From Obrimoposthia wandeli (Eukaryota), in assembly GCA_977020255.1 (NCBI GenBank), contig CDROCS010003418.1:744001-808000 (forward strand): 64,000 nt of DNA, in the 5' to 3' direction. The notes below the pieces were generated by a model that was given only the letters and a program-made list of their open reading frames with translations, was not told the DNA's origin and did not search any database. The position numbers were made by a program, and so were the translations under genes. Positions 1-64,000 of the stretch are shown here, piece after piece; position 1 is the stretch's first letter; each line of letters opens with the position of its first letter.

Positions 1-14
1 AATTTTCATCCAAT

Positions 15-330
15 TACAAATAAGCCTTTTAATTGGAGGAATAAAAAAATATTAAAAATAATATTATCAACCAATAACAGATAAACAATCCTTCTCAGTG
101 GAGGAATAAATTCAATTTTTTAATCAAATAGGAAAAGAGCATGTGTGCATAAATTTTAGTATATAAGCAAACACTTTCTTCATTTAAATCCCCGACTATT
201 TGAAATAATGACTATGGCAAGAATCTATACTTATTATTTCATTATTACTATTAAATTTTTTAGATTACATGTATCCTGTTTCCAGCCTATTGTGGTGCTT
301 CGGCTCCACATGGAGGAGAGTCCTGTATGG
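15..330 (+). repeat. Polinton-associated segment homologous to ~14050-14400 (upstream region, TATA and first exons of the spliced gene)
   Basis: Colinear blocks shared with 14050-14400, e.g. tcaaccaataa, cagataaacaat, atgtgtgcata, ttttagtatataagc, tgtggtg. Confidence 0.8.
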
Positions 331-1110
331 AGTTAATGTCCACCTAATATCGGACAAAGTCACATGGGCTTCAATTCTTCGTCTGTACCTTCTGCAGAAC
401 AATGGAGGAGAAGAAGTTTCGAGAATTCTTCTGTGAACATCGAGATCACCTATCCTGTTTCACGGCCAACAACAAAAAGATCGTGCAATTGGTGCGCGAT
501 TCGCAGGCCGCTCCAGCTCCTGCTCCAATTCCAGTTGCAGTCGTTCAACCCGTTTACGGTCCTGCGATTCGTCCTTCTCTCCCGTCTCCTGATTCTGCAG
601 CTGCCTCATCCACTCAAATGACTAACAATGAGTGGATGAACGACATCTCCCAATAAGATTTTGAGGAGTTGGCGCCAGCAACCCAATTCTCGAACAATAA
701 CTGGATGAAAAATATCACCCAGTCAGATTTCGAGATGGAACAGCCTCAGTGGAGCGACAACAGCTGGTTGGAGACCATCGAGGAATCCGATTTCGTCGAG
801 TTAACGGACGACAGCTGGATGGATTCCGTCAACGAAAAGGACTTCCAACCAGCTACAATTGGATTGCCTTCATTAGGTATTTTTATTATTTTTAAATTTT
901 AATTATATATTTTTTATTATATATATTTTATTTTTATTTTTTATTCAGGAAGTACCTTGATACAGCAGTCATCCGCTACGACAGCTATGTATCCCCCATC
1001 GCGAGTGCCTACATCAATGTTAGCACGCCTTAGGTAATAATTTAAAAATATATATTTATTTTTTAATATATTTATTTCAGCAGCATCAATTTCTACAATA
1101 GCCGCTTCTT
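208..1110 (+). pseudogene. Spliced gene of the CxxC...HRDHL zinc-finger-like family with an Ala/Pro-rich linker and Trp-containing acidic repeats; premature stops
   Basis: ATG at 208 and AT-rich intron 217-263 (GC..AG). Exon reads ...FFVCTFCRTMEEKKFREFFCEHRDHLSCF... Further short gt..cag introns near 878-948 and 1034-1080. Paralogs at 14269, 20344 and 60524. Confidence 0.6.
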
Positions 1111-1176
1111 AAATTTTTTAAAATTTTCTATTTCGCCTGGGAAAATCTAATAAAGGAGCTGTTGTTAATTTTTCTT

Positions 1177-1790
1177 TCAGGAGTGCAAAACTTGTTTTAC
1201 AATCCGGTGACGGTGTTGCCGGTGCTGTAGCCGGTGCTGTAGCCAACCCAAATGGCATACGATTGAAACACAATTGTTCTTATTTTGTACTGAAAGCCGT
1301 TTGGCCTGAGACTCATTCACTAGATCTACCCGATAAGAAGCTTGTCCAATATCTAATGTCGTAAATATTTTAGCATCACCTAGACAATCGAACAAGAGTT
1401 GTGGATCCGGTATGGGAAATGTAAACTTCTTGGTTACTGCATTCAAATTGTATTGTCTGGCTTCTTCACAATGACCAAAGGCGAGTTCCAAGGACTTTCA
1501 CAACGCCTAATTACGTTTACTTTGAGTAACCTTTCAATCATTTCATCCACTTGGTTTTCTAAATGCATCGGTTGTAGTCTAGGATTTTGGCAAATATGAT
1601 CGGAAATAGTCTCAATCTTATGAGAGACAATTTTGGTATATCCTAGATCAAATTTAGAACACATAAATATTTTCCCAAATTCCTTAATATAATGTCCTAG
1701 AATTGAGTCTCTATCGCATTTTAAAGAATTACATATTTTATCTGCTCTTTCTTTCGAGGAAAACGTTTTCATCATGCAAGACGAGTCCAA
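1177..1790 (-). pseudogene. pol: Gypsy LTR-retrotransposon reverse transcriptase, frameshifted and truncated
   Basis: ORFs 1443-1790 and 1177-1491 contain HKIET, VIRRCESPWNSPLVIVKKPD, FPIPDPQLLFD and IFTTLDIGQASY, which are typical Ty3/Gypsy RT motifs. Confidence 0.9.
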
Positions 1791-2145
1791 ATAACATACT
1801 TCTTGCAGCTTTATCTCAAATGTTTTTATTGTATCGATTCCACCAATAAATTCTGGTTAAATGTCTTCTACAACAATTATTTCTAAAACATTCTCCTTTT
1901 TATTCCATAACACTTTAGTATTAAACCTACCTAAGTGCTAATGATGATTATTCGAAAAACTCCACTCAGATATAAATTACTCTGTCTCATTTTGTGACAT
2001 CCTACTGTCTTCCAACAATCTTTACTCATTACAGTAACTGATGCTCCGGAGTCTCACAACATTTTCACATCTACATCATCAATCTTCATTATACTCCATT
2101 CACGACCATCCTTCTTCATATACATCTTTTCATTCCGCTTTGGTT

Positions 2146-3305
2146 CTATATGCTCGATCCCACCGACGAAATGTGAGCAATGGGACCGCTCACGTTTCCC
2201 TGATTAACATCATGTATTATCATGTCGTCATTATTACAGTCTTTTAAATATTGATTATTTTCTTTCACTTCTTCTGTTATACAAAGTACTCTTGAAGTTT
2301 GATGTGGGTTCTTTAAAATATAGCAGCTGTTGAAATTGTGACCTTTTTTTCTGCAAATCAAACATCTGTCATTGATAGGACATTGATTTCGGAAATGACC
2401 TTTCTCACCACAACAAAAACATGGTCCTAACTGAAGGTCTTCACTTTTTGTGACATGCAGTTTTTTAGCTAATTTATATTTTCTTTTAGCTAATTGTTTT
2501 AAGAAAAACCTTGGCATTGGTCTTCTATTATTTTGATTTTGGGCGTCTCTATTTATGTATATTTTTTCTTCATTAACATAATTTCTTTGTTCCTGATGTA
2601 CTGATACTGGCTTCTTCGTATTGTTTGAGAAATGATGGTTGTCAGGACGGTTGAATTCTCTTTTTACTGTATTCGCATACGTAATATGAATTTGTGCAAT
2701 CACGGTATTCTGTTTCTCGATTTTGCTGTACACCTTTGCCAACGCCTCTATTTTTTCTTTTGGCATCTTTGGTTTTAATAAGAACTGCTCCTTTAGTTTT
2801 TCACTTCTTACTCTATCTTTAATGAAATCGTCAGTCAGCTCATCTTTGCTAACATTATTTTTATCATAGCCTCAACGAGGTTTTTCACTCTAATGCTGAA
2901 CGCTAAGAAACGCTCGCTTTCTACTTGCTTCACTTTTGCAAGTTCGCAAACTTTGTCAACTATGGATTTTCTTTGTATGAAATTTTCTTCAAACAATGTT
3001 TTGATTTCGATATCTGAATTTAACCTTTCACTGGCATATTTCCATAATAATTCAGCTTCTTCGGTCAACAGCAACTCAAATGCATCCCCAATATTAATCT
3101 GAGTTGTGTCAACCCATTCCTCATCCTTTAAACATTGTGTACCTTTCTTTGAACTCATTTCATCGTATCTTCTTATGTTATACTGGAACATCATTCTTTG
3201 TTCTTTAGCATAGTATCGAGGATATTCTTCTTTGATTGACTTCTCGTTACTACATTTATTTAGGCGTAGTCGCCAGTTATGTTTTCTGTCGTAGACATAA
3301 TTCAA
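2146..3305 (-). pseudogene. gag: Gypsy gag with CCHC zinc knuckles
   Basis: CFCCGEKGHFRNQC and CLICRKKGHNFNSC knuckles in 2146-2766; gag-like upstream ORF 2835-3305; lies upstream of the RT on the same strand. Confidence 0.8.
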
Positions 3306-3399
3306 GACTTATATTTCACAACACAATTTATATTCTAGATATTAAATATCAGTTTTTTAAACAAATTATGGAAAGTAAGATAATTCCGGTTTCTGATTA

Positions 3400-4173
3400 C
3401 ATAACTAGTACAATTGAAATTTATCGTCAATCTGAATTCTATAAATTTTCAATCAAGTACAATTGAAAGTTATCATAAATGGGCATCTGATGCCCATAAA
3501 ATGCCCTGAATTCCATAAAGTTTATATCAAGTACATTGAAAACCACATAACCTTTAATTGACTAAAAAGATAGTTGAATTATAAAACCAATATAGGGTCA
3601 TCTCTTTGTTTTCGGTGTGTTTGAGGTATTATACTTGTTGTGAGACGTCCTACCTCTCTAATTGTTAACCCATTTTTAGTTGTGTTATAGTAATATAGTT
3701 TTCCTACAAACCAACTAAATATTACTTCGTCACCAACCGTATTGACGTGAACACCCTAACATATAGGTTGGCCGAGAGACAACCACGCGACGGTACTCTA
3801 AGCGCTAGGGTATATGAGGATTGTTGTGTCCCAATATTACCAGATGAGTATGGTTAGCGTCGCTTGGCTCTGGCTCTTCGATATCAAATTAGTCTAAGCT
3901 TTTTTAGACGTTCTATAAACTTAAATTCAAACTACCCTAGACCTACACCACACTACATTAGTTTTAATGCCCTCCCAGTTATATAGCACACAACTCTTTT
4001 TACATCACTCAGACCAAAACATAAAAAGAAAACCTCCAGATTGAGACTCGAATTTGGTAAGATAAGAATAGGTAGGCCACAAACATCTGTAAGCCCTATC
4101 GCTACAGATTTCACGTTGGGGGTCTCCATACGAGGATCTAATCGAATCGTAGTTTCAATTAGAAACTCCAACA
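3400..4173 (+). mobile_element. Partial LTR-like element, family 1 (copy A)
   Basis: Carries the family core tgtaagccctatcgctacaga...gaggatcta...tagaaactccaaca, ending in AACA at 4173. Left end not found; short degenerate agtacaattgaaa repeats at 3405-3540. Confidence 0.7.
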
Positions 4174-6079
4174 CAATAAAGAATCGTACATATGCAAAAA
4201 CGTATTTATTTTTGTTCACAGTTTTCATTACCTAATCAAATATACTTATTATTATACAATAAAACAATTTTAACTTTTATGTTGCAGAGCAACGATAAAC
4301 TTGATTTTAACTTATTTTAAATAGATTTTATTAAGAAATATAAACAAAAAAAATCAAAAAAATCTTTCAAAGTCTCAAAAAGGATGTATAATGAGTAGAT
4401 TTCTTTTCTATATTTGTAAAATTATGTCAAAATGAAATCATTTAACTAATACTTGAATAAACAAATTTATTATCTGTTAACACAAAATGATATTTAAAAT
4501 ATAGATTAGTTTAAGACAAAGAATATAGTATAATCGATTGCTCACATTAATGTAATTCATTTTATTTAAACAGCAGTAAACTATGAATTACTCTTTATTT
4601 AATGGAATAATACAGTAATAATTTTCAACATAATAAAGTAAATATATGCAAAAAAATCATTTTAGAAAAAATAACATACCTTTGAAAATTGTGTTATTAG
4701 CTGAACCCGCCATGCAGCAATTAATTTTATAATTTATATGTTTTTTGTTGTTTAAAGATAAAATCAGTGGACATAAAAACACATACATAATAACGTATAA
4801 TTTTTATACTGTTGAAATATATTGAATATTCGTATTACGAAATATTTGATGTTGTCAACTAATAATTAAAGTTAAATAAATAAATATTTATTTTGCGTTG
4901 ATTATTATTGAACCATAAACTTCCCGACTTACACTCTCGCTCAATTTCTGTAACTCTAATTTGTTTTCATTTACATTCCTTAACTTGCCTCCTTACTTGT
5001 TTGTTTATACTTACTCTTGAAATCACTTAACATCATTTGAATCCATACTCACTAACACTTATTAAACCTTATTAACTTGAGACTCTTAATGAACTGTTAA
5101 CTTTAGAGCAAGAATATGAAGGTAAAATATTTGAAAATAAAAATAAAATGTGAAAATTCACATCTTCATTATTATAATTTTCAACAGATTGTTACATCAT
5201 CTTCATTAATTGATAGTATTAAATTTATAATTAGCTAGTACTCACTTGCTAAGACTTACTTGTATTCACATTCACTTGCATTCATACTTGCATTCATTTA
5301 CATTCATTCTAACTCTCATTTATTCAAACTAGCATTCAAATTCTTTGATATTTTTACAAATTTTCATTCATACTTGTACATTGTTTGCTTTAATATTTAA
5401 AATAATAATATTTTCATCATTGATTTAAGTTATAAATTACAAGTATAAAAGTATGTCAATTAAAAATTAATAAATATTTAACATGTCTAACTAAGAGTTT
5501 AATAAATATGTTTGTGTTAAAATATAAATTAGTTGAAATACAACAATGGTGACAATTAAAACTCGAGGTAATACAAATATTTGTCACAATTGTTAATTTT
5601 TCAAACTAGGATCAAAATTTTTGTGTTCAAACAAAATGAACATGAACATTTAACGCAAGAATTGTTAAAATATGTACAGTTAATGTTTTGTATTATTCTA
5701 TTTTTTTTAATAATACTTGTATTTTAGTAGTTGTCTTGTGAACTGGAAGTACCTTTTATTAAAATAAATATTATTTTATTATTTATTAATGGAAAATATC
5801 AAATATTACTTTAAATTGTTTAATTTAAATAAATAAATTTTATAATTTTTAAGAATGCTACATTTGAAATTATTTTCATTGTTTTAATACATGAATTGTA
5901 AAATAAAAATCGCAAGTTTGAAATTTTAATATAATAAATTTGTATAAAAAATTCTAAAGTTACACTTCAATTTTTAGAATAGCGGTATAATATTTTAAGT
6001 TTATTAAACATCTTTGCTTAATTTTTAAATAATTTTTTTTAATGTTAAAATAAATTTTGATTTATGTTTGCGTTTAAAA

Positions 6080-6500
6080 AAATTGTTTAAATAAATAATT
6101 AAAATTAATGAAAATTGTCCGTAAATTTAAATATTTAAGAAAATAAAATATGTGAAGTATTTTGAGTTTAGCAATAATCTTTGCTTAATATCTAATTTAA
6201 ATAATGTTACTTTAATATTTTATTTTATAAACCCCTTAAATTCAAATTTTGTTTAACTTTAACAAAAATTAATTTTTTTTATCAGGATCTCTTAATTTAT
6301 TAAACAAAATTGTTTAATTTATAAATAAAATAATTAAAAATTTTACGTAAATTTAAATATTTATCTAAAAAGAAATGTTAGCATAGTATTTTGAGTATAT
6401 TAATTTTTTTTGTTATTTAATATTTATTTTAAATAATGATACTTTAATATTTTATTTTAAAAAAACGGTAAATTAAAATTGGTTTAACTTTAACAAAATA
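6080..6500. repeat. Degenerate tandem duplication, ~225-bp AT-rich unit
   Basis: Blocks cgtaaatttaaatattta, agtattttgagt, tactttaatattttatttta and gtttaactttaacaaaa each occur twice about 225 bp apart. Confidence 0.7.
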
Positions 6501-6574
6501 ATTTGGCGCAAATTTAAATTAAAAATATTATTATTTGTTGAAATTACAAGTATTTTTATTTTTCACCAGGATTC

Positions 6575-7065
6575 CTTAACTTATGCATGATCATAAGGGT
6601 ATGGTTGAGTTCAATTTTGATATACAAATACAACCATGTAATAAAATTAACATATTTGTTCCAAATCTTACCCTTAACTTGTAGACGACCATAAAATATT
6701 TACATGATTAAACGCAAAATATTTTGACAATCACAACCATGTACTTTAAACTTTGAAATCCCAACTTTTTTAAACCCTTTCATCTATGGTCGATCATACC
6801 TTAATAGATAAATGTACCTTGGTATCAACCAACCATGTACTAAAACCTTGATATTTGAAACTTGATTTTGTCTTTAACCCGACCCCTTCATTTACGGACG
6901 ACCACAACCCTTTAGATGTGATGGCCAACCATAGTTGACCTCAACCATACTCTCAAACCTTCAAGTGATAACTGAGTCTGATCCTTTCATATATGGACGA
7001 CCACAACCCCTTGAGTATATTGGCTGACCACAGAGGGTATTGACCATACCTTCAAACCTTTATTA
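6575..7065. repeat. Degenerate minisatellite, ~100-bp unit, about 5 copies
   Basis: Recurrent ggacgaccacaacccc, caaccat and aaacctt motifs at roughly regular spacing. Confidence 0.65.
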
Positions 7066-7889
7066 ACGTGCTCAGCCAGACTCTTATCGTGTGGGAGGGC
7101 GGTCATGTGTTCTAGACTCTATCTTTCCACCTTCTATATAATTTTATTACATACAAAAATGAACAAAGATACAACAATTAAGAGAGTTCTTAAATAAAAA
7201 TTTCAATATTTTAATGCATAATTGTATTCATTATTTCATTTATAAATTGTAGTATTTCTATTTGTAGGGTTGTGTGTTTATTTTCTAGATGATAAATGTT
7301 TACTTCATGGTATATATAAATACTAATGTTTAGGTTTTCAGAACCTGTTGAGTTAAATTTATTCACGCTAAGTAAGCTTTTCCACTCTATTATATTATTT
7401 TTCTTGTACTGTTTTATATGTAAGTCCTTTGGTTGATGTAAACATTGTAATGTTCTGACAAAATTGAAATGTGTCGTATTTTTTCTGAATTTTTTTTTTG
7501 ATACTTTTCGTATGGTAACATAAATTTACAGACAAACACATCTCTTGATGATTTATTCACTATTCTATAAATTTTTTTTGAGTTTTCACATGTTATAAGT
7601 TCGCAACATGTGTTAATGTATGACTCCAAAAATTGTAAAATCGTCCAAACCAACCGACAGTGAATCTCCCTCAAATCGATCTCTTTATGGAAATGTCAAA
7701 ATTAATTATATCTCTTTTTAGATTTTGACCATTCCAAATTTCAACAATTCTTCAGATTCTGACTATTCTAAATTTTATTTTTAGAATACACACCTCAGTT
7801 TCAACAATTTTTATTTAAAAATAAATTTAACTTCAACAATTTTTATTTAAATACACAAATAATTAGTTGAATAATAATAATGCAGATTT

Positions 7890-8162
7890 TTAAGTCAAAC
7901 TGTTGCTTTTTATAGCAAACATATTAAATATCAAAAGTTTCTGAAGAGATCCCGAAACAGTGATTTCTTTCCCTCCGTCTCCGACCGCCACGTATAATTC
8001 AAAATTATTAGTACTTCTGAACTGCCATAAATAGGGTTGCAAAGCATATGTCCCTAATTTTATTTTTGTTTGGATACCACAACAAGAAGCGATCACTGAT
8101 AAAGTAATAATTGAGAAAAATGTATTTGTAATATTGGCTTTTGGAAGTATGTTGCTTCTCAA
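7890..8162 (-). CDS. Short ORF with a hydrophobic N-terminal segment downstream of an integrase remnant; possible env-like or accessory fragment
   Basis: ORF track 90 aa with TFFSIITLSVIASCCG; same strand as, and directly 3' of, the integrase tail. No family recognised. Confidence 0.25.
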   Translation of the reverse strand: MRSNILPKANITNTFFSIITLSVIASCCGIQTKIKLGTYALQPYLWQFRSTNNFELYVAVGDGGKEITVSGSLQKLLIFNMFAIKSNSLT

Positions 8163-8169
8163 ATTATAT

Positions 8170-8556
8170 CTTTGGTTATCTTGAGTCTGATAATAAGGTT
8201 TACATATATTGACATGAACTGCTTGTATTTTTCCTTTTTAACTAGAGATTTTACTTTTAAATTTGGTTCAATTTTGATTATTTCATATGGTCCTTCGTAT
8301 GGTTTATAGAACTTTTTTGTTAAATCTATTTGATGTAATTGTACGTGAATTAATATTTTGTCGCCCTTCTGAAATCTATGTTGTTTACCAGTTTTATCGT
8401 AATTTTCCTCATAGATTCTAAGTATTGAATTAGTTTTTATAAGTATTTTTAAAGGAAATATAGTAATATAAATGCATATCCTTATGCATATTTGTTATAA
8501 ATGGTTTGAAGGATTTCAAAAGATCAAAATACTAAGGTATTGTATTAACTGAAAAC
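8170..8556 (-). pseudogene. Gypsy integrase C-terminal (GPY/F) remnant
   Basis: Minus strand reads YEENYDKTGKQHRFQKGDKILI and, after a frameshift, KFYKPYEGPYEIIKIEP. Confidence 0.7.
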
Positions 8557-8807
8557 CTTGTTTCTGAAATGTTTCGATAATTATAGAAGGGACATGATCC
8601 GAATGGTTATGATTGAGATATCTTGTTTCTGACTATATTTCGATGATTATAGAAGGGACATGATCCGAATTGTTATGATTGAGATATCTTGTTTCTGACT
8701 ATATTTCGATGATTATAGAAGGGACATGATCCGAATTGTTATAATTGAGATATCTTGTTTCTGACTATATTTCGATGATTATAGAAGGGACATGATCCAA
8801 ATTGTTA
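8557..8807. repeat. 66-bp tandem repeat, ~3.8 near-identical copies
   Basis: ttatagaagggacatgatcc recurs at 8581, 8647, 8713 and 8779 with near-identical intervening sequence. Confidence 0.95.
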
Positions 8808-8949
8808 ATTAATAATTTGTCTATTTTTTATTGTGTCGTTTTGCTGCTAATCTGCAGTTTTAAGTAGCAACGAATGTCAAATGTCAGCAAGACAGGGATC
8901 AATACCAAATCCGATTTCTGGCAGTGATTCTGGGCAGAGTGACAAATCT

Positions 8950-9530
8950 GCACTCACACACATGCACGCAGAAAATCAATAGTTTGATTGGAGAGGTGGT
9001 AGGAGCTGTTCTGTGTTCTGGATCGGTTCAAGTCGCTGCTGTTGTTGTTGCTGACGGCGAGATAGTGGTAGGGCAGCAACAGATATAGCATCGCCAAAAG
9101 AGAGGGACGCTGAGAGACCGGCCGAGTGAGATGGGGTGGCTCTATGCATCACAGCATTGATAAGGACTGAGATAGTCCTATAAACTGCAAAGTGCATGCT
9201 GCAGCTGTGGCATAGAAGGAGACTGACAGACCGCGGTGTGTGTCCGTGCGAAAGACAGCACACTGGCACAAATGCTGACGATATTGACGACGCCGATGAT
9301 GATGTTGCTGTTCAGCCCGCCGATTAGGATGACGGGGAATACGGGGAAGGATGGCGGAGAAGGATGGTGGAGGAGCCGGACCAGACTTGTCGCTGGCCGA
9401 GAAAGGGCAGATCGTCGCCTCATCTGCTACTATTGCTGGGCGGAAAAACATTATGTTTCATCTTTTTATCATGCCGCCTTCCTGATGAGCCTGGCAAGGC
9501 GAAACGGGACCACCCCGTCGGAGGCTGAAT
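8950..9530 (+). repeat. GC-rich dispersed unit ending in a hammerhead ribozyme (copy 1)
   Basis: Homologous to the minus strand of 34925-35570: aaaatcaat, ttggag, Asp-rich tract (DIDDADDDVA vs NIDDDDDVA), then the ribozyme. Confidence 0.65.
9476..9525 (+). ncRNA. Type I hammerhead ribozyme
   Basis: Core CUGAUGA 9482-9488 and GAAA 9501-9504; stem II gcct/aggc with ggca loop; stem III acggg/cccgt with accac loop; GUC cleavage triplet 9517-9519; stem I gccttc/ggaggc. Confidence 0.92.
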
Positions 9531-9797
9531 TTGAAAACCTCCCTAATTGTGGGCATTTTAGATAAATATTAAATGTCAATTTAAATTGACTTAAATTAAT
9601 TAATTTTAATTAATTACCCAACATATTTATTGTAACAAGAGTCATTTCAGACATAATTTTTAATTCTAGGTTATTAAGAAAATTAACTAATTTTTTGTAA
9701 TTAAAAAATAAATCCTTTTAATGCTAATGAATGTTGAATTTTTTTCCACATTCAAATAATGTAATCAGTTTTAATTCTAAATACATTTAATACATAG

Positions 9798-11620
9798 AAG
9801 CTGCTGCACTGCCGTCAACTTTGGTGGAAGTAGCAATGAGACCGTCAAGGAGCAATATCTTCAACAATTTCAAGGCTGCCATCAAACGCCCCTGGAAGTT
9901 GATCCCGTTGTTTCATCCGGATACAGTCCTCACACCCGACTCTGGCGAGGAGCTTTTCAGTGATGAGGTACCGTCAAATCAAGAGGAGGACTTGACTCCA
10001 TTCATCGACGAGAGGACCAGATCGAGTCTCGAAGCCAATGAAAATGCCAGTAATGAGTCGATGATGGCTGAATTGAACGAATATGAGTGGCTTCTGTTCA
10101 CGGACGAATGATATGGTCTCACTCCAGCTACTACTCCTACTCTGATTACAGACGATACGGAGCCTGGATCTGGGAGACAAGTTAGGAGAATAAAAGCAAA
10201 AAATGAGGTTAGATTATTTATTTATTTCATATGTTTTTTTAAAAATTCAGAAACTTCAACTGGATATCGCGCCCTCAGTAACTTCATTGGAGAGGTTGCT
10301 CAAACCTGAAATCTTGGTGAGTCAATGTAGCCAGGAGGTGCCAAGAAGTGAGCTCCGTTATCTCTGGTAATATTAAAATAAAATATTTTAAATTAGAAAA
10401 TAAATGTAATTATAAAATAAGAAGCCGACAGGGGGAGGATATGCTGAAAGAGGAGGCTCCTATACTACCGATTAACAGGAAATAAGCGGTGGTTCGAAAC
10501 TCGAGAAAACATTGAGTCAAAGCCCAGACTGTCCGCTGAAGAAGGCCAAGCTGATGAAACAGATAAACGTGCCTGTTATTGAGGTAGATAACTATTATAT
10601 ATATAAATGTTATTCATATTTTTGAGATTCAGAAACCAGTTCAGCTATTTGGGGAGTGGCTTGAAGAAAGTACTCTTATACAACCGGTGGAGCAAAAGCA
10701 AGCTACGGTGCGAATATCAAAGAAGCATAGAATGAAAACCTAGACAGCCCCAAGGAAGAAAGCCAAGCTGATAAAACAGACAAATCTGTCTGTTATTCAA
10801 TTAATTTTTTAAAATATATTTTATTATTTTGTTAATATTTTTTGCAGGAACTAGCTTTGGTAATTGAGGAATGGCTAAGAGAGGCTACTACAATCCCACT
10901 AAAATGGAAGCAGATGGCGGTGGTGCGCAAGACGAAGCGTGCCAGTAAATCAATCACCAGTCTTCTCACGTCTACTGAGGTGTCGATAGGAGAGCCGGAT
11001 AATCTTACTTCTTCTATTATTGAAGTAAAATTTTAAATAATTTTAAAATTATTAATGTTTTTCTTGTTACAAGAACTAGTCAACAAGAGATTCTTCCATC
11101 TCCAGTGGACGATGGGCCAATTTTGTACAGGAGGATTCCAGATTCTCCGATCGAGATTAGTATTCCAACTAACCAACATCGCCTGCAAGAGATATTGCCT
11201 ACGCTCCCAACCATTTTTCATCAATCGAGTCTCAATCAAAATTTGGTGAAAGCTTAGGAGGCGGCATCTCCTCTTCCTGTGGCATCCACAAGCCAGAGTT
11301 TGAAAACGGCCTTGCTCGAAGCTGAATTGAAAAATTTCCTGGCGGAACTGGATACTTCACAACAACCATCCCTGCATCCCGATTCAAAATGGCAGCAGGA
11401 TGCAGTATCACTTCAGCTGGAGTGTGAGCAGGAAGAGAAACATAAGAAAGCTCCACGGAAGAGGAAGGCTACAAAACCGCCAACTTCATTAGTCGGGGCA
11501 TCTACATTGCTTGCACCGCCTTCCAAAAAGTTAATGTAACTCCTGGGACGCCAATTGCTACACAACAACCAGTAGTTGTGCAGCCGAAGAAGAAGAAGCC
11601 GGTGCCGCTTACGCCCATAG
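9798..11620 (+). pseudogene. Multi-exon gene of unknown function with triplicated exons; several stops
   Basis: GC-richer exons alternate with AT-rich introns (10208-10250, 10367-10421, 10584-10632). Repeated peptides EWLEESTL..KQATVR, EWLREATT..KQMAVVR and twice PxKKAKL. Confidence 0.55.
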
Positions 11621-11975
11621 CACTAAGTCGGAGGGATATCTATGAACTTTGTAAATGACTTTGTGAAGTGTTTACGAAATAATATAATTTTCGAAAATAT
11701 ATTTTATACTTATAAAAAAATATATATTTTTCAAAAATTTTAAATTCTTTTTATTAATTTATAATTAAGATATAAATTTTAATTCGGATTTTTGTATATT
11801 ATAGATGTTATCTTAATAAATTTAAATGTATTGATTAGTTATTGATTTATTAAATTATCCTAGAGATATAAACTTATATGTTAAATAAAATATTTCCTTT
11901 AATTGAATGGGATTGGATAAAAAATATTTCATATATATATAGGTTCAGATTTATTTATCTCTTCATTATTTAAAA

Positions 11976-12159
11976 ATGGAATTTACTCAATTTAAGAAAC
12001 TCGTCACAAGGATAAAGGTGAATATCCGGAAAGATATAAAGACAGGAGACATTCGAAAGAAGATTTTAAATCAAAATTTGTATGCTGCTGTCGCAAAAAA
12101 GTGAAATCGAAAAGTGGAGATTCAGGACAGGAAACTAGCTGAACAAAGAAGGGTACTGG
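11976..12159 (+). pseudogene. Small basic helical protein, homolog of ORF 24240-24428, truncated by LTR copy F
   Basis: MEFTQFKKLVTRIK...KKILNQNLYAAVAKK*NRK aligns with MEFPEMKRLLIQIE...KQILNLNLFKIVKTEWNEK; shared upstream ttcattatt(t)taaaaATGGAAT. Confidence 0.65.
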
Positions 12160-13637
12160 TGTTAGGAGTATAATTTTAATATTTATAGAAAATAATTATT
12201 TATTTATATAGGAAACTAAAACCTTGGAAGCAAAGTTAAAAATAAATTGAAATGGAAATTACAATTAAATATAATAAGATAAAAAGTATTTAGGACCTTG
12301 AAAAGTTCAAGTGTATGATGTGAGATATGTTAAGAGTTTAGGGCCCAAAAAAGATATAATTTGAAGAAGTATTCGTTACTTGAGAAAATCAATTAAGGAT
12401 AGAGAAGTGATTAATTCCGTGAGAACGTGACAGCAGGCAACTGTTTAGAAAACTAAAAGGTAAAAGTAATTTAGAAATTCCATTAATTAATTACTTACCA
12501 TGACAGTGAGAGAAGTGATTAACTCCTTGAGAAAGGGACAGCAGATAACCGTCTAGGAAACTGAAGGAATTTTGCATCAATCAAAAACACAGAACAGGAG
12601 AGTATAAAAAGAGAAAACAAAAAGCTCAAAAAAGAGATAAAGATAAAACAGTCTTACAATCGTCAGAAGAACAAACCAGGCCGAACTTAGAAGATCGATC
12701 AGTGGTGGAATTGACAGAGGTAAGCCACGAAAACGACGTTAGAGGATTTAAGAATAATTACTACTTATCCAGGAAGATTGGCCAGACCGAACAAGCGCGG
12801 ACCACCTGATATTGAAGAAATCGCTGGACAGAAATAGCTCCAACTAAGCGGACGTTTTGAGGACGGTTGGACATAGACGATCAAACGAGGATCCCATTAG
12901 CAATCTACAGTTGATCGAGGTAAGCAGAGTGCACTGTTGAGGAAAATTGTGTAGTCGATCCGTATTATATAAAGTTGAATTTTGAAGTAGATTTGCGAAT
13001 CATATATTTTGAAGTAGATAAAGTAAAATTGTGTATTATAATAAAGTTGAATTTTGGAAGTAGATTTGCGAATCATATATTTTGCAGTAGATAAAGTAAA
13101 TTTGCGTATTATAATAAAGTTGAATTTTGGAAGTAGATTTGCGAATCATATATTTTGAAGTAGAAAAGAAAAATTGCGTATTACATAAAGTTGAATCGAA
13201 ACTGCATTATATCCAATGATATATTTTGAATAATATAAATTGATAAAATTGAATTGAAATTTTGAATTATATAAAGCAGTGTGAGACTTGTTAAAATTGA
13301 AGTTAAAAAAATTATATTTGATTTAAAGATAAGTTGCACTTGATTAAAAGAAATTAAATTTAAAAAAAAAGAGTATAGAACTCGTAAATTGTTAGAATCG
13401 AAGAACTCGTAAATTGTTAAGACCGATTAAAATCGATACGTAAGATATCACCATTTTGTGAAGTTTATTAATTGTTGTAATTTTTAGAAACCTAGTTAGT
13501 GTGAGTTTCGAGAATAAAGTTTTCCTACAATTAAGCAGTTTTGAATTGAACAAAACCCTACAACCGCACGAGCCCCAAACCCCCATACACTACACCACAC
13601 TAAGGGGATTTCCCAGTACCCCGCGCAAAAATACACC
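12160..13637 (+). mobile_element. LTR-like element, family 1 (copy F), 3' truncated
   Basis: Starts TGTTAGG; ggaccttgaaaagttc motif at 12293; ~73-bp tandem array 12971-13195; ttttcctaca...ctacaccacacta core; terminal CCAACA missing. Confidence 0.7.
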
Positions 13638-14070
13638 ATTGACTTTGAGGCTTTCATTGATAAAGATGGAGATTATATTATAAAATAATTATGTATTATT
13701 GATATATGCGATATTTTTCATCCTTTACATTTTATATTTCATGTAGATATCCCGTTTAAGTCTTTAGATTATAAGAAGAAATTTAATAATTTATAACTCA
13801 CTAAATATTTTAATTTATCAAAATGGAAGGAAGGAAGCCTTTTTGCAAAATTTGCATTTTTGATAAAATTAAATCTACCTTTTATATTGAAAATGGATTT
13901 TTTATGTTTTAGGTGAATGTTTGGCCAAAAGTACAAAACATTAAAAAAAGATTGAAAACATCAAAACATTGCATGTGATCATCTATTAAAAATTCCAATA
14001 AATATTTGCTGTCCATATCGTGGTCATGGTGAATATTGCGCAAATAACAAGTGTAGAATGTAGATAAACG
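13638..14070 (+). pseudogene. Polinton-associated ORF remnant with a DxE motif (possible DEDD/RNase H-fold)
   Basis: Reads IDFEAFIDKDGDYIIK*LCIID, then decayed. Resembles from memory a recurrent Polinton accessory ORF; not verified by search. Confidence 0.4.
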
Positions 14071-14268
14071 GTCCTTCAAATTGAAGAAATACAATATATA
14101 AAAATTATTATTTTCAACCAATAAGACATGCAGATAAACAATTCTTCTATTTAAAGGAATAAATTCAATAAAAAATAATATTTTCATTTTATAAGATAAG
14201 ACCATGTGTGCATATATTTTAGTATATAAGCTCTTACTTTTTTCATTTCAATTCCCGAATTTGAAATT

Positions 14269-14400
14269 ATGAATTTGGTAAGAACATTATATATTTTTAT
14301 TATTCATTATTATTTTATTTTTTTAGAATACTTGTATCTGGTTTCCCGCATACTGTGGTGTTTCAGCTGTGGTGTTTCAGTTGGAGAGTGTTTCGTAATA
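14269..14400 (+). pseudogene. Truncated copy of the spliced HRDHL-family gene
   Basis: ATG AAT TTG, intron gtaag..ttag 14278-14326, exon NTCIWFPAYCGVSA matching ITCILFPAYCGASA at 264. Confidence 0.65.
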
Positions 14401-14457
14401 AAATATTTTAAGTAACTTTGTCTTATAAACATTATCCCAATACTAATATTTTTTAAT

Positions 14458-15108
14458 ATGGACTTAAAGAATAATTCGGTTTTTCAAATTGTAGGGCCTA
14501 GTGGTAGTGGGAAAACTCTTTTTATTTGCAAGTTAGTACAAAATAATAAATACTTTAGATTTAAGTTTAATGAGATATATTGGTATCAGGGTGGAGATGG
14601 AGAAACAGGTTTAACCAGTAAAGAGTTTAAGAAAATCAAAAATATAAAAGTCATTAAGGGATTCAATGATAATTGGTCTGAGCGATTACAGCGACATGAT
14701 GTTATTGTAATTGATGACTTGAATCAAGAAGCAAATAAAGAGAATGAATTCAATAATTTATTCACTAAAATAGCCAGACATCGTGAAGTAACTGTTATTT
14801 TCATCACGCAAAATCTATTTCACCAAGGTGGAAATCATAGAACTCGTAATTTAAATGTAAATTACCTTGTTCTCTTTAAGAATCCGCGTGACCAGACTGT
14901 TATTGATTTTGTTGCAAGACAAGCTTACCCGAATAATATAAATTACCTGATTGAAGCATTTCAAGATGCTAATACCATTCCTCACGGGTATATTTTAATT
15001 GATTTTACCCAAGATTATCCTGATGAGCTAAGAGTTAAATCTGATATATTCAACCCATCCGGTATTATCATCTATAAACAATCAAAGAAACCGGTTTCCC
15101 GAAGATGA
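14458..15108 (+). CDS. Polinton A32/FtsK-like DNA packaging ATPase (open, 216 aa)
   Basis: Walker A GPSGSGKT, Walker B VIVIDD, IFITQNLF, RNLNVNYLVLFKNPRD. Confidence 0.95.
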   Translation: MDLKNNSVFQIVGPSGSGKTLFICKLVQNNKYFRFKFNEIYWYQGGDGETGLTSKEFKKIKNIKVIKGFNDNWSERLQRHDVIVIDDLNQEANKENEFNNLFTKIARHREVTVIFITQNLFHQGGNHRTRNLNVNYLVLFKNPRDQTVIDFVARQAYPNNINYLIEAFQDANTIPHGYILIDFTQDYPDELRVKSDIFNPSGIIIYKQSKKPVSRR

Positions 15109-15520
15109 GTTTTAAAAAGGAAGTTATTAAATCTGAAGTCAAGAAATTGATTAAATCGGTTTTAAGAGCAAGGAAAATGGTTGCTAAACAATCAAATAAT
15201 AAGAAATCTAGGAGTATTCCATATTTCAATTCTCTTATGGAGGCGCCCGCTATTCGACGTCTGACTATTCTTAAATCATTTCCTACTTTTGTAATATATG
15301 ATTTACTTAATATGGTACAGAAAATAGTTTCCTGTAAGGTATCCGTTAAGATTAAAATGAATCGGCATAAGAAACCTCTTCATACCTTAAGCTAAAACAC
15401 AAGCCGTGAAACGTAAGTTGCTGTATAAGCAAAGCAGATGATTTTTATGATTTCTAGAACTGATTGTTAGCTCAATAGTTGGTGCACTCGCTAGCAGATT
15501 AATAAAATGATGATTATAAA
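15105..15520 (+). pseudogene. Basic Polinton ORF of unknown function
   Basis: Start overlaps the ATPase stop (ATGA); ORF 15105-15395 followed by a frameshifted continuation. Confidence 0.5.
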
Positions 15521-15607
15521 CATGAATTTTAATCAATAAAATGAATTTTATGGGATTGCTTCCAACTATTCCTAAAATAAATATAAACATCAGATCAAAT
15601 TGTTGTA

Positions 15608-16584
15608 ATGGAGAAAGTATGGTTCGATCCAAGTCATCCCTTTGGTTACACCGGAGTTTCAAAATTGGCAAGTGAGGCAAGGAAAGGGAAAAGGAAACTC
15701 AGACGTGGTTGAACAAGCAATTAGCTTACAGCTTAAACAAACCGATGAGACGCCGGTTTCCAACGAGATCATACAGGACGAGCGGCCCGAATTATTTATG
15801 ACAAGCTGATTTGATGGAAATGATACCATATGCGAGTATTAACGATGGATATAGATATATATTTAACTTGTGTTGATGTCTTTAGTAGATTTGCACGAGC
15901 TATACCCCTAAAGTCTAAGTCCGCTAATGATTAAAGAAATAAAACCAATAAATTTCCAAACGGATTTTTACGGAAAGGAATTTTATAATCAACATGTTGG
16001 AGCTTTATTTAAAAAACATAATATTACTCATTACTCAGTGTTTACCCAATATAAAGCCGCCTTAGTTGAACGTTTTAATCGGACATTGAGAGATCGATTA
16101 AAAAAGTATTTCACTAAGCAGGGAAATAAGATCTGGATCGACGTTTTACCGAATATAATTAATGCATATAACCATAGCGAACTTTAGATAGAAAGATACC
16201 TGCTGATGTTACGGATGAGATGCTATGGAAATTTGGCAACGCCGTAATCAGAGTCAAGTTGTTAAGAAACCCAAGTATATTGGTGATTATGTACGTATAT
16301 CTCAAATTAGTACTACTCCTTTTATAAAGAATTTCAAAGATAATTGGAGTGATGAAGTATTTCGTATAATTAAAATCGATAGAAAACATGCTCCGGTAAT
16401 GTATTTCATTGATGATGAAACCAATAATGAAATCAGTGGCAAATCTTATAATGAAGAATTACAAGTCTTGCCCGAGAAACCGAATGTATATAGAATTCAG
16501 GAAATCTTGAAGACAAAAGGGTGGGGAAAGCATAAACAATATCAAGTTAAGTGGCATGATATAGCGAACCTAGTTGGATATTAG
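15608..16584 (+). pseudogene. Polinton retroviral-type integrase with C-terminal chromodomain
   Basis: VWFDPSHPFGYTG, NYL*QADLMEM, QTD..GKEFYN, ALVERFNRTLR, NAYNHS, and YRIQEILKTKG..QYQVKW; frameshifts present. Confidence 0.92.
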
Positions 16585-16597
16585 CTTCTTAAATAGA

Positions 16598-17621
16598 ATG
16601 AATTCGATGTATGTTGTATTACAGAGTAACGGATCTCCATTAACTCAACCTAATAACAGTGCTAATCATTTTAGTATTGTTTATCAGAGCTCAATCAATT
16701 TACCAGGTCAATGGGAGGCTGCCCTTACTGAATTTTCTTTCAATTACTCGCCTCTATCAATTCAAAATGGAACTGAGATTGATTATATTACTTAACAAGA
16801 AGTTGAGAAAGTAACTAATGTTACTTTACTATTTTATATGAGGCAAATAGATTTGAGCCGTATTAAGGCGGGAGATGATTTCACAATATTTTTAAATAAA
16901 GAGAATCGAATTCAAATTGCAGGACAAGGAGATAATTTTGAAATAGTTTTTAATGATGAGATTATTGCGGAACGATATGGATTTCCGTCTAAACCTAATG
17001 AAGGAAAATTTTATGTTTCAGGAATTATGGATAATCATATTAATTACCCAATACTTACTTTCAAGATAAAAAACAATATCACTAAGCGCAAGAGGAAAAT
17101 ATATTCAGTTCCCAATTATTTTCTTTTTCCGGATAGTGAAAGCATGTGTAAACGTTTTAAAACCATGTTACCAGATGTATTTGAAAACTTTAAACTAGTC
17201 AATAAATTGATTCAATTCAAATTGAAAGCATATATTGAAAAAGTTATCATGGATAAAACATTAGCCACAATTATTGGTTTTGATGAAAATGAATTTGAAA
17301 ATGAAAATATTGTTTTCAAAGCAAAGATTATTCCTAAAATAACTAATGCATATAATCAGATTTATATCTACACTAGTATTACTGAACCAATATTCGTAGG
17401 AGGAACTAAACTCCCATTAATAAAAGCAATTGGGGTTCAGCAGGAAAGAGCACAAGTATAGGGATATCATACATATTCCAATTGAGAATCCAATGTATAT
17501 TCCAGTGAGTTATTCTTCTATAAACTATATTGAAGTTAACATACGCAATGATTCCGGAAGATTAATTACATTTGCTTACGGTGCTAAAACAAGTTTAACA
17601 ATTCATTTTCGTAAATTATGA
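16598..17621 (+). pseudogene. Polinton minor capsid (penton-like) protein
   Basis: MYVVLQSNGS..NNSANHF..LPGQWEAALTEF at the N-terminus; YIYTSITEPIFVGGTKLPL and IEVNIRNDSG..SLTIHFRK at the C-terminus; split by a stop and a frameshift. Confidence 0.85.
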
Positions 17622-17980
17622 TTGATTAAAGTATAATCAATGCGTATAGTAAACCTATGCAAGGAGGCGATTTGCCTTATTTTGTCGGGAAACAGTATGG
17701 ATCCGGATGGATGAAGGTTTTAGGACGTTTTGCTTTCCCTCTACTCCAACGACTTGGGAAATTTATAGGTAATGCCGGATTAAAATACTTGTCCAGTGAT
17801 GAGAAATTACTTCTAACGCTCAAACGTGCAGCCATTGACCAGGTGAATGAAATTTTGCCCAATCTAGCTAAATATTTGATAAAGAAAACTGAAAAGGAAA
17901 GTGGTTATAAACGTAAGAAAACTTCTAAAGTCTTTGGTATAAACAAACGTCTGAAACCAGGAAAAACAATTTTTAAGTAA
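17618..17980 (+). CDS. Small Gly-rich/amphipathic Polinton protein between the capsid genes
   Basis: MQGGDLPYFVGKQYGSGWMKVLGRFAFPLLQRLG with a basic tail; homolog at 56670-57030. Confidence 0.7.
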
Positions 17981-19211
17981 TGAGTTGTGCTAAAACTGAA
18001 TTGTGTATATTCGATAAACCTATACCTCAGGTGGTGTTTGATAGTGCTTGTTTTGAGGAAATTTTCCCAATAAATACGGTTAGTGGTGCATCGTATCCTG
18101 ATTTGGAATTAAATATAAATGGATCCAATACCCAATATCTTGATTTTAATAAATAGTTTATTGCTTGTTAAATTGAAAGTTACAAAGGAAGGAGGAGGTG
18201 ATCTGGATGATGCTACGGATATCAAATCAGCTAATTTCATGTTTCATACTCTTTTCGAGGACGTGATTCTCAGTCTGAATAATGTGAAAGTTGAGGGTAA
18301 TAATACGAGTTACAACCATACAGCGATGATTGAAACATTACTGAATTACGGTAATGATACTAAATTGATTAATCTTAATCCAATTAGTTTTGATGATAGT
18401 AAGAAAGAAGAAAAGCTTGGATTGCAAAATCAAAAGTATTATCACTTTGCAAGAGTCTCCATTTGAATTTCTTTAAGCAACCAAAGTATCTTTTACCTGG
18501 TGTAAGTGCACATATTCGAATGAAGAGAAATTCAGTAGGTTATAGTGTTGTTTGCGCTGATACTATTAAATCAGCAATTGAGATTATGGAAGCAAAGTTA
18601 CTGATTCGTAGAGTAAAGATGGAACCATCCGTACTCTTTTGGCATATAATAGGGTTAGAGAAGCAGAATGCATGTTATCCTATACGAAAAACTAATCTTG
18701 ATTCTCATGCTATCCCTACAGGAGCACTCTCTTATTACAAGGATCAGGTTTTCGGGGATATGCAGCTCCCAAACTTTGTTTTAATTGCTTTCCAAAAAAC
18801 ACTTCCACCTATGGAGGTGACTCTAAAAATGAGGTTTCTCAATTTGGACATATGAATGTGAATTCAATCAAACTAGCACGAAATATCGATTATCAAGAAA
18901 CTTATACGAATAACTTTGAAATTAATGATAATGTGTTTTCTTACGTGTAATCTTTAATTAGAAATCTTGGTCACTTGGATAAGGATGCTAATGTTAGTAT
19001 TTCAATGACCGATTTTAAGGACAAGTATACGCTGTTCGCATTTGTTCTCTCTCCTGATTTCAATATTAATCAAACTCAAATTCCTAAACAGGGAAATTTG
19101 AAAGTAGAAATCAAGTTTACGAAACCATTTGAACAACCTACGAATATTATAATCTATGGAGTATTTGATTCTGAGGTGCAAATTACCAAGGCGGGTACCG
19201 TACTAGTCTAA
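17980..19211 (+). pseudogene. Polinton major capsid protein (double jelly-roll type)
   Basis: KTELCIFDKP, HTLFEDVILSLNN, IETLLNYG, KYLLPGVS, LPNFVLIAF, YTLFAFVLSPD, GNLKVEIKF, IIIYGVFD; several frameshifts. Confidence 0.9.
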
Positions 19212-19239
19212 ACAGAATGACGATAGCAAGAAAACATAA

Positions 19240-19645
19240 ATGAAGTAAATCAGTTTGAATTAATTAATTAATATATAATCTAGTTCGCTCAAGATAACAA
19301 AAAGAGGGAGAAAACTACTCGGTTCGCGTTTCAATGGAGTCTACAGTCTCGATTATATACCCTCATTAACTCGCCCAGGTGGATATGTGATCAATACACA
19401 TTCATCTAATTTGCGTAGAGAACATTGGATTGCAACACATGTTAAAGAAAAATAAATATTTGTTTTTGACCCCTATGGGGTATATTACCCATTTAAATTA
19501 GTATCTACAGTACTTGACTCTGGAAAGAAAGTATATTTTAGTAAGAAACATTATCAGAATGCTTATTAAGAGAAACATTATTATAAGAAAAATTATTATC
19601 ATGTGGACAACTCTGTCTATTATGGTTAAAGCATAAACAATTTTA
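19240..19645 (+). pseudogene. Adenain-like cysteine protease
   Basis: FNGVYSLDYIP, YVINTHSSN..EHWIA (catalytic His), FDPYG, HYQN, and SCGQLCL (catalytic Cys). Confidence 0.85.
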
Positions 19646-20343
19646 AATAAAACGAATTGATTAAAATTGATTAAAATTGTTTGTTTATTTTATTGATTTT
19701 GAAACTTTCAACGGGTCAAATAATGAATTCCTTATGAAGGAGTTGTGCATAATGAATGTGGATAATATTTTATTTCCTGAGCATTATGTTTTTAAAATGC
19801 TTCCTATATGGTCTATAATGAGTGGAAAATCTAGAAAATAAATAGATATCTCATTAAGCATCACCATCGAATAAATCTAGCTGATGGGGATAGTTATTTT
19901 AGGATAAACGAAATAACTGAAAAAATTAAAAGTCAATGTAATGTATCCAAAACAATTTTCTTTGTTTTGGATGAATATGATGGTGCTAAAATAAAGACAA
20001 TCAATAAATATTTTCCCGAATTTAGACTCGTAAATTACTCTAAAACGTTGAAACAGCTATCCCCCATTCCCCCAACTATTAGTTGCCCATATATTGAGCA
20101 CGGGGAGCATTATGCATACAAGAAATGCTTTGCGATTAGTTTGGATTATTTAAACTACTTACAATAGAAAAGCAATATTAAAGAAAAATATGCTACTTAC
20201 AAGTAAAATCAGCATTTTCTATTAAAATTTACTGATTGGATTGAGAGTTTTGAATCAATATCATTAGATAAATACTACTTTGAAAATAGTATATAATGAA
20301 GCAGGATTAATTTAATAAATCCCTTTTATAAACGATATCGAGA

Positions 20344-20885
20344 ATGGTAAGAATTTTGGTTTATTTTTGATTATTTTTTAGAACTGTAACATAAACAAGC
20401 AACTATGCTATAAAGTAAGGCATGTGGATTGCCGAAGAAGAATGGAGGAGTACTTCAAGAAGAAATTCAACGGACATACATATTATATATGTTCAATATG
20501 TCAAACGAGTTAGGAAGTGGATTGGATCAGCTTCTGCGATAGACATCGAGACCATTTAGCCCACTTTCAGAAGATTGGGAAAATGGCGATTTTCAAGAAA
20601 TGTCCACAAAGCAGTATGTCTTTTTATGGACAATCTACTGGAGCTCCTTCTACCGCCTCAACATCAGCTGCTGCTGCTCCTGCTTTACCATTAGCTGTTG
20701 GTATGCCTATGGCGGTGTCTACACCATTAGGTAGCACCGTCGGTGGTTCTGGTCCACCTATGCCTAGTTTAGCGGGGATGTCTACATCCGCCGGTGTTAG
20801 GAAGCGGAATATGCCGCTAGTTGGAGGAGACTTAGGGAAGCAGGGAAGAATGGGGAATGTGGTTAAGAAGTGGGGCTTGAATTGA
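20344..20885 (+). pseudogene. Spliced HRDHL-family gene with an internal TAG at 20511-20513
   Basis: ATG, then intron 20347-20381, then NCNINKQLCYKVRHVDCRRRMEEYFKKKFNGHTYYICSICQTS*EVDWISFCDRHRDHLAHFQ and an Ala/Pro/Ser-rich tail. Confidence 0.7.
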
Positions 20886-20889
20886 GTTT

Positions 20890-23412
20890 ATTGCTCGCTT
20901 TCATTAGATGTGAGAAATAGGGATTTGGTAAATATCATAGTCCTGCAGGATCTTCTGGATGCCATAAGAGAAGTTGTAAATCAGTTTGAAAGCTGTAAAA
21001 TTCAGTTTGGGGCTAAGGTACAGTTCTCGAATGAGACTGATACTAAGCAATGTGTTGTTTCCAATAAAGCAATCCCTTTTTTCTCCATCGTTTCTTAAAG
21101 ATGGATCCGCGTTACTGGCTTCGAAACTCGAGCAGTATTCAGAGCGCGGTAGTAACTGGTCTGTGGATCAGTTACTGGAGATTTACTTCACGGTTACCAA
21201 GACTAGAGAAATTAATTACCTGCAAGGGAATTCATATATTCTTTCTCCGGAAGGTATTGTTAATGCGGTAATCAATGTCAGAAATATAGGGAATAATTTA
21301 TGTTTCATGTTTAGTATTTTAGCTATTTTGAAACGTAATTTATTCCCTAGAAATAGACATAGGCTTCAAGCGTATGAACCCAAACCCCTGAAATTAGGCA
21401 ATATTCCGCGCTTTGAGAGTGAAAACTCGGAACTGTCTATCAATGTTTTCACCTACAATTATATAGGGAATTTTCCGCTTGGAACGGAAATTTATAAAAA
21501 TCCATATATTGATATGATTTCCCGTAGTAAGAATTCAGGAGGCCAGCTCATAAATCTAATTCTTTTGGAGGATAATGATAGGTTTCATTATGTCGCAGTT
21601 CCTGACTTGAATAGGCTTTTAAATGTTCGTCGGAGTTTTTCACCCATTATCCATTGTAAGTGGTGCCATAAGTGTTTGCACGGTTTTAGGTGCACCGAAT
21701 CATTTGATAAGCAAGTTCCACTATGCACCGGGAATATCGAGAATACTACGCTGTATACAATGCCTGAGGAGAAACATATACAGTTTATGGATTTTTCAAA
21801 AACTATTTCTCCTCTGTATGTTATATATGCTGATTTCGAGGCGTTGTTTACCCCTCATGGCATTCATCATCAGCAGCATCTCCCAATATCAGCGGGTATG
21901 CTGTTATCATCAATAAGAGCTGGTCCAATGCAAGATTACTCTTTTTTCACCGGGGAAAAATGTGTAGTGGATTTTCTGAAGAATATCGAGACCATCGCAA
22001 AGGAGACTGTTCTTCCGTGGTATAATCAAACAAGTTCTGTGTCTTGGTGGATTCGATACTCAGGTGATCTGCAATTTGCATTATCACTTGAAGACGACAA
22101 AAGAGCCAGGGACGAAATTGAACATCACAATGAAGAATGTAACAATGAAGAACTACAAACAGTTATGCGGCAGCTAACATCAGTGCAGCTGGCTAGTTAC
22201 AATGCTGCAACTACTTGTTATCTCTGCAAGAAACGTTGCGTTGGAAAGGTTAGGTTTCACGACCATATAAGCAGTGAATTCTTAGGTGCTGCTCACTCTA
22301 GGTGTAATTTATCCCGCTGGATAAGTCGTGTTCTCCCAGTAGTTTTCCATAACCTGAGAGGATATGACATGCATCATATTCTGAAACATACCTTGAGCAA
22401 ATTCCTGCACTGGTCCATTGGTATCATTCCCCAAACTAGCGAGAAGTTCCAGGCAATTATTGTGCGCTTCGACGGGATTATTGTCAAATTCATCGTTTCG
22501 CTGCAGTTCCTGAATGCCAGCCTCGACCAGCTAGTGAAGAATGTTGCAGATGTTCCTATTACGAAGACAGTATTCCCGGCTCATCTCATAGGAGAAAAAG
22601 GGATATTTCCATACGACATGGCATATCAGAGACTGCTTTCAGAAACATTAGCAGTCTACCGCCTAAATGGAAATCAGAAATCACAGACGTCCAATATGAA
22701 CTCACGAAGAAGGTGTGACTCGAGATGGGGTGTACATCACTTTGGGATTATATGATCCATTACCTGAAGCTGGATGTCTAACGTTTCGCTGATGTCTTCT
22801 CAGCATTCCGGTAAAAGGCGATTGATGAAGACGGGCTGGGGTCTCTGAACTTCTTCTCATTACCAGGTTAGTAATTATGATTTACTTAAAGTTTTTCATC
22901 AAGTTTTTGAAATTTAATTGATTTAGTTAAAGTTTTCAATAATTAAGTATTCACAATTTAATTGATTAAAGTTTTTTCATTAAAATTTCTAAATTTAATT
23001 CATTTTATCATTACAAGTATCAGTTTTGCTAGCGCCTTCAAGTCGCTTCTCTTAATATCGTACAGTGCAAGCGGACAATCAACTAAAAGGGTGGAGCTGA
23101 TTCAAGATCCTGAAATGCACAAGCTGTTTACGCACGTAATATGGAGTGGGATAACTTTGTAAACATGCATAAAGTGGATTTATCAGACGGGAATTTCATT
23201 CTGTATATAGACATCAATAATTTGTATGGGTGATCCATGTCCCAATATCTTCCAGTAGGTAATTTTCAGTGGGTATTAGATCAGACTGAATTAGGGGAGA
23301 TAATTAGCTATTTTGGGAAAGTAGATTTATCGTGTAGCAAGTATGCTCATTTACTTGAAATAGATTTAAGCATTCTTAATCATTTACATGATTTCATCGA
23401 CGATCTCCCTTT
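20890..23412 (+). pseudogene. Protein-primed family B DNA polymerase with an endonuclease VII-like Zn domain, 3' truncated
   Basis: YADFEAL (exo I), CYLCKK..FHDHISSEFLGAAHSRCNL, VFHNLRGYDMH (exo II), KGIFPYD, YLKLDV, and YIDINNLYG*SMSQYLP (motif A). Confidence 0.93.
22030..22159 (+). repeat. 130-bp segment identical except one base to 26719-26848
   Basis: Direct comparison shows only gtcttggtgg vs gtctcggtgg differs; flanked by caaaca at 22027-22032 and 22156-22161. Confidence 0.95.
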
Positions 23413-23569
23413 ATAAAATTAAAACAGTCAATAAATAGTTTAAAGTCAATATTTAAAAAAAAACAATTTTAGAAATAGATACATATGAAATATAGTATTA
23501 TAAAATTAAAATAGTCAATAAAAAGTTAAGACAATAATTTTAAAAACCAATATTTATTGATAAAAGGAG

Positions 23570-24428
23570 ATTCTTCTTGATTGAGTAAACTCCTTTTCTG
23601 CGCCTCTTGCTGTGTACCCAGCGATATCAGATCCCTCCTTATGATCACTGCCAGGTTTTGTGTGGTAGTATAAGTGGTTCTCCATTTGCAGACCAACCTA
23701 GGAATCCAGGGATCTCTTCTACGTCATGAGACTCTCGAACCATCAAGCCTTTTGCGAGATAGCACTTCTCTGCTAGAGAGTGCTTCTCACTGGTCATCAG
23801 CTCCTTCAATAATATTTCTCTGTTGGATTCCATTTTTTAAAATAATGAAAATAAACTAAAAAAATTCTCTTATATATTCTATTAAGTATAATTGATTTCA
23901 TTGATGCGTTAAAATAAATTACCTTTTTAAAAAACAATGGATAATATTATAAAAATTATATTAAATAAAATACACAGAGTATATAATAACCTTGATCTAA
24001 TTAAAATTATATAATACATTATCATTTAGTTAGATTACATTTGCTAATATTTAAACAGACAATAAATAGTTAAAAGTCAATAATTTTAAAAGTCAATATG
24101 TATTGTTCAGTAAAATGGGCTTCTTCATCTTGTTTGTGTAGACCCTTTTTCTGCGCCTCTTGTTGTATACCCGTTAATATCAGCTTCCTCCTTTTAGCTC
24201 TGCATTTTTCATCCATAATCACCAACAATTCTCTATTCTCTAATTCAACCTTCTTGTTTCAGCTTCTCGTCTATTTTGTAGTGCTTCCTGCTTCTCATTC
24301 CACTCTGTTTTGACAATCTTAAACAAATTAAGATTTAAAATTTGCTTATGCGGGTCTTCTTTCTTCAAATTCTTCTTATAATTCTTCTCTATTTGTATCA
24401 ATAGCCTCTTCATTTCTGGAAATTCCAT
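23570..24428 (-). CDS. Two tandem small ORFs (23645-23833, 24240-24428) with shared upstream context; unknown function
   Basis: Both start after ttcattattttaaaaa-ATGGAAT; related downstream sequence ending in gaggcgcagaaaa; a third family member at 11976. Confidence 0.5.
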
Positions 24429-24715
24429 TTTTAAAATAATGAAATTTAACTAAAATTTTCTCTTTTATAGTCTTTTCTATCTAATTGATTTATTAATGTG
24501 TTAAAACACAAATTTGTTTTTCTAAATTTTATGTTTTTCTAAATTTTAGTTTTTTAAAAATTTAAATAAAAATCATTTTTCAAAAAATATTATGAAAATC
24601 CTTCAAAATTAATTTTTGAATTTTTGACCTTGAAAATTTAAATTGTGCGCGCACAAATATTGATGCGTTTAAACAAAAGAATGACCTTCAAATGACCTTG
24701 CCCGTGACCTTGGCA

Positions 24716-24840
24716 TACTCGGGAGAAGTGGTTGTCATGGGGACACACGCACACACACGTACACACACGGTAATGGTGTGTACATTGGTTGCCGTGGCAA
24801 CCAATGTGTTTCCATGGCAACGCCGTCGTACTCGGGAGAA
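24716..24840. promoter_or_regulatory. Cluster of three RFX X-box-like palindromes bounded by a 12-bp direct repeat
   Basis: gttgtcatggggac 24731, acattggttgccgtggcaaccaatgt 24782-24807, gtttccatggcaac 24808; tactcgggagaa at 24716 and 24829; three tgacctt at 24682-24711. Confidence 0.5.
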
Positions 24841-25084
24841 TATTTCCTCTGGGGGACCTCTTGCTTTGAGTCTAAGTCATCACATCTCCCTACTGCTATT
24901 AAATTCATCTTCTTGCCTCAAAATTGTATCAATATACTACAATCATGTAATGATTTTATTATACAAAATCTCACAGTACATTACAGAAACTCCTACAAAC
25001 ATTAATTTTTCCAATCAAGAAAAAATGTATATCTAAATTTAAAGGTGTATTCTATGTATCCTATGTATTCTATGTATTGCATCC

Positions 25085-25450
25085 GCATCGAAGAATGATG
25101 TCAATCCAACAACGTTTCTTAACTGCTTCAAAAAATCGGGTTTCAATAAAAAAGTTTCAGAACAAGAAGAAACTCCCATTCCATCTGCATTTCATGAACT
25201 AGGAAAGAATTTTGAACGTTTGATGAGCGACTTTAACTGTTTCAAGATTGAAAATATTCCCAGTGTCGATGTATATTAGTTTCAATTTCAATATCATTGA
25301 GGAAATTCAAGTTTTCAAGGAAATAAATAACTCTAAGGCATCCAACTCTTCATGGAGCTATAGTACCATCTACATTAAAACGATATGTTAAGTCAAACGA
25401 GTTCTTGAATATCTTGAAAAATTGTGTGCTTCTTTGTTTCGAGCAGCAAT
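25085..25450 (+). pseudogene. pogo/Tigger-like transposase C-terminal remnant
   Basis: NDVNPTTFLNCFKKSGF resembles the conserved AWxxVxxxTIxNCFxKAGF motif. Confidence 0.45.
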
Positions 25451-26460
25451 TTCCAAATCAGTGCAGAAAACAAGTAGATGCTATGTTTTGATTTGAAGTG
25501 AATATAACATCGATTTCATGATAATCTTACTCGCTTTACACATTGTTTTTATTTACTAAGCTTACAACGTACACTCCGTTATAATGTACTTAAATTCTGG
25601 TGCTTTAGAGTACCCTAGAGTGGGTTTTTATCTGCTTCTTTCTTCTGTTTCTACATATTTTTTAAAGCTTTTCTTCATTGACGTTTATCGTTTTCTTATT
25701 GAAAGTGACAATTTGATCATACAAATTTTTTCTCAATCTTTTTAAATTGCATATTCAAAGTGACCTCGGATTTCGTTTACAGGACGATTACGTGCCATTG
25801 TACCCCTAAGTCCAAGTATTGGTATAATTTTTTTTTGTGTGTTGAGTAAATGGGAATACGGAGTTGCATTTGCTAATTACAAATTAATTATATAAATCAC
25901 AATATAGTTTACATTAACTCGCATACAGTCGCCTATCCGTTTTCCTTCTATCTATTCATACTGAATAATACAGAACGAACGTATATCAAGGTTCCAATTG
26001 CCGTAGTCGACTGCAAATCAGCAAAATCCTACAAAATAACGTCAATCCAGCCACACTCAGCCGACAGTTTAGTATTTGGTGAATTGATGAGATTAATCAA
26101 CGAGCTACTTGTTTGCCAGACTTCATAGTCGTGGTCAATCCAAAGCCGTATAGAACACAACATAAGTTTTTGAATAAGTTACGACTCCATAACACACATC
26201 TTCAGACACAGCAACTCCCAAGTACAGAAACAAGGCTCCACAAATGATCACCTTAAGTTTCAGAAGATGGCAACTGAGGTAGGCCACACGTAGAATTCAC
26301 GTTGAGGACCATTCAAAAAAAATGAATTAGGTTTAAAAAGCTATTAGAAACTCCGATTAGAGAGATTTGGAATGAGATCAGTTTGTATGATTTTGAATTA
26401 AACGCCAATTTTAAATTTCGAATTCTTTCCAGTCATTTTAAAACATATATATAAAATCAA

Positions 26461-27303
26461 TTGAAAATTAATAATATGCAAACTTACTTGAATAATTACG
26501 ACATTCGGCAGAATAATGAATTTCAAAATAGGAACTTAATTGTACAATTAAATACTGAAATTGTTTCAAACGAATCACGACAATTGAATGCGGCTCTTCT
26601 GCAACCAAAGAGTGCAACCATGCGCAACAAAATCCCACAGTCAGTGAAGAATAAGGCCATTGTTCTGAAGCGTGATGGGAAAAAGATTTGCCATATAGCA
26701 CGAGAACTCAAGGTCTGTACAAGTTCTGTGTCTCGGTGGATTCGATACTCAGGTGATCTGCAATTTGCATTATCACTTGAAGACGACAAAAGAGCCAGGG
26801 ACGAAATTGAACATCACAATGAAGAATGTAACAATGAAGAACTACAAAAGTATTCGCAGAAAAAAGATGTTCTTATGCCTATAAAATCATCCAACTTGAT
26901 AAAACAGCAACATTTAGAAAGTACTGTTGACAACTATGAACTAAACGCACAAAAACTGACTCAAAAGACGAAAAAACAAGTTAGTGTCGAATCAAAGACA
27001 ATGAAACAGAAGATATGTATGAAAAAAAGTAGAAAAAATAAATGCCAAATTGATCAAATTAGCATTGATTTACAAATAGCTTTTAAACAGACCAAAACAC
27101 AGAGATACCATAATTTAAAAGAAACACTGCCGAATTTTACCAAAGAATTGAAATCGATTACTAAAAAGACTAATCCACGGGATTATGAAACAATAACCTA
27201 TACGGAATTTTGTGAAATTTTCTCGAAACTGAATGATGACAGAAATTCTGAATATAATGATCAATTAATTTCTCACATGTCTGAAAATGTAATCAAGATA
27301 TGA
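26461..27303 (+). CDS. Open 280-aa ORF with a helix-turn-helix of the transposase/CENP-B-psq type
   Basis: PQSVKNKAIVLKRDGKKICHIARELKVCTSSVSRWIR fits an HTH pattern; no catalytic DDE region seen. Confidence 0.55.
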   Translation: MKINNMQTYLNNYDIRQNNEFQNRNLIVQLNTEIVSNESRQLNAALLQPKSATMRNKIPQSVKNKAIVLKRDGKKICHIARELKVCTSSVSRWIRYSGDLQFALSLEDDKRARDEIEHHNEECNNEELQKYSQKKDVLMPIKSSNLIKQQHLESTVDNYELNAQKLTQKTKKQVSVESKTMKQKICMKKSRKNKCQIDQISIDLQIAFKQTKTQRYHNLKETLPNFTKELKSITKKTNPRDYETITYTEFCEIFSKLNDDRNSEYNDQLISHMSENVIKI

Positions 27304-28484
27304 CTTCACAATTGAAAACGAGAGAAATTTCTATTAGGCTATTTATCTTGGATCCTTTGCTGATAATGTGAATAATTACAAACGTTGTTATATTTCGTTC
27401 TAAGACTTATTAATGAATGATAAGGAATTAAATATGTAAATTAATTTTACAGTAGTATTTGACTGGTAATTTAAAAGTAGAAATTTAAATAAAATCGCAA
27501 TCCTCAAAGTACTAAATGCCTCTTGGAGGAAAGGTATGTTAGGCACATGTATGACATAATTAATAAATAACATACATTAGAAATCGTGTTTGATAATAAA
27601 ATCAGCAAACGATTCCGTATACTAGCATTAGCTTTATTAAAGAAAAAGTATGCACACCTACAAACTTACTTTTTTATTAACATTTGCCATTATGAGTAGT
27701 ATCTAATTTAAAATGTAAAATTGCATTGACGATAAACATCCTCATATAATGATTGGTTGTCTGCATACAATCAGATCATTTTGAATTTTATATTAAATAT
27801 AAAAAACCGGTGATATTATGTGAATGCCAAAATGACCAAATGAAGTTCGTGTGTACCTGCCCAATATTTTTTAATTCAACCCATATGTGGAGTTTTGTCA
27901 GGATAAAAATTAAACACCAACAGAAAAGAGTTTAAAATATATGTTATGTTTCATAATTGAATCGTAAGTAAATTAATTAAACCAGAGATGGCGATAATCT
28001 GAGAGAGTGTATGTTTAAGTCCACAATCGACACAGTCTAGTTCACCCTACTATCAAAATCGCTGATATTAGCGGATGTATCAATTAATCTGGTTTTGCTG
28101 ATACATATATTGTTGTATATTGTTGATGGTTATTAATGTTGGCTTCAATTTAAAGAAAAAAACTACTGAATAATGTCGTTAAATTACTTTATTAATGAAA
28201 TTACAATTACATAGAAACCGGAGGCCAACAATTAGGATAGCTTATATACATTTAAAATACTAAAAGTAAACCACGAAGTGATTTTTCATTTTTGCCACAC
28301 TAAATTAACATCTGTTTGCACGTAAGTATAGTGATGTCACTATTTTCACAAAGTTTCCTATGTACTTTTCTATAGTAACCGGCTAGTCCTAAGAAACTTT
28401 GAATATATTTCATTTTTGGAATAGGTTGGAATTTAATCTTTTCTACATTTGAAGCATCTAGTTTGATTCCATCTTTTGATACAA

Positions 28485-29519
28485 TGTTGGGGTTTCTATT
28501 TGAAACTCTTATTCAAGTAGATCCTCGTATGGAGGCCCCCGACGTGAGTTCTGTAGCGATATGGCTTACAGATGGATGGACCTATCTGTTCGTGTCCTAC
28601 CCAATTCTAGACTCAATCTGAAGGTTTGTGTTTTATTGTTTTGTGGTGTGTTCAGGGAGTTGTGTTCACAGAATAGCTAGTAGGGCTCCAAAACTAGTGT
28701 GGTTTGATGTAATAGTTTATAAACTGAGTTAGTTTTTATGTCGGAAGAGTCTGGCAACACCAAGACCGATTATCGATGAAACAAAGCCGGGACCAATCGA
28801 CGTATTTCATACTCCTCTGAATCTGTCATCACGTGGAATATTGTATCGTTCGTTGTTCCTCGGCTAATCAATATGTTAGGGGGCACACGAATTACACAAA
28901 GAATTTAACTCGGAATGAATCTTCTATCGATTTCACTAAAATAACTATATTTAACTTAACATACTGAAAACTTCCTAAAATTATTACAGAATACACAGTA
29001 GGTCTTTTCAATTCTTCTTTTACTCAAAATGCACTTTAAATTTCAATTCTTCTTTACTCAACAATGTACTTAAAATTCAACTCGTCTTTACTTAAAATGT
29101 ACTTTAAAATTCAATTCTTCTTTACTCAACAATGTACTTAAAATTCAAATCTTCTTTACTCAAAAATGTACTTAAAAATTCAACTCGTCTTTACTTAAAA
29201 TGTATTTGAAATTTAACGTCTTTTACTTGAAATTTACTTAATTTCAAACATCTTTTACTTGAAATGTACTTAAAATTTCAACGTGTTTTACTTGAAATGT
29301 AATTAAATTTTCCATTCGTCTGTTATTCAAAATGTACTTAAAATTTAATTCTTCTTTACTCAAAAATGTACATAAAATTAAATTCGTCTTTATTTAAAAT
29401 GTACTTTATGTAAGTTGTGTTTTTTGCTCACCAGTTCAATTTAAATATCAGTAGTTCCGAATTTGCCAATTCGAATATATGTAGTTCCGAATTTACTAAC
29501 TTGAATATCTGTAGTTACG
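28485..29519 (-). mobile_element. LTR-like element, family 1 (copy B), truncated; inverted relative to copy C
   Basis: Starts TGTTGGGG at 28485 and is the reverse complement of 40770-41685 over its length, including the tandem arrays. Confidence 0.85.
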
Positions 29520-29664
29520 ATTGTAGTGACGCTGGGGAATAAGTACTTCATGATGGGAGTTGTTGGGCGTCACCCAGTCTCATGTGGCTGGGATAACAAG
29601 GAGTTATCCCGAAAAGGGTGAGACAACGATCTCGTCTGGACCGCCACCTTTCACTCGCTTGCAG

Positions 29665-29937
29665 TCACATGTTCCTGTGGCGTTGGGGACACGTAGAGCA
29701 TTGGCAGTGCTCTCCTCCGATGCAGCTGCCTGAGGAGTGATGTCCCACTGTCTGTCCACGGACGACAACAGTCAACTCCATGAATGGACTGTAGCTCATT
29801 GGGCACGTTGGTGCTGTGTGGCACCTGGACCGCGCCCAGGTGTATAGGCACGACTTGTGGTAGCGATGGGAGCATCCCAGGGGTACCACTGTTAGCGCTC
29901 GGAGTCGCTTGAGGTAGATAGGGCAGGCCATCGGCAA
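29665..29937 (-). pseudogene. RING-H2 finger ORF, degenerate
   Basis: CPIY..LGCSHRYHKSCLYTW..CPMS matches the C3H2C3 spacing with ligands 2 and 8 substituted. Confidence 0.7.
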
Positions 29938-30198
29938 GGTATTACTTGTGTGTTAGGTTTTGATTTCGATCACCTATCAATTTATAATTTCATAGTAATT
30001 CCTACTTATTTTTACCCTAACTCTGCTTTTACTTGAATGGTTTCCACATTGCTATAGTATGAAATTATCTTTGTGGTTTTTCGATTATAATAATTACATT
30101 TCCAAATACACAACATACATAAAAATGGTGAGAGTATTTTACACTTTAACAAGATTTAGGTTACAAGATATAGTTTCTGGTAGATATTTTATCACGGT

Positions 30199-30608
30199 AT
30201 GCGATACACAGGGTTAATTCATGATGTCACGTTTTTGTCAAAAAGTTACATTCGGTTATTGTTGGTTGTTGGGCTGGTCCGCTCGTCTCTCGTCTACGCA
30301 GAAGGAACACCAGCAGTCGCAGATGTCCTTCCAGCAGTGTACGATGGGTACCTCTGCGTGGCTGCGTGCTCGGCTGACGATGTGGTACATCGAGAATGTT
30401 ACCCTGGATGGGAAGTCGGTGCTGTTGGCGATGGGTATCCATGTCTCGAAGCTGTAGGTATAGAATTTGAGGCCTCAGTTGTTGGGCTTTGCATGCCAGT
30501 TCCAGATTGTCTCGTAACAGACGGAACATTCTCTAGGTATTGCTGTGGGTGAAGTTGTGTTGTGTTTGGACTTGGTTGAGGTTTGGTTGTTATGTGATGT
30601 TTACACAA
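30199..30608. other. GC-richer coding-like island with overlapping ORFs; product unknown
   Basis: Several 70-117 aa ORFs on both strands between the two RING genes; no motif recognised. Confidence 0.3.
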
Positions 30609-30715
30609 AAGTGGCTGGGTTTTGTCGTTCTGCTATACAGAAGAAATACTAACACTCTCTCAGGTTTCTCCAACAAAATTCCACTTGTACATCTACGTTC
30701 TCTTGGTTTGGTTAG

Positions 30716-30898
30716 ATTATAATGTACTTTGTGAGTTGCCTTCTGCATAAGGGGCACGAGTGTATGTTTGATGGGGTAACTTTGAATAAGTTATGATCCA
30801 TTTCGATAGACATTCCTCGTGATATAGGTGGTTGCAGGAATTAGGGTTGCTCTTCGTACTGGCATATCTTGGAAACATATTGGGCGTTCCTCAGACAT
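30716..30898 (-). pseudogene. Second RING-H2 finger gene with two frameshifts (missed by the ORF track)
   Basis: Manual translation: MSEERPICFQDMPVRRATLI / CNHLYHEECLSKW / SCPLCRRQLTKYII. Confidence 0.75.
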
Positions 30899-31048
30899 TC
30901 TAAATACAATTAATTTCTACATGGTTTCTACTTATTTCTACAATCGCTTTTTACATTTTTGTATACATTAATATTTCTACAACTTCATTTGAAATATGTC
31001 AAGCCTTTATATGTTGTGAAGGTAAGGGTCGCAGTTCCACTTCCTCTA

Positions 31049-31294
31049 TCATAGGTATGTTATAACATTGTAGTTCTCTACACCTTTGTAGATCGTTGGG
31101 CATACTTGGCTGCCTTTTACGCACATTACTGTTAGTAGAAATACTATAGTAGATATTACGGCCATTGCTATAAGAGCATTAACTGGTGTTATTCCGCTGT
31201 CTGTTATCAGGTAATCATATTTTCCTTTGTCGTTTACTAGCACTCGAAACGTATAAACATATGACAAAAACATAATGTAAAAATTGGGAAACAT
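31049..31294 (-). CDS. Small predicted membrane protein
   Basis: ALIAMAVISTIVFLLTVMCV hydrophobic segment followed by a short tail. Confidence 0.4.
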   Translation of the reverse strand: MFPNFYIMFLSYVYTFRVLVNDKGKYDYLITDSGITPVNALIAMAVISTIVFLLTVMCVKGSQVCPTIYKGVENYNVITYL

Positions 31295-31329
31295 TGGAAA
31301 ATGCTTTTATAGGAAAATTGGTATTGGTA

Positions 31330-32764
31330 GATTTAGTGAAAGTGAATAAACGAATTTTTAGAGAACAATAACATAAACATGATGAGAGCGTAAATGAATA
31401 CGCATATGTTTTGAGAACCTTGGCAGCACGAGCGTATCCAAGAAAGGTGTTGAGAACTCCTGTAGGCGTACCTGTAGCTGAAGATGTACAATTAGTAGAA
31501 GATAATCGGAACCAAGGCTAAATATATTCAGAGGACGGAAAAAAGATATTAAAGTGTTATTGGCAGTATCAGATACAAATGATTCTAACAACACCGTGCG
31601 AAAGGCGAGAGAAATTGAGAAGAATATAAAGAATAATGCAGCGATAGCAATTTACGCAGTGACGACAAATGATGATGATAAGACAAAAGTTTTGTGAAAA
31701 AGACAGAACCAAGTAATTTTCAAAGTCGGAATTAAGTAAAACATGAGTCTAGATATAGAAATAAATTTAAGAAAAAAGATGAATTTAGTAATAAAAGTAA
31801 AGATAATTTCAGAGGTAGAAAAAGAGATGATTCGAGAGGTAGAAATTATAATGTTTCGTGGAATAGAAATAGATTTAATTCGAATAGAGAAAATTCAGGA
31901 AATCGCCTATCCTGGAGTGGATACGATTGGAATAATAATGTAAACAGGGGAGAATGAAATGACTCTCGATTCAGAAATTATTCAGGAGATGGAGATGGAA
32001 GATTCAATAATCGAGGAAGCGGTTATGAATCGAATTTCCGAAGAAATGATTTTAAAGGACGCTATGACAATAGACAGAATAGTCGTTGAGTACAGTTCGC
32101 AGGCGAACAGAATAAGACAGATATTCGAGGAAGAATATAATGTTATATGTGTAAACAAATGGGTCATTACACGAGAAATTGTACAAGGGGTAAAGAATTC
32201 GATAATGGTAATTTCGGTAATAATAATTTTGGAAATAAATATAGAGGATATAATTCACCCTCACCATTGAATATAAGTGGAAGTTATACTCCACAGCAAT
32301 GGAGAACGAATAATCAGTACGCAGATAGACAACAATCTCCAGGAAGATATAATAATTATGTAGACATACAGCAAGTAGCTGAGAGATATAATATTTCAGG
32401 AGGATATAATAATAATGTCAAAAAGACAAATAGTCGTGAGAGTTCACCGAAACTAAAAGGAAACTTTAGTTACATAAAAAATGACAGCGATATGAATCGC
32501 GAGACAGAGCTTAGATGTGAAATAGATTTTGAAGACAATGATAACAAATTGGAACGAATGTTGGGAATAATTGAAGATTCACAACATACAAAGATGGCAA
32601 ATTCATCTACGTTATCACGTAAAGAAAAAAAGCATCACACTAGAGAAGTGTTTAATGATTTGATTGGCCGAGTATTAGAAGAATACGAAACACCGATAGA
32701 AAAGAGTTGTAACGCAAAACCTATGACTGATAATGTAGAAACAGAGATGGATTCGCAGAAGTAG
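31330..32764 (+). pseudogene. gag: LTR-retrotransposon gag remnant (Gypsy-like)
   Basis: KHDESVNEYAYVLRTLAARAYP and a CYMCKQMGHYTRNC knuckle near 32140; Asn/Arg/Gly-rich linker. Confidence 0.75.
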
Positions 32765-33229
32765 GGCGATGTGTGTGTTTCAGGCCAAGACAAAGTACGT
32801 AAGTACCCCACCCCAAAAACACAGCACTGGAATCTGTTTTCAGCAAATTTCTGACATTTTTTTTCGAATATTCGATTTTTTGGACGATTTTTGACGAACT
32901 TTCGATAAACATCGGTAAATATTCGGTCAAATTACGTAATTTTCGATCATTTTTAGACCAAAAATATCGTGTGTCTTTTGGGCCAAAACGAATACTGAGG
33001 CATTTTAAGGGACATTCAGGTAATTTTTGAGATATTTTTGAATAAACATTCCGTGTCTTTCGGGCCAAGGAAAATTTACATGCAAAAATAAGATTTCCGA
33101 GGAATTTTAGGCGAGTTTAGGGCTATTTTGATTGATTTTTGATGAAAATTTTTAAAAGCGTCTCTCAGTGCAGACTGAAATACGACTCGAATAATTTACT
33201 ATTCGGAGATATTCGAATGTTTTCTATAC

Positions 33230-33780
33230 AGAGTTTCTTTCTCTCTTTTCAAAAAATTAATTTTAAAAATCCACTTTCAGCGATTTCCAGTTATTAGTTA
33301 GACCAAGTCAAAGTTCCGAGATCATTTTCAAGCGATTTTCAATAAATTTATATATTTATAAATTTATAATAATGGTAAAAAAATCGATTTAAAATTAATT
33401 TTAGATAATGATTTATTGATTTATAAACATAGTTTCTTTCTCTTTCCGAAAAATATAATTTCACAACCCAACATTCAGCGGTTTCCAGTCATTAGTTAGG
33501 CAAAGTCAAATTTTGAGGAAATTAATTGATTATTTTCAAGTGATTTCCGATAAATTCATCGATTTCTTGATTTAGAATAATGGTAAAAAGTTCGATTTGA
33601 AATATATTTGAAATAAAGATTTATTGATTTCGAAACAGAGTTTATTTCTATCTTTCTGAAAAATATAATTTTAAAATTTAATTATCAGCTGTTTCCAGTC
33701 ATTAGTTAGGTCAAGTCAAAGTTTAATGGAATTAATTGATCAAAAAGTTCGATTTTAGATAAATTTAATTTATTTAAATT
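33230..33780. repeat. ~200-bp tandem repeat, 3 degenerate copies
   Basis: cagc..tttccagt.attagttag..caagtcaaa at about 33277, 33476 and 33686. Confidence 0.8.
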
Positions 33781-34927
33781 TTTAGCGATATTTAGTCAAT
33801 TTTTAATCGATTTAGAATAAAGTTTGAATTTAGATGATAAATAAATTTAAATTTTAGTTTACCATGCATATAAAAGGTGAATTACAATTATTTGTCTCAA
33901 TATAAAATAGTATGAAATTCAAACTATTTTGTAAATTTTTCAAAAGTCTTTCTTTTTAAAATTTAAAAAAATACATTTTGAAAATACATTTTGAAAATGG
34001 TAGAAGAAAATCAATGGTATAATATTTTCCAAAATTTGATAAAAATAATATATTAATTTAAAGAAAAACGGGTATTTGCTTGATCTTTAAATGGTTAAAT
34101 TCTACTCTGAGATATGACTGTTTGTCTAGTAGGGCTAATGTTTTCCCTATCATTATTTATGCTTTGGTTCATATTAGCATATAAATGACTTCCTGACCCA
34201 ATATAAGAACTTTCTCTGTCTTCGTTATTATGATTCATAATTTTCAAATTATTGCATATTGATATTTTTTATAAGATATTATAAGCCTGAGAAAGAGTCA
34301 AATGACGTAATACTTAATGTGTAACCTAGTAAATGTATATTAAGGCTTAAATGATGTAAGAATTTTATACATGTTTAGGATCATATGATATTTTACTGTA
34401 GGTTACGTCATAGTAGTAAAAGATCAATAGGTTTTTTATATTTTATGCTTTTGGGTCATTTCATAATAAACTTCGTACCAATATATGCTTTAGGATCTTT
34501 TCTAATTGGAGTTAGAACTTTATGTAGTTCTTCAAAAATATCAAGTATTCCATTTCCCTTTTGTATACCTTGAATATAAACTATATTATTTTAAATTTTT
34601 TTCTTATTTTTCTTTCTAGTCTTTTTAGTCTTAATTTTCTTATAAAATAATTTAAAATAATTAATGTTTATAGAGAAGAAAATAAAGATACAAACAATAT
34701 TTATTTATTAATTCCATCTAATATTTTCCAAATAGTAGACACCAATCCACTAGACCCGATCTTGTTTCCTCACACTGGTCAAACTGTTAGGATTATAATT
34801 TTAAAAAATAAAATTTAAATTATTTCTTAATTAAGAAATAACGGGAGAAAATTTCCTTAATTAGGGAAATGTTATTTTGGGTAAGTGAAATGCACTTTGG
34901 CATTTTATAATCAGTTTTATTAGTTCA

Positions 34928-34977
34928 GTCCCCGACCGGCTTAACCGGTTTCGCCCTGCCGGGCTCGTCATGGGAAC
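34928..34977 (-). ncRNA. Type I hammerhead ribozyme with a C3-to-A core variant
   Basis: Minus strand: gttccc AUGACGA gccc-ggca-gggc GAAA ccgg-ttaag-ccgg UC ggggac. All three stems pair; the first core base differs from the CUGAnGA consensus. Confidence 0.85.
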
Positions 34978-34983
34978 GGTAAA

Positions 34984-35033
34984 CTTATCTCTGGCTTCGC
35001 AGTGGGTGAAATTCCCGCGAAGTCAGAGATAAG
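34984..35033. other. 17-bp inverted repeat hairpin immediately 5' of hammerhead copy 2
   Basis: cttatctctggcttcgc (34984-35000) pairs with gcgaagtcagagataag (35017-35033), 16 of 17 Watson-Crick. Confidence 0.85.
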
Positions 35034-36299
35034 AAAATAAAAACACTTACCTGGAGGAAGATGCCCAGGATACACAGAACCACCACCCACTCTCAACCAG
35101 TCTCTACCGGACCAACTTCTGCAGCAGATTGTTCATGGGAATCTGACATTTCGGTGAATTACAGACAAGTTTCCAGGTGTCTGTGCCGAAGTCCCACTCT
35201 CCAGTGCTACCATTTCTCCACTATCCTGATGTTGGCCGGATATATTTGATGTCATGCATCAGTCCACAGGGGATTCCAGCGACAGTCGTCATCATCATCG
35301 TCGGCGACATCATCATCGTCATCATCAATATTCTCTTCTACCGATTCTGTCGCCGTGTCGGGTTTTCTCTCTTGCCTTCAGGTGCCGCTAGCAGCTGGGA
35401 CAACTCCATATCATGACAGCGTGTGCAGTCTCTCCAGCTGCGGCAACATATCTCTCTCGGTCTGTGTCTCTATGGCCACAGTTTCTGCAAATCGCCCTCC
35501 AACTGTCTGGATGAAAATTGATTTTTGTGTGTTTTATGTCTGTCTGTGTTTGTTTGTATATATACAATACCTATAAAAATGGACACAATTTTTCTTACAA
35601 TTTGATTTCAGCAATATATTAAGCGTAAACCACTACAGTTTTTATTGTTTATTGGGAAAACGAAACCCCGCATCTATATTTTTACTATCAAAACTATAGT
35701 TATTGATATCTTGGCACATTTTTATGTTTTATGGCTGCTCACTTCTGGGGAATTTTTTAATTGTTTTGACTCTTTCACCGGGTCAGTCACATCACTCTCT
35801 TGACTACCACCTCATATTTGCAGTTCACAGAGATTTCTGCAGAGATTTTTAGAAAATTACATAAAGCAAATGTGTGAATTATACTTTACTTCCCACCTTA
35901 TATTTTTAGGCTTTTATTTATGTTGTGGAAAACTTGTCAATACAAATTCAAAATATTTCCGGTAAACGTTTTTTGTTAAGTATTGAATAAAGTTGCGGAT
36001 ACTATAAACAGAAGTCAAAAAAAGTCGATTTAGGAATATTGTTATCATATTATTATAACTCAATTACCAAGAATTTAAAAGTGGTATTTCTAATATTTAC
36101 TTTTATAGGACGTTCAGATAGGGGCCTCGTTGAAACTGTAGCACATGGGCCTACAATGTCATAATGTGGCCCTAATACTACGTGAACATATTAAAAGAGT
36201 AAAGAATTCATAAAAGGCTTTAAGTACACAATACAATAATAGAAATTAGGAAGATTTCTGAAGAATATCTGATTATTCTCATAAAAAAACAGCTAATAT

Positions 36300-36850
36300 T
36301 TATAATCAGATTGGTAAAGAAATGCGTTAAGACATTTTAAATTGAAAGCGCTTTGAAAAGCGTTTTGAAGAAATTGCTGAGATAATCTTAAAGTTTATAG
36401 AAACTTAAAATTTAAACTTTTAAAATTGTATTGGATAAGCATATGAAAATAACTTTAATTTGTCAGTAAAGTACAGGGAGTACACTATTTAAAAATAAAA
36501 GAACTCTAGCAGCATTTTCTTGAGTTGTTCAAACCATACATATATACAAAAAGTTAAATAAAGAACGTGCAATGTCTTTAATTCAAAGGCACAACGATGG
36601 GATATTTTAGGTGAAATATTCAAATTTAAAATAGGTAGTCTTTCCTAATGTTTGATTTGCATTACGGATAATTATTTTTGACAGAAACTGTTGCATCGAA
36701 TAAAAGAAGTGTCAGTGCCCTAGAGCGAATATTTCCTTTCTTTCGATCAACAATACTGCAAAATCGCTTGAATGGCTCTTTTTAAATATCAACAGCGGTA
36801 ATATAGTACGTGATCTTTCTAAAATTATAGAAGAGTTTACTCATAATAAG
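36300..36850 (+). pseudogene. hAT-family transposase C-terminal dimerization domain remnant
   Basis: LTETVASNKRSVSALERIFPFFRSTILQNRLNG resembles LTxPVTVASAERSFSxLKxIKxxLRSTMxQxRLNG. Confidence 0.6.
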
Positions 36851-38000
36851 GCATGAAAGGCATTTCAGTCAATGCAAATATAGACTCTTTTGAAATGTTG
36901 AAATATATTTTATTCAATCGTTCAACATTTCTAAAATTTTCCTTGTTTATGTAGTTAATTTTAGGTAATTAATATGCAATATTGTATCATACAAAACTGA
37001 TTAAAACATAATAATTCCTATCAGTCAAAAACCTTCGTTATCTTTATTCGATACCGGTTCTATCCAAGAAGCATACTGTAGATTTAGAGCATTTTATATT
37101 AAAATGATACTGTATATAGTATACACCATACTCTGAACTGCAATGAACTTTAAAAATTCAATTAGCTTGACCTTCTTGTCTCTTATTGTTCTTCGTGGTT
37201 GTTGAAGTCTGTTACTTACACCACACATCCAGATTTGATCAACTCTCTTGGACAATCATTGTCCTTAATTAACTCTCTTACACACTCAACATTTGCAGTA
37301 TGTGTGTTAGTTCATGTCAACCGGAATTTTCTACTTTTGTTAAACTTTTTGTGTAATTAAAAGAATTCTTTGCAAATAATTTGAATTCGGTGAAGACTAA
37401 TCACATTCTATTCGCCCGAAGATTTCCATGACCACTCATTGGTTTGGGTTTCTTTGTAGTTTCTACATTATAAGAAAAAAATCAAAATAGCATTGTTTAT
37501 GATTCACGTTTAATTATCAATATTTTCAGTATCAAATAAAGTATAATTGATTCAGTCGGACTTTTAAATATTTTTGAATTAATTACTGTGATTACATACA
37601 ATACTGTAAAATATTATTTGAGCTAAAAGAAATAAGAAAAATTTCTTCGCTTTATTTGAAATTATGGGTCAAAAATTATTCAGAGGACAAAAGTTTATTG
37701 TTTGAGATTTTTTCAAAATATATGTTTGCTGATAATTAATAATTACTATCATAATCTTATAAATAAAGTTTATTAAAGAAAAAATAAGCAGCACTTTCAC
37801 TTGAGTACATAATTCCAGATATTTTGTAATCATTATGGTGTAAATATATATACAAAAGATAAATTCACTGATTATACTTCCGAGTTTTCTTTATCCCCTG
37901 GTACCCAGTAATTTGAGGGTAGCTGGAAGTTGATAAGCAACAAATCGATTGGTGTGCATCATATTTCATAGAGCAGGGACTGGAGTGAAAGATGACATAG

Positions 38001-38285
38001 TCATAGATTCCGATTGAAGCAGTGGTCACAAGTGAAGCTGCGCATGTAGAGCTGATCATCGTCCTGGGCTATGACGATGTGCGGCAGGAGACTGATGTTA
38101 AAGTCCTGGAGTAGTGCGTTAAGAGTGCGGGTGACCACGGCCTTAGAATCACTCTTCAGAGAGATGGCACGTTGCCAGCCGTGCCGGGCCGTATTGAATC
38201 GATCTGACAACTGGACACTGACACCGTATCGGGTCTCTAATGACCGTAGCAGCCGTGTCCCTCTTGTGTAGATAAGTAATTGCAA
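38001..38285 (-). CDS. Short ORF in a GC-richer island, unknown product
   Basis: 94-aa ORF in the track with locally elevated GC; no motif recognised. Confidence 0.25.
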   Translation of the reverse strand: MQLLIYTRGTRLLRSLETRYGVSVQLSDRFNTARHGWQRAISLKSDSKAVVTRTLNALLQDFNISLLPHIVIAQDDDQLYMRSFTCDHCFNRNL

Positions 38286-38999
38286 ATAATTAACTACTGA
38301 TAATTGAGAATTCTCATATTAATTTTAAAGCTATTTTGTAGAAATTGTTTTAAGTGCAACTATATTTGTTCCCTAACCTTATTTATTTTGCATGTTTCTT
38401 TGTTCATATAAAACTATTTTATGTTTGTTTGGCAATTTTAAACAGCTTGGATGTCTAAAGCTCGGGAATAATATTATATTTTGACCTTGTTTTACAAATT
38501 CGTATATCTAGAAATCCCTGAGTACACTCAACATCAAACTTTTAATCTAAAGAGTTTGATGATTACTTCAAAATAAGCATTTTGTTCTTATTGAAACATT
38601 TTTGATATATTTAACACTATGAGAAGATCTTGTCTTGGTAAAGGATTTTGTCTCTTAGTAAATAGTGAAGCAACGTTCTTTCAATACATCATTGCATACT
38701 TCTGAGTTAATTTTGCCAAGAACAAAGAGCAATAGATATAAACTGTGATTACAACCACCAAAGTTCAGAAATTGTTAGTCAATTCTTTTACCTCGCAATC
38801 AAACAACCTCCGTCAACAAGATACCTTTCATTTTTGAACTACATCCCAATGTAAAACCTCATAAAACTAATCCATAAAACAAACCCATTGATCTAAAAGA
38901 GCATCCAAGATCATATTAATATTAAGAGATCATCACATTCCCTTTTCCCGAACAAAATATACCAAGGACATCCAAAAAGAACAACACACATACACAAGA

Positions 39000-39880
39000 C
39001 AACAACAATCAAAAGCTGAAATTATTGCGTTCGGGATAAGCCAAATGTTTGACGTCGGCAAGCAACGAACGGAACTAGCCTAGAATAACTCCAGCCCTCG
39101 ACTGAAGCAGTATGCATTGAGAGAAAACGCTAGTAATGGTTGGAGTGTCATATTTGGAGAGGATTTAGACAATTAAAAGTTTCCACAATAGAGTGATCCT
39201 GGAAACACCGATCGGAGACCTGACTGAATTTGGATGGAGTTAAAAGCGAAAGCGTTATCAGAAACCTCGAACTTCCATACGAAAAACATAGCGAGTTTAA
39301 TCTTGTGCTGTAAACAGATGGGTCTGCAAACGAAGGCAGATCTGACGGTGGTAGGACCATTGTGGCTACGAAGGGGTATGCGGGACTTCTAGAGAGGCTA
39401 GAAGAAATAAACATTGACAGTGGAAAGTACTGTTAATTCTATCATGGAGAGATGACAGCTATGTACTTACAACTGAAGCGGCTGAAGGGGCACAGAGACG
39501 ATTAGAAGAAAACAAAGTAATTTCGTTGATCTAAATCCCGAGACACTGAAGTGTGATAGAGAATGAGTGGGTAGACATTGTTTCACATAGGTCACAGGAT
39601 GAAGTAGGGTGGCTCTTCAATGTTGCCGAAGCAAGTATCGGGAGCGCTCAGAGAAAGATGGCCGTTGAACACGACAGAACTAGAACAATCTACGGAAAAG
39701 GTAAGGTTTCTGAAGAGTTTTAATGCAGCTTTCCAAAGAGCATGACTATCAGTTTCCGGAAGTTCCCTATTGGTACACTCGCTGGAGCTAATGTTTTGTA
39801 CCCCATGTATGGTGAGGAGAAGCTGGAGGAAATGGACAAATAGAAACCAAATGAATTACCAGCTTACCCGATTAAATATT
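39000..39880 (+). pseudogene. Non-LTR retrotransposon RNase H remnant
   Basis: VL*TDGSANEG (YTDGS motif), FYHGEMTAM (AELxAI-like) and a VSH motif in the order expected for LINE RNase H. Confidence 0.55.
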
Positions 39881-40298
39881 TCTCTGATAAAATAGAATAA
39901 ATAGCAAATAGGAAAATCCCAATTCAAGTACTCATTGAAACCTTCTGCAACAAACTCAACGTCAGCAATAAACACAATCTAAAAATATTAAACATTACAA
40001 AAAGCCATAGAAAAAAATTAACAGAAATAAAATAAAAAGCATAAAAATTTAGACTAACATTAATCATAGCTCACAGAATATTCGGCGAATATTTAGAGAG
40101 ATACCAAAACATACTCGACACAGTAAGTTTCTAAATGAATTGCCAGATATCGCCGACTAAATAAACCAAGAAAGCGAAGAATACACAAGTTGCAACGTAA
40201 GTGAACAACCAACACATGTATGTTAAAAACAGTACAGACGAACTTCATATGTTAACCAAGTATTTGTTATTATATTTTTTATATATATTTTAAAATAG

Positions 40299-41685
40299 TG
40301 TTTGATTAAGGAAAATTGAATAAGATAAATAAAATAATTATTTATATTAAAAAAATGTATGACCTTAAAATCAAAGGTCAAAATGAATTTAAATATAAAA
40401 TTAAAAATAAATTGATTATAGAATAAATATCGAATTAAAATAAATGAGGACCTTGAAGAGGTCATGGGAAAATGTGTGTGGAATGAGTAGAACAGTATGA
40501 GAAGGGGTCGAGGAAGATAAATCTAGTGGGAGAGGATGAGTGGATTTCCAGAAGGAAATTGAGAACTACTTAAGTAGGAAGAACGGGAACCTATTAGTTC
40601 GCGAAGAAGAACTCAGACTTCATTATTTAGAAGCACTCAGACTCCACCAGAAAGGAATATGTCGAGATGCAGCTTGCATATTCCATCTTCAGAGGCCACA
40701 AGAAGTGAGAGGTGAGTAAATTTGATATATAAAGATAAATTAATTCTCGGCTATTGCAAAAAAATATCAGAAATGCAGAAAATTCGGAACTACAGATATT
40801 CAAATTAGCAAATTCGGAACTACAGATATTCAAATTAGCAAATTTGAAACTACAGATTTTCAAATTGGCAAATTCGGAACTACTGATATTTAAATTGAAC
40901 TGGTGAGCAAAAAATACATAAAATACGAATTGAAAATATTAGTATATTTCAAGTAAAATACGTTTGAATTTATGTACATTTTTGATTAAGACGAGTTGAA
41001 TTTTTAAGTACATTTTTTGAATAAAATTCGAATTTAAAATATTAGTACAGTTCAAGTAAAACGACGTTACTAAATTAGTCGGCAATAACGTATTAAATTA
41101 AAGAGTTAGATGGACGGGTAGAAAGGCACGGAGAATAATTTAAAGGGTGATTATAGCAGGCGTATAAAAGTATACCCTAAGTGTCAACCCTATTGTGTAT
41201 TCTGTAGTAATTTTAGGAAGTTTTAAGTGTGCTTAGTTAAATATAGTTATTTTAGCCAAATTGATAGAAGATTCATTCCGAGTTAAATTCCTTGTGAAAT
41301 TCGTGTGCGCCTAACATATAGATTAGCCGAGGGACAACCCATGAGACAATATTCCACGTGCTGACAGATTCAAAGGAGTATTGTCTACGTCGATTGGTCC
41401 CGGCTCTGTTTCATCGATATTCGGTATCGGTGTTGCCAGACCCATCCTACATAAAAGCTCACTCAGCTGTTAAACGATCCACCGTGTGTTACATCACACC
41501 ACACTAGCTTTTGGGCCCTACTAGCTATTCTGTGAACACACCACAAAACAATAATACACAAAACCTGCAGATTTAGACTAGAATTAAGTACGCCACATCA
41601 TTTGTAAGCCCTATCGCTACATAACTCACGTTGGTGGCCTACGCACGATGATCTAATCGAATAGTTTCAATTAGAAACCCCAACA
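40299..41685 (+). mobile_element. Solo LTR-like element, family 1 (copy C), 1387 bp, TSD ATAG
   Basis: TGTT...AACA termini; atag at 40295-40298 and 41686-41689; 30-bp tandem array 40781-40890. Confidence 0.9.
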
Positions 41686-42279
41686 ATAGTGTTATATTTG
41701 GTCAACCGTAGCAACAACAAGAAACTGGCAACTGATAAGTTTACCAAATTGTATATCGTAATACATTGTTATGTCTTAATCATGTTCTGAAAATATCACG
41801 TTGAACATTAGGATTTCCAAAAAATTGTGACCATTTAAAAACTTAATCATGAAATGTTGTTATATATTACTATAACTACACAAGGTACTTTATTAATCAT
41901 TACTTTTACTGTTGAATTTACTATAAATAGCGATACAGATGTTTAGACATTTTACTATGTCTTTTAACATCATACTATAAAATCGGTTTTGAGGGTGATT
42001 GCACGTTCCACAGCTGTAAAAATTGTCCTGGACTTGATATTATGATCCACGATAATTTCCATTTGTATAACTCCGAAAATTCAAACAATCAAATGCATTA
42101 AATTTACAACTTTAACATGCGCTGGATATCACATTAAAATTGGAACGATTTGAGGAAAAAATGAGTTAATGAGTTTTCGGGAGGTAAGCTACTAAATTGC
42201 AAGTTATAATAGACATATAAGTATATGTATAAATGTTTTGGTGGTTAAAAAAGTAGCATCCGAATTAAATGTAATAGAA

Positions 42280-43505
42280 TGGGCAGATGCAGTAAGAAAT
42301 TGAAATCATTTAAAGGGATAAGATTTCCTTCGATGGAAAAAGCAAGACAAGTCAATATGGTCATTGGTGCTGATCAAATCGATTATACAACGGTTAATTA
42401 GAGAAATCGTTGGAAATCTAGGTGATCATGTAGCTAGGTTAACTGCACTAGGATGGACATGTGTGGGAGAAATAAACTTGAATGGAGCTGTACAAAATCA
42501 AACAAATTTTGTTCACGTTTTTACAACTAATGCTTATCTGAACTTTGAAATAAAAAATGTTTTGGGAAATTTATAATATGGAAAATGAAGAATATGAGGT
42601 GGCTAATACCGATAAAGAAATATAACAATCAACGGTTAAGTCAATTACCAGAGTGGATGGTCGGTACTCAATAAAAATACCATGGAATATATCCGAGAGG
42701 CCAATTTGGATAAAGTGAAAGTTTAAATATTTGCATAAAAAGCAAGAGTGGTGCATTCAAAATTAGTGAGTCTATTAAGATTAGAACTAATAGCGGCTAG
42801 CGAAGAAGTTCGATTGACTAAGTTAATTGTAAGCGTATAAAAGAGAGACGTCAAGAAAGTTGTGTTTGGTGTGGTAGTGAGGCCGTGATTTGATGCTGGT
42901 CGCGTAGGACGGATGCAGGTAGACACAGTTTCTAAGCAATAACAATATGTTGCGTCACAGCAAAATTAGCGGATATTTTGTATCGTGGCAAAGACACACT
43001 TCAAGTGCTGGTAATGGATTATGATGGCGTTGATCACAGTTTCTACAAAGGAGTGAGACAGTATGGTCATCAAGTTCTAGTTTTCGAATCAAGAAGGAAT
43101 GTATATAAAGGAAGAAATATATACTTATATTCGTCACTTCACTTTCAAATGCTTTTCAAGTAGAAATTTGTTCCAATTTTGGAGGATTGTTGGGAGTGCG
43201 AGCTTCGATTGGGCGATTTGATAATTGTGAAGTTAGACAGTGGAAACAGAAGACTGATGAATTAGAATGTATTGAAATATATTTTGTTCCTCAATGGGCT
43301 GTGACAGAAGTTATGCGAGGAGAAGGATCTCTTGAAAATAAATGATGTTGTTTTAATTTTAGACACTAAAAATGAAAAGGGAACTTGGACGTTAGGAAGG
43401 TAATCGAATTGATGTCAGGTAACGATGGCAATGTTAGGGGTGTGAGAATAAAAAGTCAATGTAAAGAGATAATCAGAGTAATTCGTAAATTATGTTTGAT
43501 AACTG
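42280..43505 (+). pseudogene. pol: BEL/Pao LTR-retrotransposon pol remnant with internal deletions
   Basis: HLKGIRFP..VIGADQ..ARLTALGWTCVG, AKARVVHSKLVSLLRLELIAA, and INDVVLILD..WTLGR..GNDGNVRVVRIK. Confidence 0.85.
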
Positions 43506-43696
43506 CAGATTAAGGTTTTGTATGTATAATTTCAGTAGGTAGTTTAGGTATTCCATATATAATTTCTTAAAGAATTTAATTTCAAAAATATTATTAAAAT
43601 GATACAAAATTTATTTAAGTTCTTTGATTGTTATAGACAATTTTTTTCTAAATTTCATTTTTTTGTTGTTATAACTTGAAATACATCAAACTTATC

Positions 43697-44140
43697 TTAC
43701 TTATAAGGAGATAAAGAGCGAATCTGAGGAAAGTTTATGGCAGTATTTGGCATATCATGCTCAAGGCAAAAGTCTATAAATTCTGTTGATGTCAGTTTGG
43801 AGGTCTCAAGGCCGTAGAAGCCGGTAAAGAGTCGTGTAGTTTGTGTAACATCTGCCGGAATATGGACAACCGCTCTGAATTTCTCTTTATTGTCGTCATT
43901 TACCTCTTTCTTGGTCTCATTACTGACGACAGCATAGATGCCTACTTTGAAACTGCGACTGACAATGTCATCGTAGTTGTCCGGCAAAATGATCTTCTCC
44001 CGACACAAAGCTGCGTGCTCGTCCAAATTTGGGAATGGGGTCAAACATCCACTTTTGGAAAACTGGTTTGACTGGTTGTCATCTTCAGTGCGCTCAATCT
44101 GAAGACAGTCCACTAAATTCTGAACTGAGATTAGCATCAT
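43697..44140 (-). CDS. Unknown protein, 147 aa, possible paralog of 51100-51338
   Basis: KIILPDNYD..SFKVG and TTRLFTGF weakly align with NILVLPKPHD..DFSLT and TTR*WSGY. Confidence 0.35.
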   Translation of the reverse strand: MMLISVQNLVDCLQIERTEDDNQSNQFSKSGCLTPFPNLDEHAALCREKIILPDNYDDIVSRSFKVGIYAVVSNETKKEVNDDNKEKFRAVVHIPADVTQTTRLFTGFYGLETSKLTSTEFIDFCLEHDMPNTAINFPQIRSLSPYK

Positions 44141-44456
44141 CAGATGGCTGTTAATACTATTATTTCATTTTATGGATTTTGTAGACCAATTAATTTGCAA
44201 AATTAATTTTTCATCTTCATGGTTTTTACGATTTACTTAATTCATTTTATGATAAAAATCAAGCCAAAAGTACAATGCTTCTTATGCATGAGTAGATAAC
44301 TCAATTAAAATGTTCAAAGCCTCAAAACTAAAAAACAGGCCAAATTACGTACTTATGTTAATTATAATTGCTAAAATTCAATTATTGACAATTTTAATAG
44401 TATAATTTCCATTCAGAAATTCTTAGCTGGGTTATCGGTGAAGCTATTAATTACTA

Positions 44457-44530
44457 CCGTGCTAGTTCAGTGATATAATGTGAGACTTTCTAGTAGTGAG
44501 GCCAGTAGTTAAATTCCCAGTTGTGAACCT
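44457..44530 (+). repeat. Decayed tRNA-like or SINE head
   Basis: A-box-like tagttcagtgat and B-box-like gtagttaaattcc at tRNA-like spacing; no intact cloverleaf. Confidence 0.25.
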
Positions 44531-45399
44531 AAGATTTTGTGTCTCCATAATTCGGACTCTAATTGAGCTTTTATAGTGAAGAAAAGTTTAATTTAAGAGC
44601 CAATGATATATCTATATATATTTGACAAATTCAAGCTACTTCCAAATTATAAACACCTAATTCTTATTTATAAGTTTGTTTTTAGGATAGATTATGAGCT
44701 GCTATAGTCTGGAGCCGAATGCGCAACTAGCAAGTAGTGAGGCTTGTTGTTTAATTCACAGTTATTACAATTATGTTTTTCCTTAACCCAATAGTATGTT
44801 TAAAATTAAACGTTAGAAATGATTAATTGCATGAGATTAGGATTATGATTACATCAAAATAGATAAAAAATATTAATGAATTAATATTAAAAATCAGATT
44901 TTGACATTTTTAATGGTTGTCCTTTATATTTTCCCAAAAATTTATATTCAAAATACAAATTCAATTTTTAGTAATTAACGAAATTCAGTTATTTTGAATC
45001 ATCCTGTTTACTCATTACACCAATTTCCATTATTTTCTCTAATTCCCACTTCAAATATGCTCTCATCGACTGATATAATTTCTGTTATATACTGACTCTC
45101 TTTCCCTTCATCTAGTGGTCCATAGAATCAATCAATTGCAGAGGATCTTTAACTCAGCAAAGAACAACATTTTCAAACAAATGCTGAGTACATATTTCAT
45201 AAAAAGAATTTAGAATCTAGAACGAATGTTATTTAAAATTGAAATTATTTATACCTATAGATGTAAGGCGTAATAATTTTTGTTGTTTGAATATTTTGAC
45301 TATAATTTTGTGTGCTAATCTGAACTTGTAACAACAATACCTTACAATTAAGTCATATTTTTAATGAATTGAAATAAGGCAGACCTCAGAAAATCAATG

Positions 45400-45791
45400 G
45401 AAGTACGCAGGAATCGGAAGGAGAATTGTATGAGGTGGAAACTATTATAAAGCAACGAATAGATGGTATTACTTATGAATATTATATCAAATGGAACGGA
45501 TACAGTGATGAGTTCTATTGTGGAGTGAAAAAGAAAGATCTGAATTGTGCTTAAAATCTCAAAAGATTTAAGTTGTTGGTTAAGAAACATGAGGACAGAA
45601 ATTTGAAAAATTTACAAAGATGGAAATTGAAGACCAAAGAAGAATTGAAGAAGAGAGTTGAATTTGAAGATGTAATTGGAGATGTGATAGAAGAGGTAGA
45701 AGAAGAAGTAAATGAAGAGATAAAGGAAGCGGATATAAATTTTATTGAACTGACAAAGATTAAAGATTTGAAATATCCTATCTTCGTTTAA
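45400..45791 (+). pseudogene. Chromodomain-containing pseudogene fragment
   Basis: ESEGELYEVETIIKQRIDGITYEYYIKWNGYSDE..DLNCA, followed by a Lys/Glu-rich stretch. Confidence 0.7.
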
Positions 45792-47434
45792 CTTATAATA
45801 CAGATCAAAATTTGTTGAAAGAACCCAACTTTCTATATCTAGGTTAAATTAGAGCAAAAGCATAAGGACAAGGAAAGTAAAAGATGAAAAATAATAGAAA
45901 TCGTAAATTAAAACTATGAAATTAATTTAAAATTATCATTGACTTTGTCGTGCTTAAAATTCTGAAATTATGAGCTGTATTCAGTTTCCATTTTAAAATT
46001 TATATTCAATTAAATTTTTGTGCATAACTTTGCAGATAACATTTTAATTTATTGTTAAATAGTTTTCAAATTAATTACCCGTTTGCTAACATCGTTAAAA
46101 TATATTGTCTAAAAATTTGAAATTGTGGATATTGTGATTGTTTTCGAATATTTTCACAGTAGGACTGCAAAAGATGCTTGATATTTTCAAAATGCCATAA
46201 AAGTGTGCTAATGAAAAGTTGGTATTAAGTTTACTATGTACATTATTATTTCCAAACTATTGTTGCTAGATGGCTTTATTATTTCTAAAAGTACGTTGAA
46301 TTGAATTTATCTCAAATGTAAACATTTGCTCTTCATTTCTGCACGGTTTATAATTTTCCTTTAGCTGTCTCAATTAAGATTAATGTACACTAGTTCGAAA
46401 ACATGTTAATTAAAAATGTTAATTCTCAAACAAAATTGTTTTTCAGAATATTTATTAAAGTTTTTAACAACTTTTTAGTTTGAATTTACTTTAAAGCGAT
46501 TTGTTTGCAAAATTTACTTAGGGCGGCCGACATTGCTTTTTTATAGGAAAATTCTACTGAATTATACTTCAAGGCTTTCAAAACCTTTAAATTAAAAAAT
46601 ACATTAACACTTTTTGAAAGAAAACTTTCCTGCATCATTATTGCTATCTTTCGTCGCAGGTGTAGACTAAGTGCTGGACCATCGTCAAGTTCTCTAACAA
46701 GTTTTGACTACATACCATACTTAGAAACCTCTTCAAAGACTTCTTTGTATGTCACTTTTGATTTGTCAACATCTAAGAAGCTCGCATAAGAATCTGTAAG
46801 AATCCGTACCGATCGTTATCTTTGTTTCCTAAGATGACACTTTCTGGCCGATCCATGACAATCTTCAGATGTACATTGAGTCCAAAACCAATCCAAGTAA
46901 GACAAAACTTCCATAGACTTGAATCTACGTGAATTTGTGGCTATACCCTGCATATATCTGTTGGGGTTTCTATACGAGACTTGTATAGATCCTCTTGTGT
47001 GCGGAGGGCCCCAACGTGAGTTCGAATAGAAGCAGGTCTTAAAGTTGGTCGTGGCCTACTTAGTGTTATGGTTGCCTATCTCAATTGCTTATCTGAAGGT
47101 GTTTGTTTGACGTCTCTTAATCTGAAGGGTTTTAAAACAACGTTTTCTAATGTAGGAAATCGTTTATTGGTAACACACTAGACTAAACCACAACAATACG
47201 TTTATGTACGTATCTTCTAAAAAGTATGGTAAAATTCCTAAGACTTCTGTAAGTCTCTACACAAGTGGGGATGAACCACGTATCGATTTTACGTTAAAGG
47301 TGATCGAGATTTTAGAGTTGTTCCTCTGACTCGAGAATAAGCTCACGTTATAGATTTTCAAATCAAATTAACTCTACTATCGGCTTTAACTTTTGAGGAT
47401 AAACCTTTAATCTTATGTCAATAAAGGTGGTGAT

Positions 47435-47747
47435 GTAAAAACTTCCTTTTAAATTGGGCAAACTTAATTTATCGTTAATCAACGAAGACAAAAACTCTTT
47501 TTAAATTGGGCAAACTTAATTTATCGTTAATCAACGAAGACAAAAAAACTCCTTTTAAATTGGGCAAACTGAAAATTAATGAAGGTCAAAAACTCCTTTT
47601 AAATTGGGCAAACTGAAAATCAATGGAGGTCAAAAACTCCTTTTAAATTGGGCAAACTGAAAATCAATGGAGGTCAAAAACTCCTTTTAATTTGGGCAAA
47701 TTGAAAATCAATGGAGGTCAAAAACTCCTTTTAAATTGGGCAAATTG
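47435..47747. repeat. 44-bp tandem array inside LTR copy D
   Basis: aaaaactccttttaaattgggcaaa recurs, with a period of 44 bp in the later copies. Confidence 0.9.
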
Positions 47748-47934
47748 TAATGCAAAATATTTTAAACCCTAGCCTATTACTCTCCTCTCACCTATCTCAA
47801 TTCCAAAGTTGCTGCGACTGCTTAGAAGTGATTGACTGCAGACGAGATGTTGCTGCGGCTGCTTAGACTTACGTTCGACCGTGGACTTGGTCGAGATGTT
47901 GCTTTGGTCGACGAGGCTGATCCGGTCGACAAGA

Positions 47935-48160
47935 GTTGATTTGCTGCGGCTGCTTATTTGGTCGAGAATTGAATTGGGGTGAGAGTTGATTTTGCTGCGG
48001 CTGCTTATTTGGTCGAGAATTGAATTGGGGTGAGAGTTGATTTTGCTGCGGCTGCTTATTTGGTCGAGAATTGAATTGGGGTGAGAGTTGATTTTGCTGC
48101 GGCTGCTTATTTGGTCGAGAATTGAATTGGGGTGAGAGTTGATTTTGCTGCGACTGCTTA
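47935..48160. repeat. 51-bp tandem array (4 copies) inside LTR copy D
   Basis: ttgctgcggctgcttatttggtcgagaattgaattggggtgagagttgatt repeated. Confidence 0.95.
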
Positions 48161-51099
48161 TTTCTCTGACTGTCTAGGATCGATCGCGTGGAAAACTGAT
48201 TCAAGCAACTACTGATTTCTCTGACTGTTAGACTGTTAGTTGGATTTAAATTCAATTAGACTTATATAGTCTACCTTGTTACTAGATTGACGTGATCTGT
48301 CAATCACTTCTTCTTGGAGAGTTGCTTTCCTGGCCTGCGACTGTAGGTAAGTAATCGATTTTGCACTTAAAAATGTGCTTATCTTTTTTCTTGCTGACGT
48401 CGATTTTTCTTCGTCTGTATTTTCTTCAATTAACTTTCTTTTCAGTGCTATTATTTTTGCACTTTTGTTTTTTAAATTAACATTATATATACAACGCATT
48501 ATACACGACCTTCGTGGTCTTCTAATATTCAATTTTCCTTTTACTTTTTTAATTTTAATTTTGAATTTAATTTTATTTAATTCTAACCTTGTTTTCAAGG
48601 ATTTTCACTTTTAGTATAAATTCGACTTAATTTATTAATTTCAACAAAACCTAATCCTAACATATCTATGATATCCATCTTGTCTCCTATTCACCTGTCC
48701 GGCTAACTTTACTCAAAGGCTTCAAATTTTCTGCCTTTAGTTTTAATTTTTGATAATCCATTATCAGATGAACTTTTCCTTCTCTTTGTTGAATTATTAC
48801 AATTAATACGTTCGTCATCGTCTTAAATGTCCATTTTCCATCTTCAAACTTTGATGGGAAATATTTATCGACAAGGCACAAAGAATGAACACAAATTTAC
48901 CCAAAGGCACATTCTAATCAAAATGATTTATCTACACTTTCCAAATCTATAGCATTTCACTGTTGTATCATCTATTATGTCGGCTATAGTAGGTACCAGA
49001 CATAATTCTGTTAAGGTTCAGGAATGGAGAAATTACAATAGAATTTACTTACAATTGACTGATTTAAAATAATGGCCAAGGAAATGTTAAGGCAAAATAA
49101 ATAGTATAACAAAGAGAATGAGGGTAAAATTAATTGACACAAAGAAATAGTTGATTAACCTTAGGTAACCTCGATGAATGCGTAATTTAAGCCACCTGGG
49201 GCAATTCTTAATATTTGGGGGGAATCAGAACTTAGATAGACTTTAGTTGCAGTACACAGTTTTACACCGTCAATCAGAAGTGCTAATATGAGGCTATAAA
49301 AATCAGAAAAAATCATTATTTTTCTGTAAATAATTATTAAAATCCAATTCCTGAAAATGGTTATTGGAAACGATTTGGATCTAAGAAAAGCATATTAATT
49401 TAAACTATTAGAAGGACACAATCGTGAGCGACTTGATCCAGGTTTGACACGTAAAATCGATTCAGCTAATTCATTAAAATAATTATATTTTTTAAAGTCA
49501 TCTCAAAGTAAACCTCTGCTTCCTAATTTAAATTTTCTTTTACCTCATCCTAATAAAGTCACGGACCCATAAGGGTTCAAGTCTTGTTGAAAACACTCAC
49601 TTTTCTCAAAGTCATGCGACATGGTACTTAGGACATAGTTTTAAGTTTTAATGCACTTAGCACATTTATCAGGAAATTTTACTTATCTATTTGTACCATT
49701 TTTTCATGAATTTGTATCTAACTAATTGTAAACTTTAGCGAGGCCACGTTTGTATTGTAATAGATTGTTGAGAGTTTGTTGATTTCAGTAAAGTAGAATT
49801 GTAATTTAGAAAAATATATGTAAAATTCAGCTACTTATATGCATTATTCCTATTAATAGTTAAGTGGGAAAATGTGGTAAAAAGACAAGTGGTTCAATTT
49901 CCGGTTGTGGCAACTAATTTTCTCTCCAACCTAACAGTACGTGTATATTACTGTTAGCACTAATTAAACATACAGATAAGTAAACTAATAGAGGCAAACC
50001 AGCCTAGGTCCCAACATCTTAAGAACTCACAGTTTCATAAATATTTAATTTTTCAGAAATTTCAACCAGTTGAAATTGTAAAATGTTTATAAATACTTGT
50101 CTAGCATCTTTAGGATAAACTCGCATTTTAAAATGAACTAAAATGGTATTAATATGTAACATAACCTTTCAAAAAACATTGTATAAGTTTTTTTTAAATA
50201 TCCAAATAGTACATTAAGTAACATTGTACAAATTCATTTTCAAATAATTTAGAAAAATAATCTTGAACTAACTGAGTCTAACCTCAAGTTCATACAATTT
50301 AAAATAAGTAATTTTTCAATGGATTCAATGTAAAATTAAAAGTTAAATACACTAATTATTTATCTAACTTTACAATCTCAAAGACAAAATTAGCTACCAA
50401 TAGAAATGATTACTCAAGGTCGCAGTTACTTACAATTTCGATTCTTTAGCTCACTAGTATTGATAGATTTATTAATAGTCGACAAATTTATTTTTATAAA
50501 TGAGCTGTGATATATTAAGGTGGGATTTTTGTAGTTTTTCAGTTACTTGAAAAAGAAGATGTTCATCTCAAATCAACAACAAACAGTCTCTTTTGTGTGG
50601 TTATGTCTGAACATGTGCTACACTGTGTTCAGTTACCCGTACGACAACTGCAACAGAAAACAGTTACAACAACAAGAGGAAGAATGTGTTCCGGACACCT
50701 GGAGTCATATTTTGCCAGATATGGAGAAAATTCTCTCTGATCATGAACCTCCACTGGAGCTGGCCGAAGCACTTCAACTTAAATCAGGCATACAAGTACG
50801 TTTTATTTATATTCCTAACAATCTTTACGTAAAGGTATGTAAAGTCTTGAAATATAATGTATATTGTCTTAATAATTGGGATAATTTCTATCATTTTAAA
50901 CCTTAAAAATTAACATTTAGTTTTAAAGCCTTAGAATCATTTCAAAGTCGGACTAATAGTCTGAATTATCCTGGAATTCCAGGAATGATTGTGAAATTAA
51001 AATAAAGAATTTTTTTAATGAATAAATTCCTGATAAACAATTACATCGAAATATGGTATAAATATGTTGCAAATTATTGTATTTTCGATTGGTTTTCAT

Positions 51100-51338
51100 A
51101 GGAAGTCCGCGTGAAGCCTGTATCCACTCCATCACCGAGTCGTTGTCAAAATGCCGCGTACATCCTCTCGATAGACCCCTGTCGACAGCCAACCAACTTT
51201 ATCAAGCTGATATGCCCAAGCGGCTGTCAAGCTGAAATCATGTCTCTTGTCTTTCGGCAAGTCATGAGGTTTCGGAAGGACCAAAATGTTCATCTTAAAG
51301 TCATTACAATGGAAAAAGACACTATCGTAAGATGTCAC
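51100..51338 (-). pseudogene. Coding-like remnant, possible paralog of 43697-44140
   Basis: Weak by-eye peptide similarity; GC-richer island. Confidence 0.3.
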
Positions 51339-52424
51339 ATCTAATCGTGCAAAAGTATTTGAATATAACCATGTACATACATTGCTCTGGTCTTTTGTAG
51401 TACTTTGTTTAGAACATTATTTGATTTCATCTATCTATACAATAATTCCCAAAATGTACTTCCGTTTTTGTTTATCCAATTTTTGCCACTAAGGACCTAA
51501 CTGATATTGAGGATATTAATAATATAAATCAGTATATGTTCATTTTTAGAACTCATTTTAATAATAGACCATTCAGCTGCCTGAAAACTTTTTTCGTTGA
51601 AACTACTAAAGCTTTGGTTTTAGACTATGGGTAGACAAAATTACTGAATTAGCGGTGAATCTTATAGACATTTTACGATCCCCTATAATATTGTTGGCCT
51701 TTCTTAACTTCTTAAGGAAGCCTCTGGCTTGTGAGTTCATAAAGATATATAACTTGTGTGTAATGCTTACCCCGGTTATTCTCAAATCTGAAAGTTAATC
51801 AATTTAGGACTAAACGTTTCGTGTGAACGGTTTATTATTATAACACAACGTAGGACAAACGTACAGCAGTTCATTTTAATGTAATTCAGAGTAATATATA
51901 ACACGCAAAATATCGTAAGTACGGTCCTAAATATGTTTCTGCACCTTTACTACTTCTGATTATCATTACAGGAAACATGGGCAGGAAGATTGTTTTATTT
52001 TATAAAATGATATGGCTGTGACCTACCGGTAGTTTTAAGAATAATTACAAAATAGGGTATTTATGTGTAGTAATTAAAACTTAGATAGTGTGTCGTACTA
52101 TTTCAACGAATGTCTGGTTTTCTATAGTATGATTTGGTTCCAATGGATTTCTAGCATCGGCCTGATATGCACAAGTCTCATTCCTGTATTACCAAAGTTT
52201 TTTTATAACGTATGGAATATACAGTATTTTTGCCGAGATTTAGAATATAATTTGAACTGAGAAGGAAATAAATTAAAACGAAACATTAATTTGAAGCAAT
52301 TATTTATTGCAGCCACCTGTGCTTAAAAAAGTTTCTGAAACCTTTACTTTTTTAAAAATATCGTAGCAAACTTGTTCGCTTCGAATTTTTCTTATTATTT
52401 CATCGGGATCTCCATTCATTATTT

Positions 52425-54192
52425 TGTTAAGATTAGGATTTATAAGATTAAAAAATTAAAATTAACTATATATAGAAGAAATAGAACGTTGAATAAAGGG
52501 TAAATAAAATAAGTAAATTAACATTTTTAATTAAAATAAAATTAAAGTCAATAAGACAAAACAAGTAATTTAGGACCTTAAAGAGGTCATGTGTGTGGTG
52601 TAGTATATGTATAAAAGTTAGGGGGCCAAAAAACGAAAACGAACAGAAATCAGTAAGAAAAAAAGCAAGGAAGTCAATTGTAATTTGGCAAAAAATCAAT
52701 TTAGCCAAAACAGAAAAAGAAGCAAATTAATTGAAAATTTATTCTAGTAAACGGCATCTGTTTCCTGTTGCGAGATTCTGACATCTGTGAGCCAGACAAT
52801 TCCCGAGGTAAGTGCACTTAGGTTAAGTGCAGTCCATTTATTGTTTTGGATAGATCCGTTAGGGAGCGAGACGGAAGCACTTAGTTTGAGGCGCTGGGAG
52901 CTGAGCCGGCCGATTTCCAGTTCGTCTCCGATCGTGCTGGAAGCGGGGCAGGAGCACTTAAGTTGTGTAAGTGGAGTCGTTGAGTTGAGTGCCTTCGGGA
53001 TTGTGGCTTGAAAAGTGACTTTCGCGACATCGGGAGCTTGAATCTGTTCAGTTTCAGAGCGGCAAAAGGGAAAATCATCCAATTACAGCGGCCACTTGTG
53101 GAGGGCGAGACGATTGGTAGATTGAGACTAAATTCACAGAAGTAAAAAGCAATTCTATTGGAGGTAAAATTTCTTACAAAGACGGAAACTAGAGTTGAAA
53201 TTTAGTAGAAATTATTGATCGTAATACAATCGAATTACAATCGGATCAGCAGAGACAGATATAATCGTAGCGCACTTTCTGGACAAACAAAGACGGATCT
53301 TGGTGAGAATTTTGTGTCTAGATAACTTAGATAAAGTTAAATTGTGAATTTATTTTAAAAGTTGAAATAATTGTGAATTATCTTAAAGTTGGAATAATTG
53401 TGAATTATCTTAAAGTTGGAATAATTGTGAATTATCTTAAAAGTTGAAATAATTGTGAATTATCTTAAAAGTTGAAATAATTGTGCAGTATCTTAAAGTT
53501 TGAATAATTGTGAATTATCTTAAAAGTTGAGATAATTTGTGTAATTAAGAAATTATCTTAAAGCTTGTATAACAGTTTGTATAATTCCTAAGTTTATCGT
53601 AAAAGGGTTATTGTAAAGTGATCTGTTATAAAAAGTTGTAGAACATAATTTTTAGAATCGATATGGGGAAGAATTTCGAACTGGTAAATTAGGTGAAGTT
53701 GATTCAAAATAAGTAAAAGTTTTAGAACATATATATTGAAGAAACTAAAGAAGAATTTAAATTAACTACGCAAATTGGGTTAAAGGACGTAAAATCAATA
53801 GAGGGTCATCTCTATTTATAAAGTGTTTGAAACTGATTGTTGTTAGACAGCCACTTGTCAACTTGTTAAATCCTTTTTAGTTAGTAAAGTAATATAGTGT
53901 TTTCCTACAGATCGAGTAGAGTTATTTTGGTTAACAAGCACATAGGCATAGAAAAACACAAATCCCTCCACACACACCACTACAATAATTCATTTTAGTA
54001 CCTTGTGCACACAACTCTGTACACATCTCGCAATACATTAACACCAAACCTTCAGACTTGAGACTAAGTTAAGTAAGACAAAACCTAAATAGGCCACATC
54101 CATTTGTAAGCCCTATTGCTACAGAACTCGCGTTGAGGGCCTCCATAAGAGGATCTATCTAAATCGAACCATTTCAAGTAGAAATCCCAACA
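52425..54192 (+). mobile_element. Solo LTR-like element, family 1 (copy E), 1768 bp, TSD ATTT
   Basis: TGTTAAG...CCCAACA termini; attt at 52421-52424 and 54193-54196; 27-28-bp array 53338-53530. Confidence 0.9.
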
Positions 54193-55505
54193 ATTTACCA
54201 CATTTTTACAAAAGTCACTTAGTCCCGCTGGGTAACCTGGAGCATTATTCCAAATTAACAAACTTTTAAATCCAAGACTTTTGAGTAACAGTATTTTTAA
54301 CCTCATCACAGAAACTGTTTGTAAACCAATCTTCGAACAGCGATTTCGTCTTCCAAGCTTTCTTATTCGATCTCCAAAATATTGGTAATGTATGTTTATT
54401 ATACCCTCTAAGAGCACATAAGATCGATAGATAAGCATTTGTTTTAATCTTAGATCACCGGAATCATTACCATCCAAAAGAAATTCATTTGAATTCATTT
54501 TTTTAAATGGGATTTCTATAAAATTATTAAATTTAAATAAACAAATTTTCAAATATTCCAATATTCAAATTTGATAAAAATAAAATATCTTACTAATTAT
54601 AAACCGCAATAAATCTAAAACCGCAATAATCTGGGTATTCGTGTACTCAATATTTTTAAAATAACTATTTTTTTTCAATTCGTGATATATTTTTTCTCCC
54701 GATATTTTATTTAGCATCATTGAGTAGTATGAAAATTAATTTTATAACGGTTTTTTGTAAAGTTATTTACAAAATTATATATTTAGATAAAACTAAATTA
54801 ATAATAATTAGGAATTTTTCAAGACTTTAAATTTTTACGACTATTGAATAAATTAGGTATCATGAATTATATTTTTTTAAGTTTATTTTATTTAGCTTAT
54901 TGAATTTAAATTCAAGATATTTTAATTTCAATTATTAGTTATCAATTATTTCGTATGAACGTTGTTGCTCAACAAAGACTTAACATTTGTACTTTATTTC
55001 GAACCTCAATAATTTTAATGTATATTGTATTACCGAGTAATGGCTCACTTTTAATTCAATTGGATAATACAACAAGTCATTTCAAAATTGATGATCAAAG
55101 TTCAATCAATTTACTAGTGGCTTTGGAAGAAGCTATCACTGAATTAACTTCCAACTATTCTACTCTATCTATTCAAAGTGAGACTACGATTGAATACATT
55201 TTTTTAGATGGAGTAACAGAAGTAGAGCTAAGTTTAGAAAATGGGAAATATTCATTGGTTCCACTTTTTCCTAGTCATGAATCTACAGAATTGGGCAAAA
55301 TCGAATTCAGGTTTTTGTAAAAATTTATAAATTTGAAATAGTTTTTGATTGTGAGAAAATAACTCAGCATCTGAATTTCGAAATGAGACTATTACAATCG
55401 AATCTAATTCATTCGAAATATTGGATGGAACAAAAACGTTTCCATTACTGAATTTTAAATGTAAACGCACTGTTACTCAACATACACTTAAAATCTATAA
55501 TGTTC

Positions 55506-56168
55506 TGTTGGGACCAGAGTTGAAGTACTGTCCATTCAATGTTAAAAATTAGGGAGTTTAAATAAAGTAATGGTCCATTGACAGGATAATTACAAAATCA
55601 AGTTCAAACTATTTTAATGAAAGGTGATTTTAAAATGAATTAATCTACTCGCCGTTTATAACTCGTACTTGATCCTGTCGCGAGTTTGTCCTCTTGTCAT
55701 TTTCTAGTCGGTCTGTTCCTGATTTCTTGCGTAGTCCTCTTCAAGTTTCTTCTCACGGAAAAATTCGTTCTGACAGCTTCTTCGATTTTTCGATTGTCGC
55801 GATTATTGTGAACCCAACCCAGTTAATCCTCGCTTTTAACAAAATTTGTCTGACGAATCAGCGACTAGATTGCTTCTGCTGATTTGCTAGTCCAACTTCT
55901 TCTGCTCCTAGGCTGAGACAAATCTACTTTTTGTTCGTATTGTGGTGTCTCATGTGAACTGTATTTATGCTGTTGAATCAGCAGTCACATGAGATTGATT
56001 AATTTCCATTTTTTGGGAATTCCTAATTTTCATAAATTGTTGCCTTTTTAATAATTTAATTTAATTTAATTTAATCTTCAGGGTTATGAAATGTTATTGA
56101 CCAGGACTATAAATATAGCAAAATATTTAATTATTTTTATTAAATTCGTCCGATTCTGGATCTAAGCA
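55506..56168. mobile_element. LTR-like element, family 2 (copy H), 663 bp, TSD GTTC, inserted in the minor capsid gene
   Basis: TG...CA ends; gttc at 55502-55505 and 56169-56172; removing it restores KIYNVPNEFLFP, matching KIYSVPNYFLFP of copy 1. Confidence 0.8.
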
Positions 56169-57646
56169 GTTCCAAATGAATTTCTATTTCCCAATAGTGA
56201 ATAAATGTGTAAGCATTTCAGAACCATATTACCTGATCTATTTGAAAACTAAAATCTTGTCAATAAAATGATTAATTTTAAATTGAAATCAAATATTGTT
56301 AAAGTTATAATGGATACGTCTTTAGTAACAATTATTGGGTTTAATGAAAATATATTTGTAAATAAGAAGATAGTTTTTCAAGCTAAGTTAGAGCCTATAC
56401 TAACTAAAGCTTATAATCAAATGTATATTTACACTAGTATAACAGAACCAATACTAGTAGGAGGTACATGATTACTTATAATTAAAGCAATGTGGGTTCA
56501 ACAAGAAATACATATATATTATCCTTATTCCCATCGAATATCTAATGTATCTTCCAGTGAGTTCTTCTTCTATAAACAATATTGAGGTTAATAAACGTAT
56601 TGATTCTGGAAGATTAATTAAATTTGCTTACAGAGTTAAAACAAGTTTAACAGTTCATTTTCGTAAATTATGACTGATTCAAGTATAATCGATACAAATA
56701 ATAAACATTTGCAAGGAGGTGATTTATCATTATTTTGTTGGAAAATGTATGGATCAGGATGGATGAAATTTTTTGAGTCGATTTGCCTTCCCTCTACTCA
56801 AGCGAATTGATAAATTTATTGCTAAAATTGGGTCAAAATGATTATTTAGTGATGGTGGCTTTATTTCAGATTTCTAAAATGCAGCTCTGAATGAAGTTGA
56901 TAAAATTCCTCCAAATCTAGCTGATTATTTCAGATATATAAAATTAAAAAGAGAAGTGGATATAAATGTAAGAAAACTACTAAAACAGTGGGTATAAGCA
57001 AACATCTGAAGGTAGGTGGAACAATTTTAAGAAACGATTTTCGCTTAAACTGAATTTTGTATATTTGATAAACCACTTCCTCAGGTGGCGGTTGATAATT
57101 TTAGTTTTGAGGATTTTCCTACAATACTGTTAGTTGAATATTTTCTTCTGATGTTTTAAAATTCAATATAAATGGATCAAATTCTAAATATCTTGATTTG
57201 AATGATAGTTTAATACGTTAAATTGAAAGTTACAAAATATGGTGGTGGTAAACTAGATAATGCTACAGAAATTAAAGCAGCTAATTTTATGAATAATACT
57301 CTTTTTAAGGATGTAATACTCTTTTTATATCTTAATAATGTAAAAGTTGAGGAAATTAATACTAGTTAAATCCATAATAAATGATTGAAACATTACTGAA
57401 TAATGGTAATGATAAAATTGTATTAATCTTGATGCTATTGGATTTAATGATAGTGCAGTGAGCAGAAAAGTTTAGATTGCAAAACCTAAAGTATTTTCAC
57501 TATCCGGAAGTCTTCGGGTGGATTTTTAAGCAACACCAAGTATCTTTTACCAGACGTAAGTTCACATATGCAAATGAAGAGTAACCCAGTAGGTAATAGT
57601 GCTGTTTGTGCTAATACTATTACACCTGCAATTGAGATTAAGGAAG

Positions 57647-58841
57647 TGTTGGGTCCGGAATTGTAACACTTCTTAGGAAGCCTTTTGTACATGAATTCTT
57701 TAGTGTGATAGGACTTGTGTTTTCGCTCTATCCTTGTTTGCATAAAAAATATTTGAAGGTTATTTCTTTTGTTGAGACAGATTTCTGAAGGTTACTTATG
57801 TGGTGTGATAATCTATCTATGTTTGGCCAGCTATTAATTTATAACATTTATATGGTTAACTCGGTGAAATCTCAAGTAATGAGAGCTTACCAAAAATTAC
57901 TTAATTGTTTGTTCCTAAAACCAAATGAATTTAATTCGCAAAACGCGTTGTTAATATCAGATATAGATCTTTACAACAAAACACATTTATATAAAAAATT
58001 AAGAATAACAAACTCTTTATCAAAATAAGCAATATTAATACAATAACTTATTAGTTACTACTAGGTAAAATTAACTAAAATACAAAGAATTGTGTGGTCT
58101 AACTCCTACGAGCTAGTCCAGATAGGCCTAGTTCAAATTAATTATCGCCGTTGCAGGCTATCGTTTTTATGGAGATCTTCTTAAGTTTAGAAAAATATAT
58201 AGCCGGTATAGGCTGTAGATTTTAACCATATGTTATTTTATTCAGAAAATGGAACCACGGGGTCGATTAATCAAAAGATGGCATTAGTTTATCAATTCAA
58301 ATATTAACACCTAAATATGAATTCGAGGTTCTTAAAATTAATGTATTAATTCAAATATTAGCACTCGCTGAGGCTTATTTTTGAAAACTGGTGAGCGACG
58401 TTTTCGAGTCTTTGCCGATCTCAGATGTCTTTGTTCGTTGTCAATACGGAATGTCTTCGTTTGTAATCAATCTGAGTTGTCTTCGTCCGTTCAAAAATTG
58501 TGTCAGATTTTCTGCGTCTTCGTTTTCTCATGGTATTCTCAGGGCCAATCACAATTCTTTCTGGTTTTTTTGGGACCAGAATTCTTGCTGCCTCTTGTAT
58601 TTCGTACAAATCCACTTTCGACTCGTGGTGCTTCGGGCGACTCTATTAGTAATAGAGTTATAAGTGATCTAAGGCTAGTTGACACCTCCATTTTAATTAT
58701 GGAGTTAATTGATTTCCCTTTTTGTTATTCCCTTCTTTTATTTAATTTAATTTATTAGATTTTAATATTTAGTATTACAAAATGTCCTTGTAGCCTAATT
58801 ATTTTATTTATTTTTAATTTGTTCATTTCTGGACCTTGGCA
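57647..58841. mobile_element. LTR-like element, family 2 (copy G), 1195 bp, inserted in the major capsid gene
   Basis: Ends tgttgggtcc...ttctggaccttggca match copy H (tgttgggacc...ttctggatctaagca); capsid homology resumes after 58841; TSD degraded (gaag vs tatg). Confidence 0.7.
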
Positions 58842-60523
58842 TATGCAGAGTTGTTCGTTCGTAGAGTAAAAGTTTAAATGTCTTCAGTTATTTATCGAAT
58901 GGGGCTAGAAAATCAAGATGTATTTTTTCAATTAAAAAAAAACTTGTTTCTCATATTATTTCTATTTATTACTTTCTTATTACAAGTACCAGATTTTTGA
59001 TAATATGCGTTTCCGAAATATTGTTTTGATTGCTTTCCGGAAAACTTAAATCTATGGAGGAATCTCTAAAAGGAAAGTTTCTGGGCTCTTTAAATGTAAA
59101 CTCAATTAAACTTGTACGTAAAATTGATGATCAAAAAACGTATTAGAGTGACTTTAAAAATAATAATTTTGTGTTATCTTATGTACAATCTAAAATTTGA
59201 AATCTTCGTTACTTAGTTAAGGATTGTAATATTGGTATTTCAATGAAAGATTTAGGAGACAAGTATACACTGTTCAAATTTGTTCATTTCTCCTGATTTT
59301 ATATTAATCAAGCTCCAATTACTAAGCAGGGAAATTTGAAAGTTAAATAAAGTTAAAAAACCACTTGAAAATTCAACTATTATAATAATCTATGGAGTAT
59401 TTGACTCTGAGGTGTAAATCACAAAGGGAGGTACTGTACTAGTATAAACATAAAAATGAAGAAAAAAATGAAGTAAGTCGATTATATTGAATTAATTAAC
59501 ATACAATCTAGCTCGCTCGAGATATCAAAAATACCGAAAAAAACTACTTTGATCGCGTTTCAATGAGTATATGGGCTTGATCATATACCATCATTAAGTC
59601 ATCTAGGTGGATATGTAATCAAAACACCTTCATCTAATTTAGGTGGTGAACATTGAATTGCAATACATGTTAAACAAAAATAAATATAAGTTTTTGACAT
59701 CTATGGCATATATTACCCTTCTAAATTAGTATCTATAGTACTTGACTCTAGAAAGAAAGTACATTTTAATAAAAAAAACATTATCAAAACGATTTAACCC
59801 AGACATGTGTACCACTTTGTATTTTATGGTTAACATTGAAAGCATAAACAAATTATATAAACAATATTAAATAAAACGATTTGAAATGTTCATTTAATTT
59901 AATTTTTTTGAAGCTTTCATTTATCAAAAATGAATTCATTGTGAAGCAGTTGTGCATAATGAATGTGTAAAGTTCCGTAAATATCTTTAATTTATCATAT
60001 AATACTTGTCAATTTTGTATTTTGGTTTTCACAATTAATCGTCGATTTATTTGTGTCAGTAAATATCTTGTCGATTTATTTTCTTTTGCCACAAATATCT
60101 TGATAAATTATATTTGTTTCAGTAACTGAGGAAATATGATAATTTTTCTTTTAAGTAAATTCAAACAATTGTGTATTAATAAAATGATAAGTTGTGATGC
60201 CTCCTTTGTCAATATGGCATATATAGTTCTACAAGGGCATCACAACACAAAACTTTGTGTTGCAAAAACAGAGACGAGGAGAGCCACACTGTCACAGAAA
60301 GAAGATAAGTCACAATTGGACCCGGCAGCAAAGTACAGCGGCGACTGTTAACTCACTGTAGCTGTCGCCAGCGAGATAAAAGGAGATGCAGAGATCTGGA
60401 GAGAGAGAGAAATTTGCCGCGGAAAGATAGGAGAGATTGAGAGTAACTCGGGAGGTACTATAACTATAAGGTTCCTATATAAAAGGCTACAAACAGTAAA
60501 TGTTTCCTTTTCAATTCACAATC

Positions 60524-61010
60524 ATGAATAATGTAAGTTTTATTATTATTTTTTTATTAATTGTATTTTAGTGCAATATCAACAATTTGACGTATTTTGT
60601 TATCCATCATAACGATTGCAAGAATAAGATCCGATTTTATTATGGAATCATCTTCAACTGGAGACAATTTTTCATATGTCCCCAATTTGAGACAGTCTAA
60701 GAGGTTGAGTGGATCAACTTCAAAAACCAGCATCGTGATCATCTTGGTTACTTTCAAGCTTGCTTGAAGGAAAAAGGCAATCAGCTGCCTGCCAAGTCTT
60801 GTCCTACTCCATCTCCTGTCCTATCTCCTACGCATATATGCCTGCTCCTGTGACCACACCAGCTCTCGCTCCCATGCCTACTCCATCTGCTGCACCATCA
60901 TCTACTTCAATGCCTTCGACGTCAATGATTAGTTATATGCCTCCTCCTAAACGGGTTATGTCCTCAACAAGTGCGATTCCATTAACTAGTGGTGCATATA
61001 CGGCTAAGTT
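60524..61010 (+). pseudogene. Spliced HRDHL-family gene with an internal TAA at 60698-60700
   Basis: TATA tatataaaag near 60476; ATG AAT AAT, intron 60533-60571; CNINNLTYFVIHHNDC...FFICPQFETV*EVEWINFKNQHRDHLGYFQ and a Pro/Ser-rich tail. Confidence 0.7.
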
Positions 61011-64000
61011 GGTCCGAAGCCTCATTGAAAAAAATAATGATATATTCTCTAGATATCAGCTTATGCACAGGTCCCAGAAGCAGAAGAAAACGTTGAGGAC
61101 TTTGTGACTGCTCTACAAGTTCTCACCACAATCTGGAACTTCAAAACTACCACGGCAGAAGTACACCGAGACGAGTATATCCGGGACGCCTTCGTGTCAG
61201 AAATTAAACTGCAGTCAACTCGGCAAAGACTTCTAGAAAACGAAGAACTGAGTCTAACTCAAGCAATCTCCCAAGCTCAATCTCTGGAAGCTGCTACGGA
61301 GAACTCAGGCGCTTATGTTAGAAGATCAAAACATTAAGACGCGGTCCATAACCTCCCACAATCAGAAGAAATATCAGAATTTCTTACGACAGCAGCATTC
61401 CAAAATTGAGGGAAATGTTACTTCTGCGGAAAAGAATATCATGTAAGAAATCTATGTCCAGCAAAAAATGCAACGTGCAACAAATGCATGAAAACTGGAC
61501 ACTTCTCCAGCGTATGTCTGTCGAGAAAGAAAGATACATCACGCAGCGACACATCTAGCAAATGCAGTCATCAAATCCCCTACAGAACTCAGAAAAGCAA
61601 TAGGACAAATAAAGATCCTCTACGGGTATCACGATGCATTAATCGACAGTGGAAGCGAACTCAGTTTCATCGACAGAAACATAGATAAGTGTATAAAATT
61701 TTCAGGCCAAAAAATGTCAATATATCTGGCTTCCAACAACAATAAAACAACCTCTACAACGTTCTGTTTCATGGATTTTGAACTTAACAATGTGCCGTAT
61801 AGAAATCAACGATTGAACGTACTGGATAACCTATGTACTCCAGTAATCCTTGGTCAAAACTTTATGAAAAACATAAATCAATAACCTTCAAATTTGACAG
61901 AGAGACTGCTGACACTAGCATCTGTCTTACCAATGTATATTGAACCGCCATGAATCTTCGAGAACATGAGAGACGACGTATTTCCCATCGCGACCAAATC
62001 AAGAACCTACTGCTATTCAGACCTGAACTTCATAAAACTCAAAGTCGAAAAATTATTAAAGGGTGGCATCATCGAGAAATCATCGTCCTCATGGAGAGCT
62101 CAAGTACTCGTCACAAACAGGAACACGAAGAAGCGTCTATTAATCGACTACTCACAGACGATCAACAAATTCAGCATTTTAGACGCGTACCCATTACCTA
62201 ACATTGACGAACTAGTGCGAGAAATATCAAAAAATAAACACTTTAGCAAACTGGACCTGCGATCAGCCTACCACCAGGTACCTCTGCACTCAGACGACAA
62301 AATATTCACGGCTTTCCAAGCCTTCGGTAACTTATATCAGTTCAGACGCCTTCCACTAGCAGTTACTAATGCCGTCAGCGCTTTCCAACGGACTATGAAC
62401 AGCATCATCGACGATAACCATCTCAAAGACACCTACACTTATCTAGATGACATAATCACCGTCGGGCCATCACTAGAAGATCATGACGAAAACGTCAATA
62501 AATTCCTTGAAGTGGTTAAAAAAGTCCAAATCTCGCTCAACATGGATAAATTCTTGCTTCGAAAAACGTCCATAAATTTTCTTGGATATAAAATAGAAGA
62601 GAATTCAATGCGCCTGAACCAGAAAGGTTAATATCAATTACTGATTACCTATTACCAACCAATGCAAAGAAATTGCAGAGACTAAGTGGACGCCTGGACT
62701 ATTACGCCAAATGAATACCATCATTTTTAGACAAAATCCAACCTCTTCTGAAAGCAACATTTTCTCTGTCCCTGTCAACAAAAACAGCACTCTCTCAATT
62801 AAAAAGGAAATCTTATCATCCACACTATCTTCAATCAAACTCAATGTCCCGGTTGAAATTCAAACGGATGCTTCAAAAACCGCCTTATCGGGAGTCATGC
62901 TGCAAGAAAATAAACATATTGCATTCTTCTCCAGAACCCTGAACTCGGACGAAGAAAAATTATCTTCAATCGAGAAAGAAGCAATGGCGATCGTCGAAAG
63001 TGTGCGAAAATGAAGATCAATATTGATCACGAACCACTTTTCAATCAAAACTGACCAAAAGGCAAAAAGAAATGGAAAAGCTAAAATGACAAAATTCTTC
63101 GATGGAGAATTGAGTTGTCTTTATATTCCAATGACGTAACACACATCCCAGGTGAACTCAATCTAGCTGCAGACGCAATGTCCAGATGCAACGCGATCAA
63201 ATCCAAAACGGTTCTTGAAATACATCAAGCATTGGTCCACCCAGAAATTACGAGGCTCAGGCATTTCATCATAAGCAAAAACCTCTATAAAGGAAGTCAG
63301 AGACATTTGTGAAAATTGCAAAACATGTGCAATACTCAAACCACAATACTATCGACCCGAGATGTCACAGCTAATAAAATCGACGTGACCCTTTGAAAGA
63401 TTGAGTATAGACTTCAAAGGACTGCTACCGCAATCCAGCCCTTACCGATACCTCCTAGTGATGATAGATGATTATTCCAGATTCCCATTTGCCTACCCCT
63501 GCAAAAGCATGGAAGCACACACAGTAAAAACGTGCCTCGTCGATCTCTTCTCCTCATTTGGGTGTCCTTCGTCAATTCACACCGATCGAGGTACCCAATT
63601 TATGGGTCAAGAAGTCAGGGAATTCTTAACAAAACACAAAGTCGCCCAAACCTGAACAACACCATATCATCCATCGAGAAATGGTCAAGTAGAGCGACTA
63701 AATGGGACACTCTGGAAAACTATATCTTTAACTATACACAGCAGAAAGCTAACCCCATCTTCATGGAAAGAGGTTTTGCAAGAAGCGCTACATTCTATTC
63801 GATCTTTACTGTGCACCTCCACAAATTGCACTCCACACGAAATACTTTTTAATCACAAAAGACAATCAGCATTCGGAAGAAGCCTGCCCACATGGCTAAA
63901 CAAACCAGGAATCGTACTTCTAAGAAGACAAACTTAAAAGACAATAAATATGAGCCCTCGGTAATAGAGGTCGATCTTATCGAGGCTAATCAACAGTATG
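61010..64000 (+). mobile_element. pol: Gypsy retrotransposon, 5' truncated: gag, protease, RT, RNase H, integrase (decayed)
   Basis: CYFCGKEYH..C knuckle, ALIDSGS protease, RT ORF 61966-62631 (LDLRSAYHQV, YLDD), QTDAS and EKEAMAIVES RNase H, SIDFKG and IHTDRG integrase. Confidence 0.95.

Follow-up and report, generated by a model that had tools for sequence, protein, structure and literature searches.

The window analysed in this study is a whole stretch of 64,000 nucleotides from Obrimoposthia wandeli (contig CDROCS010003418.1, positions 744,001 to 808,000), and it harbors two solo long terminal repeats (LTRs), each containing a type I hammerhead ribozyme motif antisense to the element. The first motif (9476..9525, + strand) was identified by sequence, structural scan and fold, and its core is complete. 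Helix I pairs GCCTTC with GGAGGC over 6 bp, the core is formed by CTGATGA and GAAA, helix II by GCCT-GGCA-AGGC (4 bp with a GGCA loop) and helix III by CGGG/CCCG (4 bp plus an A-U pair), which corresponds to the type I arrangement of CUGANGA, GAAA and UH with three helices, helix I being open. The triplet GTC (GUC in the RNA) ends at C9519, and the cut is predicted after C9519, 104 nt before the LTR boundary. Additionally, the minimum free energy fold of the 50 nt is the hammerhead fold, with an energy that is unremarkable by itself (z -1.25). Thus, with a full core, three helices and a concordant fold, the original prediction of a canonical type I hammerhead at this site was confirmed.

The LTR around this motif belongs to subfamily A and spans 1131 bp (8493..9623), with the element sense on the - strand and the LTR start at 9623. 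Its TG...CA ends are common to copies elsewhere, it is flanked by a 4-bp TATT target-site duplication (8489..8492 and 9624..9627), and its far end carries tandem repeats of ~66 bp detected by self-BLAST (8557..8807). The second solo LTR, of subfamily B, spans 906 bp with the element sense on the + strand (34785..35690), also ends in TG...CA and is surrounded by a 4-bp AAAC duplication (34781-34784 and 35691-35694). Outside the ribozyme region, the two LTRs do not align to each other. The hammerhead of the B copy (34928..34977, - strand), identified by sequence and structural scan, differs from that of the A copy in its stems in the way that had been claimed from the sequence, and it has a change at core position 3 (34971) that this earlier claim had overlooked. 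Because the base found there is private to this copy among the 30 B-type copies read, the B hammerhead of the window is probably dead. Directly upstream of it lies a long hairpin (34984..35033, - strand; fold of -26.6 kcal/mol). Hairpin-like stretches were also recognized by eye upstream of the hammerhead in subfamilies C and F, and the A copy lacks such a long hairpin.

The structural scan of the window recovered the sites at 9476-9525 (no core mismatch) and 34928-34977 on the - strand (one core mismatch), together with a weak, AT-rich third candidate with a stem III of 2 bp, and none of 10 Markov shuffles of the window contained a site as strong as either of the two. A pseudoknot-type contact is predicted in the A copy (9473..9495, + strand) between GCC immediately before helix I (9473-9475) and the GGC of loop II (9493-9495); across 16 variants, 81% of the cells of this 4-pair helix are paired. 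The GCC is complementary to the loop II GGC in subfamilies other than F, and F is devoid of both. On the other hand, the Rfam search that had been proposed as a check did not recover the motif, with no match at E<=10 over 9476-9525, only Hammerhead_HH9 below gathering on 34928-34977 (20.8 bits versus 52) and, as the best match on subfamily F, Hammerhead_3 at 26.3 bits versus a cut-off of 48.5. Support for the hammerhead call comes from the match to the descriptor, from the number of copies and from the covariation described below, rather than from Rfam.

The remainder of the window contains relics of other mobile DNA. Two decayed Polinton/adintovirus-like regions (14073-22755 and 55018-59967) are 71-77% alike in DNA; the packaging ATPase Pox_A32 is matched at 14416-15108 (E 4e-7), and DNA_pol_B_2 weakly at 20980-22755. 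Other LTR retrotransposons have left remnants at 1443-3308 (-), 32141-32764 (+) and 61492-63852 (+), with zinc-knuckle-like ORFs, a reverse transcriptase (RT) match (E 1e-25) at 61954-62631 and no hammerhead nearby in the window. Moreover, a 130-bp segment of the DNA-polymerase remnant (22030-22159) is 99% identical to 26719-26848, within the ORF 26455-27303 that gave a weak HTH match, and this duplicate is either a recent copy or an assembly artefact.

In the own-genome search (1.35 Gb), the DNA flanking copies A and B returned 2,883 and 2,369 candidates, respectively, and the 40 scored for each revealed a sharp common end past the cut, at 104 nt (A) and 149 nt (B). The motif CTGANGAGNNNGGCANNNCGAAAC has 6,832 exact matches in the genome and none for the reversed control, and a looser hammerhead pattern has 8,109 matches, some counted twice, with 2 for the control. 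Most hammerhead copies are solo or unpaired LTRs. Among ends without a polypurine tract (PPT), a 4-nt duplication was detected in 36 of 76, versus 11 for the control. One LTR of subfamily F (L265:1178-1636) lies ~0.9 kb upstream of the host Mss4 gene (2548), in the same sense as the gene.

Hammerheads paired on the same strand led to the complete element. Eighteen such pairs were fetched and 16 were analysed together, 15 of which proved to be the two LTRs of one ~14-15 kb element, the remaining pair being two unrelated solo LTRs; the other two pairs fetched (C226 and C579) are interrupted by other insertions and have the same orientation. The interior of the element is coding and 12-14 kb long. 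Pfam was run on one element, the proteins of which were matched in 14 further elements, and the order found was a gag-like region with zinc-knuckle-like motifs, a Monjiviricetes fusion glycoprotein, protease, RT, RNase H and integrase, followed by an ORF without family, an RNase T-family exonuclease (E 5e-10) and the 3' LTR. The env product matches PF24664, a chuvirus/gB-like glycoprotein (E 6e-60), and is encoded in the same frame upstream of the protease. The elements display the hallmarks of Ty3/gypsy retrotransposons, with TG...CA LTRs, a short target duplication, a primer site, a purine-rich tract (only modestly so before the 3' LTR) and the order protease-RT-RNase H-integrase. Following the 5' LTR, the primer site corresponds to the 3' end of the tRNA-Trp genes of this genome, with all 18 nt matching in some copies. 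These primer tRNA genes occur in the same genome as a tandem array of ~37 genes with 207-bp spacing (C5734:143176-151119, L379).

In the 15 elements, the LTR pairs are 94-100% alike over the best aligned stretch, which, by the reasoning of LTR dating, points to recent insertion, and amino-acid identity in pol reaches 83-100% among most copies. The element is an abundant and recently mobile gag-env-pol Ty3/gypsy retrotransposon, with the hammerhead as a fixed constituent of its LTR. An identical in-frame stop within env was found in six of 16 copies (L062, L064, L068, L069, L078 and L248) belonging to subfamilies A, B and C. Programmed read-through in env was rejected, since the stop is confined to these six; its sharing suggests an allele without pol that spreads in trans or by recombination.

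As to the orientation, the genes and the primer site lie on the strand opposite to the ribozyme in all 15 full elements, and likewise in the two interrupted ones. The ribozyme is present in both LTRs of 14 of the 15, the exception being C3853, with a core change in one LTR. The distance from the cut to the LTR end, which is the LTR start in the element sense, ranges from 74 to 202 nt with a median of 117 (103 of 126 contexts, those with the end located). The ribozyme region is called U3 by position only, because the transcription start and the poly(A) site could not be placed in the LTR. No conserved peptide was found in the LTR, nor any common ORF on the ribozyme strand upstream of the ribozyme.

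The exonuclease encoded before the 3' LTR is of the DEDDh type, with the catalytic residues D-E-D-H-D complete in 15 of the 19 copies read, and its best PDB matches are SDN1 (E 2e-5) and ISG20 (E 6e-5). It may be a second counter-silencing part of the element. No homologues were found at E<=1e-8 among proteins of 205-655 aa, and the PF00929 search of the genome returned mostly other exonucleases. In another repeat family (L337-L339 and L367-L372; C2698, C422 and C2378), an RNase T-type exonuclease is followed by coding tandem repeats of ~102 bp, with no pol nearby. Furthermore, contigs C253, C506, C1802, C361, C425 and others, some multi-megabase and some with in-frame TGA, contain many uninterrupted RNase T-family genes, and for this reason the assembly probably includes bacterial DNA.

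The conservation of the motif was evaluated by covariation in 16 hand-picked variants, which are related to each other and chosen by motif, and for which the resulting figure is not a probability. Overall, 94.4% of the cells are paired and 11 of the 19 pairs changed on both sides, thus displaying the helix covariation expected of a type I hammerhead; none of 500 shuffles scored as high, and slid controls reached 28-48%. Among 126 distinct hammerhead contexts, one of them a false positive, core variation at the subfamily level is limited to position 7, 111 contexts have GUC as the cleavage triplet, and both the length and the sequence of loop III are variable. Wobble pairs are biased towards the ribozyme strand (G-U 123 versus A-C 19, counted in copies that are not independent events). 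Between variants, the LTR upstream of the ribozyme has an identity of 0.47-0.50, versus 0.49 for shuffles, whereas the ribozyme reaches 0.76 and a short motif downstream of it is partly kept (0.58). From these sequence comparisons, it is concluded that the hammerhead is under ribozyme-type constraint. The compensatory changes between the two copies of the window had been taken as a sign of past selection on the RNA structure. The covariation agrees with selection on the structure, but such selection would not be only past, given that the 94-100% likeness of the LTR pairs means that the family moved recently.

As the variants are related and motif-chosen, a blind check was carried out through an exonuclease query, in which 30 loci were picked, three were dropped (L337-L339, the other repeat without pol nearby) and 27 were kept. 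The ribozyme was found in 19 of the 20 copies with an LTR reaching the site, always antisense, and was deleted in one; among the other loci, the LTR ends before the site in five, four of which are one tandem array, and there is no LTR in two. In subfamily F, the hammerhead of which has 85 exact matches in the genome, the stems are different and loop II is GUAA or AUAA, with place and orientation unchanged. An exonuclease 33-43% alike occurs beyond the boundary, on the opposite strand, in three of 20 loci of this subfamily, and no whole F element was found.

Phylogenetic analysis of RT (33 rows, leaving out one broken copy and containing no named errantivirus) grouped the ribozyme-bearing copies in one clade with a support of 100/100, nested in a broader clade that also contains relatives from databases and another env-bearing family of the same genome. 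This sister family has one ORF of ~5,470 aa with env before pol, its pol is 51% alike to that of the ribozyme-bearing element, and its primer site is a different one, located 8 nt away from the LTR end. At least 137 close copies of it were counted, its LTR pairs are 99.9-100% alike, and it constitutes a young and highly abundant giant gypsy family. The two copies inspected (C2129:165038-187967 and C1996:150282-173805; L381-L383 and L386-L388) are devoid of a hammerhead. Success in this genome therefore does not depend on the motif. The hammerhead is lineage-specific. The closest database proteins (P0013, P0014, P0016 and P0017; 63-66% identity) are encoded on ENA contigs of 14-22 kb. Among metagenome loci with a related pol, the structural scan detected no hammerhead in 80, most of them short; the closest two (L161 and L162) have 58% pol identity and DEDD ORFs, on contigs that end before any LTR. 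In L161 (Ga0209893_1000098), ankyrin repeats and an additional protease extend the gypsy pol, and two exonuclease-like ORFs come after it. The IMG/VR search by protein returned no relative, and that by motif returned 52 stretches, some with hammerheads of their own. The IMG/VR viral contigs L156, L153 and L152 carry two to four hammerheads on one strand within 0.3-2 kb.

In the literature searched, with subscription journals and Repbase largely outside its scope, no ribozyme was found in an autonomous LTR element. Genomic hammerheads are known from non-autonomous retrozymes and Penelope-type elements, where they lie on the copied strand and release the RNA that transposes or make it circular. 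In animals, Penelope-like elements, Terminons and tandem retrozymes are the elements to which type I hammerheads have been assigned (PMC4209133, PMC7229834, 10.64898/2026.07.22.740005, PMC6765202). In LTR architecture, plant LTR retrozymes (Cervera, Urbina and de la Pena 2016, PMC4918200; review PMC7761336) share a hammerhead in each LTR, a primer site, a polypurine tract, 4-bp duplications and Ty3/gypsy-type ends with the present element. However, plant retrozymes are non-coding, 0.6-1 kb long and carry type III motifs, whereas the element described here encodes its own machinery in an interior of 12-14 kb and bears a type I motif. Moreover, in those retrozymes the cut RNA bears the primer site and is the transposition intermediate, in contrast to the ribozyme opposite to the primer-site strand found in 15 of 15 elements. 

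The coding part of the element has known counterparts. GAG-ENV-POL errantiviruses have been described by Chary and Hayashi (eLife, PMC13524379) in Nematoda, Bryozoa and Platyhelminthes, with six families in Schmidtea and up to 215 copies. The element resembles them in the Ty3/gypsy pol, the chuvirus/gB-like env located between gag and pol and the many near-identical copies, whereas the terms ribozyme, hammerhead, exonuclease and antisense do not occur in the main text of that study. In the bdelloid LTR elements Juno and Vesta (Rodriguez et al. 2017, PMC5408684), the 3' LTR is likewise preceded by an accessory ORF for a DEDD exonuclease. However, their ORF3 is DEDDy, and the exonuclease of the present element is DEDDh and ISG20/SDN1-like; neither ribozymes nor hammerheads are mentioned in that paper. 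Burro, a giant gypsy of planarians (Arkhipova and Yushenova 2019, PMC6431247), also has env in frame between gag and pol as one polyprotein. Its ORF of 4,873-5,140 aa is close in size to that of the ribozyme-free sister family, whereas the ribozyme-bearing element has half the size of Burro and a gB-type env match instead of the F-type, and the passages on Burro contain no mention of a ribozyme. Taken together, this is a real ribozyme in a new setting, with firm placement and orientation, and its function is what we infer.

For this function, the proposal with a probability of about one half is that the hammerhead would cut antisense read-through before it reaches the element body, limiting silencing RNA. 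RNA polymerase could read the 3' LTR backwards, from downstream host DNA, from a piRNA-cluster promoter or from a divergent start in the LTR itself, and the backward transcript would then meet the ribozyme ~100-200 nt ahead of the polypurine tract and the coding body, the site in the 3' LTR being the last point before the body is reached. Self-cleavage would leave an uncapped 5'-OH piece, which would be degraded or lead to the end of transcription. As a result, long antisense RNA complementary to exonuclease, pol, env and gag would hardly accumulate, leaving less double-stranded RNA or piRNA precursor for the host, while the genomic RNA of the element, which has only the inactive complement, would stay uncut. 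In fact, a hammerhead cleaves only the strand that bears it, yielding a cyclic phosphate and a 5'-OH (PMC7761336), and therefore the element RNA would be spared and the antisense RNA alone cut. A more ambitious version, tentative and falling short of even odds, is that, in this autonomous and env-bearing lineage resembling endogenous retroviruses, the antisense ribozyme would act in cis as a counter-defence that severs backward host or piRNA-cluster transcripts ahead of the coding body and defeats cluster-trap silencing, paired with an exonuclease of the small-RNA-degrading type.

The folding context bears on how efficiently such a cut may occur. In ViennaRNA folds of the A copy, which are equilibrium models of secondary structure only, with tertiary contacts outside the model, the outer pairs of stem I have probabilities of 0.93-0.99 without upstream flank. 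Adding 20-50 nt upstream together with a short 3' flank lowers these probabilities to ~0.55, at least 20 nt upstream plus 40 nt downstream bring them to 0.05 or less, and with 200 nt upstream they are 0. The loss of stem I in longer contexts suggests that cutting may be weak or confined to a co-transcriptional window. The torpedo exonuclease is not known to act directly on 5'-OH ends, and the removal of a product with such an end would need a kinase step. Reviews describe this exonuclease in connection with poly(A)-site cleavage only. The sequencing runs X1-X4 have a patchy intergenic cover with a depth of ~3-5 and no rise on a host gene, and look like low-pass DNA.

Several alternatives were weighed against cutting of antisense read-through. 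The ribozyme could instead make a product, either by forming the 3' end of a short antisense RNA begun in the LTR or by cleaving a complete antisense transcript in both LTRs to release a ~13 kb unit-length minus RNA, circularisable as a regulator or decoy. The same position in both LTRs would give a precise unit, as in plant retrozymes (PMC4918200). The long hairpin directly upstream in subfamily B would also fit, as would a motif resembling a 5' splice site that lies 79-94 nt upstream in four copies of the B type. However, the upstream LTR, which would be the product, is not conserved and has no common ORF, the minus RNA would lack a usable primer site and the splice-like motif is missing from most subfamilies, making this explanation unlikely. 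A role without catalysis, either structural in the sense RNA or as a promoter motif at the DNA level, or the mere passage of a sequence captured from a Penelope-like element or retrozyme, is regarded as improbable. Stem pairing on one strand mostly entails pairing on the opposite one, the downstream motif is partly kept, the long-context folds disfavour the active fold and the family is young in pol, all of which would agree with it. On the other hand, what stays invariant is the unpaired catalytic core, with position 7 and loop III at liberty to vary, the wobble pairs favour the ribozyme strand, and subfamily F has a hammerhead with different stems at the same place, in an LTR that has otherwise turned over to background.

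Less probable still is that the ribozyme has its main role in the 5' LTR and in solo LTRs, where it would stop divergent transcripts before they enter host DNA and lower host harm or promoter marks, with protection of the body as an incidental effect. This would account for the same sequence facts as the preferred explanation and for the prevalence of solo or unpaired copies, but selection would act on replicating elements, which solo LTRs presumably are not, and a benefit in the host flank would be a weak force compared with escape from silencing. That the cut would allow an antisense ORF to be translated independently of a cap, a function shown for type I hammerheads in the 5' UTRs of fungal and plant RNA viruses (PMC13725137), is very improbable, because in that precedent the ribozyme precedes the ORF on the coding strand, whereas in the 15 elements no ATG ORF of at least 40 aa (unspliced) is common to the subfamilies within 4.5 kb downstream on the ribozyme strand. 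Finally, the motif had been placed in a Penelope-like or retrozyme context. The type I topology is typical of both (PMC4209133 and PMC7229834), including a helix I of 6 bp and a helix II of 4 bp within the repeats of Penelope-like elements, Terminons and animal non-LTR retrozymes. This assignment is hardly credible, however, since both copies of the window lie in true LTRs with TG...CA ends and 4-bp duplications, and the pairs enclose a primer site and a Ty3/gypsy gag-env-pol on the opposite strand. Neither Penelope RT nor GIY-YIG was encountered, as the pol that Pfam revealed in the scanned element is exclusively of the Ty3 type, and there is no pseudo-LTR, no Penelope-type ORF between the pairs and no short tandem units. 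Non-LTR retrozymes consist of tandem units of 150-450 nt without LTR, primer site or PPT, whereas the smallest same-strand spacing among the first 100 matches listed is 808 nt. With its full helix III of 4-5 bp, the motif could act as a monomer.

Cutting of antisense read-through thus remains the preferred explanation of the hammerhead, and its meaning follows from the strand. Lying on the antisense strand of an autonomous LTR element, the hammerhead cannot serve to release the RNA that transposes or to make it circular, and its maintenance there therefore points to another use, most simply a defence against antisense silencing. For this question the genome of O. wandeli supplies its own control, namely the related env-bearing family devoid of the hammerhead. 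Additionally, the ~7,000 sites are predicted to cut host pre-mRNAs wherever the LTR lies backwards in an intron and, if the counter-defence proposal is true, thousands of solo LTRs would be strand-specific RNA cutters distributed across the host genome.
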